Program-made: the position numbers and the translations under genes | DNA from: Eledone cirrhosa | Taxonomy: Eukaryota | Reading direction: 5' to 3' | Assembly: GCA_964016885.1 (NCBI GenBank) | Contig: OZ024741.1 | Coordinates: 147,064,001 to 147,128,000 of the forward strand | DNA: 64,000 nt | The notes under the pieces: generated by a model | Seen by the model: only the letters and a program-made list of their open reading frames with translations | The model's database searches: none | Told to the model about the DNA's origin: nothing | Shown here: positions 1 to 64,000 of the stretch, piece by piece | Numbering within the stretch: the stretch's first letter is position 1 | How the letters are laid out: the number at the start of each line of letters is the position of its first letter

Positions 1-752
1 ATTGAAAAGGTATTGCCCTGTAATTATCTGAACCAAGAAAGAAATTAATTATGATTTAAATCTCTTTTTTATTTTGTATTATTTTGTAATATTTCATATT
101 GATCTGGTGGTGCTGTTTGCCATCTATTTTTTTTTTCTCTTATGAAGATTATGATTATTTGACCATATGTAGTAAACTTCAACAATCTGATGATGATGAT
201 GATGATGATGATGAATCTATTCAGCTGTAGTTACTTCAGGGTTTTCCAGTGATTTATCTCATGCAGTTTTCTTATAAGTAGTTCAATAGATGCCTGCTTT
301 TGTTTCAATTTCATTTTTTTATTTTTTGTAGTTGCTTTTTTTTTTCATTTTTCCATATAACACAAACCTACCTGTCTGTGTGTCGCTAAGAATTATGGCT
401 TAGATAGAAGGTCAAAATGTTATCTTCTATAATAATTTAAGAACCATAAAAACTCCCCAACACAACTCATCACACAAATTCAATATAATAAGTACATTAT
501 ACTGAGGTTAACTTCCATAATGTTCATAAAAATAAATATCTTACACAAAGTTGGACATCACTCAGAGCAGTTGTGGAATAATAGGGGTTTCAAAAATGTA
601 AAAAGAAAAAAATCACTACCCTATAACTACATTGACAAAATGATGGATCACTGGATCAGGACACTGACAGTGTTGCTAAAATCCCAAAACTTTATTCTTT
701 CATCCATCAAAAATATTCCAAAATGATTAATGTATTGAGAAATATCTCTTGG

Positions 753-1461
753 TTAACCCTTTCATTACCATATTTCTAATGAAAACTATGTTTTTCAAAT
801 AATTTGAAAATAACTAAGAATTTAGATGGATTTAATAATAGAACTATCTTTCATATTATTAAATTTCTGTTTGGATCATAATTTAGCCTTTGTTACCATA
901 TTTCTAATGAAAAACACTGAGTTTCAAATAATTTTGAAAATAACCAAGAATTTAGATGGATTTAATAATATAACTTTCTCATTACTAAACTTATTTGGAA
1001 CATTTCTTTGCCATAAGTGAAAAACAAAATGAGTTTCAAATAATTTTGAAAATAATCAAGTATTTAGATGAATTTAATTATAGAACTATCTTTCACATTA
1101 TTAAACTTCTGTTTAGATCATAACTTAGCCTTTTGTTACTATATTTCTAATGAAAAACCTTGAGTTTCAAATAATTTTGAAAATAACCAAGAATTTACAT
1201 GGATTTAATAATAGAACTTTCTCATTATTAAACTTATCTTTGCCATAAATGAAAAACAATAAGTTTTAAATAACTCTTAAAATAAGTAAGAGTTTAGATG
1301 GATTTGATAATATAAGTAACTTTCTCATTATTAAACTTGTGTTTGGAACAAAACTTAATATTATGAAGGAGGGTTTTAATTTGAATGTAAACAATGTAGA
1401 ACGAGAGGTTTTATCTCATAGAATGGTGTTAGTCTCAGACAGTTGGTAGTGAAAGGATTAG
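753..1461. mobile_element. TTAA-flanked (piggyBac-type) MITE with internal tandem repeat
   Basis: TTAA-CCCTTTCATTACCA at 753-770 and imperfect inverse TGGTAGTGAAAGGA-TTAG at 1444-1461. The interior is about 5 diverged copies of a ~115-130 bp unit (TTTCAAATAATTTTGAAAATAA...TTTAGATGGATTTAATAATA). Related single-unit copies lie near 41361-41621 and 62700-62915. Confidence 0.6.
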
Positions 1462-1939
1462 AAAATGAGTCAATCATCTGATAAAACCAAGAAAACAGTT
1501 TTCCTTTGGTCTTCCCATTGCTGGTACTATCTGCTAGTTACAACTCCTAGCAGAAGGAGGTGGGATTTCAACTCATAACACAATCCACCTCATTAACAAT
1601 TCCACCAATCCAGTGGTTCAAGACTGATACTTTCTTTGTCGCCCCCACCCATTCCACTCCAAAGGGATGCAAGGCAAAGATGATACTAGTGGGATTTGAA
1701 CTCAGAGCTGGAACAAAGATTAAGGCATTTAATCCAATCCCCTAGAAACTATGCTAATTCACTACCTGTCTCAAAATGAAATACATTCTAAAATAAAAAT
1801 GAAATCTTAAAATTTAAATCGAAATTAAATATTTATTCCATTATTCTATTTTTTCTCATGAACAAGAAGGTACTACAACATTACTTTCAACACTGTATGT
1901 CAACTGTGAGGTTATGTGGTAAAAGACAACATTGGAAGG

Positions 1940-2300
1940 CACTTTGACATCACTCTGAACTTTTAGACGCTGTACAATAATACGGGTTCTCCATGCTGGA
2001 GCACTGACAAGAAATGTTACAGTAAAAACCAGAGTCTACCAAGGCTGTCTCTTATACCTTCTGCTATTCTTGTTAATTATTGATCAGATAATGGAGAATA
2101 CAACAGCAGACAGGAGGATCAGAATTTGCCAAGGTTGCCTTTTATCCCCTCTGTTGTTATTAGTGATTGATTATATAATGAAAACACTGTAGTAAACAAG
2201 AAGATTGGAACCTACGAAGGCTGTCTTTTGTCCTCTCTCTTGTTCTTATTAGTAACTGATTGGATAATAAAGAAGAATACAGTAGATGAAATTGAATGAG
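1940..2300 (+). pseudogene. decayed RTE-type reverse transcriptase fragment with triplicated QGC motif
   Basis: Translates as RVLHAGALTRNVTVKTRVYQGCLLYLLLFLLIIDQIME, then QGCLLSPLLLLVIDYIMK and EGCLLSSLLFLLVTDWIIK, matching the non-LTR RT 'GVRQGC.LSP.LF...D' motif. Confidence 0.65.
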
Positions 2301-3044
2301 CCATGAGTAACCAGCTTAAGAAACTTTATTCCACAGATAACCTTATACTGCTGTCTTAGTTTACACCAGAAAGAAAGCAAACCAACCATTCTCAAAGAGA
2401 TATCCACATTAGTTGACTTGAGGCAAGTCATTTACAGAGGCAAGCCCAATGTTAATCCACTATAACCCATTGAAAATAATTTTTTCTGAGGCTAGAACTT
2501 CTTATAGCATCTGTAATTTATTTCTCTTAAATTCAATAAGCAAATGATATGTATTTTAAAAAAAGAGGAAAAATAAAAGACAAATAGAGAAGGGAGAAGA
2601 CCCCCCCCCCAACACACACACACTCAATTCCATGCCAAATGAAGGAGCACAGGAGGTCTTAATAATTGTTAAAGCAAGCCTACATGCTCATAGCATTGCA
2701 GTATGTTATAGCAATTATAAAGCTAAGTACCTCACAGGCATCACTTGAGACATTGCTAAGGCAAGTATAGTCATTAATATAATTATCCCACCTATAAGTT
2801 TAGATATTATTATCATTATTATTATTATTGGCGATCTACGTAGTAAATCGTATCATCGTGAGCTCCGCAAAGGTTTGTTATTTTCAGTTGTTTAAAATTG
2901 CCATTTATGGAAAATTTTTATTGTTAACTGTATATAAGTGCACATACATTGATTTCTCAAAAGGACACTGAAACATATTGGGGCCTTGAGCCCAAAATTT
3001 AAACTTTTTATAATTATCAAACAAAAATTTTTCTTTGAAACATC

Positions 3045-5008
3045 ATGGCTGACTCAGAGACACTGCTACCTCACAATCTAACACCTCACACCGACACCAC
3101 CATTGTAAATATTGCTACGTTTTCCAAACTGGAAATGTAAGCAGTAGCAATATTTTAAATTTGTCTCAAGCAGACGTTCATTTCCCGCCATTACCAATGA
3201 ATGCAGGTGTTAAAGCCGCCACCACCACCACCACCGCGACAACCACCACCCCCACCACCACCACAGCGACAACAGAAACAAAAGAAAAAAATAAATTAAC
3301 TCGTGATATCGAAATGAATTCAACCAAAATGAACTCTTCCACACCGAACACCACTGACGCCACCACCACCACAACTGAAACTAAAGTTAACAATAGCAAA
3401 AATAACGATAACAACAACAGCAACAATGAAATTAAGAAAACTACCCTGAGTTTTGCCAGAGTAGCAAAAACGTGCAAATAAATCCAGGTAACTCAGGAGG
3501 AATTAGAAGAAGCCAAAGGAATGGTAAAGAAAGATGGGTACAGGGTCAGCCCCCCCCCCCACACACACACACACACCTAATAAAATGGAGCAACGTCGCC
3601 TATGCACCGTGTCATATCGGACAATTAACATAAAATCACGCCGAGTGGAACGGGCATCCGAGTCCCAAATCCGAAAAGCTTTGGGACATGTGTGGGAAAA
3701 AAAAACCCACATCAGACGTGGGCAGAAGTATGGAACCGTGGACGTGTTCTTTGAAACACAACAGGAGGCCAGAGAACACTCCATGGCCCCATTAAGAAGT
3801 GACGACTTCACACTCGTCCCAAGCTATTGTGGCCATAGACTTGTGAAGATCAGGGTGACCCACGTTCCACCGGCCATCGAAATTCCCTGGCTAATGGCTG
3901 CCGTCCTCGCCGGCATTGAGGCCAACACCAAGATAATTGAAATAGCGAGAGAAAAGCAGGAGAACTGGTCCGGATCTGGGATGGAGCTCCTGATCCAAGC
4001 GGACCATAAAAGCATTGAGGAGATCCCAGAGGTAATAGACCTCACTGACGGCGCCACCTCACCGTAATCGTCGAAGGCAGAAGGGCTAGGTGTGTCGTTT
4101 GTGGTGAAGGAACCTACCTAAGGGCTTTCTGCCCTCAGGCTAAAAGGTTGAGGTCACCTCTCTTACCCTCCCCAGTGAATCAACCATCAACACCACCAGC
4201 ATCAGAAATGCCAGCAACAACTGTAGCAGCAACAACAGAAGCAACTGTAACAGCAACAACCCCAGTAACAGTAGCAAAACCAACACCACCACCACCCAAC
4301 GCGCCAGAACTAGCACCAGCACCTACACCATCCACCACGCCACAACCAAAACCAACGCCTGTGGAGGATTTTCCACTCCCCGGCTTATCGCAACTGGAGA
4401 TATATTGTGACGACGAGGAGTGGGAAACGGTATCAGGAAAAAAGAAAAAAAGAAACCAAAAAAGAAAAAATTCTCTTCCTTCCCCCTCCAAAAACAAAAT
4501 ACAGAGGGAAACAAATAAATTATCAAACAAAGAAGTTAGGACAAATATGCCACCATCCACACCAGCATCACCAACCCCATCACCACAAACACCAACACCA
4601 TCACCATCATTAACCCCAACACCACCATCACCAACACCAAAAAAGTCACCAAAAAGCGTAACAGAAACAAACCCACAACAAACGCAAACAAAACAAAACA
4701 ACCAAAACAATACACACTAAACAGCATTAAATTTGACCAACAACCAATTATTACACTACATGCAACACAACACCAGCATCACAGAAAAAGACTACACAAC
4801 AACCCAAAAGTTCACACCACCTCCACACATACAAATCACTCACATCACACAGAAAACGTACACGACACTAAAACAAAAATTCCCCAAAGACATCGGAGAC
4901 TTCCGACAAACATTCTCCAGGAGGATTGATAAGGACATCCTTCCGGAGGAGGCCACAAGCAGTGAAAAGGATGGACAAACCATCCTTCCTCTACGAGAAG
5001 TAAGGTAA
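3045..5008 (+). pseudogene. ORF1 (gag-like nucleic-acid-binding protein) of LINE copy A, disrupted
   Basis: ATG 3045, Thr/Asn-rich N-terminus, RRM-like segment in ORF 3534-4067, knuckle CVVCGEGTYLRAFCP near 4090-4135, Pro/Thr-rich and basic KKKKR stretch. Several frameshifts and stops; ends AGG-TAA at 5008. Confidence 0.75.
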
Positions 5009-5042
5009 GTGGTCTTTCCCATCTTTTCCACTCCATTTCAAC

Positions 5043-7452
5043 ATGACCTCACTCAGAATAGGCAGCATAAATGCGCGTGGCTTGGGGTCGTCATGGAAGC
5101 AGGGCCACCTGCTCAACGACCTCAGGGCACTAAACATAGATGTAGTGGCCATCAGCGAGACCAGAATCTCCGAAGAACGGGCAACAAAGCCACGATCCGG
5201 TCTTTGGTGGACCACGACGGGCGCATGCTACTCGATCCCGGGCAAATGCGTGAAGTTTTTCAGCGACACTTCGCTCAGTTGTTCGGGGACAGCTGCGGGC
5301 CGGATCGAGGGATGAACTTTAGTGTCTACCTCGACGGACTGCCGCGGCTCTCGGCCATTGAGGCGGAGTGTTGCGAAAAGCCGATAACAGCCGCTGAAGT
5401 ACGGGAGGCAATGACTAGCTGCACAAGGGGTAAATCGCCTGGTTTGGATGGTCTGCCCTATGAACTTTATGTACAGATGCCAGACTTGTTCGGAGGCCTC
5501 TTGGCGGACGTCTACTGCAACTGGCAACAGAACGGGAGAATTCCCAGCTCTGTGAGCCGAGGAGCTGTGGCGCTGCTGAGAAAGGATCCGAGCAAGGGGG
5601 ATAACATAGATAATTTTAGGCCCATAACTCTGCTAAACACAGAGTTCAAGATTTTGGCCAAGGTGCTAGCAAAGAGGTTGGTGCTTGTCGTTGGTGGTCT
5701 GGTGGGAGAGGCGCAGACATGCGCCATTCCCGACAGATCCATCCACGACAACCTCCACCTCATGCGATACATGGTAGAGAGGGTATCTAGGGAACCCGGC
5801 GCGGGTGGGTCCTTGATCAATTTAGATCAGTCGAAAGCTTTCGATAGGGTCGACCATCGTTACCTAGCAGCAGTCCTGAGGGCGGCTGGCTTTGGGCCCG
5901 TCTTCAGAGACTGGATCGCTGCCATGCACAGCGACATCTGCTCTATGGTGAGAGTGAACGGTCACCTTTCGGAACCGTTCAACATCATGCGCTCGGTCCG
6001 CCAAGGATGTCCCCTCTCGTCCCTCTTGTACGTATTGACTCTCGAGCCATTACTGCACAAACTGGAGACGTTGAGGGGGTCCCACGCGAACTAGGATGCG
6101 GAAGATCCGTGTCAGCATATATGGACGATGTCACCGTAGTGGTGTCGAACGCCAAACACATCGAGGCGATTGGCACTAGACTAAGAGAATACGAAGCGGT
6201 GACAGAAGCAATGACAACCAGGAAAAATCAGTGGGCCTGCAGCTCGGCACCTGGAGAGGCAGGTCCATGCCGTCCAACAGCGTCGTCGGGCGCTGGACGG
6301 ACGGACCAGTTAAATTGCTCGGGGTCTGGTTCGGTCCGGATCTCCAGACGGACAAAAACTGGGACGAGGTGACGAGCAGGGTGGCTTCTCTCACCCAGAA
6401 ATGGGCCGAGAGGAAGCTATCCCTGAAAGGTCGAGCGGAGGTGGCTAACGCGTATATTGTGTCCGTCATCTACTACCGCCTGACCGTCGTGCCTTGTCCT
6501 AAGCCTCGCCTGACTGCGCTGGAGCGTTTGCTCTTTCGCTTTTTGTGGAAGGGACGCGCTCCGATGGTCAGGCGGTCCATCTGTTGTCAACACCCGCTAC
6601 GTGGAGGGCTGGGAATGCCGTGGCTGATGATGCGCAGACACGAGCTCAGGCTACGACATCTCCACCTCTTCCTCGACGGTGATCAGGTGTGGTCACCGTT
6701 TGCTAGACGCATCTTTCCCTAGCTCGTCTCCTTGACGGAGCTGCAGTCCTGGGTCAAGCGAAGACCGAGAGGGAGCGCTTGAAGACTGGAATGTCTTCAG
6801 GCGTTCACAGCCCTCCACCTTGGCGTTCTATAGAGGATTAGTGGAGGGGAAGAGCGACGACGTACTTGGGGAAACTCTAGGCGTCGCCGAAAATCAACTA
6901 GCCAATCTCTTCGGAAGAACTTTCGGGCCGGGGCCTATGGACAACTTTCAGAAATCCCTGGCCTGGCAGTGCTACCGAGGAGCTTTGCCAGTTCGGGATA
7001 AACTCTACAGGCATGGAGGTGCCGTCAGCCGGGCATGTCCGAGATGCGGGCAGGGCGACGAAACCGTCCTAGACGCACTCGTCCAGTGTCCGAGCATTGC
7101 TGTCTTGTGGGTTTACGTCGAACACCTGCTGTCGCGTGTAGGACGGATCCAGCTATCAGCTGAGTCCATCGTGAGGATTTCCCCGCCCTCTTCCTTTAGC
7201 CGGGAATGGCAGGCACTTTTTATCTGTCTGGTGGCCATGGCGAAAGAGATAGTATGGTGGACACATTTGAAAGGGCTGAAGACGAGCACTTACTTCTTCG
7301 GTGATGCCCTGATTAACTTTTTCAAATTTCATTTAAAAAGGAAAATCAGGGTAGAAAGGGAAGTGCTCTCTTCCCAGCATTTTGTTGAAAGATGGGTGAG
7401 AGAGGCAAGAATGACCCGAGTGAATGGGCCTACTCTGAGTATGTGTCTGTAA
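5043..7452 (+). pseudogene. ORF2 (APE remnant, reverse transcriptase, zinc finger) of LINE copy A
   Basis: Starts MTSLRIGSINARGL...DVVAISETRIS (APE N-terminus), then jumps to the pre-RT linker. RT motifs lie in ORFs 5009-6094, 6231-6722 and 6820-7452, broken by frameshifts. Confidence 0.9.
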
Positions 7453-7701
7453 ATTAAAGGTGGAAATCTGGGAGAGGGCACCTGCCCTGGTGGTCAGGGT
7501 CACTGTGGCTTTTTAATGGGCTTTCTCCACGAATGTCCCTCGGAAGTCTCCCCCTATTAGTGAATTTTTTTTATTGTTCTATTATTACATCCTCTATTTC
7601 TTGTTTTTTACATGCAGAAATGCCCATTTGTACCGCCCTGTATTGTCCTGTACTGTCCTTAATGTCTACTTTATGTAGACCCTTGTGGTTAATAAAGAAA
7701 G

Positions 7702-7732
<31 letters not shown>

Positions 7733-7874
7733 GGTCGTTGAAGCGAATGAACGTACTATCGTGAGCTCGTAAGTTTATTTTGTTCAACGGTTTGAAATAC
7801 ATTTGTTATTAATATTTTTGGCCCAAATATTTAAACTTTGTATGTTTAAAAGAAAATTTTTATCAAAAAAAAAC

Positions 7875-9855
7875 ATGGCAGACCACGCCCTCCAAGTTTG
7901 AGTTTGGTGTCTTGCGACAGCAAGTCAAACATTGAGGCTAATAACGCTGCCCCTCCTGCAACAATTTAAAAATGTAACAAGACATCAGGCAATATCGCCA
8001 ACACCACCACCAACAACAGTGAGAACAAAAATGACAACAGCAGCAACAGCGACATTACCAAAAACAGTAAAAAGAAACAGTCGTGAACAAGAATGACAAC
8101 AGCACCAGCAACGACGATAAGAAAATCAATGACAACTGCAATAATGACAACAACACCAACAACAGAAAGAACAACAACAAAGACAACAATATCAACAACA
8201 GTGACAACCACAACAATAGCAACAACAACAACAATAGCAGCAGCAACAATATCAACGAAAACAACAACAAAATTAACACCACTAACCAGGACATAAACAG
8301 CAACAGCACCAACAGCAACAATACCAACTGCACCGAAAACAACAACAACGGCGGCACCAAAGACAACAATGATAACAGCAACAACAACAATTACAACAAC
8401 AACAACACCAACGACAACAAGAAGAACACTTTTGCTGCGGCAGCGGCCAAAAGTGGCCAGGCTTCAACATGGACCTCTCGAAAAAAGATGAAAAGTTGGC
8501 CCAGGCCTGGAAGCTCATCAAGCAAGAGCAAACCTGATCCAACTTAACTGTTCCGGTAGAAGCTATTGAAGCAGTGGAGCACAGAACAGTGCATTACAGA
8601 TGCATCTCAGCAGAAACCAAGAGGGCAGCTTTGAGAAGCCCTCACTATGAAACATGCTATGACACCTTGCAAAACCAGCAAGGTCATAATGTACCCCTTC
8701 CACATGGGAAAAAGAATCCCAGAATCCCACCAGGACTTGACATGTGGTGGCTTCTGGGATGTGTGATTGTGGAGGGGACAGGTACCGTCCCAATAGAAAT
8801 AACAAGAACTGCCAGAGAGGACTGGTCCGGGGTTGACCTGGAGATACTTCTCCAGATCAGGCCAGAGAATGTCAAAACAATCCCGGACTACATCCGTCTT
8901 CAGAATGGGACGGTCATTCACATTATAACTGAGGGCAAAAGGCCACATTGTTTCGTTTGTGGCTAAAAAACCCATTTGCGAGCCTTCTGCCCTCATCTAC
9001 TGAAAGATGCAAGGGGTCGAAGGGATCCACTGCTGCCGACGCGGGGCGAGGACCACAACCAACACGAGCACTGGCAAAACCACCAGCAACAGCACCAATA
9101 GAAAGACCACCACTAACATTGACCACCCAGGGGAGAAACGAGGAAAGTTGTCAAATTTCCCCTCCCCCCCAAAATACACACATCAATAAAAACATAAACA
9201 CACACACAGACCCCTCATCTACCAGTAGTGAAGATGAGGGAAAACCCAAATCCCCCAAAATGCAAAAAAGGAAACACAAAAAGAAGAAAAAAATACAACA
9301 AAGCACAAAAACACCCACAATAAAAAATGCAGACACCATCCACGCAAACATATCCCCAACAACCCAACATCAACACCGCCATCATCATCTCCATCATCAG
9401 AATCCCCCAAACGTAAACAACCTAAACAGACGCAAGAACAAATACACACACAAACATCTGAACCACAGACACCGCACTCACAACAAACACTGACACAACC
9501 GAAACAACACCATCAAAGCCATCACTGCCACAGCCATGCAAACAAATAAAATCACACCAATAAAACATACAAAACTTTGTGCTCGTTAGGAGGGCCAACA
9601 AGGAACTGATGGCCCTTGTAGCACAAAGTGAACAAATACAAAAAGAGGGGGAAATTTTTAAATCGAGCACATTTCACGTGCCGGAAGATTTGTTTCTGGT
9701 GCGAATGTTGCTCGATTTATACAAAGAAATACGAGACAGCTTTCCCCGGGACGTGAGAACTCCGAACATGAAACCCACTTCCAGACTTTTAAATGGGTTC
9801 CCAAAAGAACTATGGGGGTCAAACCACCCGACCTTCACAAGATCCCGGAAGGTAA
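7875..9855 (+). pseudogene. ORF1 of LINE copy B, disrupted
   Basis: ATG 7875, (AAC)n Asn-rich N-terminus, homology to copy A ORF1 (REDWSG vs QENWSG), CCHC knuckle CFVCG*KTHLRAFCP near 8948-8992. Confidence 0.72.
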
Positions 9856-9890
9856 GTAAACCTTTTTAGCCTCTCTTTTAGTCTGCCAAC

Positions 9891-12800
9891 ATGGCCGTAT
9901 TAAGAGTAGGAAGTTTAAATGTTTGATGCCTGGGATTATCCTGGAAGCAGGGTCACCTGCTCAACAACCTCAGGTCTCTAAAAATGGATGTAATTGCCAT
10001 CAGCGAGACCAGGATTTCTGACACGCGCACACTAGCCCCCATTTTCGACAACTATCAGATCTTCGCATCTGTTAGTCAGCCGGGAATGGGAGGTGGGGTG
10101 GCAGTGCTGTTTAGGAAAGGCCTGGATCTCGAGGTAAGGTTGATCTTCTGGGACACGGACAGTAAGTTGGTGGTCCTGGACGTGAACAATAATAAAGGTG
10201 GTGCCTGTAGACTGGTGGCCATCTATGCCCCTACTGGGGCAGGATGGCCGGACTTCTTTAGATGGCTGGAAGCCTTTCTGGGTACGTCTCGCCCTTTACT
10301 GTTAGCGAGGGACTGGAACGGCATCTTAGATACACGCTGGGACTGTGTGAGAGTATCTGATAGGAGCAGGAGGTGCAAAAGCCTCAAATACCTGATCAGC
10401 CAGTTCCAACTATCTGACAGGTACCGATTAGATTTCCCTAATGCGCCAGTGTGGACCTGGATCAACCGCATAGGGTCATCTAAATCTTATATAGACAGGA
10501 TATTCATTAGGAAAATAGACAGAAATAGTGTAAGCTGTCCACGATTTAAAACGGTCACCTATTCAGATCACAAGTTTGTGATCTGTATGGTCGAACTAGA
10601 TAAGACACGTAGGTTAGGACCTGGTTACTGGAAGCTGAACATGTCATTTCCGGCATGTAAGGCTTACAGGCACCAGGTCAACAATTTAGTTGAGAAAAAG
10701 TTGACAGGGGAGTTGTCAACAATAGATGGTGTGGGGCTCTCAAAAGAGAGATTAGAATAATGTCGATAGAGTTTAGCAAAGAAGTAGCGTTAGAGAAAAA
10801 TAGAAAGGAGGAGGAGTTGGTAAATAAGTTAGATGAGGCTTTTTGTAGGAGTATTGCAACTGACGTGTTAACGGTGAGGTTGGCATTAGATCATTTCTTC
10901 AATGTGAAACACAAAGGTTGCATTGTCAGAGCTAAGGCGTGTGCTCTGAGAAATGAGGGAACCAAAGCTGTTCGATAGTCCCATGTGACAGAGGTGCAGC
11001 GTGGTAATAGAACCACGATTCGGACTTTGATGGACTGAGATGGACACGAGCTGAGCGATTCCAGGCGGATGTGTGAGGCCTTTCGCTAAGATTTTGCTCG
11101 GTCGTTCAGGGGAAATGGCGGGTCAGAGATGGTGGCAGACTTAGGTCCCTACCTCGATGGCTTGCTGCAACTCTCGACGGTCGACGCTCAGCGCTGCGAA
11201 AAACCGATTACTTCAGCCGAGATTCAGCATGCCCTTGTTGGCTGCATGAGGCGCAAGTCACCCTGTTTGGAGGTCTACCCTACAAGCTTTATGTAAATAT
11301 GCCAGACTTGTTATCCGATCTCCTTGAAGTGCTCTACTGCAAGTGGCAGCAGAACGGGAGTATTCCCAGTTCTGTGAGCCGAGGCATAGTGATACTGATA
11401 AGGAAAGACAAGAACAAAAGCGACACATTAGACAATTTCAGGCCCATAACTCTGCTCAACACAGAGTTTAAGATTTTGGCCAAGGTGTTAGTGAAGAGGT
11501 TGGCGCTTGTCATCGAGGATTTGGTTGGCTGGCACAAACTTGCACAATCCCAGCCAGGTCCATACACGACAACCTCCACCTCATGTGATACATCATAGAG
11601 AGGGTAGGGTGTAAACCTGGCTTCGGTGGGGCTCTGATCGATTTAGATCAATCGAAAGCATTCGATAGGGTCGACATCGGTACCTGGAGGCTGTCCTCAA
11701 GGCGGCTGGCTTCGGCCCCATCTTCAGAAGCTGGATCACTGCAATGTACAGCGGCATCTGCTCAGTGGTCAAAGTTAATGGCCACCTCTCAGAATCATTT
11801 CAGATCTCCCGATCAGTCCATCAAGTGTGCCTTCTCTCCTCCCTTCTGTATGTATTGACTCTCGAGCCTTTACTGCGGAAGCTGGAGCTGTTGCAGGGCA
11901 TCCCGATCGAACCGGGACATGGAAAGGCTGTGTCGGCTTATGCGGACGACATCACCGTGATGGTGTCGGACACCTCAGAAATTGAGGTGGTCGGCAACTT
12001 ATTGGAGTAATATGAAAGGTCGACAGGAGCAAAACTTAACCCGGAAAAGTTGGTGGGCTTGCAACTCGGCACCTAGAGAGGCAAGTCCATGCCGTCCAAC
12101 AGCGTCATTGGGCACTGGACGGACGGACCGGTAAAGTTGCTCGGATTTGGTTCAGGCCAGACCTCCAGGTGGATAAGAATTAGGATGAGGTGACGAGCAG
12201 GGTAGCCAGTCTCACCCAGAAATGGGATGCGAGGAAGCTATCACTGAAAGGTCAGACAAAGGTGGGGAATGCGTACATTGCGTCCGTCATCTACTACCGC
12301 CTGACCATCGTCCCTTGCCCCCGTTTGTGCATCGCCAACTTAGAACGGCTCCTCTTCAAATTCTTCTGGTGGGGTCAGGTTCCATTGGTGTTGCCAGCAC
12401 CCTCTACATGGAGGGCTGGGCATGGCGTGGCTAATGATGCGCAGACACGTGCTGAAGCTGTGGCACCTCCAGATATTCTGCCTAAACGGTGACCAGGTGT
12501 GGTCGCCGTTTGTCAGATGGGCCTTTCCACACTTCGTCTCTTTGACTGAGCTGCAGTCCTGGGTCAAGAAGAGACCGAAACTGGGTGACTGGCATCTGGA
12601 ATATTGCCAGGCACTCATTGCCCTCTACCAGGTGGCAGTGTGGTCAGTGGAACTTCCACTCTCAAGTTCTATAGAGGATTAGTTGTGGGCAAGTGCGACA
12701 ACACACTCGGAGAAGCTCTGGGAGTCAACGAAGTTGAACTAAGCAGTCTGATCCGGAGGACTTTCGAGCCGGTGACGATGGATAATTTCCAAAAATTCCT

Positions 12801-13291
12801 CACTTGGCAGTCATACTGGGGAGCACTGCTGGTTCGAGATAAACTCTACAGGCACGGAAGTGCTGTTAGACGGACCTGCCCGAGATGCGCGCAGAGCGAC
12901 GAAACCGTTCTGCATGCACTCGTCCAGTGTCCATGCATTACTGACTTGTGGAGTTATGTCAAACAGCTGTTGTCGCATATAGAATGGATCCAGCTATCGG
13001 CCGAGTCCATAGTCAAGATCAACCTGGTGCCTTCTTTTGACCAAGAAGGGCAGGCAATTTTCCTGTCTGGTGGCAGTAGCAAAAGATGTTGTATGGTGGA
13101 CCAAGTTGAAAGGATTGAAGACAAGCATTTTTCTCTTCAGCCAATCCCTCATCAACTTTTTCAAGTTTCACTTGGAAAGGAAGGTGAGGGCGAAGGGAGA
13201 AGTGCTGCCCCCCAGTACATTTGCTAAAAGGTGGGTGAATGTGGCGAGAATGGCCCATGTGAGTGGGCCTACTCTGATCATGCATCTGTAG
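9891..13291 (+). pseudogene. ORF2 (APE endonuclease, RT, zinc finger) of LINE copy B, many stops and frameshifts
   Basis: ORF fragments 9984-10760, 11299-11598, 11744-12010, 12190-12492, 12604-13227 and 13037-13291 are collinear with copy A ORF2. Confidence 0.9.
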
Positions 13292-13574
13292 GTGGGTAAA
13301 TTTGAGGGGGAGAGGGGTGCCCATCCCGGGTACTCTCGAAGCGTCGGGTTGTTCAGGATTGGTGGGGTACCTGAGTGAACCCTGGGTGGTCATCCCCCTA
13401 TTGGGTAATTTTTCTTGTATTTTCTTGTTACTTTGTTATTGTTATTTATATTGTTTACACGTTTATATGTAAACCCCTGCTGTCCCAGTCTTTTGTATTG
13501 TCCCCTATATGTCGGCTCTTGTGGCCAATAAATGAAATCATTATTATTATTATTATTAGTAGTAGTAGTAGTAT

Positions 13575-13802
13575 GGTGATAGATTGGCAGTATCGGTAGA
13601 GTGTCTGACACCATAATTTGCAGCATAGAGTTACGACCCTTTATGTCCTGAATTCACCTCCCACAGAGGTTAGCTTTACCTTTCATGCTTGCGGGGTCGA
13701 TAAAATAAAGTACCAATAACATACTGGGTCAGTTTAATCGACTTTCCCTTCCCCAAAATTGTTGGCCTTGTGTCTAAATCAGAAACTATTATTATTATTA
13801 TT
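13575..13802 (+). mobile_element. tRNA-type SINE family A with (ATT)n tail
   Basis: Head with box A-like TGGCAGTATCGGTAG, central CTTTCAT.CTT.CGGGGTCGATAAAATAAAGTACCA, 3' end GGCCTTGTG...AGAAAC-(ATT)n. Many copies in the window. Confidence 0.8.
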
Positions 13803-14863
13803 GTATTGATGTTCTCGTTATTATTATTATTATTGTTAGTTTATTAATTTGTAGAGTAGTTATATCAATGAATACTGAGTCTTCAGATAGTTTAAAACTT
13901 ATTCTTGACAAATAAATCCTCTTAATACAACTTTCAGCTTTCTATAACAGCAATTGAAGCTTGTAGCATGGTAAAAAACACATTTATTTGAAGTGGAATA
14001 TAGTAGAGAAAACCTTGTAATTGGGAAATGTCACATATCTTAGAAAACTGTAATATTGTTGCCTACACATAAAAATAATTATTAATTTAGAGGGAAGCTT
14101 ATTAAATTAGAAAATGTAGTGATTAATAAGAAGCATCTATATAATCCAGCTCCAAACTTCTATATAAAAAATAGATATATATAGAAAATATCTCTTAAAC
14201 CAACCAGATAATGTATGTGTGTTATTTAAGCAGAGAAACACACAGAGCATCAATTTTGTTATAATCTATAACAATATTGGTAATGGGGCATTGAAGAAGA
14301 ATTAATTTCATCAGAAGATTCGATTAACAGCCATCGAAAAGGAAGTTATTTTAGACATATTTGTCCAATATATATGAAACAGGAATATAAATACTTATGC
14401 ATGTAGCTAGAAGTATGAACAATGTGGTTGACTTAAGATTGGATAAATTTGAAATTTGAAATGTATGCATCCCAACACAGTTGAGGCATAATTGTTGACA
14501 AAATTGAATAAAGTACCCCAGAAGATGGAAAAAGTAGACAAACACATATATATACATACACACAAATACACACACATGCATATATATATATATATATATA
14601 TATTTATTAAAATAACAGATTAAAGATTAAGCAAAGAATTGGTATATATATATATATATATATTGTTATACTTGGGGAGGGTCATATTTGTGTAATATTG
14701 CCAGAATTAATAACAGAACACACTCACTGTTTGGTTGGTTTTCGCTTCTCGCTGTCTTTTATATCGGTAATCTAACTTAATCGGTCCTCAATGTTGCCAC
14801 TGACTGACCGACGGTCAAAAATAATACAGATACAATATAGACACAAACACATATATATAGTTT

Positions 14864-14920
14864 ACATAATTTACATAAATCTTTCGTTGCACATCTGCAA
14901 CATCGTCAGTGGTGTTATAT
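14864..14920 (-). ncRNA. minimal type I hammerhead ribozyme motif (Penelope pLTR)
   Basis: Reverse complement of the 15042-15098 motif: CTGACGA-T-GTTGCA[GATG]TGCAAC-GAAA-GATT-TA. Confidence 0.65.
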
Positions 14921-15041
14921 TTTTCCTCCTGTTGTGTTGTATGTCTACGCCATTTTTTATTCAGTCTGTCTATAAAAAAAATAAAAAAATAAAAAAAAAA
15001 TAAAAAAATGGCGTAGACATACAACACAACAGGAGGAAAAA

Positions 15042-15098
15042 ATATAATACCACTGACGATGTTGCAGATGTGCAACGAAAGATTTATGTAAATTATGT
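15042..15098 (+). ncRNA. minimal type I hammerhead ribozyme motif (Penelope pLTR)
   Basis: CTGACGA 15053-59, stem II GTTGCA/TGCAAC, GAAA 15077-80, quasi-palindromic AGATTT, putative cleavage after A15086, stem I CA/TG plus ATATAAT/ATTATGT. Confidence 0.65.
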
Positions 15099-15356
15099 AA
15101 ACTATATATATGTGTTTGTGTCTATATTGTATCTGTATTATTTTTGACCGTCGGTCAGTTAATGGCAACATTGAGGACCGATTAAGTTAGATCGCAGATA
15201 TAAAAGACAGCGAGAAGCGAAAACCAACCAAACAGTGAGTGTGTTCTGTTATTAATTCTGGCAATATTACACAAATATGACCCTCCCCAAGTATAACAAT
15301 ATTTGTTTCGACACACGATTTCATATAAAAAACCTCGCTAAACTAATTCATTGCCG

Positions 15357-15882
<526 letters not shown>

Positions 15883-16329
15883 AAATCAGAGGCAAAAGGT
15901 TTATGTATGCAATGAAATCAAAACTTGCACTTTCGAACGGAATTAGAATCATTGCTGATTCTGGTTTATTTCGTATAATCTTTCAGTAATGTAGAGCATA
16001 TATGGAACGTTTGATGACCCTAATCTTTCATCAAAAGTTTCTTTTTTTTACTGTTTTAAGACCCAGATTCAGTCATGTGACCACTATCCAGAATTTTCTT
16101 CTTGATCAGTTCATACTTTGAGCGAAAAGTAGTAGCTAGCTGGCAAAGTTTAGTTTTGTGATTAAAAAGGTAAAGTTCTCATCTATTTATTCATTCCAAT
16201 GCTTTAAAATTTAATTTTAGATATTCCAAATTATTTTTTTCAAAGTAAGCACACCTATTATCTTTTTTTTCTGTTTTCTTTAGAACAAAGCTTCGATTCA
16301 TTTTAAAAATTATATCCCTGTAACATTTC

Positions 16330-17885
16330 TCATGTTTTCATTCACCCACGCAACTACAAAAGAGTCAATTAGCTCAGTTTACTATCTACTTTCCCGATCT
16401 TTTGCAACAAGAAACTTTCAAGAGGAAAGAATATTATCTTTCTCAGAAGAAAGAAACCAAAGCTAGAACTGAAAGCAAAAACCAAAGTGGGCAGCTAAGA
16501 ATGTTATTTTGATTCCAATTATTATTATGAACAGCGACAGTGGATGACAGGCTGTCTCATTCTGAATAAATTGTTTTGTTTCCAAGTCTGCAATTTTGTC
16601 AACATAAGGACACATAGACAACTACCAGTTACAGTGATTTGAACAATTTGATTACAGCTTTGGCGAGACACAAAATATCTCAGAACCATCTGAATTCCGT
16701 AATTGTTCTGATAACCTTTGGCTGACAATGAATTGATACAGTGATTGATCAATAGAAAGCAGCTTCGATTCACTTGCATAACAGATCAGAGGAAAATCAT
16801 ATATTGAAAAGGTGAATTCATTGTTTTTGAAGATTTTTGGCCTGACAAGAATTATCATTTCAAGGGCATGATGAAACAAAAGAATCAAACTATTGTAATT
16901 TTCTGGCTATATGTAAAGCAGTAGTAGAATATGATGATTGTTTAAGATTGCATTTAGATTTGGTGATGAAAAATGATAACTGCACATTTTCTGGACTTTC
17001 AAGTGATATTCAAAATGAGATCATTAATTGTATAGCTATAACAATGTATAAAGATTTTATTCACAGCTGTATAAATAATATTACTAATTAATTATAATTC
17101 TTACAGAATGAAAATATAAACACAAATAATATGTACAATTAATTATTGCTAGGAACCTTATAAATATAATAAATATAATTATATAATCAAAGCAAGGGAA
17201 AAGAACAAAAACAAAAATATGAAATTAATAATCGAAAAATACATCATTTGTTGCTCTTATGTTTAATGAAACTACAGATCTTCAAATGAAATCCTGATTG
17301 TCATGTGTTTTGAGATTTGTTGATGAGAAGGAAAAACCTCTAGAAGGGTTTTAGGAATACCTCAATGTCAGTTAATATAGAAGAGCTGAATAGCTGACAT
17401 AAGTATGATATTTCAAAGATTTGTTAATGAATTTAACTGTGGCTAAAAATTCATTGCAAAAACTTATGATAGAGTGAGCAGGATGACTGAGCATTTGAAT
17501 AGAATGCAAACAAGAATAAAGGAGAATTTTTGGTGTAAATGTCATATTTTTACATTGTTATGTGCATTCACTTAATTTGGTACTCTCTCAATCAGCTTCA
17601 AATATTCATGAATGTCAAATTTTCTTCCAAACTTTAAAAGGAATTTCAACTTTTTTCTCAAAGTCTACAGCTTGAATAGCACTACTGACTGAAATGTTGG
17701 GAGATGATTTCCAAAGTTATCTGAGACATGTTGGAATTATTCATCTCGACAAGTATCCATTTTATCTGACAAAATTACTGTTTTCTGAGCTATTTTCAAC
17801 CCTATTAGAAAATCCAGAGGATTGAAATGCTTCAGAATTAGCACAGGCAAGAGGATTTGTGGCAATCCTAGAAGATTTTGCAATA
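16330..17885 (+). pseudogene. decayed hAT-superfamily (ZMYM1-like/DUF4371) transposase
   Basis: Motifs in expected order: WMTGC..LNKLFCF, QELSFQGHDETKESN, FSGLSSDIQNEII, NETTD..LSCVLRFVD, TYDRVSRM..LNRMQ, LHCYVHSLNLVL, ETCWNYSSR. Many stops; AT-rich interruption ~17040-17230. Confidence 0.8.
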
Positions 17886-18916
17886 CAATTGCAGTCCAAG
17901 CAGGCACAAAGAATTGCAGCAGAGACAGTAAAGCTGTCTAAAGTTAACACATGAGAGGACTTTGGGGTTAGGTTAGAACCTGACTTTAGATCAGAAATTA
18001 AAGTGTTCTGGCAGATTATCCATTGACTTTATAGTAAGAAGTCCTCCACCATACCAGCTATTAGGAATGGATCTGGGGTTCTCTTCTCTTCAGGGAGGTG
18101 CATCTTTGCAAGGCAGAGAGAATAATTTGCTGATCTCCTAAACAGGATCACAACAGCATCTTCCGATGTACACAAAGTGCATCTAGGAGCAGTGACTAAT
18201 CTTTTGGAGGCTGAGGTCACAAAAGCAATTAAAGAGCTCAAATTTGGCAAGGTCACTGGGGAAGATAAAATCTGACTTGAGATGTTAAAAGCCTTAAATA
18301 TAGAAGGTATTCTCTGGTTGACTCATGTGTACCAGATGGCCTGGATCTCTGGAAAGGCTCCTGAGCTATGGCATTGGGAGTGATAATCGCAATTTTCAAA
18401 AATGGAGACAAAGAGGTATGTTCCAATTACAGAGGGATCTCCTTGTTAAGCCTCTGTGGTAAAGTCTATTCAAAGTGATGAAGGGAGATTATCAGGTCCA
18501 AGCTAGCTGATGAACACTGTAGTTTTCACCCCAAAGACAGCACAGGCAACCAAATATTCACACTGTGGCAGGTCTTCAAGAAATCTTGGGAGTATTGCCA
18601 AGTGGAGTATTGTTTTGTAGACATCGAAAAGGCATATGACTGCATTCCTTGGGATCTGCTGTGGAAGGTTCTGCAAAAGTATTGGATCGATGGTCAGCTT
18701 CTTCTTGCCCTGATGCCGGAGTATGTGTATTCAGATAAATGGTGCTGAATCAAAACCATCAGGATGCATACTATCACTTCTCCTGTTCATTATTTTCATG
18801 AACAGGATTGACATGCGAAGCCATGCTGGAAGTGATATCATGACAGGCAGTGTAAAATCAGTGGGCTGGAATTTGCAGATGACATGGTGTTCTTAACTTG
18901 ACAGAAGGTGATCTCC
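17886..18916 (+). mobile_element. decayed RTE-clade (Rex3/Expander-like) LINE RT fragment
   Basis: FADLLN, GKVTGEDKI.LEMLKAL, NYRGISLLSLCGKVYS, FVDIEKAYDCIP, LEFADDMV. Confidence 0.8.
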
Positions 18917-19491
18917 ATATATATATGTATGTGTATATGTGTGTGTATATATGTATATGTGTATACACATAAATATACATATACAAATACATAAACACAT
19001 ACACATACACAAATACATACACAAACACGCACACACACACATATATATGTGTGTGTGTGCGTGTTTGTGTATGTATTTGTGTATGTGTATGTATGTGTTT
19101 ATGTATTTGTATATGTATATTTATGTGTGAGAGTGTGTGTATGTATTTACTTTTTCGTACGTATGTGTACGTGCATTTGTGTGTATTGCTTACCACGCAT
19201 GTCTGTTCATCTACTCGTCGCATGTATCACTGTCAACTGTATAATTATTTTATTTTTTATATATATTTTTTCTTATATTTATTTGCGTGTGTGAATATGT
19301 AGAGGTGTGTATATTTTTCTAATTTTGTACATGCATATGTACGCATTTATGTATATGTATGTATGTACGTGTGTATATAGGTATGATTGTGTGCATGTAT
19401 GTATGTATGTATATGTATATGTGTATGGCTATGTATGTGTATGTGTATGCATGTATGTGTATGCATGTATATATATGTATATATATGTATA

Positions 19492-19528
<37 letters not shown>

Positions 19529-19697
19529 CTATTTCTATATATATGTGTGTATATATGTGTGTGTGGTTGTATATATGTATGTGTATGTATGGATGTGTTG
19601 ATATTTATGTGCATATGTAGGTATGTGTATATGTATGTATATGTGTGTATTTATATACACATATATATGTGTATATGTGTGTGTGTATGTATGAGTG

Positions 19698-19758
<61 letters not shown>

Positions 19759-19795
19759 ATGTATGCTTTTGTGTGTGTGTGTGTTTGCATGTGTG
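18917..19795. repeat. mixed (TA)/(TG)/(CA) microsatellite tract
   Basis: Seen directly in the sequence. Confidence 0.95.
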
Positions 19796-19912
19796 GTTTT
19801 ATTTTATTTTTCCTTTCCTTCTTCTTTCTCCAGCCTCACTTTCATATAGATTGCATTTTTGTTTTTAAAATCCAAATTCAATAAACAGACCAGGATTTTT
19901 TCATTCTGAGGA

Positions 19913-20521
19913 TTGAATGCAAAATTTTTTGCTTTTAAGAAACCACTGGTAAATGGAATAATTGTCATGTTTGTGGACGCCACCCCTGGAGGGAAATTAG
20001 CTAACCAGTGTAGAAAGGCCCTGAGAAAGACCCACTTAAAAATAAACGTGGTAGAAAAGCCAGGAACCACCATTAAATCCCTGATCAGCAAAACCTACCC
20101 TTTTAAGAAAACCCACTGTACCAATAGGAAATGTATCATATGTAAGGTGAACCCCCGGATAAACTGTAAAACTAGAAACGTAGTCTATAGCATAAGATGT
20201 ACAGAGGGTACTTGCAGAAACATGACAACAACATACATAGGTGAAACAGCTCGTAGCATAGGTGAAAGGATAGACCAACACTGGGGGGAACTAAAAGGAC
20301 GAAAAAACGGGTCAGTACTATACGAACATGCTAGACAACAACATGACGGTAACATAGACAACATAGAAATTAGAATAATATCTAAACATAGAAATGACCC
20401 AGCAGATAGGCAAATCAGAGAGGCCAGTGAAATAGAAATTAGAAGACCAAAGCTAAACAAAAAGAATGAATGGAATAACAACAACACCCAAACAAACAAC
20501 ACCGACCTAAGAGAAGTATAA
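19913..20521 (+). CDS. GIY-YIG endonuclease domain of a Penelope-like element (C-terminal fragment)
   Basis: VVY...YIG motif with conserved R, H, E and N residues; reading frame uninterrupted. Confidence 0.8.
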   Translation: MNAKFFAFKKPLVNGIIVMFVDATPGGKLANQCRKALRKTHLKINVVEKPGTTIKSLISKTYPFKKTHCTNRKCIICKVNPRINCKTRNVVYSIRCTEGTCRNMTTTYIGETARSIGERIDQHWGELKGRKNGSVLYEHARQQHDGNIDNIEIRIISKHRNDPADRQIREASEIEIRRPKLNKKNEWNNNNTQTNNTDLREV

Positions 20522-20750
20522 ATAAGTAAATAAAATAAGATAAATAAATAAATACATACACAAGCACAATAACAACAAGCACAGAAACACACACTAGTCA
20601 CCCATCACACAGCAAACATAACACTATACACACACGCAAACGCATGCGCAAAGAAGACAAAATAAAATAAACAAACAAGCAAATAAATAAATAAATATAT
20701 AGACAGAGTGAATAAAAATGGCGTAGACATACAACACAACAGGAGGAAAA

Positions 20751-20808
20751 TATAACACCACTGACGATGTTGCAGATGTGCAACGAAAGATTTATGATAA
20801 ACTATATA
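20751..20808 (+). ncRNA. minimal hammerhead ribozyme motif (Penelope pLTR)
   Basis: CTGACGA 20761-67, then T-GTTGCA[GATG]TGCAAC-GAAA-GATT-TA-TG. Confidence 0.65.
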
Positions 20809-21054
20809 TATCTGTTTGTGTCTATATTGTATCTGTAGTATTTTTGACCGTCGGTCAGTCAATGGCAACATTGAGGACCGAGTAAGTTAGATTACCGATA
20901 TAAAAGACACAGAAACGAGAAGCGAAAACCAACCAAACAGTGAGTGTGTTCTGTTATTAATTCTGGCAATATTACACAAATATGACCCTCCCCAAGTATA
21001 ACAATATTTGTTTCGACACACGATTTCATATAAAAAACCTCGCAAAACTAATTC

Positions 21055-21129
<75 letters not shown>

Positions 21130-21142
21130 TATACATATATAT

Positions 21143-23590
21143 CAATTCAGGATTTGGGCACCATGGCCCATTCGAGAAGAGAATTACTGTTTGCGGAGAT
21201 ATATCCGGGTGTGGGTGGTTTGTCCGGGATTACTTGGAGGAATTGTCCAAAGACTTCTTGAATTTTGTGTGGTCAGTTTCTGTTTTGACGTGTTCAGGTG
21301 TGATGTTGAAGAGAGCAGGGCCAATTGAGGTGAAATAATTGTGCCGTATTGTTGTTATGAGTTGCGATTTGGATTTTTGTTTGGGACGGATAGCACGGGG
21401 CCCAAGCCTTGGGTGTATTTTGAAGGTGATGCCAACATCATTTGGGCAGTGGTGATGAAACATTTTCCACATCTTGCAGATAATATAACGCTCACGGCGA
21501 CTTTGGAGTGAGTAAAGTTTCAGCTTTTCTAGTCGACCCCAGTAGTCAAGGTCTGACATGCCATCTATCTTTTTCGTGATTGCCCTTTGGGGAGCTTCAA
21601 GTTTGATGATACTTTGTTTCATGTGGGAACACCACAGTGGACAACAGTATTCAAGGTGTGGTCGGGCAAAAGTGGAGAAGAGAAGGATAATGGTGTGGGA
21701 ATCTCTCGACTGAAAGGTTCTGAGGATCCAGGAACATATTCTGCGGGCCATGTCAACTTTGCTGCTTATATGCGTGGCCCAGCTTATGTTGCTGTCCACA
21801 GTTACTCCCAAGTCTCTGATGTTGTTAGATGCCACGAGAGTTTCACCGGAGGGAAGGGAGTACGGGAGTTTCAGAGCATCCTCTTTTCCAAAGTGGATCA
21901 GTTCGAATTTGTCTACGTTCAGTAACATGTTGTTCTTTTCCGCCCATTGGGTAACAGCCAGTAGGTCTGACTGAAGGCTTATCCGGTCATCCACGCCATT
22001 GATAACCTTTTGGAGCTTGGAATCATCAGCGAAAATTCTAATGTTGCTGTGTTTGATGATGTCAGTGATTTCATTAATATAGATGATGAAGAAAAGTGGG
22101 CCCAACACAGTGCTTTGTGGGACCCCACTACTGACTTTGGCTGGGCTGTATTTGACTCCTTCGACTACAACATGTTGGGTTCTGTTTGACAGGAAGCTCT
22201 TGATCCACTGCAGCAGCTTTACAGTGACACCAATATTGGACAGCTTTCTCAGTAGAATGTTGTGATCAACCCTGTCAAAGGCCTTGCTGAAATCAAGGTA
22301 GATAACATCAGTGTTGGAACCCTCTCCCAAGGCTCTCAAAATGTCATCAAAGTGATGCAGTAGCTGCGTCAGGCAATCCCTTCCATTACGGAATCCATGC
22401 TGGTTGGAGTTCAGCATATTGTTACTCTCAAGGAAGTGAGTCATTCGCGATCTCACCACTCTCTCAAATACCTTAATGATATGAGAGGTGAGTGAGATTA
22501 GACGGTAATTCTCGGCAAGGGATTTGTTTCCTTTTTTGAAAACTGGGACAACAGACTGGGATAGGTTTTCTGGCACATATCCAGCATCCAGTGAGTTCCG
22601 CCACAGATTGGCAAGAGGAGATGCAAGTTGGTATTGACACGCCTTCAAGACACAAGCAGGGAACCTATCGGGACCTACTGCTGAATTATGCTTGATTTCC
22701 TTTATTGCCGCTAAGACATCAGGTGCGCCAAACGTTATGTCCGATAAGGTGTAATGGGGAGTAACATCGCCGATACAGCTCAGATCGGCCATATCAGGAT
22801 TGCTGAAAACAGAGCAGTATTGTTTCTGCAGTATCTCAGCCATGGTTTTAGCATTGTCTTGAAGAGTGCCATTTTCATCAATTAGAGGGCCAACAGTAGA
22901 GCCAGTGATTTTGTGTTTTTTTGCAAATGAAAAGAACACTTTGGGATTGAGTTTGATCTTCTCAATGGCCCAGGCCTCTTCAGCTCTTCTCTGATTGTTG
23001 ATGAGGGACATTATGTTGTTTTGGAGGTTATGTTTTTTAATCTCTAGTGATGAAATGGCAGTCAAGTTGATGTGTTGCTGCTGACAGTATTTCAGCTTGT
23101 TGATTTTTTTGTTAGTTCTCTTAATTTTCCTGATGAGCGTTTTTCTATTTCTAGGGATTCTGCTCTTAGATTTATTTATAGTTCTTAATGGGGTGTGTTT
23201 TGCACATATGTTTGTAACAGTGTCCACAAATGACTGCCAGGACTTTTTGATGTTAGTGGGTGTGTGAGTGTGTGTGAAGGACCAGTCGACATGTGCAAGA
23301 TCATGACTGATCGCTTCCCAGTTTGCATTGTGGAAATCCGTAGCGCCAAACTAAGGGACAGGAGAGATGACATTGGGTTTGTATATTGGACGGTGGAATC
23401 TCAGATCACAGAGAACCATGTCATGATCAGAGAGTAGAGTTTTCTCCACTGCAATATTGTGGATAGTGTCAGTGAGATTGCTGAAAATTAAGTCTAGGAC
23501 GTTTTTGTGGCACCTCGTTGGTTCGAGCACCAGTTGGGACAGGAAGAAATCATCCATGAAGTCAAGAAGCGATTCCACTGCTTCCCTGTC
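21143..23590 (-). mobile_element. 5'-truncated CR1/L2-group LINE
   Basis: 665-aa ORF 21230-23227 with ENYRLISLTS, QHGFR, YLDFSKAFDRVDH, SGVPQSTVLGP, FADD, RPHLEYC. End of the APE domain ([15 protein letters not shown]) at 23400-23590. (TA)n on both sides. Confidence 0.9.
21230..23227 (-). CDS. reverse transcriptase ORF fragment (CR1/L2 group)
   Basis: Uninterrupted 665 aa containing the core RT motifs; frameshifted at both ends. Confidence 0.8.
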   Translation of the reverse strand: MDTVTNICAKHTPLRTINKSKSRIPRNRKTLIRKIKRTNKKINKLKYCQQQHINLTAISSLEIKKHNLQNNIMSLINNQRRAEEAWAIEKIKLNPKVFFSFAKKHKITGSTVGPLIDENGTLQDNAKTMAEILQKQYCSVFSNPDMADLSCIGDVTPHYTLSDITFGAPDVLAAIKEIKHNSAVGPDRFPACVLKACQYQLASPLANLWRNSLDAGYVPENLSQSVVPVFKKGNKSLAENYRLISLTSHIIKVFERVVRSRMTHFLESNNMLNSNQHGFRNGRDCLTQLLHHFDDILRALGEGSNTDVIYLDFSKAFDRVDHNILLRKLSNIGVTVKLLQWIKSFLSNRTQHVVVEGVKYSPAKVSSGVPQSTVLGPLFFIIYINEITDIIKHSNIRIFADDSKLQKVINGVDDRISLQSDLLAVTQWAEKNNMLLNVDKFELIHFGKEDALKLPYSLPSGETLVASNNIRDLGVTVDSNISWATHISSKVDMARRICSWILRTFQSRDSHTIILLFSTFARPHLEYCCPLWCSHMKQSIIKLEAPQRAITKKIDGMSDLDYWGRLEKLKLYSLQSRRERYIICKMWKMFHHHCPNDVGITFKIHPRLGPRAIRPKQKSKSQLITTIRHNYFTSIGPALFNITPEHVKTETDHTKFKKSLDNSSK

Positions 23591-23883
23591 ATATATATAT
23601 ATGTATATATATATATATGTATATATGTATATATATATATATGTATATATGTATATATGTATATATATATATATGTATATATGTATATATATATATGTAT
23701 ATATGTATAGATATATATATGTATATATATATGTATATATATATGTATATATATATATATATGTATATATATGTATATATATGTATATATGTATATATAT
23801 ATGTATATTTATATATGTATATATATGTATATATATATATGTATATATATATATGTGTATATATATATATGTATATATATATG

Positions 23884-23916
<33 letters not shown>

Positions 23917-23953
23917 GTATATATATATGTATATATATATATATGTATATATG

Positions 23954-23985
<32 letters not shown>

Positions 23986-23990
23986 TATAT
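23591..23990. repeat. (TA)n/(TATG) microsatellite
   Basis: Seen directly in the sequence. Confidence 0.98.
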
Positions 23991-24110
23991 GAAGGCATGT
24001 GGCTGAGTGGTTAGAGAATTGGATTCGCAATCGTAAGGTTGTGAGTTCGATTCCTGGACCAGGTGATGCGTTATGTCCTTGAGCAAGACACTTTATTTCA
24101 CGTTGCTCCT
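23991..24110 (+). mobile_element. tRNA-derived SINE family B, 5' part
   Basis: Box A TGGCTGAGTGG and box B GTTCGATTCC, followed by CORE-like GTCCTTGAGCAAGACACTT. Related heads near 44260, 41780-41880 (-) and 63070-63200 (-). Confidence 0.8.
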
Positions 24111-24210
24111 TCTACCTGGAGTTGCGACCGATAGATAGTATTAGCAATTGGAAAGACCAACGGAAACATTGTTCCCTCGGTCCGATTTGACGAAAAGTCG
24201 ATCGTTCCTT

Positions 24211-26270
<2,060 letters not shown>

Positions 26271-26722
26271 CCGGGAGAGATGACCCCTTAGCCTTTGTCA
26301 AGGCAGAATTCTAGGAGAAGGAAAACTCTGATATAACACCTGCAACCCTGATGGTATCCAATGATGTTGACTTGTTCTTCTTTTTGGTAAATATCATCTT
26401 GGTTAAGAGAGTGGGACTGGCTTTGTGCAGTGCCTTTGCTCACTATAAAAGCTTCACAGCACAGGCATTGCTTTATATCTGGAGATCTCTCTGCACTTGT
26501 CATCACATGGTACCATGGGCCCTGCACTATGTGTCAATAATGGTCACAAGTGTAGTCTTTGTACCAGAGTTTTCAAGTCGCTGGCTGGACTAAAAAGTCA
26601 CATTCGTTCAGCGCATCGGTAGGGGTTCTCCTACATGGATATAAAGTAGTGGCCGTACTCGAAAACGAGTTGGCAGCCACCATATATATATATATATGTA
26701 TATATATATGTATGTATATATA

Positions 26723-29334
26723 TCATCATCATCATCATCATCAACGTTTAACGTCCGTGTTCCACGCTTACATGGGTTTGGACGGGGGTAGTCCCACTTG
26801 AGGCAAGAGTGATTGTCTTGCTCGCATAGGACTGTCTGGCAGGTTTTCTACAGTTGGATGCCCTTCCTAACACCAACCACATTTACAGTGTGGGTCTGGG
26901 AGGTTTTTACCGTGTTGCCTACACGGCCACATTACAGCGTGGACTGTGTGTTTTTTTGTCGTGACACCTACACGATCTCATTTGTTTCGGCCTGGATGGC
27001 GCGGCACCAACATAACTTTACATAGAACGGGGTGGTGTGGATGGGGTGGGGTGTGTGTGTGTGTGGGGGGGGGGGGGGGTATTTTGTTAGAGATGCCTAC
27101 TGGCAAGGCGGGTCTTCTCTGTTACTGAGTACCGCCAGAGGTCTCGGTCCAGTGACATTGTCTTGGAGAGGTGTAAGTGTGTGAGGTCTGAGTTTATCAG
27201 CTCATCCCAGGTTTTTCTAGGTCTGCCTATTCCGTGGCTACAGTCTATCTTTATTGCCCTGCACTTTGTTATACAGCTATCGACTTTCATGCGCATCACG
27301 TGTCCATACCAACGCAGCCTTCTCTCGAGTAAACAACATCTGATCCCTCTTATCTCTAATTTTTTCCTTAGTTCGTTTATGCTTTGCCGTTCACGTATAT
27401 TACTGTTACACATCCAGCGGAGCATGCAAGCTTCGTTCCTCTCTAGTCTGCGTATATCCTCTGCACACAATGCCCAGGTGTCACTACCATGCAACATTGC
27501 TGTTCGTATGCAGGCATCGTACAACCTGCCTTTCATTTTTAGGGAGAACCCTTTAGCAGCTAATAGTGGTATAAGCTCTCTGAACTTTTTCCAACCAGTT
27601 CTGACTCTAGCTACAGTACTTTCAGAGCACCCTCCCCCACTGCTGATTTTATCGCCCAGGTAACGGAAGCTGTCCAGTATTTCTATAGAACCCTCTGCGC
27701 AATTGAAAGAGTTAGTATTTTGTGGGCACTTGCTGCTACTTATTGCACCAGAACACCGGCCACATGTAAAATCTATGTTCTTAGTTAGCTTACCTGTGAT
27801 CCCACTACATCTTTTATGCACCCATACTTTGCATTTAGGACATAAAATGGAGTTTCTACCTACGCCTTTCCTACACACCGAGCACGACCATTTCCCAGAA
27901 GAGACCGCCGCCTTGTTTTCTTTCCTACAAACTAGAACTTTGGTCTTAGCCAGGTTAATTTTAAGTCCTTTTGACTCTAGGCCGTGCTTCCATGTTTGGA
28001 ATTTCTTCTCTAGCTCGGCCATTGATTCCGCTAAGAGTGTCAGGTCGTCTGCGTATAGGAGTTCCTATGGGCAGCCTGTCTTGAACTCCTCTGTTATAGC
28101 CTGAAGGGCAATAATAAATAGTAGGGGGCTGAGAACAGAGCCCTGATGGACGCCAACTTTTACGCTAAACTCTTCACTATATTCGTTGTTAATTCTAACC
28201 TTGCTGACTGTTTCTTTATACATGGCTTGTATAGCCCTCACAAGCCATTCGTCAACGCCTAGTTTTCTAAGAGCCCACCAGATAATGGAGCGGGGGACTC
28301 TGTCGAAGGCTTTCTCCAGGTCGACAAAAGCTAAGTAGAGGGGTTTACCTTTAGCTAGGTACTTCTCCTGTAGTTGTCGTACTATGAAAAGAGCGTCTGT
28401 GGTGCTTTTGCCTGACACAAACCCGAACTGCATTTCATCTAGGTCAATTCTCTCTCTGATTAGTTGCGCTATTACTTTTTCCGTGACCTTCATGACCTGG
28501 TCGATTAATTTAATGCCTCTATAGTTACTCCTATCTAGGGCGTCTCCTTTACCCTTATAACAGTTAACGATGATGCTGCTATGCCAGTCCTTCGGAACAA
28601 CCCCATTCTGTACAACTTGGTTAACTATGCGGGTGACCATGGTGTGTCCCACCGTGCCAGATGCTTTCAGCATCTCAGCAACTATTTCCGAAGGCCCAGC
28701 CGCCTTACCCGTCTTCATATCCTTGATTGCCTTACTTATTATACTCCCCTCGTCTAACACTGCTGGTCCCTCTATTGGGTCGATATGGGGGAGACTGTCT
28801 TTCTCCCATTTATTCTCCTCATTTAGTAGCCTTTCATAGTGACACTTCCAAGCTACCTTCTTATCAGTGTCGGTGATGGCAAGTATGCCATCATCGTTAA
28901 GTACACACTTCTCCCCGACAATATCACGGTTTTCCTTGACGCATTGCCTAGCAATCCTGAACACCTCACGTTTTTGGTCATCGCGTTGTAGAACATGCTT
29001 GAACTTTCTTTCCTCAGCTTCCCTTCTTGCTAAGTACACTTCTCTCCTAGCTTCCCTCCTGGCCACTTGATAGTCTACTCTACTTCCCCCATCCCGCCAT
29101 ACTTTCCAAGCCTGCTTTTTGGCCTTAATTGACCCCTCCACCCTACTGTTCCACCACCATGTTACTCTCCTCCTGCCTACAGGCCTGCTCCAGCCACAGA
29201 CTTCGTCTGTCGCCAACAGCAGGTTTGCTTTCAGAAATTCCCACTGTCCCTCTATATTGTCCGATTCTAGATGCTCTTCCTTACTGTCGAAAGCATCAAG
29301 TAATATGCTTTGAAATTTATTTCTGGCTGTGGGG
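26723..29334 (-). mobile_element. RTE-clade LINE copy 1, 5'-truncated, (GAT)n tail
   Basis: ORFs 28065-29216 and 27087-28022 are separated by one TGG>TAG stop. Motifs [49 protein letters not shown]. Confidence 0.93.
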
Positions 29335-29369
<35 letters not shown>

Positions 29370-29438
29370 CTATGTATGATATGTTGATTTAAAACTGCAC
29401 TACCCACAAGTGTTTTTAACCTTCATATCATGCCCTCC

Positions 29439-29509
29439 TATTTTATCTGATGAAAACACAAATGTTATTGCATGATGATATTTGTTTTTGAAATGCGCAT
29501 AATAAAATA
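29439..29509 (+). ncRNA. type I hammerhead ribozyme motif
   Basis: TATTTTAT-CTGATGA-[stem II AAACACAAATGTTA/TGATATTTGTTTTT]-GAAA-TGCGCA-TA-ATAAAATA: perfect 8-bp stem I, palindromic ATGCGCAT stem III, AUA site ending at 29501. Confidence 0.8.
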
Positions 29510-29550
29510 CATGGAACTCATTTAACCATCTTTTGATCTTATATATTTTG

Positions 29551-29638
29551 TATATATATATGTATATATGTATATATATATGTATGTATATATATATATA
29601 TGTATGTATATATATATGTATGTATATATATATGTATG

Positions 29639-29701
<63 letters not shown>

Positions 29702-29736
29702 GTGTATAAGTATATACATATGTATATATATATATG

Positions 29737-29781
<45 letters not shown>

Positions 29782-30002
29782 GTATGTATATATATATATA
29801 TATATATGTATGTATATATATATGTATATATATATATGTATGTATATATATATATATGTATGTATATATATATATATATATATATATGTATCTATATATA
29901 TATGTATATATATATATATATGTATGTATATATATATATGTGTATATATATGTATGTGTATATATATATATATGTATATATGTATATATATGTATATATA
30001 TG

Positions 30003-30035
<33 letters not shown>

Positions 30036-30146
30036 GTATGTATATATATATATGTATATATATATATATGTATGTATATATATATATATATATGTATGTA
30101 TATATATATGTATATATATATATGTATGTATATATATATATATATG

Positions 30147-30183
<37 letters not shown>

Positions 30184-30276
30184 CTATATATATATGTATA
30201 TATATATATATATATGTATGTATATATATATATGTGTATATATATGTATGTGTATATATATATATATGTATATATG

Positions 30277-30359
<83 letters not shown>

Positions 30360-30421
30360 CTATATATATATGTATATATATATATGTATGTATATATATA
30401 TATGTGTATGTATGTATATAT
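29551..30421. repeat. (TA)n/(TATG) microsatellite, ~870 bp
   Basis: Seen directly in the sequence. Confidence 0.98.
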
Positions 30422-30632
30422 AGATGCTGCTAACTTTGGCATTTGTATGATGCGGATTACTGCTGTCCCAGCTTAGATTTAGTGACAAGTCGAACATCTT
30501 ACCAGGTAGGCCACACTGGTACCTGTACCGTGCAGGTGAAACAGACTGCCTATGAAGCTGCATCATTTTAAGAGGGAACAATTTGTCAGCATTTTCTTTT
30601 CCTTTTACCAACATATATATATGTATATATAT

Positions 30633-33017
30633 ATCATCAACATCATCATCGTTTAACGTCCGTGTTCCACGCTTGCATGGGTTTGGACGGGAGTTTTCCC
30701 ACTTGAGGCAAGAGTGGCTGTGTTGCTCGCATAGGACTATCTGGCGGGTTTTTCTACAATTGGATGCCCTTCCTAACACCAACCACATTTACAGTGTGGG
30801 ACTGAGAGGTTTTTACCGTGTTACCTACACGGCCACATTACAGCGTGGACTGTCTGGCGGGTTTTCTACAGCTGGATGCCCTTCCTAACACCAACCACAT
30901 TTACAGTGTGGGACTGGGAGGTTTTTACCGTGTTGCCTACACGGCCACATTACAGCGTGGACTGTGTGTTTTTTTGTCGTGACACCTACACGATCTCATT
31001 TGATTCGGCCTGGATGTTGTGGCACCAACATAACTTTACATTGAAAGGGGCGGTGTGGATGGGGTGTGGGAGGGGGGGGGGGGGGTATTTTGTTAGAGAT
31101 GCCTACTGACTGTAGTAGGTTTTACTTTGTATTTAGGTAAGGCGGGTCTTCTGTATTACTGAGTACCGCCAAAGGTCTCGGTCCAGTGACATTGTCTTGG
31201 AGAGGTGTAAGTGTGTGAGGTCTGAGTTTATCAGCTCGTCCCAGGTTTTTCTAGGTCTGCCTATTCCGTGGCTACCGTCTATCTTTATTGCCCTGCACTT
31301 TTTTATACAGCTGTCATCTTTCAGGCGCATCACGTGACCATACCAACGTAGCCTTCTCTCGAGTAAACAACATCTGATCCCTCTTATTTCTAATTTTTCC
31401 CTTAGTTCGTTTATGCTTTGCCGTTCGCGTATATTACTATTACACATCCAGCGGAGCATGCAAGCTTCGTTCCTCTCTAGTCTGCGTATATCCTCTGCAC
31501 ACAATGCCCAGGTCTCACTGCCATGCAACATTGTTGTTCGTATGCAGGCATCATACAGCCTACCTTTCATTTTTAGGGAGAACCCTTTAGCGGCTAATAG
31601 TGGTATAAGCTCTCTGAACTTTTTCCATCTAGTTCTGACTCTAGCTACTGTACTTTCAGAGCACCCTCCCCCACTGCTGATTTTGTCACCCAGGTAACGG
31701 AAGCTGTCTACTATTTCTATAGAACCCTCTGCGCAATTGAAAGAGCTAGTATTTTGTGGGCACTTGCTGCTACTTATTGCACCAGAACACCGGCCACATG
31801 TAAAAATTTATGTTCTTAGTTAGCTTACCTATGATCCCACTACATCTTTTATGCACCCATACTTTACATTTGGGACATAAAATGGAGTTTCTACCTACGC
31901 CTTTCCTACACACTGAGCATGGCCATTTCCCGGAAGGGACCGGCACCTTATTTTCTTTCCTACAAAGTAGAACTTTAGTCTTAGCCAGGTTAATTTTAAG
32001 GCCTTTTGATTCTAGGCCGTGCTTCCATGTTTGGAATTTCTTCTCTCGCTCCGCCATTGATTCAGCTATGAGCGTTAGATCATCTGCGTATAGGAGTTCC
32101 CATGGGCAGCCGGTCTTGAACTCCACTGTTATAGCCTGAAGGGCAATAAGAAATAGTAGGGGCCTAAGAACAGAGCCCTGATGAACACCAACTTTTACGC
32201 TAAACTCTTCACTATATTCGTTGTTAATTCTAACCTTGCTGACTGTTTCTTTATACATGGCTTGTATAGCTCTCACAAGCCATTCGTCAACACCTTGTTT
32301 TCTAAGAGCCCACCAGATAATGGAACGGGGGACTCTGTTGAAGGCTTTCTCCAAGTCGAGGAAAGCTAAGTATAAGGGTTTACTTTTAGCTAGATACTTC
32401 TCCTATAGTTGTCGTACAATGAAAAGAGCGTCTGTGGTACTTTTGCCTGACACAAACCCGAACTGCATTTCATCTAGATCGATTCTCTCTCTGATTAGTT
32501 GCGCTATTACTTTTTCCGTGACCTTCATGACCTGGTCGATTAGTTTAATGCCTCTATAGTTACTCCTATCTAGGGCATCTCTTTTACCCTTGTAGCAGTT
32601 AATGATGATGCTGCTACGCCAGTCCTTCGGAACAACCCCATTCTGTATGACTTGGTTTACTATCCGGGTGACCATGGTGTGTCCCACCATTCCAGAGGCT
32701 TTCAGCATCTCAGCAACTATTTCCGAAGGCCTAGCCGCCCTACCCGTCTTCATATCTTTGATTGACTTACTTATTATACTACCTTCGACTAACACTGCTG
32801 GTCCCTCTATTGGGTCGATGTGGGGGAGACTGTCTTTCTCCCATTTATTCTCCCCATTTAGTAGCCTTTCGTAGTGACACTTCCAAGCTACCTTCTTATC
32901 AGCATCAGTGATGGCAAGTACGCCATCATCGTTAAGTACACACTTCTCCCCGACAATATCACGGTTTTCCTTGACACATTGCATAGCAATCCTGAACACC
33001 TCACGTTTTTGGTCCTC
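30633..33017 (-). mobile_element. RTE-clade LINE copy 2, 5'-truncated
   Basis: ORFs 32403-33017, 31770-32354 and 31133-31570 are nearly identical to copy 1; (CAT)n at the 3' end. Confidence 0.93.
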
Positions 33018-33024
33018 ATATATG

Positions 33025-33055
<31 letters not shown>

Positions 33056-33118
33056 TTATATATATAAATATATATATATATGTATATATGTATATATATA
33101 TGTATATATGTATATATG

Positions 33119-33149
<31 letters not shown>

Positions 33150-33282
33150 GTATATATGTATATATATATATATGTATATATGTATATATATATATATGTA
33201 TATATGTATATATGTATATATATATGTATATATGTATATATATATATATGTATATATGTATATATATATATATGTATATATG

Positions 33283-33371
<89 letters not shown>

Positions 33372-33403
33372 ATATATATATACATACATATATATATATA
33401 TAT
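33018..33403. repeat. (TA)n microsatellite
   Basis: Seen directly in the sequence. Confidence 0.98.
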
Positions 33404-35479
33404 AGCTCACACTGAGCAATAAAATCTAAGTATTTACAGAGTGAAAGACAATTATGTTATCACACTATAGAGTCGCTTTTCGTTATAAAAGTGCACAGCG
33501 GAGAGACACAGCTTCAGATGATGATACATCATCATCAACATTATTTAAGATCCATATTTCCACCTGGCATAGGCTAGATACGTCACCATAGACCAAGTGA
33601 GTATTCAATTGGAGCTACTGTCTTCTCAGACAAACTGGAGGACCTGCAATTCATTTACATACATTCCAGTGCTTTACAGGGTGCACTGGGTGCATTTTAT
33701 TGTGACACTGAGACTAGAGAAGTTGTCATCTCCTTGACTCAACTGAAGAGTTATAGGAAATATGATGAAACTGTATCAGACGTTCTAAACAAAAACCAAG
33801 TGTATCGATAACAGATTTCTTTGATCCAACACTATACAAGTGCTATTAGTTTAGGTTTTAAATTACTTGACATATTTGGCAACAATACAACTCAACAACA
33901 AATGTTTTAAGGTCATTCACCCTGTTAAAGCAGAGTTTAACTGTGAGGGCCACATGATGAACTTCATACTCATCATGAGGTCCTTTTCAAGGCAATGTTT
34001 ACAGCTGGTTGCCTCACTGATGCTAACCTTTTTAGTCATCTATTACAACATGCAACAATACAGTGTACGTATTGTAAACCAAATATACATATGTAGCCAG
34101 CATGGAGTAACACTGAACTGCAAAAAATTAATATTTAGTAAAATCAGTATAGAATTTTCAAGATATCGAACTTTTAAGCTTTCTTAGATTTTTCTGCGCC
34201 TAAGAATATAATTGTTGCATGTTCATTAATGTTGTTTTTATCTCTTAATGCATTCAGTATGGCTTATAGAATGTCATTATTCTACTAATTACTAAAACCA
34301 ATTATGCTATTTAAATGAGTAAATCATCTTGACAGTCTTTGGAGGATTGAAAATTGTAATTGTGAGTGCAATTGAATAATTTCTTAAAGTATTTTTGATT
34401 GCAATAAGCAAACTAGCTTTTGTGTGTATTTATATTGAACATAAAAGGAAGAGTTTTAGATGTAAAAGTGAGCAGTTCACTGTCAATTATGTTAAGATTT
34501 AAGAATATTGTATGAGTTGCCTTAAGGTCTTCATTATTTGTGGAGACATCTAAAATATTTTTTGTCACCATTTGATTAATGAACTCAGTCTTGGCTGCAT
34601 ATGTACAGTCTACATGTACACAAAAGCACATGCATTCACACACAGAATACATACACATACATGTAAAACACCCACAAACACACAAAAACATGCACATACA
34701 CATACAAACACACCCTCACAAATACAAACCAGACCACATACACACTTACCTAGGCCACAACACACACCACAGGAAACACATACATACAAGCACACCTTAA
34801 TATCTTATGGAGACATCAGCTGTTTTAGTACAAAACAAACTGTATGAAACCTTTAAGATATAACTTTATTAAATATAGAGCATTTGTGAAAGCATCTCAG
34901 TTTATTGCATTTTTTCCGTGATGATTCATTTTAAAACAATGTCCATCAACTCTTCTTTATTGAACATTTTAGCTATAACAGACACTGATTAAGTTCCTGC
35001 TCACCTCATGGATATTCTAATAGCTTTTGTTGTCTTCTTCATTTCTCTCTAGTAACTGAAATATCTACTGTGATATTTTTGACTTGTAGCTAAATTACAG
35101 AACATTAACAAGTTGTAATAATGATAAAAGTGGCCAGCACTGTAAGTAAATTTAATAACCTGAAGGAAAAGGCAATGACAAAGAACATCTTTCTTTAAGT
35201 GTAATCAAAATGAAAATATATCATCTTATAAAATGAGACACATAATGACCAAATATCTGAACCTCTATCTATAATAAAGTAAGAAATAATATTCTATCGA
35301 TGTTGTTCAGTGAAGTGTAGAACACATAATTTCATAAACAGTTTTTAGAGTTGAATTAGATACCATAAAATAAATAGATTGATCTCTCATGTTTCAGAGT
35401 TCAAGTTATTTTGGATTTCCTTAGACACTCATATTTTGAAATTCAATAGAATTTATACCAGTAATATATTAGTGTCAAT

Positions 35480-35902
35480 GATATTGTTGCCCTTGCCAAA
35501 AGTGATTAATATCTTGCTTGATTATAGATGCAGCTTGCCTCATTGAGTACAAGAAAAAGAGGAGAAAATTAACCAATACCAGGATTTAAAGTGGGAACTG
35601 AGAGGATTTGGGACTGTCATGAGATCAAGGTCATCCTCATCATCAAAGGAGTACTAGATACTATCTCAAAGAGCTTCCAAAGCTGGTTAAAGAATATTAT
35701 CCCAGCTTTTCTTTTTTTTTTGGATACTCCAAAAGGCATGCCTACTGGGAATAGCAAGGACTCTCCAATACCTTCTGAATATCTAAGGCTGCATCTAATG
35801 GCTTGATGTTCATTAGGGAAAATTTTCTAGTTAAATAGCATCAATGACTGAGATATGAAAGTAATAATGATAATAATGATAATAATAATAACTACAATAA
35901 TA
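35480..35902 (+). mobile_element. decayed 3' end of an RLE-type (R4/Dong-like) non-LTR element with (TAA)n tail
   Basis: Translation fragments IIDAAC..EKEEK..QYQDLKW..RIW..KVILIIKGVL..ISK..LQKACLLGIAR resemble the restriction-like endonuclease C-terminus. Confidence 0.55.
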
Positions 35903-36039
35903 TAGTGACTTGAAGAGCAAAAGTACATGAAGGTGGTCAATACTGCCTAACGTCAAGATAATTCCAGTTGTCATCAAAGATTTGGGCCTGATACTACTAA
36001 ATCAGAGAATATCAAATAGACTTCTTCTTCTCCTCAACA

Positions 36040-36640
36040 TCCTCATCCATCTCATCCTTCTTCTTTGGAGGGTCATGGGGGCAGAGTCCTCAAAAACTCC
36101 TTCCAACAGGTCCTATCAGAAGTAACTGTCTTCAATTGATCCAGCTGGATCTCCAAGAATGACTAGCCAAGCACATGGATATTATCCAACCTTCTGGCTC
36201 AGGGTCTACCTCTGGGTCTCCTGCAAGTTGGTTTTGCTTATAAAATCTGTCCAGTGATCCTTTCTTGAGACATACCCATAATATCGGAGCTGTAATCTTT
36301 CAATTTGAAGAAGTGGTAGCTCTACCTGGAGCAACTCTCTGATCTCCAAGCCATGGACTTTATTGAGTAACATTACTTCAAAGACCATTTGGAGGAATCC
36401 CATTTCAGCTGTTTTTGTATTCATGATCATAATCTTTTGGTCATTACCCAAGATTCATTACCATAGGTAAAGGTTGACATGAATAACAAATTGAAGATAG
36501 TGAGTTTGGCTGTTACACCTACCTCCCATCTTCAAGTGACCAAATTTTGAAGCTGGCCCATTACTGCACCAGCTCCAGCAATTCTTGCATTTAATTCTAC
36601 CTCCTGCCTTCCATCACCCATGGACACGGCCCCGAGAATT
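36040..36640 (-). mobile_element. decayed 3' part of a Rex3/Expander-like RTE LINE
   Basis: AEMGFL..IRELLQVELPLLQIERLQLRYYGY and a GRP motif. Confidence 0.7.
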
Positions 36641-37320
36641 ACAAATCATCCTGAATTACAAATTGCTTTCTGCACATATACTCAGAAAAGTCCTGTCTGT
36701 CAAAGGTCTTTGTTGAGATTCGATAGGCAGTAGATCTAGAAATTGTTGTATTTACTGTGCAAGCCATCAATAATAGCAACAATAATGTAAAATTCCAAAA
36801 TACACCGCTGTTTTTTTAATGAAAATCCAGATTTTTCCTGTTACATGCTGATAGATATACGCATACAAACATAACACATACACACACATACAGATACACA
36901 CAGCTTTGTACAAAGTCTCAAGTGCAGCTGCCATCTGGTTTATAAATACTGTAGATTATATGGCTGATAAACATATGTAAAATACTAAATATTATGAACA
37001 TTTACCTGGAAGTCATTCTGTCTCTATGCCTGTTTGGTTGTCTGTCTGTGTGTGTGCATTAGAAGGAGGGTTAAACCTGTCTAGATCTTCAAAAGCAATG
37101 CTACAGACTGCATTGAAATCATATCTCAAGACAAAAACTAATACATCTTATATAAAAAAAAAAAGAACATGAGTAAAACCAATTTTGGACGTTCAATAAA
37201 TTATCTAATGACTGCAAACAAATGTTGTCTGCTTCCAACAAATACAATACAAGATTTGTATGTGCAAGAATCAATGGGACATACAGCACACACTCCTTTT
37301 CCACTAGTTCTTTCTTTCTT

Positions 37321-37381
<61 letters not shown>

Positions 37382-37400
37382 AGAGAAAGAGAGAGAGGGA

Positions 37401-38000
37401 GGAACTGGAAATAGAACGGAAAATATATTTTTTAAAATCTGTTTTTCTTTTTTTCTTCTTTGATCTGTCAAAGTTAACTTTGCCTTTCATCCTTACAGGG
37501 TTAATAAAATAAAGTACCAGTAATGCACTGGGGTAATTGCTGGCCTTGTTTCAAAAGTAGAAACAATTATTGAAAAAATGAGAGGAACATTTTTTTTTTT
37601 AAAAGGAGTATATAAAATATATAAAATGTAACCGGTTTCCATGTATCAGTGTAATCCAGCTTATGAAATGTTGAATATTACAATTAAAAAGAATTAAAAA
37701 TTTTAAATTTCAAATTAAGTGTTGAAAAAAGTCAGTTCATCTTTCTTCTTGAGAAGATGAACAGACCTTCATCAACACTTTATTTTAAATTTAAAATTTG
37801 TAATTCTTTTTAATTGTAATATTCAACATTTGATAAGATGGATTACACTGATACATGGAAACTGGTTGTATTTTATATACATTATAAAACTCCTTTTTTA
37901 AAAATAAATTTTCCTCTCATTTTTTCAATAATGTCACTTTGAAAGATCAAAGAAGAAAACCAGATCCTTTAAATATATTTTCCGTGCTATTTCCAATTCC
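37401..38000. repeat. imperfect foldback palindrome with a SINE-A fragment inserted in the left arm
   Basis: Arms are reverse-complementary around ~37750; 37475-37565 is a SINE-A 3' half absent from the right arm. Confidence 0.85.
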
Positions 38001-38047
38001 ACTTTTTCTCTATAACCTCTGTTTTGTATAGAACCTTACTTCCTTTT

Positions 38048-38114
<67 letters not shown>

Positions 38115-38649
38115 AGAAGACATTGCTGATATTCAAAGAGAAGGAAATTATCATTAGTAGTTGGAAGTACAACTACTGATTTCCCTGCTTCAAATAAATG
38201 AGTAGTAGTGTATATAAAGATAGGAACAACATAGAGAGACTTTTCACTCTAGATATAGTCGATATATATATAGTATGTCGTATATAATTCTACCAGTAGG
38301 ATAGAAATATGACAGAATTATGCACTAATGAATTGAAAGTTGAAAAAAAAATGCTTGAATATTTATATATATATATGAACAAAAGTAAACTGTGTGTTTG
38401 TGTGCAAATGCATGTGTCTATACATATATGAAAACATAAGTTCATCATTATGTGCATTTCCATAGATATGTTTCTATATAGCTTACTCTGAGAAATATTT
38501 ATACACGTATGTATGTATGTATGTATGTATGTATGTATGTATGTATGTATGTATGTATGTATGTATGTATGCATGTGTGGGTGTGTTTGTGTGGGTGTGT
38601 ATGTATGTATGTGTGTATGTATGTATATATAAATCAATGGGAAAAGCAA

Positions 38650-39080
38650 GCTCTTAATCATGAAACATGTGGAAAGACAATTAAATCATGGTGACAACTA
38701 CTGAAAGAAACAAAATAAGCAAAAGCAGAGCTAAAATGAGTACAAAGAAAGGGTAAGGTTTAAAAATGTTGATTACTGGTATCCCAATTTCTGTCACCGT
38801 GCCTATCTCTCCAAAGTCGATTTTATGAAAAGGCATGAACATACAGAATATGTTGCAAATATCCCTGTACCTCCAGATGTGGCTGCTTGTGAAATTTGTA
38901 GCAAGATATGTAAGACAACCTCTGGGTTAAAACACCATGTGAAACGTTCATCAACATGAAATTTCATATCCAGATCCAATAAGGCCTGTACACACAGTGG
39001 TATATGTCTGTTATATGTCTAAAACCTTGTAAATCAGTTGTTGGATTGAAAGATCACCTGCTATCACTTGACAAGATGAA
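38650..39080 (+). pseudogene. decayed LINE (RTE-like) C-terminus with C2H2-type finger remnants
   Basis: CEICSKICKTTSGLKHHV and similar CxxC...GL..H units follow a charged helical stretch; no intact ORF. Confidence 0.45.
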
Positions 39081-40595
39081 GCAATTATCATGTATGTATG
39101 TACATACATAGATATCATCATCATCATCATTTAACATCCATATAACCCATGCTAGCATGGGTTAGATGGGTATGTCCCATTTACAGGCAAGTTGGGTTGG
39201 GTGACCATGTCTCACTCATACAGGACTGTTTCTATCTGGTGTTCTATGGCTGGATGCCCTTCCTAATGCCAACCCACTTACAGTATTTGTGAACACATAT
39301 ATACAAATACACAACACAAGCAGTTTATAGCCATTTTCTCTGCTACAACAGGGTTTAGTTTTGTTGGTTTCCTGACAAACATTTCTATTTTGTCCTATTG
39401 TCTACATAGGCCCTCACCTGCCACCTATATTACATTTCCTCCTCCATTATCTTTTTTGGTTTTTCCCTTCCTCTACTTCCTTCCACATTCATTTCTATCA
39501 CTCTTTTCATCCAATCACTTTTTTCATTTCCTCAACACATGACCCAACCATATCATTCCATTCTCCTCCCAACATTCATCACTGGCTCTATTCCTCTGCA
39601 ATTTTTTGTTTTATTTCTCTCCTAGGAAACCAAACCATTTGTCCACCAAACCATTCTCATTTTTGTTCTTTCCAGCCTTCTCACTGAGCAGAAATGTGAA
39701 GCTGTGAGATTTTTTTTCTACAGGCTATTATGAATACTGCATTGATATCTGGAACAAGTAAGTCCAGCATGGCTCTTTGAGATGAGATACATAAGCAAAA
39801 TATGTAGACCCAGGAGAATATATTACCATGTGAAAGCACATGACCTTGTTATCAGAATGTTCGATTCATGATCATGGGTTCAATTTGGGGACAGGACAAC
39901 ATATGTTGTTAAGCAAGATGCTTCTTTTCATGTTGCCTTTCATCATAGGACTCAGTCCTCTACCATTAAAACACCTGAGAAGCCTCTCAAATTGTATATA
40001 AGACTTATATGTTACATTTCAAACAGCAGCTTAATAATGAGAAAGGTAGTTATATTAAAAAATCCTTCAAAACTTTTAATAATTTTTTAAATTGTTGAAA
40101 ACCATAAGTAATGTCTTACTTTTAAAATATGGTAACAAATGGGTTGATACCCCCAAGAAACATCCAAAAGTTTCAGTTTCGAAGGAGGCCAGGTAAACCT
40201 GCATAGGTGTGAACTATAAATTTATCTCTTGTTTTTTTTTTTCATACATTACCACCCAACACTGACAAAACTAGAAGCAGACAAAACTAATAGATGCATG
40301 AAAAATATCATCTACATTCCTAGATCAATGAAAACATATATGAAAAATAGACTGGTTAACTGCTAATAAAAGTACTCAGACAGCTATCATTAGATATAAT
40401 GGATAGATCATTATTTTTTAAAACTTATATTACCATAAAAAATGCTGAGATATATCTTATGGAAAAAAATATTAAAACTATAATTTCCAGTTTTCAAGTA
40501 AATGCTTGCAGATTTCATACTGGTTTATAATTACTAAATAGTATACACTGATTGCATGTGCGCACGCACGCACACACACACACATACACAGACTT

Positions 40596-40635
<40 letters not shown>

Positions 40636-43320
40636 GAAAATATCTCATATCTCATTCTCCATAATTTTGCTTCAAGGAAGTAAAATAACTTCTCTCTTTG
40701 TTTCTCTTCTCTTTAATTTTTGCATACATACACACATATATATGTAAAGTGTGGGTATATTTATGCGTAATGGTAATATAGTGTATGTGTATGTGCATGT
40801 GTATATACATGTGTGTATGTCTAGGAAGGCAAGGCCATCAAGTAAATGCTGGTGGCTATACATTTTACTAAATTGCACCATGTATTTAGTTGTGTAGAAA
40901 GTGATAAAGACATCCACAGAATTCATTCTGGAATGGACCATATAATGCTGGGAGATACTCTTTTCTGCCATTACTACAAATTGACCTTTTCTTTCCTTCA
41001 CCTCTATTCCTTTTTTTTTTCTTTTTTTCTTTCTCTATTTTCTATGCCTGTCTTCTTCATCTTCTTCATGTTATCCATCTCTGTCAATTTCTTCTTCTTC
41101 TTCATACTTTCCTGCTTTGGCTTCTTTCCTCCTTCCTCAGCTTTGTCTTCTTTACCTATTTTGTCCTTTGTCTTCTTCATCTATTTACTTTCACACCATG
41201 TCTATGTTATTACATACTGTAAAGTATGCAGCAATACTTTACATTCAACTTACTTTACATTCTAATTCCAAGTCTTTTTAAGGTTCAGCATAATATAATT
41301 TAATACTAAATGTAAAATATATAATCTTAATCGAATTTGAAAAAATTCTTATAAACTCCATTAACTCTCTCTTTACCATATTTCTACTGAAAGATACAGC
41401 CTATAATTTTCAAATCATTTAGAAAATAATAAAAAACTTGAGGGATTTAGTGATATATCTAACTTTATATCTCATTATTAAGTTAGTTTTGGAGCATAAC
41501 TTAAAGTGTCTTACATAGCATCATAGTGGAAGGTTTTCAGATAAATGTAATCACTTAAAGTACATGGCTTGGTATTGTGGAACCAGGGGTAATTTCAGGC
41601 AGTTTGATATCAAAATGGTTACCTTGTCTCACACTTGCTGACCCATTGAAATGAAAATATGAAATTTACAGCTCACACCTATGCAGGTTTAGTTGGTCGC
41701 CAATGAGATTGCAACTCATAGGTTTCTCAGGTATTATAATGATAGAAGCCACAGTCCTATCTTAGAAAATAACATGAAATGAAGTGCCTTGATCAAGAAC
41801 ACAATGTACTGCCAGGTCTAGGAATTGAACCAATGACATTATGATTTTGAGTCCAATACCCTAACCACAAAGCCATGCACATTTATATGCAGATCTATTA
41901 CACAATGGTACACAAAAATACATATGTAAGTATATGAAGGGAATAGTTTGGCCCTCCATCAATTTGGACAATGAGCATGCCAACTTATTTGTCAATTGTG
42001 AAATTAATGTGGAAGTGGCTCAGCATTCCACAGACACAAATATGCTTCACATAATTCTCAGGGAGATTCAACATGACAGTGTATTACAAAGATGACAATT
42101 TGAGTTACAGGTACTATCTATCTTGTGTTACAGTGTACAAGATTCAGTATTCCATAGACATGTGTACCCTTTACATAATTCTCAGGAAGATTGATGGGCT
42201 TCTTCACTCACAAGACTCAGGTTCATGGGACGCTATGGTAACTGAAACTTGTCCAAATTGCCCAACAGTGGGATTGAACTCAAGACCTAATGATTGAGAA
42301 GCAAACTTCTTAACCATTGAGCCATGTTGCATTCATAGATAAGAACACATTCATATAAAGAAACCTACAGATACAAACAGCTTACAAGGCAAATAGCGTA
42401 GACCATGCAGAATTTAATTTGACTTGCAGAAGCCAGCTGTTTAAACTTTGTATCTCTGTCATATAGAGAGAAGATTAAGTGTAGGATTAAGTAAGAAGAG
42501 CAATCCTAATGGATTATCAACTTTTATTCTAAAGACAGAAGCTGTTAGAAAAGGGAAAAATAAACATTAAGATCAATTTTGTTGGGCTTATCAGCAAATA
42601 TTCCTGTTCTAAGTTGTACTTTCCATTTCCTATTTTCTTTTAATGTCTAATCTGTCAGCCTACCACTTCTCACAAGATAAATCTTCACAAAGAGAAGTGA
42701 TAGGGTGAAACCAAACAGTGCTGATCAGGTCAATATATTATTTTATATAGTGAAGTAAGCTGTAATATAATTCCAACAAAGCTGCAATTGTGTAAAATCC
42801 AATCTGGTCAGTTTGTTCATCATTGACAGGCTCAAATATGGTTGAAACAGTTGACTGGTAAAGTAAATACCTACAACTACATACATTGACCTTTCTCAGT
42901 TATGAGTTCAAATTCTGTGGGATTTATTAGCCTAGCCCATGCCGCTCTTTAAAAAGAGGGAAGTCAAGATGGCTATAAAACAAGAACCCAGTTAATATAC
43001 TATTATGCATTTATTCTTTATACATTCAATGTAGCAATAATTATTTCTAACATTTGCACAAGGCCAGCAATTCGTCGATAGAAAAAAGTCAATTATATAA
43101 ACTCCAGCACTTAACTGGTTCTTTATTTCATTTACCCTGGAAGGATGAAAAGCAAAGTTGACCTCAGCAGAATTTCAACTCAGAATGTATAAAGCTTTAA
43201 CTAAATACTGCAAATTTCTGGTCTTGTGCCTAAATTAGAAATCATCATCATCAGCATCGTCATCGTCATCATCATCATCATCATCATCGTCATTATTATT
43301 ATTATTATTATTATTATTAC

Positions 43321-43397
43321 GCAGTGTATTTCTGGTGCTTTATTTTATCGACCCCGTAAGGATGAAGGACAAAGCTAAACTCAGCAGGATTTGAACC

Positions 43398-43439
<42 letters not shown>

Positions 43440-43542
43440 TGTTTCTACTTTTGGCACAAGGCCAGCAATTACCCAGTACATTACTAATAAAGTACCAGTA
43501 ATGTACTGAGTAATTGTTGGCCTTGTGCCAAAAGTAGAAACA

Positions 43543-43576
<34 letters not shown>

Positions 43577-43661
43577 TTATTATAGGTTCAAATCCTGCTG
43601 AGTTTAGCTTTGTCCTTCATCCTTACGGGGTCGATAAAATAAAGCACCAGAAATACACTGC
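43321..43661. repeat. near-perfect hairpin built from SINE-A pieces and (AAT)n
   Basis: 43321-43485 is the reverse complement of 43497-43661, with an 11-nt loop. Confidence 0.9.
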
Positions 43662-44580
43662 TGTCGATTTAATCGACTTTACCCCCTTCCTTTCAATTGC
43701 TAGCCTTGTGTCCTAAAGTAGAAACAATTATTAATTCTTTCCTTGCAAAAATTGATCTTTTACAAGGTCAAAATGAAAGAACATTTTATCTGAACAGTAA
43801 TATTTCTATCTTCTATTCATTCTTGATTTAATATTTAATAGTAATAAATATGAAATTATAACATTATACTACAAAGAGCTATAAAGTTTATCATAAACTT
43901 TTGTCTTCTCTGAAATGTACACTGTAAAAGTGTTCAAGAGAACAATTTCAAGATATTTCAAGCCAACTTAAGAAATCTAAAAATCATCTCCTTTTCCCAT
44001 GACGACAAAGTACATACAAACTGATTCAGAGCATGACAGTTATAATGTTTATAAAAGCAGCAATTAAATTCAAGATGCATAGAAAGCAAACTGCTATTAA
44101 CTTCTGTTTAATGTATTCTGGTCCCACAGCTATCTTCACTTTTTTTATTTTATGCTTATATGTTTATATTCATTTATTTTTGTTGATAGAAGTATGAAAG
44201 GTTCCAAAGCAATTTGAAATGAAATTAATTCAGTTTATACATTTCTACCAATTGCATTTGGAAGGCAAGTTACTTAGTGGTAAAGATGTTTGGCTCACAA
44301 GTATAAGGTCATGAATTCGATTCTTGATAGTGCATTGCATCTTTTAGCAAAACACTCTATGTCATGTTGCTCCAGTACACTCAGCTGACAAAAATGAATT
44401 GTACCTATAATTCAAAGGAGACAGCTTGTTCAGGCTGGAGAGTACACACATTTGTGAAATGCTCAACAACTTGCATGTTGTGCATGTTGATCAAACAACT
44501 GGAAAACTTGTTATTATAACTGTGAGAGATCCAACACACCAATCCCATTAGAAACTTAATGAATTTTTAGTTTATTATTT

Positions 44581-44619
<39 letters not shown>

Positions 44620-44915
44620 TTGCTGCAACTGTTACTCTTTTACTAGTTTCAGTCATTAAACTGGCCATGCTGGGGTACTACTGTCAAGGATTTTTTTGTC
44701 GATCATATTGATCCCCACTTCCCTCTACTATTTATTTCCTCTAGCATAGTACTTACTTTACTAGTGGTAAATTAGCAATGTCATTAGTGCATCACATTGA
44801 AAGTACCACAGTATTTGTCCCAGTGTGCTGCGCTCTGAATTCAAATCTCACTGAGGTGAATTTTGCCTTTCATCCTTTCTAAGTCATAATTAATATACCA
44901 GTTTAATTCCGGGTC

Positions 44916-44965
<50 letters not shown>

Positions 44966-45429
44966 GGAAGAAATTAGCAGTGGAAAATTTTGATTTAAAT
45001 AGGAACCCTTTAAGATGAGTGGTTTGATTTCTAAAACCAGAGCTGGTTTTGGCCAAGCTGGTATCAAGTTGGTATGAAAAGAGTTTAATGAACTTTTTCA
45101 AGAACCACTCATCCCACTACAATTACCTCCCCTCCCAGATTGTTACGTATATACGTATGTTTGGACTCATAACTCCTGCTGGAGTTCTAGGGCTGCCTTA
45201 GTGACAAACAGCATATTTTGGTCACTTTTAAATAGCCAACTTCTTCCAAAGAAGGAGAAAGAATAATAGAGGAAGTGAGAAAGAGATATACAGGAAACAT
45301 CAAACCCAGTACTGGACTGGTATTATATATTGCCCCAGGAAAAGGTGAGAAACAAAATTAACCTTGGGAGGATTTGAACTCAGAGTGCAGAGATGGGATG
45401 AATATTTCAAAGCATTCTATCCAATGTTC

Positions 45430-46060
45430 TAATCATCGTCACTATTTTACGTCCACTCTTCCATGCTAGCATGGTTTAAACGGTTTGTCCTGTTGTGGGC
45501 AGTGCCCGGTCGGTTGACCTTGTCTTGCTCATACGGGAACAGATTCTGGTTTGATTTCTACAGCTGGATACCCTTCCTAACACCAACCTCATTTACAGTG
45601 AGTGCTGGGTGCTTTTTTTCCATGGTGCCTACATGTCCACTTTACAGTGTGGGCTGGGTGCTTTTTTGCCATGGCACCTCCACGACCACTTTGCAGTGGG
45701 AGGAGGGGGGGGGGCATATTGTCTATATGCTTCAGCTTCAGCTTGTACCCGTGGGATGTCGGGTCTTCTGTATTACTGCATGATGCCAGAGGTCACAGTC
45801 CTGTGCCATTGCCTTTGAGAGGTGCAATTGGGTAAGGTCGGCTTTTATCACCTCATCCCAGGTCTTCTTGTGTCTCCCCACTCCATGGCTCCATCAACCT
45901 CTAGTGCTCTGCACCTTTTTATGCAGTTGTCATCCTTCATACGCATCACATGTCCATACCAACACAACCTCCTCTCCTGTGCACAGCATTTGATTCCTCT
46001 TATGCTCAGTCTCTCTCTCAATTCGTTTATGCCTTGCCATTCGCATATATTACTATTCTA
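45430..46060 (-). mobile_element. 3' fragment of a diverged RTE LINE relative
   Basis: The + strand carries CGCATCACATGTCCATACC (inverse of WYGHVMR) and a 3'UTR similar to the RTE copies. Confidence 0.75.
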
Positions 46061-48197
46061 ATGACTCTGCCAATTTGCTGCCCTCTCAGATTGTTATACT
46101 CAGAGAAGAAAGGGTACTCCATAGTGTGTGTATTATGTTTTCTTAAAAGAACATGAAATTGTGAACTTAGCTTATTTTACCATCCCCACTCCTAGGTCCC
46201 CTGGCTAGGAACTGCTGTGCTAAAGCCATGATACTATTTAGTCTTGATTCTTAATACTCTGCGTTCAAATCCCATTTTGGGGTTTATAAAATAAGTATCA
46301 ATAATTTATGTTGGTTTTTGTCAATTTTGATAACAAGTGATCCAGTTGTTTGAACAACATCCCAATATGATTGACTGTTCTAGTATGGTCACAGTTTAAT
46401 GGCTGAAACTAGTAAAAGAATATATGTGTCTAAACTAAATAAGTTTACTTTCAATATACCTAGACCATACTAATTGACTAATTATCTTTATTTATACATT
46501 AAAAATTGATATTATTATACATCATATTTTATGATTGTAGAACATCATCCTCATCCTTTTAAGTCTGTATGTGTTCATATCTCTGTATATTTTGTTTATT
46601 TATAAATTAACAGTACAACAAATAGAGATAAATAAAGCATGTAGTAATGGGCCTTTAACTCCTGATGGAGTTGGAAGGTAATTGTAGTGGCGTCGGTGGT
46701 TCTTGAGAAAATTCATTAAACTCTTTGATACCCACCTGGCCAAACCCAGCTCTAGTTTTATAAATCAAAACCACTCATCTTAAAGGGTTCCTATTTCAAT
46801 TTAAATTTTCCAACATAATTTTAAATAAGAATATTTTTAGTTATTATCTTAGTAATGGAATAATTAATAATTTTAGGAAATCTCTTGAGATGTTTCACTA
46901 ATTAATTGAAATAGAGTATATTTCATTGGAAATGTAGTCATGAAATGATTTTTAAAAAGTTGTCCTTGGTAGTGAAAAGGTTAGGAACCAATGTTTTAGT
47001 CCAATATTCCACCATTTTTGCCAGTTCCCTATCATGGTATTAACTTTATCTTTGCAAAGTTTATTTCTTATATTTTATTCACATATAAGCTTCAATTGCA
47101 ATCAAAGTTTGCATGTAAACTGTAGCTTCCAGCTAAGACATCCATTCTAAGTGATCAATCATTCATTTTGACATTGGAGGTAAGAAATAAATCAAACTCA
47201 TTAAATATGTAAATATACTGTTTCCTGTATCATCCTTTGTTTATGAATCATAAATCACTTTTGGGTTAAAGAAGACATGGAGTGATATATGACTGACTTT
47301 AAATGAGGACGTAAGTGGAATTACATGACCAACATGAAATAACTCTGTGCATCTACATAAGCATGCACAATATTTATTTTCTGTTTTCATTTTTACATCT
47401 TTACTTTATCTCTTAACTAAATCTCTTTCTGAATATTTCACTCAGTTCAAAACTGAAATTTTATAATATACCAAGGTTTTATATATTCCATTCTTCATTT
47501 CTCAACAGCCAGAACTAGTCAGAGCACATCTGTTAGAATCACTGTTTCTCTGATTTCACACTCTCAAAAACATTCTTCTTCTGTAGTTCACTTCCTTGTT
47601 CCCACTGCTCCCTAATAAAACAATTTTTTGTTCTCTAAAGATAAGTAATGCTGTCAAGACACCCCATCCCTTTCTAATGAAAGACACTGCCTGTGATTCT
47701 CAAATAATTTTGAAAATAATCAACAACTTTCGCATTACTAAGTTGGTATTTGGGACATAAAATTACAATGGATGGTTCTTTAGATAAATATAAACATTTT
47801 AAAATAAATAGTTTTGTATCATATAATCATAGGTCATTTCAGATAGTGTTAGCTGAAATTAAATTATCTTTCTCTGAGGAACTTCCATCAAATTTCACAT
47901 ACCCCTGTAACCACACACAAGCAATAATTCCAACTTAACTCTTCTCATACCAAATCACGTGAAACAGCTCCTGGTTTTATAATGCAAAACTGCTTATTTT
48001 AAAATGTTTATATATATATAAAAACATTCATCAGAATTTTATGTAAGAACATATGTTAAGTTATGTCCTAAATGTTAGCTAAATAATGAAACAGTTAGTA
48101 ATTTGACTAAATACTTCAACATTTTTGATCATTTTTCAAATTATTTGAAAACAATAGGGAGTATCATTTATTAGAGATATAATTAAAGGGTTAACCA

Positions 48198-48385
48198 CAA
48201 TAATTGTTTCTACTTTTGGCACAAGGCCAGTAATTATCCCAGTGGTACTTTATTTTATCGACCCCATAAGGATGCAAGGCAAAGTTAACGGGATTTGAAC
48301 TCAGACTGTAAAGGGACGTAACTATGCTAGAAAGCATGGCGTCAGACCCTCTACCGAAACTGCCAATTCACCGCCCAACCACAAT
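48198..48385 (-). mobile_element. SINE family A copy
   Basis: Reverse complement of the 61895-62085 type sequence. Confidence 0.8.
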
Positions 48386-48739
48386 AATGTTACCCAATTA
48401 TTTCTCCAGTATAGAAAGGGTTCAAAGAAAGTGCAATACAACATTGGCACAAACACAAACACACACATACACACAACAGTTCCATAAGCATGCAGATAGA
48501 AAAAATCTATTAAAATTTTATCAAGATTGTCTTTTGATTAATTTTTATCTATAGAGGTGATCACCCTTTCTAGGATGAAATTCATAATGAATTTAATGTT
48601 CCTCTGTGTTATTTTGGCATATCCATCAATTATATATTTTGATTTCACAGAATAAAAACTATCTTATCTTATATGTATTGACAAATAAATTATTCTCATC
48701 ATTTTACGTCCGTTTCTTTTATTTATTTAATTATATATA

Positions 48740-48786
<47 letters not shown>

Positions 48787-49176
48787 TTTCTTTTTTTTTG
48801 CTGGTATGGATGGGTTGGATGGGTTGTTATGGACCAAGGCAGTTCTTATTTAGAGTTACTATATTCCTAGACAGGTCGAAAGACTACTTGAAATTAAAAT
48901 GAAACAAAAAAAAAGAGCAAAGAATCATGATAATAAACCATGCTTCTATGAAAAGAAAAAAATACTAAATGTTCTAAATCAATATTAATGAATAATATAA
49001 TTTATAGAGAGCTGCAACTAATTAAAATTGTTAAAAATGCTAGACAGTGATGCTCTGAAGATGCAATAGATTGAAGTTGAATGGTTAACGAAAGAGCAGG
49101 GACTGAAGTAATTAACTCTTGAGACAAACATGTTGAAATAATAGAACGAGATGTCAGGATGTTGTTGTTGTTGTGG

Positions 49177-49910
49177 GACCTCCATCAGTTCTTATGACAT
49201 AACGCACGTGCACATGTGTGTGTGTGTTTGTGTGTTAGACCTCCGTCAGTTCTGATCACATGACATGTGTGTGTGTGTGTGTATGTACATGTATGTGTGC
49301 GTGTGTTTGTGTGTGAGACCTCCGTCAGTTCTGATCACATAACGTGTGTGTGTGGGGGGGGGTTAAACCTCTGTCAGTTCTGATCACATAACGTGTGTGT
49401 GTGTGTGTGTGTGTGTGGTTTAAACCTCTGTCAATTCTGATCACATAATGTGTGTGTGTGTGTGTGTGGTTTAAACCTCTGTCAGTTCTGATCACATAAC
49501 ATGTGTGTGTGTGTGTGTGTGTGGCAGTTTAAACCTCTGTCAGTTCTGATCACATAACGTGTGTGTGTGTGGCAGTTTAAACCTCTGTCAGTTCTGATCA
49601 CATAACGTGTGCGTGTGTGTGGTTTAAACCTCTGTCAGTTCTGATCACATAACATGTGTGTGTGGTTTAAACCTCTGTCAGTTCTGATCACATAACGTGT
49701 GTGTGTGTGTGTGTGTGTGTGTGGTTTAAACCTCTGTCAGTTCTGATCACATAACGTGTGGGTGTGTGTGGTTTAAACCTCAGTCAGTTCTGATCCCATT
49801 ATGTGTGTGTGTGTGTGTGTGGTTTAAACCTCTATCAATTCTGATCCCATTATGTGTGTGTGTGTGTGTATTTTAAACCTCCACTAGTTCTGATCACATG
49901 ACATGTGTGG
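49177..49910. repeat. minisatellite: 14 copies of a ~30 bp core separated by variable (GT)n
   Basis: Core (GGTTTA)AACCTCTGTCAGTTCTGATCACATAAC, with copies starting from 49177 to 49875. Confidence 0.95.
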
Positions 49911-50109
49911 GAGTATGTGTGTCACCATAAAATGCACTTGGTATAGATGCAGGCTTCTGGCTCTACTGGAAGGTCAGTGGCCCGCTTGACTATTAAATCA
50001 ACTAGTGAAGACCCATCCAGCCATTGGTAGCAAGGAAAATAGACATTAAATGATGATGGTGATGATATATATATATATATATATATACATGCATATATCA
50101 TATATATAT

Positions 50110-52251
50110 CATCATCATCATCATCGTTTAACGTCCATGTTCCACGCTTGCATGGGTTTGGACAGGAGTTTTCCCACTTGAGGCAAGAGTGTTTATCTTG
50201 CTTGCATAGGACTATCTGGCGGGTTTTCTACAGCTGGATGCCCTTCCTAACACCAACCACATTTACAGTGTGGGGCTGGGAGGTTTTTACCGTGTTGCCT
50301 ACACGGCCACATTACAGCGTGGACTGTGTGTTTTTTTGTCGTGACACCTACACGATCTCATTTGTTTCGGCCTAGATGCTGTGGTACCAACATAACTTTA
50401 CATTGAAAGGGGTGGTGTGGATGGGGTGGGGGTAGTGGGACGGGTGTATTTTGTTAGAGGTGCCTACTGACTGTAGTAGGTTTCACTTTGTATTTAGGTA
50501 AGGCGGGTCTTCTCTATTACTGAGTACCGCCAAAGATCTCGGTCCAGTGACATTGTCTTGGAGAGGTGTAAGTGTGTGAGGTCGGAATTTATCAGGTCGT
50601 CCCAGGTTTTTCTGGGTCTGCCTACTCCGTCGCTACCGTCTATCTTTATTGCCCTGCACTTTTTTTATACAGCTGTCGTCTTTCATGCGCATCACGTGAC
50701 CATACCAACGTAGCCTTCTCTCGAGTAAACAACATCTGATCCCTCTTATTTCTAATTTTTCCCTTAGTTCGTTTATGCTTTGCCGTTCACGTATATTACT
50801 ATTACACATCCAGCGGAGCATGCAAGCTTCGTTCCTCTCTAGTCTGCGTATATCCTCTGCACACAATACCCAGGTCTCACTGCCATGCAACATTGCTGTT
50901 CGTATGCAGGCATCATAGAGCCTGCCTTTCATTTTTAGGGAGAACCCTTTAGCGGCTAATAGTGGTATAAGCTCTCTGAACTTTTTCCATCCGGTTCTGA
51001 CTCTAGCTACTGTACTTGCTGACTGTTTCTATATACATGGCTTGTATAGCTCTCACAAGCCATTCATCAACACCTAGTTTTCTAAGAGCCCACAAGATAA
51101 TGGGGCGGGGGACTCTGTCGAAGGCTTTCTCCAAGTCGACAAAAGCTAAATATAGGGGTTTACTTTTAGCTAGGTACTTCTGTAGTTGTCGTACAATGAA
51201 AAGAGCGTCTGTGGTACTTTTGCCTGACACAAACCCGAACTGCATTTCATCTAGATCAATTCTCTCTCTGATTAGCTGCGCTATTACTTTTTCCGTGACC
51301 TTCATGACCTGGTCGATTAATTTAATGCCTCTATAGTTACTCCTATCTAGGGCGTCTCCTTTACCCTTGTAGCAGTTAATGATGATGCTGCTACGCCAGT
51401 CCTTCGGAACAACCCCATTCTGTATGACTTGGTTTACTATCCGGGTGACCATGGTGTGTGCCACCGTTTCAGAGGCTTTCAGCATCTCAGCAACTATTTC
51501 CGAAGGCCCAGCCGCCTTACCTGTCTTCATATCTTTGATTGCCTTACTTATTATACTACCTTCGACTAACACTGCTGGACCCTCTATTGGGTCGATGAGG
51601 GGGAGACTGTCTTTCTCCCATTTATTCTCCTCATTTAGTAGCCTTTCGTAGTGACACTTCCAAGCTACCTTCTTATCAGCGTCAGTGATGGCAAGTATGC
51701 CATCATCATTAAGTACACACTTCTCCCCGACAATATCACGGTTTTCCTTGACACATTGCCTAGCAATCCTGAACACCTCACGTTTTTGGTCCTCGCGTTG
51801 TAGAACATGCTTGAACTTTCTTTCCTCTGCTTCCCTTCTTGCGAAGTACACTTGTCTCCTAACTTCCCTCCTGGCTACTTGATAGTCTTCTCTACTTCCC
51901 CCATCCCGCCATACTTTCCATACCTGCTTTTTGGCCTTAATTGACTCCTCCACCTTACTGTTCCACCACCATGTTACTCTCCTCCTGCCTACAGGCCTGC
52001 TCCAGCCACAGACTTCGTCCGCCGCCATCAGCAGGTTTGCTTTCAGGAATTCCCACTGTTCCTCTATATTGTACGACTCTAATTGCTCTTCCTTACTGTC
52101 GAAAGCATTAAGTAATATGCTTTTAAATTTATTCCTGGTTGTGGGGTCCTTTAGCTTCCATATTTTTCTCCTGAGGATAGTCCTCTTCTGCTGTCTAGTA
52201 CGTCTTGTCCTGACTATGAGGTCGCTAATTATCAGTCTATGTTGGGAGGTG
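50110..52251 (-). mobile_element. RTE-clade LINE copy 3, 5'-truncated and internally deleted
   Basis: ORFs 51003-52292 and 50633-50932; the RT core is missing at the junction ~51015. Confidence 0.93.
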
Positions 52252-52287
52252 CATATATACATGCTTATACCATATATATATACATAT

Positions 52288-52344
<57 letters not shown>

Positions 52345-52345
<1 letters not shown>

Positions 52346-53920
52346 AATATCTTTAAGTCGTTTGGAAGCCTCGACAATGCAAATGGGTAAATCTCCGGGT
52401 AACAAGGTCCGGTGGTGGAGAGAGATATGTAAGTGGGTGTACGTTGAGATGCGTGGTGTGTGTAAGAAGTGTGAGATGTGTAGAATGGAGGGAAGAGTAT
52501 AAAGGATAAAATTAAAATAACAACACAAGAGAGAGTTACCTTGGGAGAGATTTAATAGTCCCTATATATTTCGGATTCACATCCATCAACTGGGGTTTTT
52601 TTCCGGGGTGGGGGAAAAGGTTGTCTGTCGGACAAGTGCGGAACGCGTCCTTCGCTCTTTGTTGTTTTGAACATCTGAGGTATTCGGCAGAGCGCGCGTG
52701 CGCGTGAAATAGGGTCGGTCGTACAGAGGTCAGCGGCCGAATGAGGGAGTGGGATGGCGCTAGCTGTCAGTCCATTCTCTGCCTGTTTGTTAAATGTTAC
52801 TGTGTGTGTGTGTGTGCGTGTGTTGTTGTCTCGTTTGAGTGTGTGTGTGTTGTTGTCTCGCTTGAGTGTGTGTGTGTGTGTGTGTTGTTGCCTTGTTCCT
52901 CTGTATTGGCAGTGTAGTATGTTCGTATGGTGGAATGATACTGTGTGTGTGTGTAGTTGTCTCGTTTGCGCGTGTGTTGTGTGTTGTTGCATCGCTTGTT
53001 AACTTAAACCAGCCATCTCATTTCGCTTCTCTCTGATCGGTTGTTTATTTGCGGTTGCAGTCGTTTGATAAAAAGCGCTTCCTTGATACGTAACGTGCCG
53101 ACGTTTCTTTCAGTCGCTAGAATTGTGACAATGGGCCTTCCGTCTTTGTTTCCGCATTTGTCTATGTGTTTCCGGAAAGACGAGGCCCTGGTTTTAGTGT
53201 GTTCCTTGATCCGGATGTGCAAAGATCGAATTGTGCTACCTATGTAGTATTGGTTGTACCTGTCACATTCTATCTTATACACGACGTATGTGCGTAGGCA
53301 ACAGTTCGCATGGCGTATCGGGCAGTCTCTGAGGGAGCATGCGTCAGTAGATTTTTCGGGTTTCCTGGAGAGGCATCTTCGCAGGGAGGGGCCCGAGTGG
53401 GCCAGGTGGATGTCGAGGCCCTCCCTCCGTATAGCCTTGCGGATAGCGTTGGTGGTTTTTTCGCCCAGGTGTGGCATTTTAAGGAAGCACTTGCCTTGGG
53501 TGCTTCTCTGTCTCTTGCGTCTGGTGTCTCCTATTCTGTCTGTGATCGAGGTAGGCTACCCGTTCGTCTTCAGCACCTCGAGGAATCGCTTGGTATGAGT
53601 GACACCACTCGTGGGATCGCTGCATCTGTTTTTGATTCGCGCGATCTCGTTCGTGATGTATCCTCTTTTGGCACTGTTAGGGAGGGCGGACTTGTAGTGA
53701 ACGAATAGGTCCCTGCAGGCTGCCTTTCGGTAGAAGTTGCAGTGGATCCTTCCCTGTTCCGTGATGTTGATCGGAAGTCGAGGAGGGCAAGTGACCCGTC
53801 TTCGTTGGGGTGTTCAACACTGAAGTCAATGTTCTCGTCCGTGTTGTTGATCGTCTCATAGATTCTGTTCGGCGTGTCTTGGGAAGATCTGAGGATGAGG
53901 ATATCGTGTTGACCACCCCA
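52345..53920 (-). mobile_element. 5'-truncated Penelope-like element, second family (RT C-terminus, GIY-YIG, terminal region)
   Basis: ORF 53004-53477 has YVVYKIEC..YYIGSTIRSLHIRIKEH..LRIKEALFI...P.IN. Upstream frameshifted RT end (G.LPFLD-like) at 53677-53916. Confidence 0.82.
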
Positions 53921-53950
53921 CCTATCTATCTATCTGTCTGTCTTTCTCTC

Positions 53951-54047
<97 letters not shown>

Positions 54048-54064
54048 TCTCTATATATATATAT

Positions 54065-54272
54065 TTACTCAGCTGTAGAAATGAGATGATAGGACTGGGG
54101 TCCATATCATTCCCCTGCAAAGTGGTCTTGGAGGTGACACGGCAAAAAAGCACCCACCACTCACTGTAAATGAGGTTGGAAGGGCATCCAGCTGTAGAAA
54201 TCAAGCCACCATCAGTTCCCATCCCACCCTTGCAAGCAGGGAAAAGTGGACGTAAAATGATGATGATGATGA
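54065..54272 (+). mobile_element. SINE family B 3' part with RTE-derived tail
   Basis: Nearly identical to 58396-58619; ends GGACGTAAAA(TGA)n. Confidence 0.75.
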
Positions 54273-54341
54273 AATATATAGTTAAATCTTAGACAGGAAC
54301 AAAAACAGAGAGGCAGTACAAATATTGGTTTATTAGGTTCA

Positions 54342-54398
54342 CACTTTTGAGAGGATGGGGCGACTTTTCGGGCATAGCCCTTCATCAGGAGAAAAGTG
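54342..54398 (-). ncRNA. minimal hammerhead ribozyme-like motif
   Basis: Minus strand reads CACTTTTCTC-CTGATGA-A-GGGC[TAT]GCCC-GAAA-AG-TC-G...AAAAGTG. Confidence 0.5.
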
Positions 54399-54562
54399 GG
54401 TAGGAAGAGAGTTCCAAGGGTGCGTGGAGGAGTGGTGGAAAGACATTTTAAAAAAAGGGGGGGGGGGGGAAGGAAGGAAAAACGATTTTTTTTAGAAGTA
54501 CAAATAAAAATAAAAATAAACAAGTGGTGGAAGGGTCTGAGACGTGTAGGGGTGATAGCGGG

Positions 54563-54760
54563 TAATAATAATAATTGTTTCTACAATTGGCACAAGGCCA
54601 GCAATTATCCCAGTGTATCACTGGTACTTTATTTTATCGACCCTGTAAGGATGAAAGGCAAAGTTAACCTCGGCGAGATTTGAACTCAGATCATACAGGG
54701 CCGTAACTCTATGCTGCAAAGCATAGCGTCCGGCCCTCTACCGATACTGCCAATCCACCA
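54563..54760 (-). mobile_element. SINE family A copy, full-length
   Basis: Head, central domain and (ATT)n tail all present on the minus strand. Confidence 0.85.
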
Positions 54761-54850
54761 CAATAATAATAATGGTTTCTTTACTGGCCACAAGGGCTAA
54801 CATGAAGAAGAAAAACATTACAGATGGCACAGGATGATACAAAGTGGGTT
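54761..54850 (-). mobile_element. 3' terminus of a third Tx1-like LINE copy
   Basis: Minus strand ...GCCCTTGTGGCCAGTAAAGAAACC(ATT)n matches the 3' ends of copy A (7680-7732) and copy B (13515-13557). Confidence 0.7.
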
Positions 54851-55189
54851 TTGGCTGTGTAAAAAGGTTGGGGAACAAAGAATCAGTATTGCATCATATA
54901 CATATTTAATTACATATTACATACATTTCACTTCCAATCAGCTCGAGGAGCCATCGAATAATGTTTGTTCCTGGCCCTGGAATCAGAAGCTCTTTAGATA
55001 TGTGTTCTCACATGTAGACACATGTCCAAATGTTGTTGAATTGTTAAACACCCAATTTGTTACTTTAGGCTGCCACAAACTTTGTTAGAATAAATGTCAT
55101 TATCGATTTTATCATGCTAAATTGTGTTTGGTCAAATTCCTGTAGATCAGGATGGTAAATTATGCTGGTCTGGTCTGGTACAAATTCTG

Positions 55190-55997
55190 TTCATGCAGAT
55201 AATTATTACATTAACTATGCTATCATTTCAGGTATACACATTTCATTGGCTGCCTTTTTTAGATATTTCTGAAACAGATCATTCCGATCTATTTTCTAAG
55301 TGCCACTTACTTTCTGCAAGCAGAAAGTTCTCGGGGGACTGGATTGATGCCTTGCCTGTAGCTAACATTGGTGGCTTTCTCAGTCAGGACAAGCTTTGCA
55401 TCTCATTGCACTTCAAGTGGGAGCCAACTTCTGTTGGGGTCTGAGATGTCACTGTGGTAGGTCCCTCAGCTCCACAGGTCTACATGGTTTGTCATGCTGT
55501 CTGAATGCTGTTCATTTCGCTCACCACACCAAGCTAAACCTGATCACCAAACAGATCCTAGCTTGGGTAAATATCCCCTCAGTTCTGGAGCCAGTTGAAT
55601 TATCCATAAATGATGGGAAGAGACCAGTCAGCCTAACCCTTTGTCCCTGGGTAAGTGGTAGGTGTCTCATCTGGGATGGGATGCCACAGTCGCTGACTCG
55701 TTAGCTTCCTCACACATCATGGATACCTCGGTAATTGTAGGGGTCACTGCTTCCAAATGGAATAAAATTCGTAAACACCTGGATTTATCTAGTAATTATT
55801 TTTTCCAGCCTGTGGCATACAAGACATTTGGTGGAGTTGGGCCACTGACAGCAAAGTTCTTCTCATCACTGGTGGCTCACCTTACTGAGGTGTCAAGTGA
55901 TACCCATGAGGGTGCTTTGTTGTTTCAGCACCTTAGTCTCAGCATCACCCATGGCAATCCTGCGAGCATATTGTCTTGCCTCAAAGTGTTTAGTTAA
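55190..55997 (+). mobile_element. decayed CRE-clade-like RLE non-LTR retrotransposon C-terminus
   Basis: SGDWIDALP, CHCG....GLHGLSC, HH..LN, LEP...DGKRP..LTLCPW..GRCLIWDATV, FQPVAYKTFG, FQHLSLSITHGN. Confidence 0.75.
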
Positions 55998-57061
55998 CCC
56001 CTATGATGTGTATTGCGGCTGATTATTACATTTGATGGTAAACTGATGGTCTTTTCCCTCCCCCACCTCTTTTTATCTTCTTTCTTTTATGCGTTTATAT
56101 TTGTGTTTATCAATAACATTATATTTGTAATGTTTTTCTGGACAAATTGCGGGCAATTTATAATGTTATCTATGCATTTGTGATGTTATTTGTAATGTTA
56201 TTTATGTATATATTTAAAACATATTTGTAATGTGAATTACTGTTAAAAGAAAATTGACAATGATTTGTAATTGTTTTTTGTTTTTTTTTCCTTTAAGTGC
56301 AAACGACTTTTGAAAAGTGTAGTAGAAATGGGTAATAAATGTAGAGAGGGAAGAAAGTATAGATATATAGGGTAGTAATAGAAGGTAAGGGAGTTAATTT
56401 GGAATTTTAAAAAATAGTTAAAAATTACACTACACTTTACAAACACATATGTGTAGGTATAAGTTCATGTCATACATACATCACAAAAATACTTAAACTT
56501 TTTAAATTTAAGTTACTTCCCACAGATCACCCTCCTATATTTAAACCTAGTGTATTGAAGAAACTGTTTCATTTGAAGATCAGTACTGGTTTGAATCTTA
56601 TTTGAGGAGTCCTGATGATTTGGACAGTTTCAATTTGGTCTATGTTTATTAAATCATCAAACATCACCTCAGGAGCTGTTCTGCATCCCATCTTTGCTTA
56701 ATCATGTAGTGGTCAACTTTTTGTAAAGAATAAACTTTGTATTAAATTAAATAAACTTCAAAATTAAATATGTTGCTGCAAGTACACACACACTGATTAG
56801 CTGCAAACTGCCTGGAAAGAAGTATTTCTATTGGTATATTTAATAATATATGTATATCAGTATGTGCATGTGTGTGTCTCTTTAAGCCATGTATCTATTT
56901 TTACATACATGACTCAGACAGTAACAAACCATCCAACCCATGCCAACAGAGAAAGCAGATGTAAAATGATGATGGTTATATACACATTTAACATTCTTTT
57001 ATTTCTTTATATCTCTCTCTATATATTTATAAATATATATATATGGACATATATATATATA

Positions 57062-57090
<29 letters not shown>

Positions 57091-57092
<2 letters not shown>

Positions 57093-58221
57093 GCAAAGTA
57101 TGGGTGCATAAAAGATGTAGTGGGATCACAGGTAAGCTAACTAAGAACATAGATTTTACATGTGGCCAGTGTTCTGGTGCAATAAGTAGCAGCAAGTGCC
57201 CACAGAATACTAGCTCTTTCAATTGCGCAGAGGGTTCTATAGAAATAGTGGACAGCTTCCGTTACCTGGGCGATAAAATCAGCAGTGGGGGAGGGTGCTC
57301 TGAAAGTACTGTAGCTAGAGTCAGAACTGGTTGGAAAAAGTTCAGAGAGCTTATACCACTATTAGCTGCTAAAGGGTTCTCCCTAAAAATGAAAGGCAGG
57401 TTGTACGATGCCTGCATACGAACAGCAATGCTGCATGGCAGTGAGACCTGGGCATTGTGTGCAGAGGATATACGCAGACTAGAGATGAACGAAGCTTGCA
57501 TGCTCCGCTGGATGTGTAACAGTAATATACGTGAACGGCAAAGCATAAACGAACTAAGGAAAAAATTAGAGATAAGAGGGATCAGATGTTGTTTACTCGA
57601 GAGAAGGCTACGTTGGTATGGACACGTGATGCGCATGAAAGTCGATAGCTGTATAACAAAGTGCAGGGCAATAAAGATAGACGGTAGTCACGGAATAGAC
57701 AGACCTAGAAAAACCTGGGACGAGCTGATAAACTCCGACATCAAACACTTACACCTCTCCAAGACAATGTCACTGGACCGAGACCTTTGGCGGTACTCAG
57801 TAACAGAGAAGACCCGCCTTACCTAAATATATAGTAAAACCTACTCCAGCCAGTAGGCATCTCTAACAAAATACACCCCGTCCCACCACCACCACCCCCA
57901 CCCCATCCACACCACCCCGTTCTATGTAAAGTTATGTTGGTGCCGCGCCATCCAGGCCGAAACAAATGAGATCGTGTAGGTGTCACGACAAAAAAACACA
58001 CAGTCCACGCTGTAATGTGGCCGTGTAGGCAACACGGTAAAAACCTCCCAGACCCACACTGTAAATGTGGTTGGTGTTAGGAAGGGCATCCAACTGTAGA
58101 AAACCTGCCAGACAGTCCTATGCGAGCAAGACAATCACTCTTGCCTCAAGTGGGACTACCCCCGTCCAAACCCATGCAAGCGTGGAACACGGACGTTAAA
58201 CGTTGATGATGATGATGATGA

Positions 58222-58223
<2 letters not shown>
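57091..58223 (+). mobile_element. RTE-clade LINE copy 4, 5'-truncated
   Basis: C-terminal ORF ending at 57826, 3'UTR and (GAT)n tail; (TA)n on both sides. Confidence 0.93.
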
Positions 58224-58286
<63 letters not shown>

Positions 58287-58307
58287 AATACATATATATA
58301 TATATAA

Positions 58308-58340
<33 letters not shown>

Positions 58341-58619
58341 GACCGGGTGATGTGTTGTTTCCTTGAGCAAGACACTTTATTCCACATTGCTCCAGTTTAC
58401 TCAGCTGTAGAAATGAGATGATAGGGACTGGGGTCCCTATCATTCCACTGCAAAGTGGTCGTGGAGGTGCCACGGCAAAAAAGCACCCTGCACTCACTGT
58501 AAATGAGGTTGGTGTTAGGAAGGGCATCCAGCTGTAGAAATCAAGCCAGAATCAGTTCCCGTCCCACCCTTGCAAGCAGGGAAAAGTGGACGTAAAATGA
58601 GATGATGATGATGATGATG
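58341..58619 (+). mobile_element. SINE family B body with RTE-derived 3' tail
   Basis: CCTTGAGCAAGACACTT motif (shared with the 23991 head), then GGTTGGTGTTAGGAAGGGCATCCAGCTGTAGAAA and GGACGTAAAA..(GAT)n shared with the RTE 3'UTR. Confidence 0.8.
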
Positions 58620-58650
58620 TATATATATAAATACATATATATATATATAA

Positions 58651-58735
<85 letters not shown>

Positions 58736-58779
58736 AATACATATATATATATATAAATACATATATATATATATATATA

Positions 58780-58837
<58 letters not shown>

Positions 58838-58851
58838 TGTATACATATATG

Positions 58852-58903
<52 letters not shown>

Positions 58904-58931
58904 TGTATACATATATGTATATATATATGTG

Positions 58932-58982
<51 letters not shown>

Positions 58983-59051
58983 GTATATATATATATACAT
59001 ACATATCTGTATACATATATGTATATATATATATATGTATATATATATATG

Positions 59052-59119
<68 letters not shown>

Positions 59120-59195
59120 TGTATATATATATGTATATATATATGTATATATATATATATATGTATGTATATATATATGTATATATATATATATA
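58620..59195. repeat. (TA)n microsatellite
   Basis: Seen directly in the sequence. Confidence 0.98.
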
Positions 59196-59970
59196 GTGAG
59201 ACCTGGGCATTGTGTGCAGAGGATATACGCAGACTAGAGAGGAACGAAGCTTGCATGCTCCGCTGGATGTGCAATAGTAATATACGTGAACGGCAAAGCA
59301 TAAACGAACTAAGGAAAAAATTAGAAATAAGAGGGATCAGATGTTGTTTACTCGAGAGAAGGCTACGTTGGTACGGTCACGTGATGCGCATGAAAGACGA
59401 CAGCTGTATAACAAAGTGCAGGGCAATAAAGATAGACGGTAGCCACGGAGTAGGCAGACCCAGAAAAACATGGGACGAACTGATAAATTCCGACCTCACA
59501 CGCTTACACCTCTCCAAGACAATGTCACTGGACCGAGACCTTTGGCGGTACTCAGTAATAGAGAAGACCCGCCTTACCTAAATACAAAGTAAAAACCTAC
59601 TACAGTCAGTAGGCATCTCTATCAAAACACCCCCCGTCCCACCACCTCCACCCCATCCACACCGCCCCTTTCAATGTACAGTTATGTTGGTCCCACAACA
59701 TCCAGGCCGAAACAAATGAGATCGTGTAGGTGTCACGACAAAAAACACACAGTCCACGCTGTAATGTGGCCGTGTAGGCAACACGGTAAAAACCTCCCAG
59801 CCCCACACTGTAAATGTGGTTGGTGTTAGGAAGGGCATCCAACTGTAGAAAACCCGCCAGATAGTCCTATGCGAGCAAGACAACCACTCTTGCCTCAAGT
59901 GGGAAAACCCCCGTCCAAACCCATGCAAGCGTGGAACACGGACGCTAAACCTGATGATGATGATGATGAT
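59196..59970 (+). mobile_element. RTE-clade LINE copy 5, 5'-truncated
   Basis: [16 protein letters not shown]...KTRLT* followed by the 3'UTR and (GAT)n. Confidence 0.92.
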
Positions 59971-61894
59971 ATGCCTAGTCTTTTCATTATTCTCATTCAA
60001 TTAAATTGATTGCCTTCTATCTGTCCACCCACCTTGTGATATTGTGCAAACCTTTGAAGAAGTAACAGCTCAAAAAGAAACAGTGTGTATTAATAATATT
60101 ATCGAAATATTGACAACATAATAAGTAAATGATAGAAAATGAACAAACACAAAACAGCAATGATTGTTAATGCAAAACAATTTACATAAGACCAAACAAC
60201 ATTGCAAACAATTCATGTCTAAGTTTTGGTCTGATTTTGTAACTTTTCCTTTGTTTAGCCTAGATCAATTGTTGTGGTGGTGTCTAAACTACATATATGC
60301 TATGGCAATCGTTTTTGTCTTGATCTGTCCTTCTGATTATCATTTTCCCTACCGCCATCCTCATTGATGTTACTACTCTCTTTAGATGTATTTTTATGGT
60401 GGGTATTGTTTGTTTGAGTGAAGGCATGCATAGCTTATGGTTAAGGTATTAGGTTCAATTTCTGCAATGACTGGTATTTCAGTCATGATCATGTCATTTG
60501 TGAATGGATAAGAGAAGGATTAATGATAGGGACCCTAATCCAATCAGGTTCAGCTGATCTCTTATGAGATTGTATCTCAGAGGAAACTTCTTAGGTGTTT
60601 TAACAATAAGGAGCCCTAATCCATTCATTTTGTTATTACAACTCTCACCTATGTAGGATTAGCTGGTCTTATCTCATATGTTTCATAGATGCTTTGAGAA
60701 TAGAGCCTTCTTCAGTCATATAATGAAAAGCAATATGAATTAGATTCACGACCATGTGATCATGAATCCAGTGCACTAAGCACTTGGCTATGTGCTCTCC
60801 CATACATTCTATGACTGTGCCATGATCTGTCCTTCTGATCATAATGTTCCCTATAATTATCTTCACTGATGTTGCCCTATTTAGATGTATTTTTATGGTG
60901 GGTTTTCTTTGTTTGCATGAAGATATGTGGCTTGGTGATTAGAATATTGGTCTCAGATTTAGAAGGTCAATTCCTGTGATTAAAAGTATTTCAGTTATGT
61001 GAGCTCACGATTGTAATATCATGAATTTGATTCCCAGGTAGAGTCTTGTACTCTCAATTTCTTAACTCTAATGAAATCAGCATAAGCTGATGAGCCTCTA
61101 GGCTTAGAACAGACTTTAATTTTTTAACTCCCTTTGTTTAAATCCTTCCAAATAGTGGCTTAGAGCCATCTTTATGCTGAATGCTTTACCAAACCTTACT
61201 CTAATGATGATTCCCATGTATAAATCTTCCCTTGTGGTGACATTCAGCATTTTTGAATATTTTTCTATGACTGCTGTCATCCAAATCATTTTCTGACTAT
61301 GATGTACTTTTACTATTTAGTCAGTATTTGTTTTGGCATTTGTTCTGGCTTGCTATATTCTAGGTTCAAATCCTTCATAGGTCAACCTTGCTTTTCATCC
61401 TTCCAAGCAGTGATGAATTGGTAAAATTGTTAAAGAGATGGACAAAATGCTTTGTGATATATGTTCCAGCTCTATGCCTCCTGTCACCAGAAAAAACAGT
61501 AATGCTTCTGCTAGAAGTTGCAACCAAATGATAGTATTAGTAACAGAAAGACAAATAGATACATAGTTTCGTTGGTTCAATCTAAAGATCAATTTCTTTT
61601 CTTTTATATACTTCATGACTGAGCATCAACATCATAATCGTTTAACGTCTGTTTTCCCTGCTAACAAGTGTTGGACATGTCATCACAGACCTATCAATAC
61701 TCAAGCAGAGTGAACAACCTCAAGGTGTCTTATATATGATCCTGCACTCTAATAAGTGCATTTAATTGTGGTACCAGCACTAGAGAAATTGTCATATACT
61801 TGAAACAACTAAAGAGTCTTTCCAACCCTTTGTTTGACAGATTTTTTATGACTGAATGCCCTTCTTCTGGTATTCATTATTTTATTCATATTAA

Positions 61895-62087
61895 GTGCGG
61901 TGGATTGGAAGTATCAGTAGAGGGTCGGACGCCATGCTTTCCAGCATAGTTACGTCTCTTTACGATCTGAGTTCAAATCCCGCCGAGGTTGACTTTGCCT
62001 TTCATCCTTACGGGGTGGATAAAATAAAGTACCAGTAATGCACTGGGTAATTGCTGGCCTTGTGCCTAAAGTAGAAACAATTATTTT
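61895..62087 (+). mobile_element. SINE family A copy, full-length
   Basis: Box B-like GTTCAAATCC, central domain, tail GGCCTTGTGCCTAAAGTAGAAACAATTATT. Confidence 0.85.
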
Positions 62088-62929
62088 ATTTACATTCAAA
62101 TTTGATCACCAGGATGTAAAATAAAAGAACAAACATAACTAAATATGAGAGGCATCTAATTGAGTTATGTCCTCTTTTTGTCATCCTACTATCTGATGAT
62201 GGCTTGTATCATAGTCACAGGGCCAAAAATTGGGGTAGAGGAAAGTCAACTAAAACAAACCTCAGTACTTGACTGGTATTTTATTTTATCAAGCTTGGAA
62301 GGATGAAAGGCAAAGTTGACCTCAGAAGAATTTGAACGCAATATAAAGAGCCAGAATTACCACAATGCTTTGTCTGATGCTCTATCGAATCTGCCACTCC
62401 ACTGCCCTCCCATAAGTAAATAATAACATGTTGTTTTCTTATATATTTTCTTCATTTGTCGGCAGCAGTATAAGCATTTGTGCCAAAACAGTGTCACAGT
62501 GACAGCAAGATAAGATTGAAGAGGAAGCTATTAACCTCTTGAGATAGGCAAACAAATATTATTTGGCAAGAATAAGACACTCATCTTATTCTTAATATTA
62601 ATTTCTATTAAAATGTTTTCCTCCTTTCTATTAATCGGTATGAAGAGATGGAAGGTAAAAAGATGGAATTACATAATAATATAAACACTATATTTCTAAT
62701 AAATGGCACTGTTTATGGTGTTGAAATCATTTCAAAATAATAACAAATTTGGAGTGATTTAGTAAAATGACTTTTTCATTATTTATCTGGTGTTTGAAAT
62801 AATACAAAGGTTTTTACATAAAATTATGATGGAAGGTTTCTACATAACCCTAACACTAACCCTTTAAAACTAGGAGCAGATTCAGGCAGGTTAGAAACAA
62901 ACAAAATGATTAAGTTAATATCCATACCA

Positions 62930-63200
62930 AGCTCAAAGGTTCATCAAGCCAGTTGTTATCCTGGTTTCATTGACATTAAGGAATGGAGAATGTAAAATTC
63001 CCCTAGGATAGGATGCTAGTCTATCATAGGGGCTAACCTCCAGTTGCTGTTGGTATTCATTTTTGGCTGAGTTAACTGGAGCAATGTGAAATTAAGTGTT
63101 TTGCTCGAGAACAAAATGCACCCCTTAGTCTGGGAACTGAACCCACAACACTAGGATCCTGAGTTCAACACCTTAACAAATAAGCTGCACGCCTTCACAA
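62930..63200 (-). mobile_element. decayed tRNA-derived SINE with a family B-like head
   Basis: Minus strand tRNA-like head followed by GAGCAAAACACTTAATTTCACATTGCTCCAG. Confidence 0.6.
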
Positions 63201-64000
63201 ATGGGATGGCCATGACTGAAATGCCTTTCAAGCATAAGTCTTTTCAGTCAGTCCTTTTATACTAACAAATGAGTTTCTATGCAATGTGGGTGGCATGGGG
63301 GGAAAAGAGCAAAGTATAAGAACATAAAAACCTGTTGGGGAATATCTATGCCAAGAAAATAGCATGAACTATTTTATACTTGTACTGCTTGCTATAGGAA
63401 TGCTTCTTCATGGCTGGCTAAGGACTATACAACAGCAACTATAACCAGCACGATTTTAAAAGGCATCTTCTACATAATAGATCTGTTAGAAATAGTAGCC
63501 AACTTCTCCAACAAATCAAATCTTAAAGAAGAAAACATTAGACAATGTAGCGTAGTTCCTCATATAAAAAATAGACCAGGATGGTCAGTGCCAGAATACC
63601 TTTGATCATAAGTCTATTGGATCTGAAGAGACCTTGGCCTAAACAACAACTATAGCAGTAATCGTAAATGTAACTGTGTCCTAAACAAAAACAGGATGAA
63701 CAAAGCTGGAATAAGTTTGATTATAAGTCTGCAAGCTCAGAGCTGATTTGGAAGTAAACAACAATATACACATGGTTATGTAGCCATTGTTATACAAAAA
63801 TGTAATATATAAACACACTGAATTATCATATTATTTGTAAATCTTTAGATTTATGTTTTGAACTATATATGCCAAGGTGTTCTGATTAAAAACATTCTAA
63901 CCATGACCAATCTTCTTTTTAGCAGTGTGTCTAGAATACATCATCCTTACAGTGAAGTATCTGGTTTAAAATAGGTACACCATATCCATGTGTGTTGTAA

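Follow-up and report, generated by a model that had tools for sequence, protein, structure and literature searches.

The locus described here raises the question of how two different LINEs and a SINE came to be joined head to tail. The window, a stretch of 64,000 nucleotides from the 3.0 Gb genome of the octopod Eledone cirrhosa, contains the series (ATT)8-LINE A-(ATT)10-LINE B-(ATT)6(AGT)5-SINE-(ATT)5, entirely on the + strand and without intervening unique DNA. An initial annotation had described this arrangement as an array of diverged LINE families in one orientation, and not a simple tandem duplication; the sequence from 2806 to 13802 confirms the arrangement, and the 73% identity of A and B the divergence. 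The features are:

2806..2829, + strand: 5′ ATT tract of 8 units (one ATC), the target remnant ahead of LINE A
2830..7702, + strand: LINE A, a dead copy with a complete 5′ end, about 96% identical to the best genomic copies
about 3045-4990, + strand: remnant of LINE A ORF1, in which the knuckle of the window copy reads CVVCGEGTYLRAFC
ATG at 5043 to stop at 7452, + strand: LINE A ORF2, with frameshifts and a deletion of about 970 bp after 5182
at 7702, + strand: LINE A 3′ end, CCCTTGTGGTTAATAAAGAAAGC
7703..7732, + strand: (ATT)10 at the A/B junction
7733..13539, + strand: LINE B, of an older family, with a complete 5′ end, 90-93% identical to the best genomic 3′ ends
9891-13291, + strand: LINE B ORF2, interrupted by frameshifts and stop codons, in which the APE, RT and zf-RVT domains can be recognised
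13540..13572, + strand: (ATT)6(AGT)5 tract from LINE B to the SINE
about 13574..13787, + strand: SINE with tRNA-like A and B boxes (identified by eye), 83-87% identical to the best copies
13788..13834, + strand: (ATT)5, 17 nt, (ATT)5, the 3′ target remnant

Both window LINEs are broken by frameshifts and stop codons, and the deletion in LINE A removes most of the endonuclease. Pfam detected RVT_1 and zf-RVT in LINE A, and Exo_endo_phos, a weak RVT_1 and zf-RVT in LINE B. The two elements can be aligned over ORF2 only, at 73-78% identity. Simple tandem duplication is ruled out by this divergence, together with the finding that array neighbours across the genome are mostly unrelated. The identities to the best relatives (about 96% for A, 90-93% for B and 83-87% for the SINE) suggest that LINE A is the youngest insertion; it was probably the latest arrival, inserted into the tract ahead of LINE B. 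The likely order at this locus is therefore LINE B and the SINE first, and LINE A afterwards into B's 5′ tract. An Rfam search of the array gave no match above chance. No empty site for the locus was present in the contigs of four runs, which break at repeats and so provide no evidence.

A third, younger sister family, C, was reached through an A-like 3′ end, and its copies are 97-99.8% alike across the last 2.5 kb. Some copies of families C and A have an intact ORF2 of 1139 amino acids with APE, RT and zf-RVT domains (Pfam), and its APE catalytic motifs align with those of human L1 ORF2p, the best PDB match (E 3e-37). One such natural intact copy lies on the minus strand at C1:55,423,944-55,427,360 (L301). 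In both families, in copies other than the window LINE A, ORF1 carries a CX2CX4HX4C knuckle; Pfam gave no Transposase_22 and no RRM match in ORF1. A single-sequence structure prediction of the endonuclease was unusable (pLDDT 36). Families A and C are 96% identical in ORF2 and 43% in the ORF1 core, and 5 of 11 B-headed copies with the 3′ end in reach end in the sequence of another family; both observations are consistent with sequence mixing among families. Exact 3′ ends number at least 6573 of A/C type and at least 1405 of B type in the genome. The nearest named ORF2 homologues are Argonauta hians proteins (55-74%) and an Octopus bimaculoides model fragment. The ESM Atlas returned generic EN-RT-zf clusters only, a metagenome scan yielded distant relatives only (24-42%), and the 22 inspected of 80 metagenome loci were devoid of an ATT tail or hairpin.

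These proteins have the features of the L1 group: two ORFs, an ORF2 with N-terminal APE, RT and C-terminal zinc finger, and an RT placed among L1-like elements and away from those of CR1/L2 and RTE. An ORF1 with a CCHC knuckle is also described in plant L1 (PMC5203782, available text). RT trees were built without vertebrate L1, Tx1L, Kibi or Koshi sequences, with Tx1 represented by three U2-snRNA-flanked Keno-like metagenome loci (L347, L348 and L354). The octopod proteins grouped in a single clade (100/100), whose sister was an unnamed group with about 50% RT identity (100/100). They were separated from the window's CR1-like outgroup (98/92), and also from RTE in the FastTree tree, the one tree with RTE in it. 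FastTree joined the octopod clade with turtle and teleost proteins (0.93) and with the Keno-like rows (0.90); in an IQ-TREE analysis of 48 of the 97 rows, the backbone linking the octopod clade to the Keno-like rows was unsupported either way. The type I-like ORF1 knuckle, the APE-RT-zf order and the Keno-like relatives make membership of the Tx1 clade likely. The Tx1-like label given initially is thus upheld for the L1/Tx1-type features and only likely for Tx1 itself. Two other identities were considered. Dong/R4 is ruled out, as families A, B and C have an APE and two ORFs; the (TC)n, (TTC)n, (TTCC)n or (TTTC)n targets of the Kibi/Koshi lineage are not matched, the target being ATT, with (CTT)n at 2/49 truncated junctions.

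Mostly non-(ATT)n 5′ flanks with ordinary target duplications would speak against insertion at (ATT)n, and full-length copies present a different picture. Family A starts were taken as the exact genome matches of one 25-mer from the A start (n = 1460), and 1366 of these (93.6%) were preceded by an exact in-phase (ATT)3, as were 1564 of 1604 family C starts (97.5%). The background for ATTATTATT was 2.0e-4 per position, in 200 kb sampled at 20 round coordinates. An ATT tract also lay ahead of 24 of the 25 best-scoring intact-head B copies (30 loci, less two without a head match and three with cut heads; the window copy and one duplicated locus are included). The 5′ junction of full-length copies is a near-invariant, in-phase ATT/G, and in all of 30 sampled C starts the tract comprised at least six units, equal to one duplication length. 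At the other end, ATT directly followed 235 of 253 distinct lineage 3′ ends among the loci retrieved. Kojima's rule for a target preference asks for one repeat type in more than 20% of flanks (PMC4494074, in the text available); the proportions of full-length starts given above exceed this, as do the 20/49 truncated junctions described below. ATT targeting by these LINEs is real and genome-wide.

Because the 5′ tract of full-length copies could be derived from RNA, truncated copies and SINEs provide a fair test of the target. Truncated copies were tallied by hand; of 96 rows, 49 junctions were retained, and 47 were dropped for internal rearrangement, inversion, a library gap or duplicate status. 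At least three ATT units were present at 20/49 junctions and one or two at 4/49; a further 8/49 lay in impure or unique DNA and had a duplication with ATT or ACT at its start, 3/49 adjoined (CTT)n or (GTT)n (two of them (CTT)n), 4/49 abutted a lineage end without a tract, and 10/49 lacked any sign of ATT. An automatic count found at least three ATT units at 13/31 young and 3/28 old truncated copies. Truncated copies thus show far less strict targeting than would be expected from the full-length figures. At individual loci, some impure tracts require a few extra 3′ units to be explained (L156), and L433 has three ATT in front and a 3′ flank that becomes impure after two.

Among complete SINEs, 24/131 had (ATT)4 in front, as did only 2/14 SINEs of the round-coordinate sample and window combined. 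An informative duplication was found in 38/131, and in 22 of these 38 it measured 15-19 bp. The duplications start with the consensus ATTATT, have a pyrimidine at -1 in 30/38 cases, and in 26/38 begin right at the end of the element, with no added tail. The same tail-less arrangement was found at three LINE loci (L097, L100 and L106). In unique DNA, SINEs and older or truncated LINE copies are flanked by ordinary 15-19-bp duplications that start with ATT, so that the core target is no more than a short ATTAT(T), with a duplication of about 17 bp; microsatellites are the densest form of this target. The microsatellite preference is stronger in young LINEs than in the SINE or in old B. In the array at C1:57.08-57.11 Mb the 3′ junction retains the target's G in GTTATT, so that this tail is target DNA. 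Duplications that directly follow the element end imply that new targets arise on both sides by duplication of target DNA. In the initial annotation the lineage was (ATT)n-targeted and each insertion regenerated a target in its own tail. Insertion at (ATT)n stands, with 94-98% of full-length starts, and is to be widened to an ATTAT(T) core that is also hit in unique DNA. Regeneration in the tail is not supported by the tail-less duplications, nor in the window by the position of the younger LINE A, which lies in the 5′ tract of the older LINE B and not in a tail.

Octopus SINEs are known by the names OR1, OR2 and Twitch. The 3′ 27-mer of the SINE family in the window has 134,138 exact matches in the genome, corresponding to at least 134,138 copies; ARAGORN found no tRNA in the SINE. 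Its 3′ end can be aligned to those of the LINEs along CTTGTG...AGAAA-ATT, with about 15 matching columns. In the LINE 3′ ends, CTTGT forms the loop of a 4-bp stem that varies in both arms, being AACC/GGTT in families A and C and GGCC/GGCC in B. A stem of 3-5 bp is possible in 191/202 LINE ends and 130/155 SINE ends, these ends having been picked by the loop motif. The stem is part of the minimum free energy fold in 2/2 LINE ends and 0/2 SINE ends, with weak z-scores; the SINE can form a stem of 3-4 bp outside its predicted fold.

The shortness of the motif common to SINE and lineage, and a SINE hairpin that is not the predicted fold, leave room for mobilisation by another LINE (RTE, CR1 or R4/Dong-like), the hotspot being merely common to both; according to Table 1 of PMC3747384, as far as that table is available, SINEs are usually paired with RTE or CR1. 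We consider this unlikely. The window's RTE copies have (GAT)n tails, and the R4/Dong-like antisense elements have (AAT)n tails on the other strand, so that neither matches the tail of the SINE and the ATT lineage may be taken as the best partner candidate. Compared with RTE and R4/Dong-like elements, only the ATT LINE lineage has the tail polarity of the SINE, its distance to the CTTGT motif and its duplication of about 17 bp starting with ATT. The ATT LINE lineage thus likely mobilises the SINE.

Stacking is not confined to the window. A sample of 100 full-length A/C copies was drawn from contig C1 in list order. The end of a lineage LINE lay directly in front of 35 of them, and that of a SINE in front of 13. 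Among 34 copies with a reachable 3′ end, the element that followed was a LINE start in 3, a SINE in 5 and an antisense element in 9. Among the first 100 A starts listed, 10 belonged to unit-spaced pairs on the same strand (0.07 expected), and arrays of three to five members exist. The same tracts also harbour unrelated R4/Dong-like elements, inserted on the opposite strand. When neighbouring copies of the same family were compared, 16/20 pairs differed throughout, as unrelated copies do. Judged from these comparisons, array neighbours are mostly independent insertions, and the proposal that head-to-tail arrays grow by serial insertion holds, with 35/100 copies behind LINE ends.

Plain independent insertion does not describe the other 4/20 pairs; three contain giant duplications, a count that rests on 20 pairs, and one (L319) is ambiguous. 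At C1:57.08-57.11 Mb, two copies share a 42-bp spacer with the old resident downstream, and contain the resident's first ~1300-1430 and ~560 bp unchanged, followed by young sequence. As a control, identity over 500 bp was found in 0/153 pairs among 18 other C copies. At C1:55.42-55.46 Mb, the LINEs differ by 0.55-0.96%, while an 816-bp fragment lying between copies has been duplicated without a single difference. The simplest reading of the giant duplications is that the new cDNA was finished by annealing to the downstream resident; unequal crossover or mis-assembly is a possible alternative. Human L1 is known to produce comparable chimeras in cells.

Taken together, the array is probably a stack of independent insertions by L1/Tx1-type octopod LINEs and a SINE that they likely mobilise, aimed at ATT, mostly as (ATT)n, by a mechanism of the following kind. 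The first step would be a nick by the ORF2 APE in the AAT strand, immediately 3′ of AATAAT. The element RNA would read through its own AATAAA into the flanking (AUU)n, which would pair with the nicked primer, and reverse transcription would thus start without poly(A) and often without an added tail. A second nick about 17 bp further on would duplicate about six ATT units, giving one target on each side. Full-length transcripts probably also carry upstream (AUU)n at their start, and the cDNA of this (AUU)n may anneal to the target to produce the in-phase ATT/G junction. With a target left on both sides, every insertion would double the local targets, and arrays could extend both ways.

Recognition of (ATT)n by the APE itself and pairing of the RNA (AUU)n with the nicked strand would fit the data equally. 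Conserved target letters sit where the RNA would pair, and the -1 pyrimidine bias (30/38) hints at an L1-like endonuclease share. Pairing of tail and target has been proposed for other LINEs (PMC6007223 and PMC1950540, in the text available). A more far-reaching combination is conceivable, and we put it forward tentatively: the RNA would largely set the targets, through priming and annealing by the co-transcribed terminal (AUU)n; the same machinery, acting through a CUUGU hairpin common to LINE and SINE, would have driven the octopus SINE explosion, with the SINE as the first Tx1 tail partner; and new cDNA, landing next to a homologous resident, would often be completed by copying the resident's flank and 5′ end, giving kilobase duplications, rebuilt full-length copies and swaps of promoter-ORF1 modules between families.

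A strictly specific endonuclease, with the APE alone recognising long (ATT)n and each copy adding an RNA-templated tail, would agree with the 94-98% of full-length copies at (ATT)3, the tracts of at least six units in 30/30 sampled C starts and the extra 3′ units needed at impure tracts such as L156. It also has a precedent in the Tx1L endonuclease, which nicks its own target almost exclusively in vitro (PMC1950540, available text). We nevertheless regard it as improbable, because it is at odds with tail-less duplications in unique DNA, with the tail made of target DNA at C1:57.08-57.11 Mb (the G of GTTATT) and with insertions beside (ACT)n, (CTT)n and (GTT)n. The converse proposal dispenses with targeting: (ATT)n would belong to both element ends, insertion would occur anywhere in AT-rich DNA, and arrays would result from co-transcription or tandem duplication. 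This is already largely refuted and has very little to commend it, since duplications in unique DNA themselves begin with ATTAT, ATT target DNA is present at 32/49 truncated junctions, neighbours are mostly unrelated in sequence and family, and the unrelated R4/Dong-like elements use the same tracts on the other strand. In its favour are the 10/49 truncated junctions without ATT, and the in-phase ATT/G junction together with L433, which suggest that some 5′ ATT is RNA-derived.

ATT-aimed stacking by L1/Tx1-type LINEs can be set beside several known systems, compared here by description and from the available text of the papers cited. Kibi targets (TC)n, Koshi (TTC)n and crocodilian Tx1 (TTCC)n/(TTTC)n (PMC4494074); like the octopod lineage these are APE-type L1-group LINEs in microsatellites with many dispersed copies, whereas here the target is ATT, the host an octopod, and a short core motif is used in unique DNA too. 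Dong, of the R4 clade, inserts at (TAA)n, including snail DongBg, and is the only element for which PMC3812793 gives TAA repeats as the target. It uses the same microsatellite, and R4/Dong-like elements with a single ORF and no APE share the tracts in this genome; Dong differs in clade and nuclease, in the strand, which is opposite, and in its (AAT)n tail polarity. SINEU and Tx1-Mar offer a SINE with the target of a Tx1 LINE, often in tandem around the duplication, and tandem SINEU insertions of this kind have been described (PMC4494074). SINEU has snRNA heads and a Mariner target, whereas the SINE here is tRNA-like and in addition has a 3′ motif in common with the LINE; Table 1 of PMC3747384 (2013), in the form available, contains no Tx1 pair with a common tail. 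Human L1, the closest solved structure, has a TTTT/AA target and poly(A) pairing (PMC1950540), and resembles the octopod lineage in its short nick motif, purine-rich 3′ of the nick, and in its duplications of about 15-19 bp, 5′ truncations and inversions. It differs in that the octopod elements have (AUU)n instead of poly(A), a CCHC knuckle in ORF1, a conserved 3′ hairpin with compensatory changes, and most copies in one repeat.

In cephalopods, L1-Tx1 and Dong-R4 have expanded in coleoids (PMC8967140, in which the available text gives no target data), and SINEs of the tRNA-Core class are octopus-specific expansions (PMC8967140; OR2 in PMC4758252). The available text of these two papers does not describe a target preference, arrays or a SINE partner for octopus L1-Tx1 and SINEs, and that of PMC9115989 does not mention Tx1. 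Full-text literature searches gave no report of a Tx1 element targeting (ATT)n or of a Tx1-SINE pair in octopus; either may already be recorded in Repbase, older key papers or supplements.

Microsatellite-specific Tx1 elements and tandem stacking are already known in general, and the octopod lineage behaves like such an element. What is new is the ATT target and the mollusc host for microsatellite-specific APE LINEs, on a large scale, and the naming of a likely engine for an octopod SINE of at least 134,138 copies. As the genome contains young natural copies whose ORFs are intact, the relative shares of endonuclease and RNA-DNA pairing in LINE target choice are directly testable. Many octopod ATT microsatellites are mobile-element junctions, and as such poor markers.

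ATT-associated elements other than the main array were present in the window, in the positions listed here:

54,545-54,900, minus strand: second small stack, consisting of a LINE 3′ end, (ATT)4, SINE and (ATT)4
43,050-43,730: SINE cluster amid ATT/AAT tracts

The window also contained the following repeats:

21,230-24,010; 27,087-29,369; 31,133-33,425; 50,633-52,352; 56,801-59,581, all minus strand: CR1/L2-like and RTE-like LINE remnants
53,004-53,555, minus strand: Penelope-like GIY-YIG remnant, with a Pfam match
19,910-20,521: Penelope-like GIY-YIG remnant, without a Pfam match
14,660-15,300: MITE-like element, read from the sequence as a long inverted repeat around an A-tract
~760-1,360: imperfect tandem repeat with an AT-rich unit of ~120-160 bp, identified by eye

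The CR1/L2-like and RTE-like remnants were interrupted repeatedly by long (TA)n tracts, and the RTE ends in the window were (GAT)n. A second end of the MITE-like element lay near 20,960. TRF did not report the tandem repeat at ~760-1,360.

The tracts used by the LINE lineage were also occupied, on the opposite strand, by two families with (AAT)n at their ends, which we take, partly from their motifs, to be R4/Dong-like:

L317:194-3406: single ORF, RT, no APE
L315:4058-7468: single ORF, RT, no APE

Both gave PDB matches to R2 only, and R4/Dong-like elements were found behind 9 of 34 family A copies. U2 snRNA followed Keno-like elements (the metagenome loci L347, L348 and L354, and also L338 and L343), and a U2-like piece was also located just upstream of ORF1 in L348, L338 and L343.

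Giant duplications were found at three array junctions on contig C1 of the E. cirrhosa assembly (G000):

C1:57,083,001-57,108,000 (L308-L310): spacer plus the first ~560 or ~1300-1430 bp of the resident (the older downstream copy), unchanged
C1:55,421,001-55,461,000 (L301-L304): 816-bp intervening fragment, unchanged

Sequence of another family formed the 3′ end in five of the 11 B-headed copies whose 3′ end was in reach (L281-L300). 5′-inverted copies, which resemble products of L1 twin priming, were found at L283, L154, L443 and L239. A fourth type of 3′ end, F, was present, as was one more type of head.

Young family C copies in which both ORF1 and ORF2 are intact were located as follows:

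L301:2944-8537, minus strand
L306:877-4491
L316:3766-7221, minus strand

Exact family C starts numbered 1604. ORF2 was common to families C and A (96%), whereas ORF1 was not (43%), which suggests that a 5′ module was swapped.

Follow-up and report, generated by a model that had tools for sequence, protein, structure and literature searches.

Probable origin of a hammerhead-bearing pLTR stub in Eledone cirrhosa by run-off copying of capped, uncut element RNA

Among Penelope-like elements, the Hydra clade is characterized in its published description by the motifs RWK and DKT, by CxCx5C, by the absence of CCHH, and by CxxC and CxH around a conserved E and N (Craig et al. 2021, PMC8557442). The same account reports (TA)n targets, canonical hammerheads and a length generally <3 kb for members of this clade. 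Hammerhead motifs published for Penelope-like elements are reported to cut poorly even as dimers (PMC4209133) or to need the protein of the element for cutting (PMC11167929). A Penelope-like protein characterized in vitro has two internal starts, elongates both strands and works preferentially on uncut RNA (PMC11167929); the promoter and the transcription start of Penelope itself have been placed within the pLTR (PMC2377424). For L1 and SVA, an untemplated 5' G has been attributed to copying of the cap (PMC3287187).

The locus presented here belongs to a window of 64,000 nucleotides from Eledone cirrhosa, i.e. the whole stretch of DNA that was analyzed (contig OZ024741.1, positions 147,064,001 to 147,128,000). 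Within this window, a solo short arm of ~170 bp is embedded in a (TA)n target (Table 1). From 29379 onwards, this island is 96.6% identical to a copy in locus L034 that is linked to an open reading frame (ORF), and the alignment continues into the TA tract to 29554. An earlier note on this DNA, made from the sequence alone, had described the island as an orphan; yet a 26-mer spanning helix III has 17,660 exact matches in the genome (reversed control: 0), and the search for a parent element which that note proposed yielded ORF-linked copies elsewhere in the same genome. A parent ORF inside the window was rejected; the window holds only the pLTR stub. The same note saw no ORF nearby, a statement contradicted by a fragment of an unrelated LINE reverse transcriptase (RT) on the minus strand that ends at 29335. 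A link between this fragment and the island was rejected, since the two are unrelated and on opposite strands. The fragment (27087-29369), which reaches the left flank of the island, is one of three related minus-strand LINE RT fragments in the window (the others at 31133-33017 and 50633-52352), which are 94-96% alike and each broken at a TA tract.

Table 1. Features of the island and its surroundings, in window coordinates.
Feature	Position	Strand	Remarks
Left part of (TA)n target tract	29335..29377	.	~44 bp, TA-rich
G in place of the element's C	29378	+	likely untemplated (copied cap); long copies read C
pLTR stub, Hydra-clade Penelope-like element	29379..29547	+	5' hot spot (123 nt before cut) to short 3' end
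pLTR-borne type I hammerhead motif	29439..29509	+	descriptor searches, folding, copy alignment
Stem I	29439-29446 paired with 29502-29509		8 bp, all A-U
Core C3-A9 (CUGAUGA)	29447..29453	+	per position, conserved in 78-80 of 80 copies
Helix II	29454-29469 with 29474-29489	+	15 pairs, one C.U mismatch, GCAU loop
Helix II closing pair, A10.1-U11.1	within 29454..29489	+	
G12-A13-A14, palindromic helix III and AUA triplet	29490..29501	+	predicted cut after 29501
GAAA; palindrome ATGCGCAT	29490-29493; 29493-29500		
Right part of (TA)n target tract	29548..30421	.	~873 bp, TA-rich

The organization of the parent element was derived from eight longer stretches fetched around genome matches. In L034, an ORF of 655 amino acids lies on the same strand as the hammerhead motif, ~1 kb upstream of it; in L035, the order is motif, tail, 5' UTR and N-terminus of the ORF. 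At each of two loci, a pair of directly repeated motifs encloses the RT; the spacing is 3,334 bp in one and 3,940 bp in the other. A single ORF comprising an RT plus a GIY-YIG nuclease at its C-terminus, between pLTRs, corresponds to the layout of EN+ Penelope-like elements. The frame from DKT to the C-terminal CxH is free of stops in 4 of 20 RT-anchored loci, where the ORFs are apparently intact. The L034 ORF has no Pfam family, and only chance matches were obtained when solved structures were searched by sequence with the parent ORF; hence, the RT is shown by motifs and fold. Eighteen homologues share the RT motifs, and the structural model of the ORF (mean pLDDT 68.9) resembles reverse transcriptases; the matches at ranks 2, 4, 5, 7 and 9 are telomerases. 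For the nuclease, there is a weak Pfam match to GIY-YIG in one of 19 homologues, and the C-terminal part of the ORF gives a weak alignment (probability 35%, E 4e-4) to a GIY-YIG-like frame of the window. A GIY-YIG-like frame at 19910-20521 belongs to another Penelope-like family, which is also present upstream in L003; a further frame at 53004-53555 (-) with a Pfam GIY-YIG match is probably another Penelope-like remnant. The L034 ORF also includes a disordered Asn/Ser/Pro-rich stretch before the linker, at residues about 430-510, which is absent from the homologues and recalls the N-rich inserts described for rotifer Penelope ORFs (PMC3846280).

The marks found in the parent ORF are RWI, DKT, a CxCx5C linker, no CCHH, CxxC-E and N-CxH, with one cysteine between GIY and YIG; RWI replaces the RWK of the Hydra clade. 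By this comparison with reference proteins, made by eye, the parent appears to be a Hydra-clade element of high copy number, and the connection to Penelope that the earlier note had drawn from the palindromic helix III is borne out. The element agrees with the published clade (PMC8557442) in the C-terminal GIY-YIG, the DKT and RW motifs, CxCx5C, the lack of CCHH and the flanking CxxC and CxH, and likewise in the (TA)n target, the type I hammerhead near the 3' end, the one-sided tail and the inverted 5' arm. TA-rich 3' flanks were assigned by a script rule to 24 of the 28 arms that end. Compared with the Hydra-clade motifs listed in that account, helix II is longer (15 bp against 3-7 bp), helix III is an even palindrome and helix II is closed by A-U; the tail measures ~88 nt instead of 30-40, and about 17,700 copies are present here. 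The unit of 3.3-3.9 kb exceeds most members listed and the usual '<3 kb', which is a tendency and not a rule. Judged from sequence, this is a new family of a known kind, separate from Hydra-1_Obim because the hammerhead of the latter differs.

In relation to the dimeric hammerheads described for Penelope-like elements, the island motif is similar in being of type I with a short palindromic helix III and a long helix II. The distribution is comparable as well, with mostly dispersed single motifs of truncated elements and opposite-strand pairs 100-700 bp apart. However, the motif does not correspond to the published minimal form without helix III, as the earlier note had it, since a helix III of 2 bp with a 4-nt loop is kept and helix II has 15 bp. 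Furthermore, it lacks the G10.1-C11.1 pair that is conserved in the published motifs (PMC4209133) and has A-U instead, and its helix I comprises 8 bp against 4-5 bp there.

The sequence of the island motif follows the type I order CUGANGA / GAAA / UH with helices I-III. Stem I, core, palindrome, AUA and cut site are all located where the earlier note had placed them; its long stem II of ~14 bp is also present, although measured as 15 pairs and one C.U mismatch. A strict descriptor (stem I >=8, stem II >=12) had no match in 200 dinucleotide shuffles of the window, and a loose one had two. The folding energy is no better than that of shuffles, either for the island (z -0.16) or for the motif (z -0.74). 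A match to a hammerhead model, for which the earlier note had proposed a search, was not obtained: Rfam reports no hammerhead among the 9 rows for the island, among 150 of 183 matches listed for the window, or at gathering score in 4 loci. Because folding energy is uninformative and Rfam silent, the weight of the hammerhead case lies with the motif and its context. According to folding predictions, closure of helix III in the monomer costs ~3 kcal/mol, and a dimer reaches -33.3 kcal/mol, compared to 2 x -10.6 for monomers, in a double-hammerhead form. The short palindromic helix III is thus predicted to favour a double hammerhead, and the cut after 29501 would be expected only in a dimer or with the protein of the element, e.g. 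between both pLTRs of one complete transcript. The solo copy, without a partner in the window, is probably an inert passenger.

Nothing else in the window resembles the island, in agreement with the earlier note, which saw no similarity to the flanks of other hammerheads. Two such motifs were observed in the window. The one at 19897-19960 (+) is hammerhead-like and overlaps the start of the GIY-YIG-like frame at 19910-20521; the other, at 25880-25925 (-), is of type I, its helix II being short and its palindrome ACTAGT, and has relatives in L018, L034 and L055. Other repeats of the window comprise a near-perfect inverted repeat of ~280 bp with an A-rich centre (14840-15122) and a tandem array of 51/106-bp units with a GT run in each (49287-49922).

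The first 68 loci contain 88 distinct copies, 80 of which span the motif; selection of these loci was by likeness, and conservation on the 3' side is inflated as a result. Variants occur in at least 4 copies at 8 stem positions, all of which retain pairing (A-U to G.U, or U.G to C-G); loop II is freely variable. In 10 copies chosen to span subfamilies, 99.6% of cells are paired, with no two-sided change. The covariation on which the earlier note had staked its case is therefore only partly found: 8 pairs vary on one side and remain paired, but two-sided changes are absent within the family. Since transitions preserve a pair about half the time anyway, this pair-keeping counts as modest support. 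The closing pair of helix II is A-U in 76 of 80 copies, with G at position 10.1 in the other four. Other hammerhead motifs in the fetched loci share the core and have a palindromic helix III with other letters, e.g. ATATATAT. Two identical motifs of another family (L034:6814 and 7299, minus strand) form a direct repeat 485 bp apart and may represent a retrozyme-like unit.

The family is represented mainly by short stubs. A 26-mer from the RT has 917 matches in the genome, and short stubs outnumber RT-bearing copies by ~19 to 1. In a search of the genome with the island (40 of 176 candidates scored), 43 of the 56 matches listed span all or nearly all of it at 94-100%. The stubs are 94-99% alike to the ORF-linked pLTRs and mostly arranged head to head. 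Two 3' ends prevail: for 30 arms in the order of the genome, the end lies ~46 nt past the predicted cut in 14 and ~136 nt past it in another 14, while 2 run into the ORF. Arm pairs consist of one long and one short arm in 39 of 40 classed rows (out of 60 rows, in which some insertions appear twice). The inverted 5' arm and the tail occur at one end only, equivalent to the published one-sided tail. In contigs of 4 runs, which are uninformative on starts and levels, loose contig ends of run X2 fall at both 3' ends and are followed by TA. In L035, each 3' end is followed within a few bases by a weak CTCC...GAG hairpin (4905-4950 and 4820-4865, minus strand); the folding of these hairpins is not above that of shuffles.

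The 5' ends are concentrated at one position: for ten of the 30 arms, the start falls between -119 and -124 relative to the predicted cut. A base other than C before the A at -123 has 5,691 matches in the genome (control: 17); 28 of 30 inspected matches are true junctions and 2 are substitutions, from which we estimate that the starting base of the window copy is shared by ~5,300 copies. Among the first 100 non-C junction bases, counted by hand, there are 39 G, 44 T and 17 A. When the first 100 of 250 junctions with TATAT are considered, a pattern that excludes plain in-phase joins and has to be borne in mind for the resulting 88% G, the following base is G in 88, C in 5, A in 4 and T in 3. 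Both arms end within -121 to -124 in 11 insertions, most of which have filler separating the arms, and a G stands beside the start in 8 of these 11; in 2 of the 8, as in several single-stop cases, this G was possibly templated by the other arm.

A 5' hot spot at the ribozyme cut was rejected, as starts there are rare: a base other than A before the predicted cut has only 243 matches, of which 13 out of 30 are junctions (one of them borderline), corresponding to ~100 copies as against ~5,300 at -123, though copies joined through an A are left out of this estimate. Nor is the hot spot at -123 a target site within older copies, because the DNA upstream is an inverted arm or TA and not a 3' end.

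In our judgement, the island, a pLTR stub, was probably made by reverse transcription of uncut RNA of the element, which began at an internal site and proceeded to the capped 5' end. According to this model, the nuclease of the element would nick (TA)n, and the RT would start at one of two internal sites in the first pLTR of the transcript and continue until it runs off at the start of transcription, where the cap would be copied as G. As a rule, both ends of the DNA would be extended, giving a short and a long arm joined head to head; at the window insertion, only the short arm would have been fixed. The hard stop common to both arms, the filler and the extra G fit a run-off at a capped 5' end. 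The hot spot fits a pyrimidine-C-A initiator; neither a TATA box nor a DPE was seen by eye. It lies within the palindrome CATATG, similar to the TA target, so that microhomology can add to the hot spot. Derivation of the stub from the transcript's first pLTR, with the RNA left uncut, would be in line with uncut RNA as the main substrate in vitro (PMC11167929). PAc, a Poseidon element of Anolis examined in that study (Frangieh et al. 2024), is comparable in its two internal RT starts bounding the tail, the extension of both strands, the AT-rich target and uncut RNA as the main template. Yet PAc belongs to another clade, both 3' ends precede the start codon in the E. cirrhosa element, and the accessible account of PAc describes neither a 5' run-off site nor a cap-derived G. 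We found no published cap-derived G for Penelope elements in the openly searchable literature.

A different explanation would keep the same parent and target but regard the stub as a 3' pLTR copy that is truncated at its 5' end in the ordinary way, with the hot spot due to annealing at CATATG or to the likeness of ATAT to the target, and the G due to repair or to the other arm. Heavy 5' truncation is indeed the published reading of such copies (PMC8557442), and clean microhomology joins exist at L058/L059, L121 and L146/L147. Microhomology, however, does not require the 1-14 nt of filler often found between two arms that end at the same base, and the frequent G for a templated C in the TATAT joins occurs in many cases with no other arm as a source. 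We therefore consider ordinary truncation rather unlikely, and lean towards the interpretation that 'solo pLTR' stubs, instead of being truncated 3'-end copies, reproduce completely the first 170 or 260 bases of the capped, uncut transcript.

The prevalence of stubs over RT-bearing copies could also suggest that the island is a ribozyme element in its own right, non-autonomous (a non-LTR retrozyme or SINE-like) and propagated through a separate circular-RNA cycle, all the more as animal retrozymes have been proposed to derive from pLTRs (bioRxiv 10.64898/2026.07.22.740005). The island shares with animal non-LTR retrozymes (ibid.; PMC7229834) the short, non-coding, pLTR-related form and the type I hammerhead. 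But those form tandem arrays, of which there is none of the island unit in the window, whereas the unit here, part of an autonomous element, occurs singly or in head-to-head pairs. The close likeness of stubs to ORF-linked pLTRs, and 5' ends away from the cut where cleaved monomers would be expected to begin, also oppose this scenario, which is very improbable and already largely refuted. That the hammerhead likeness is a product of chance in AT-rich DNA would accord with folding z-scores near 0 and the missing Rfam match. This is hardly credible given the empty result of the strict descriptor in shuffles, the pairing retained at all common stem substitutions, the core shared, along with a palindromic helix III in different letters, by other motifs of the fetched loci, and a position in the pLTR equal to that published for the Hydra clade (PMC8557442).

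The ribozyme itself is ordinary, as Hydra-clade elements are known for such motifs and for (TA)n insertion. The useful part is the record of junctions, which bears on the function of Penelope hammerheads and on the origin of head-to-head insertions. If run-off copying of capped, uncut RNA is true, the genome records the transcription start to the base, and shows in vivo that the hammerhead stays uncut in the RNA used for insertion; it would also account for the ~19 to 1 excess of ribozyme stubs over coding copies. For the model of two starts and an uncut template, this young family offers a start site predicted to the base, junctions in the thousands and ORFs that seem intact.
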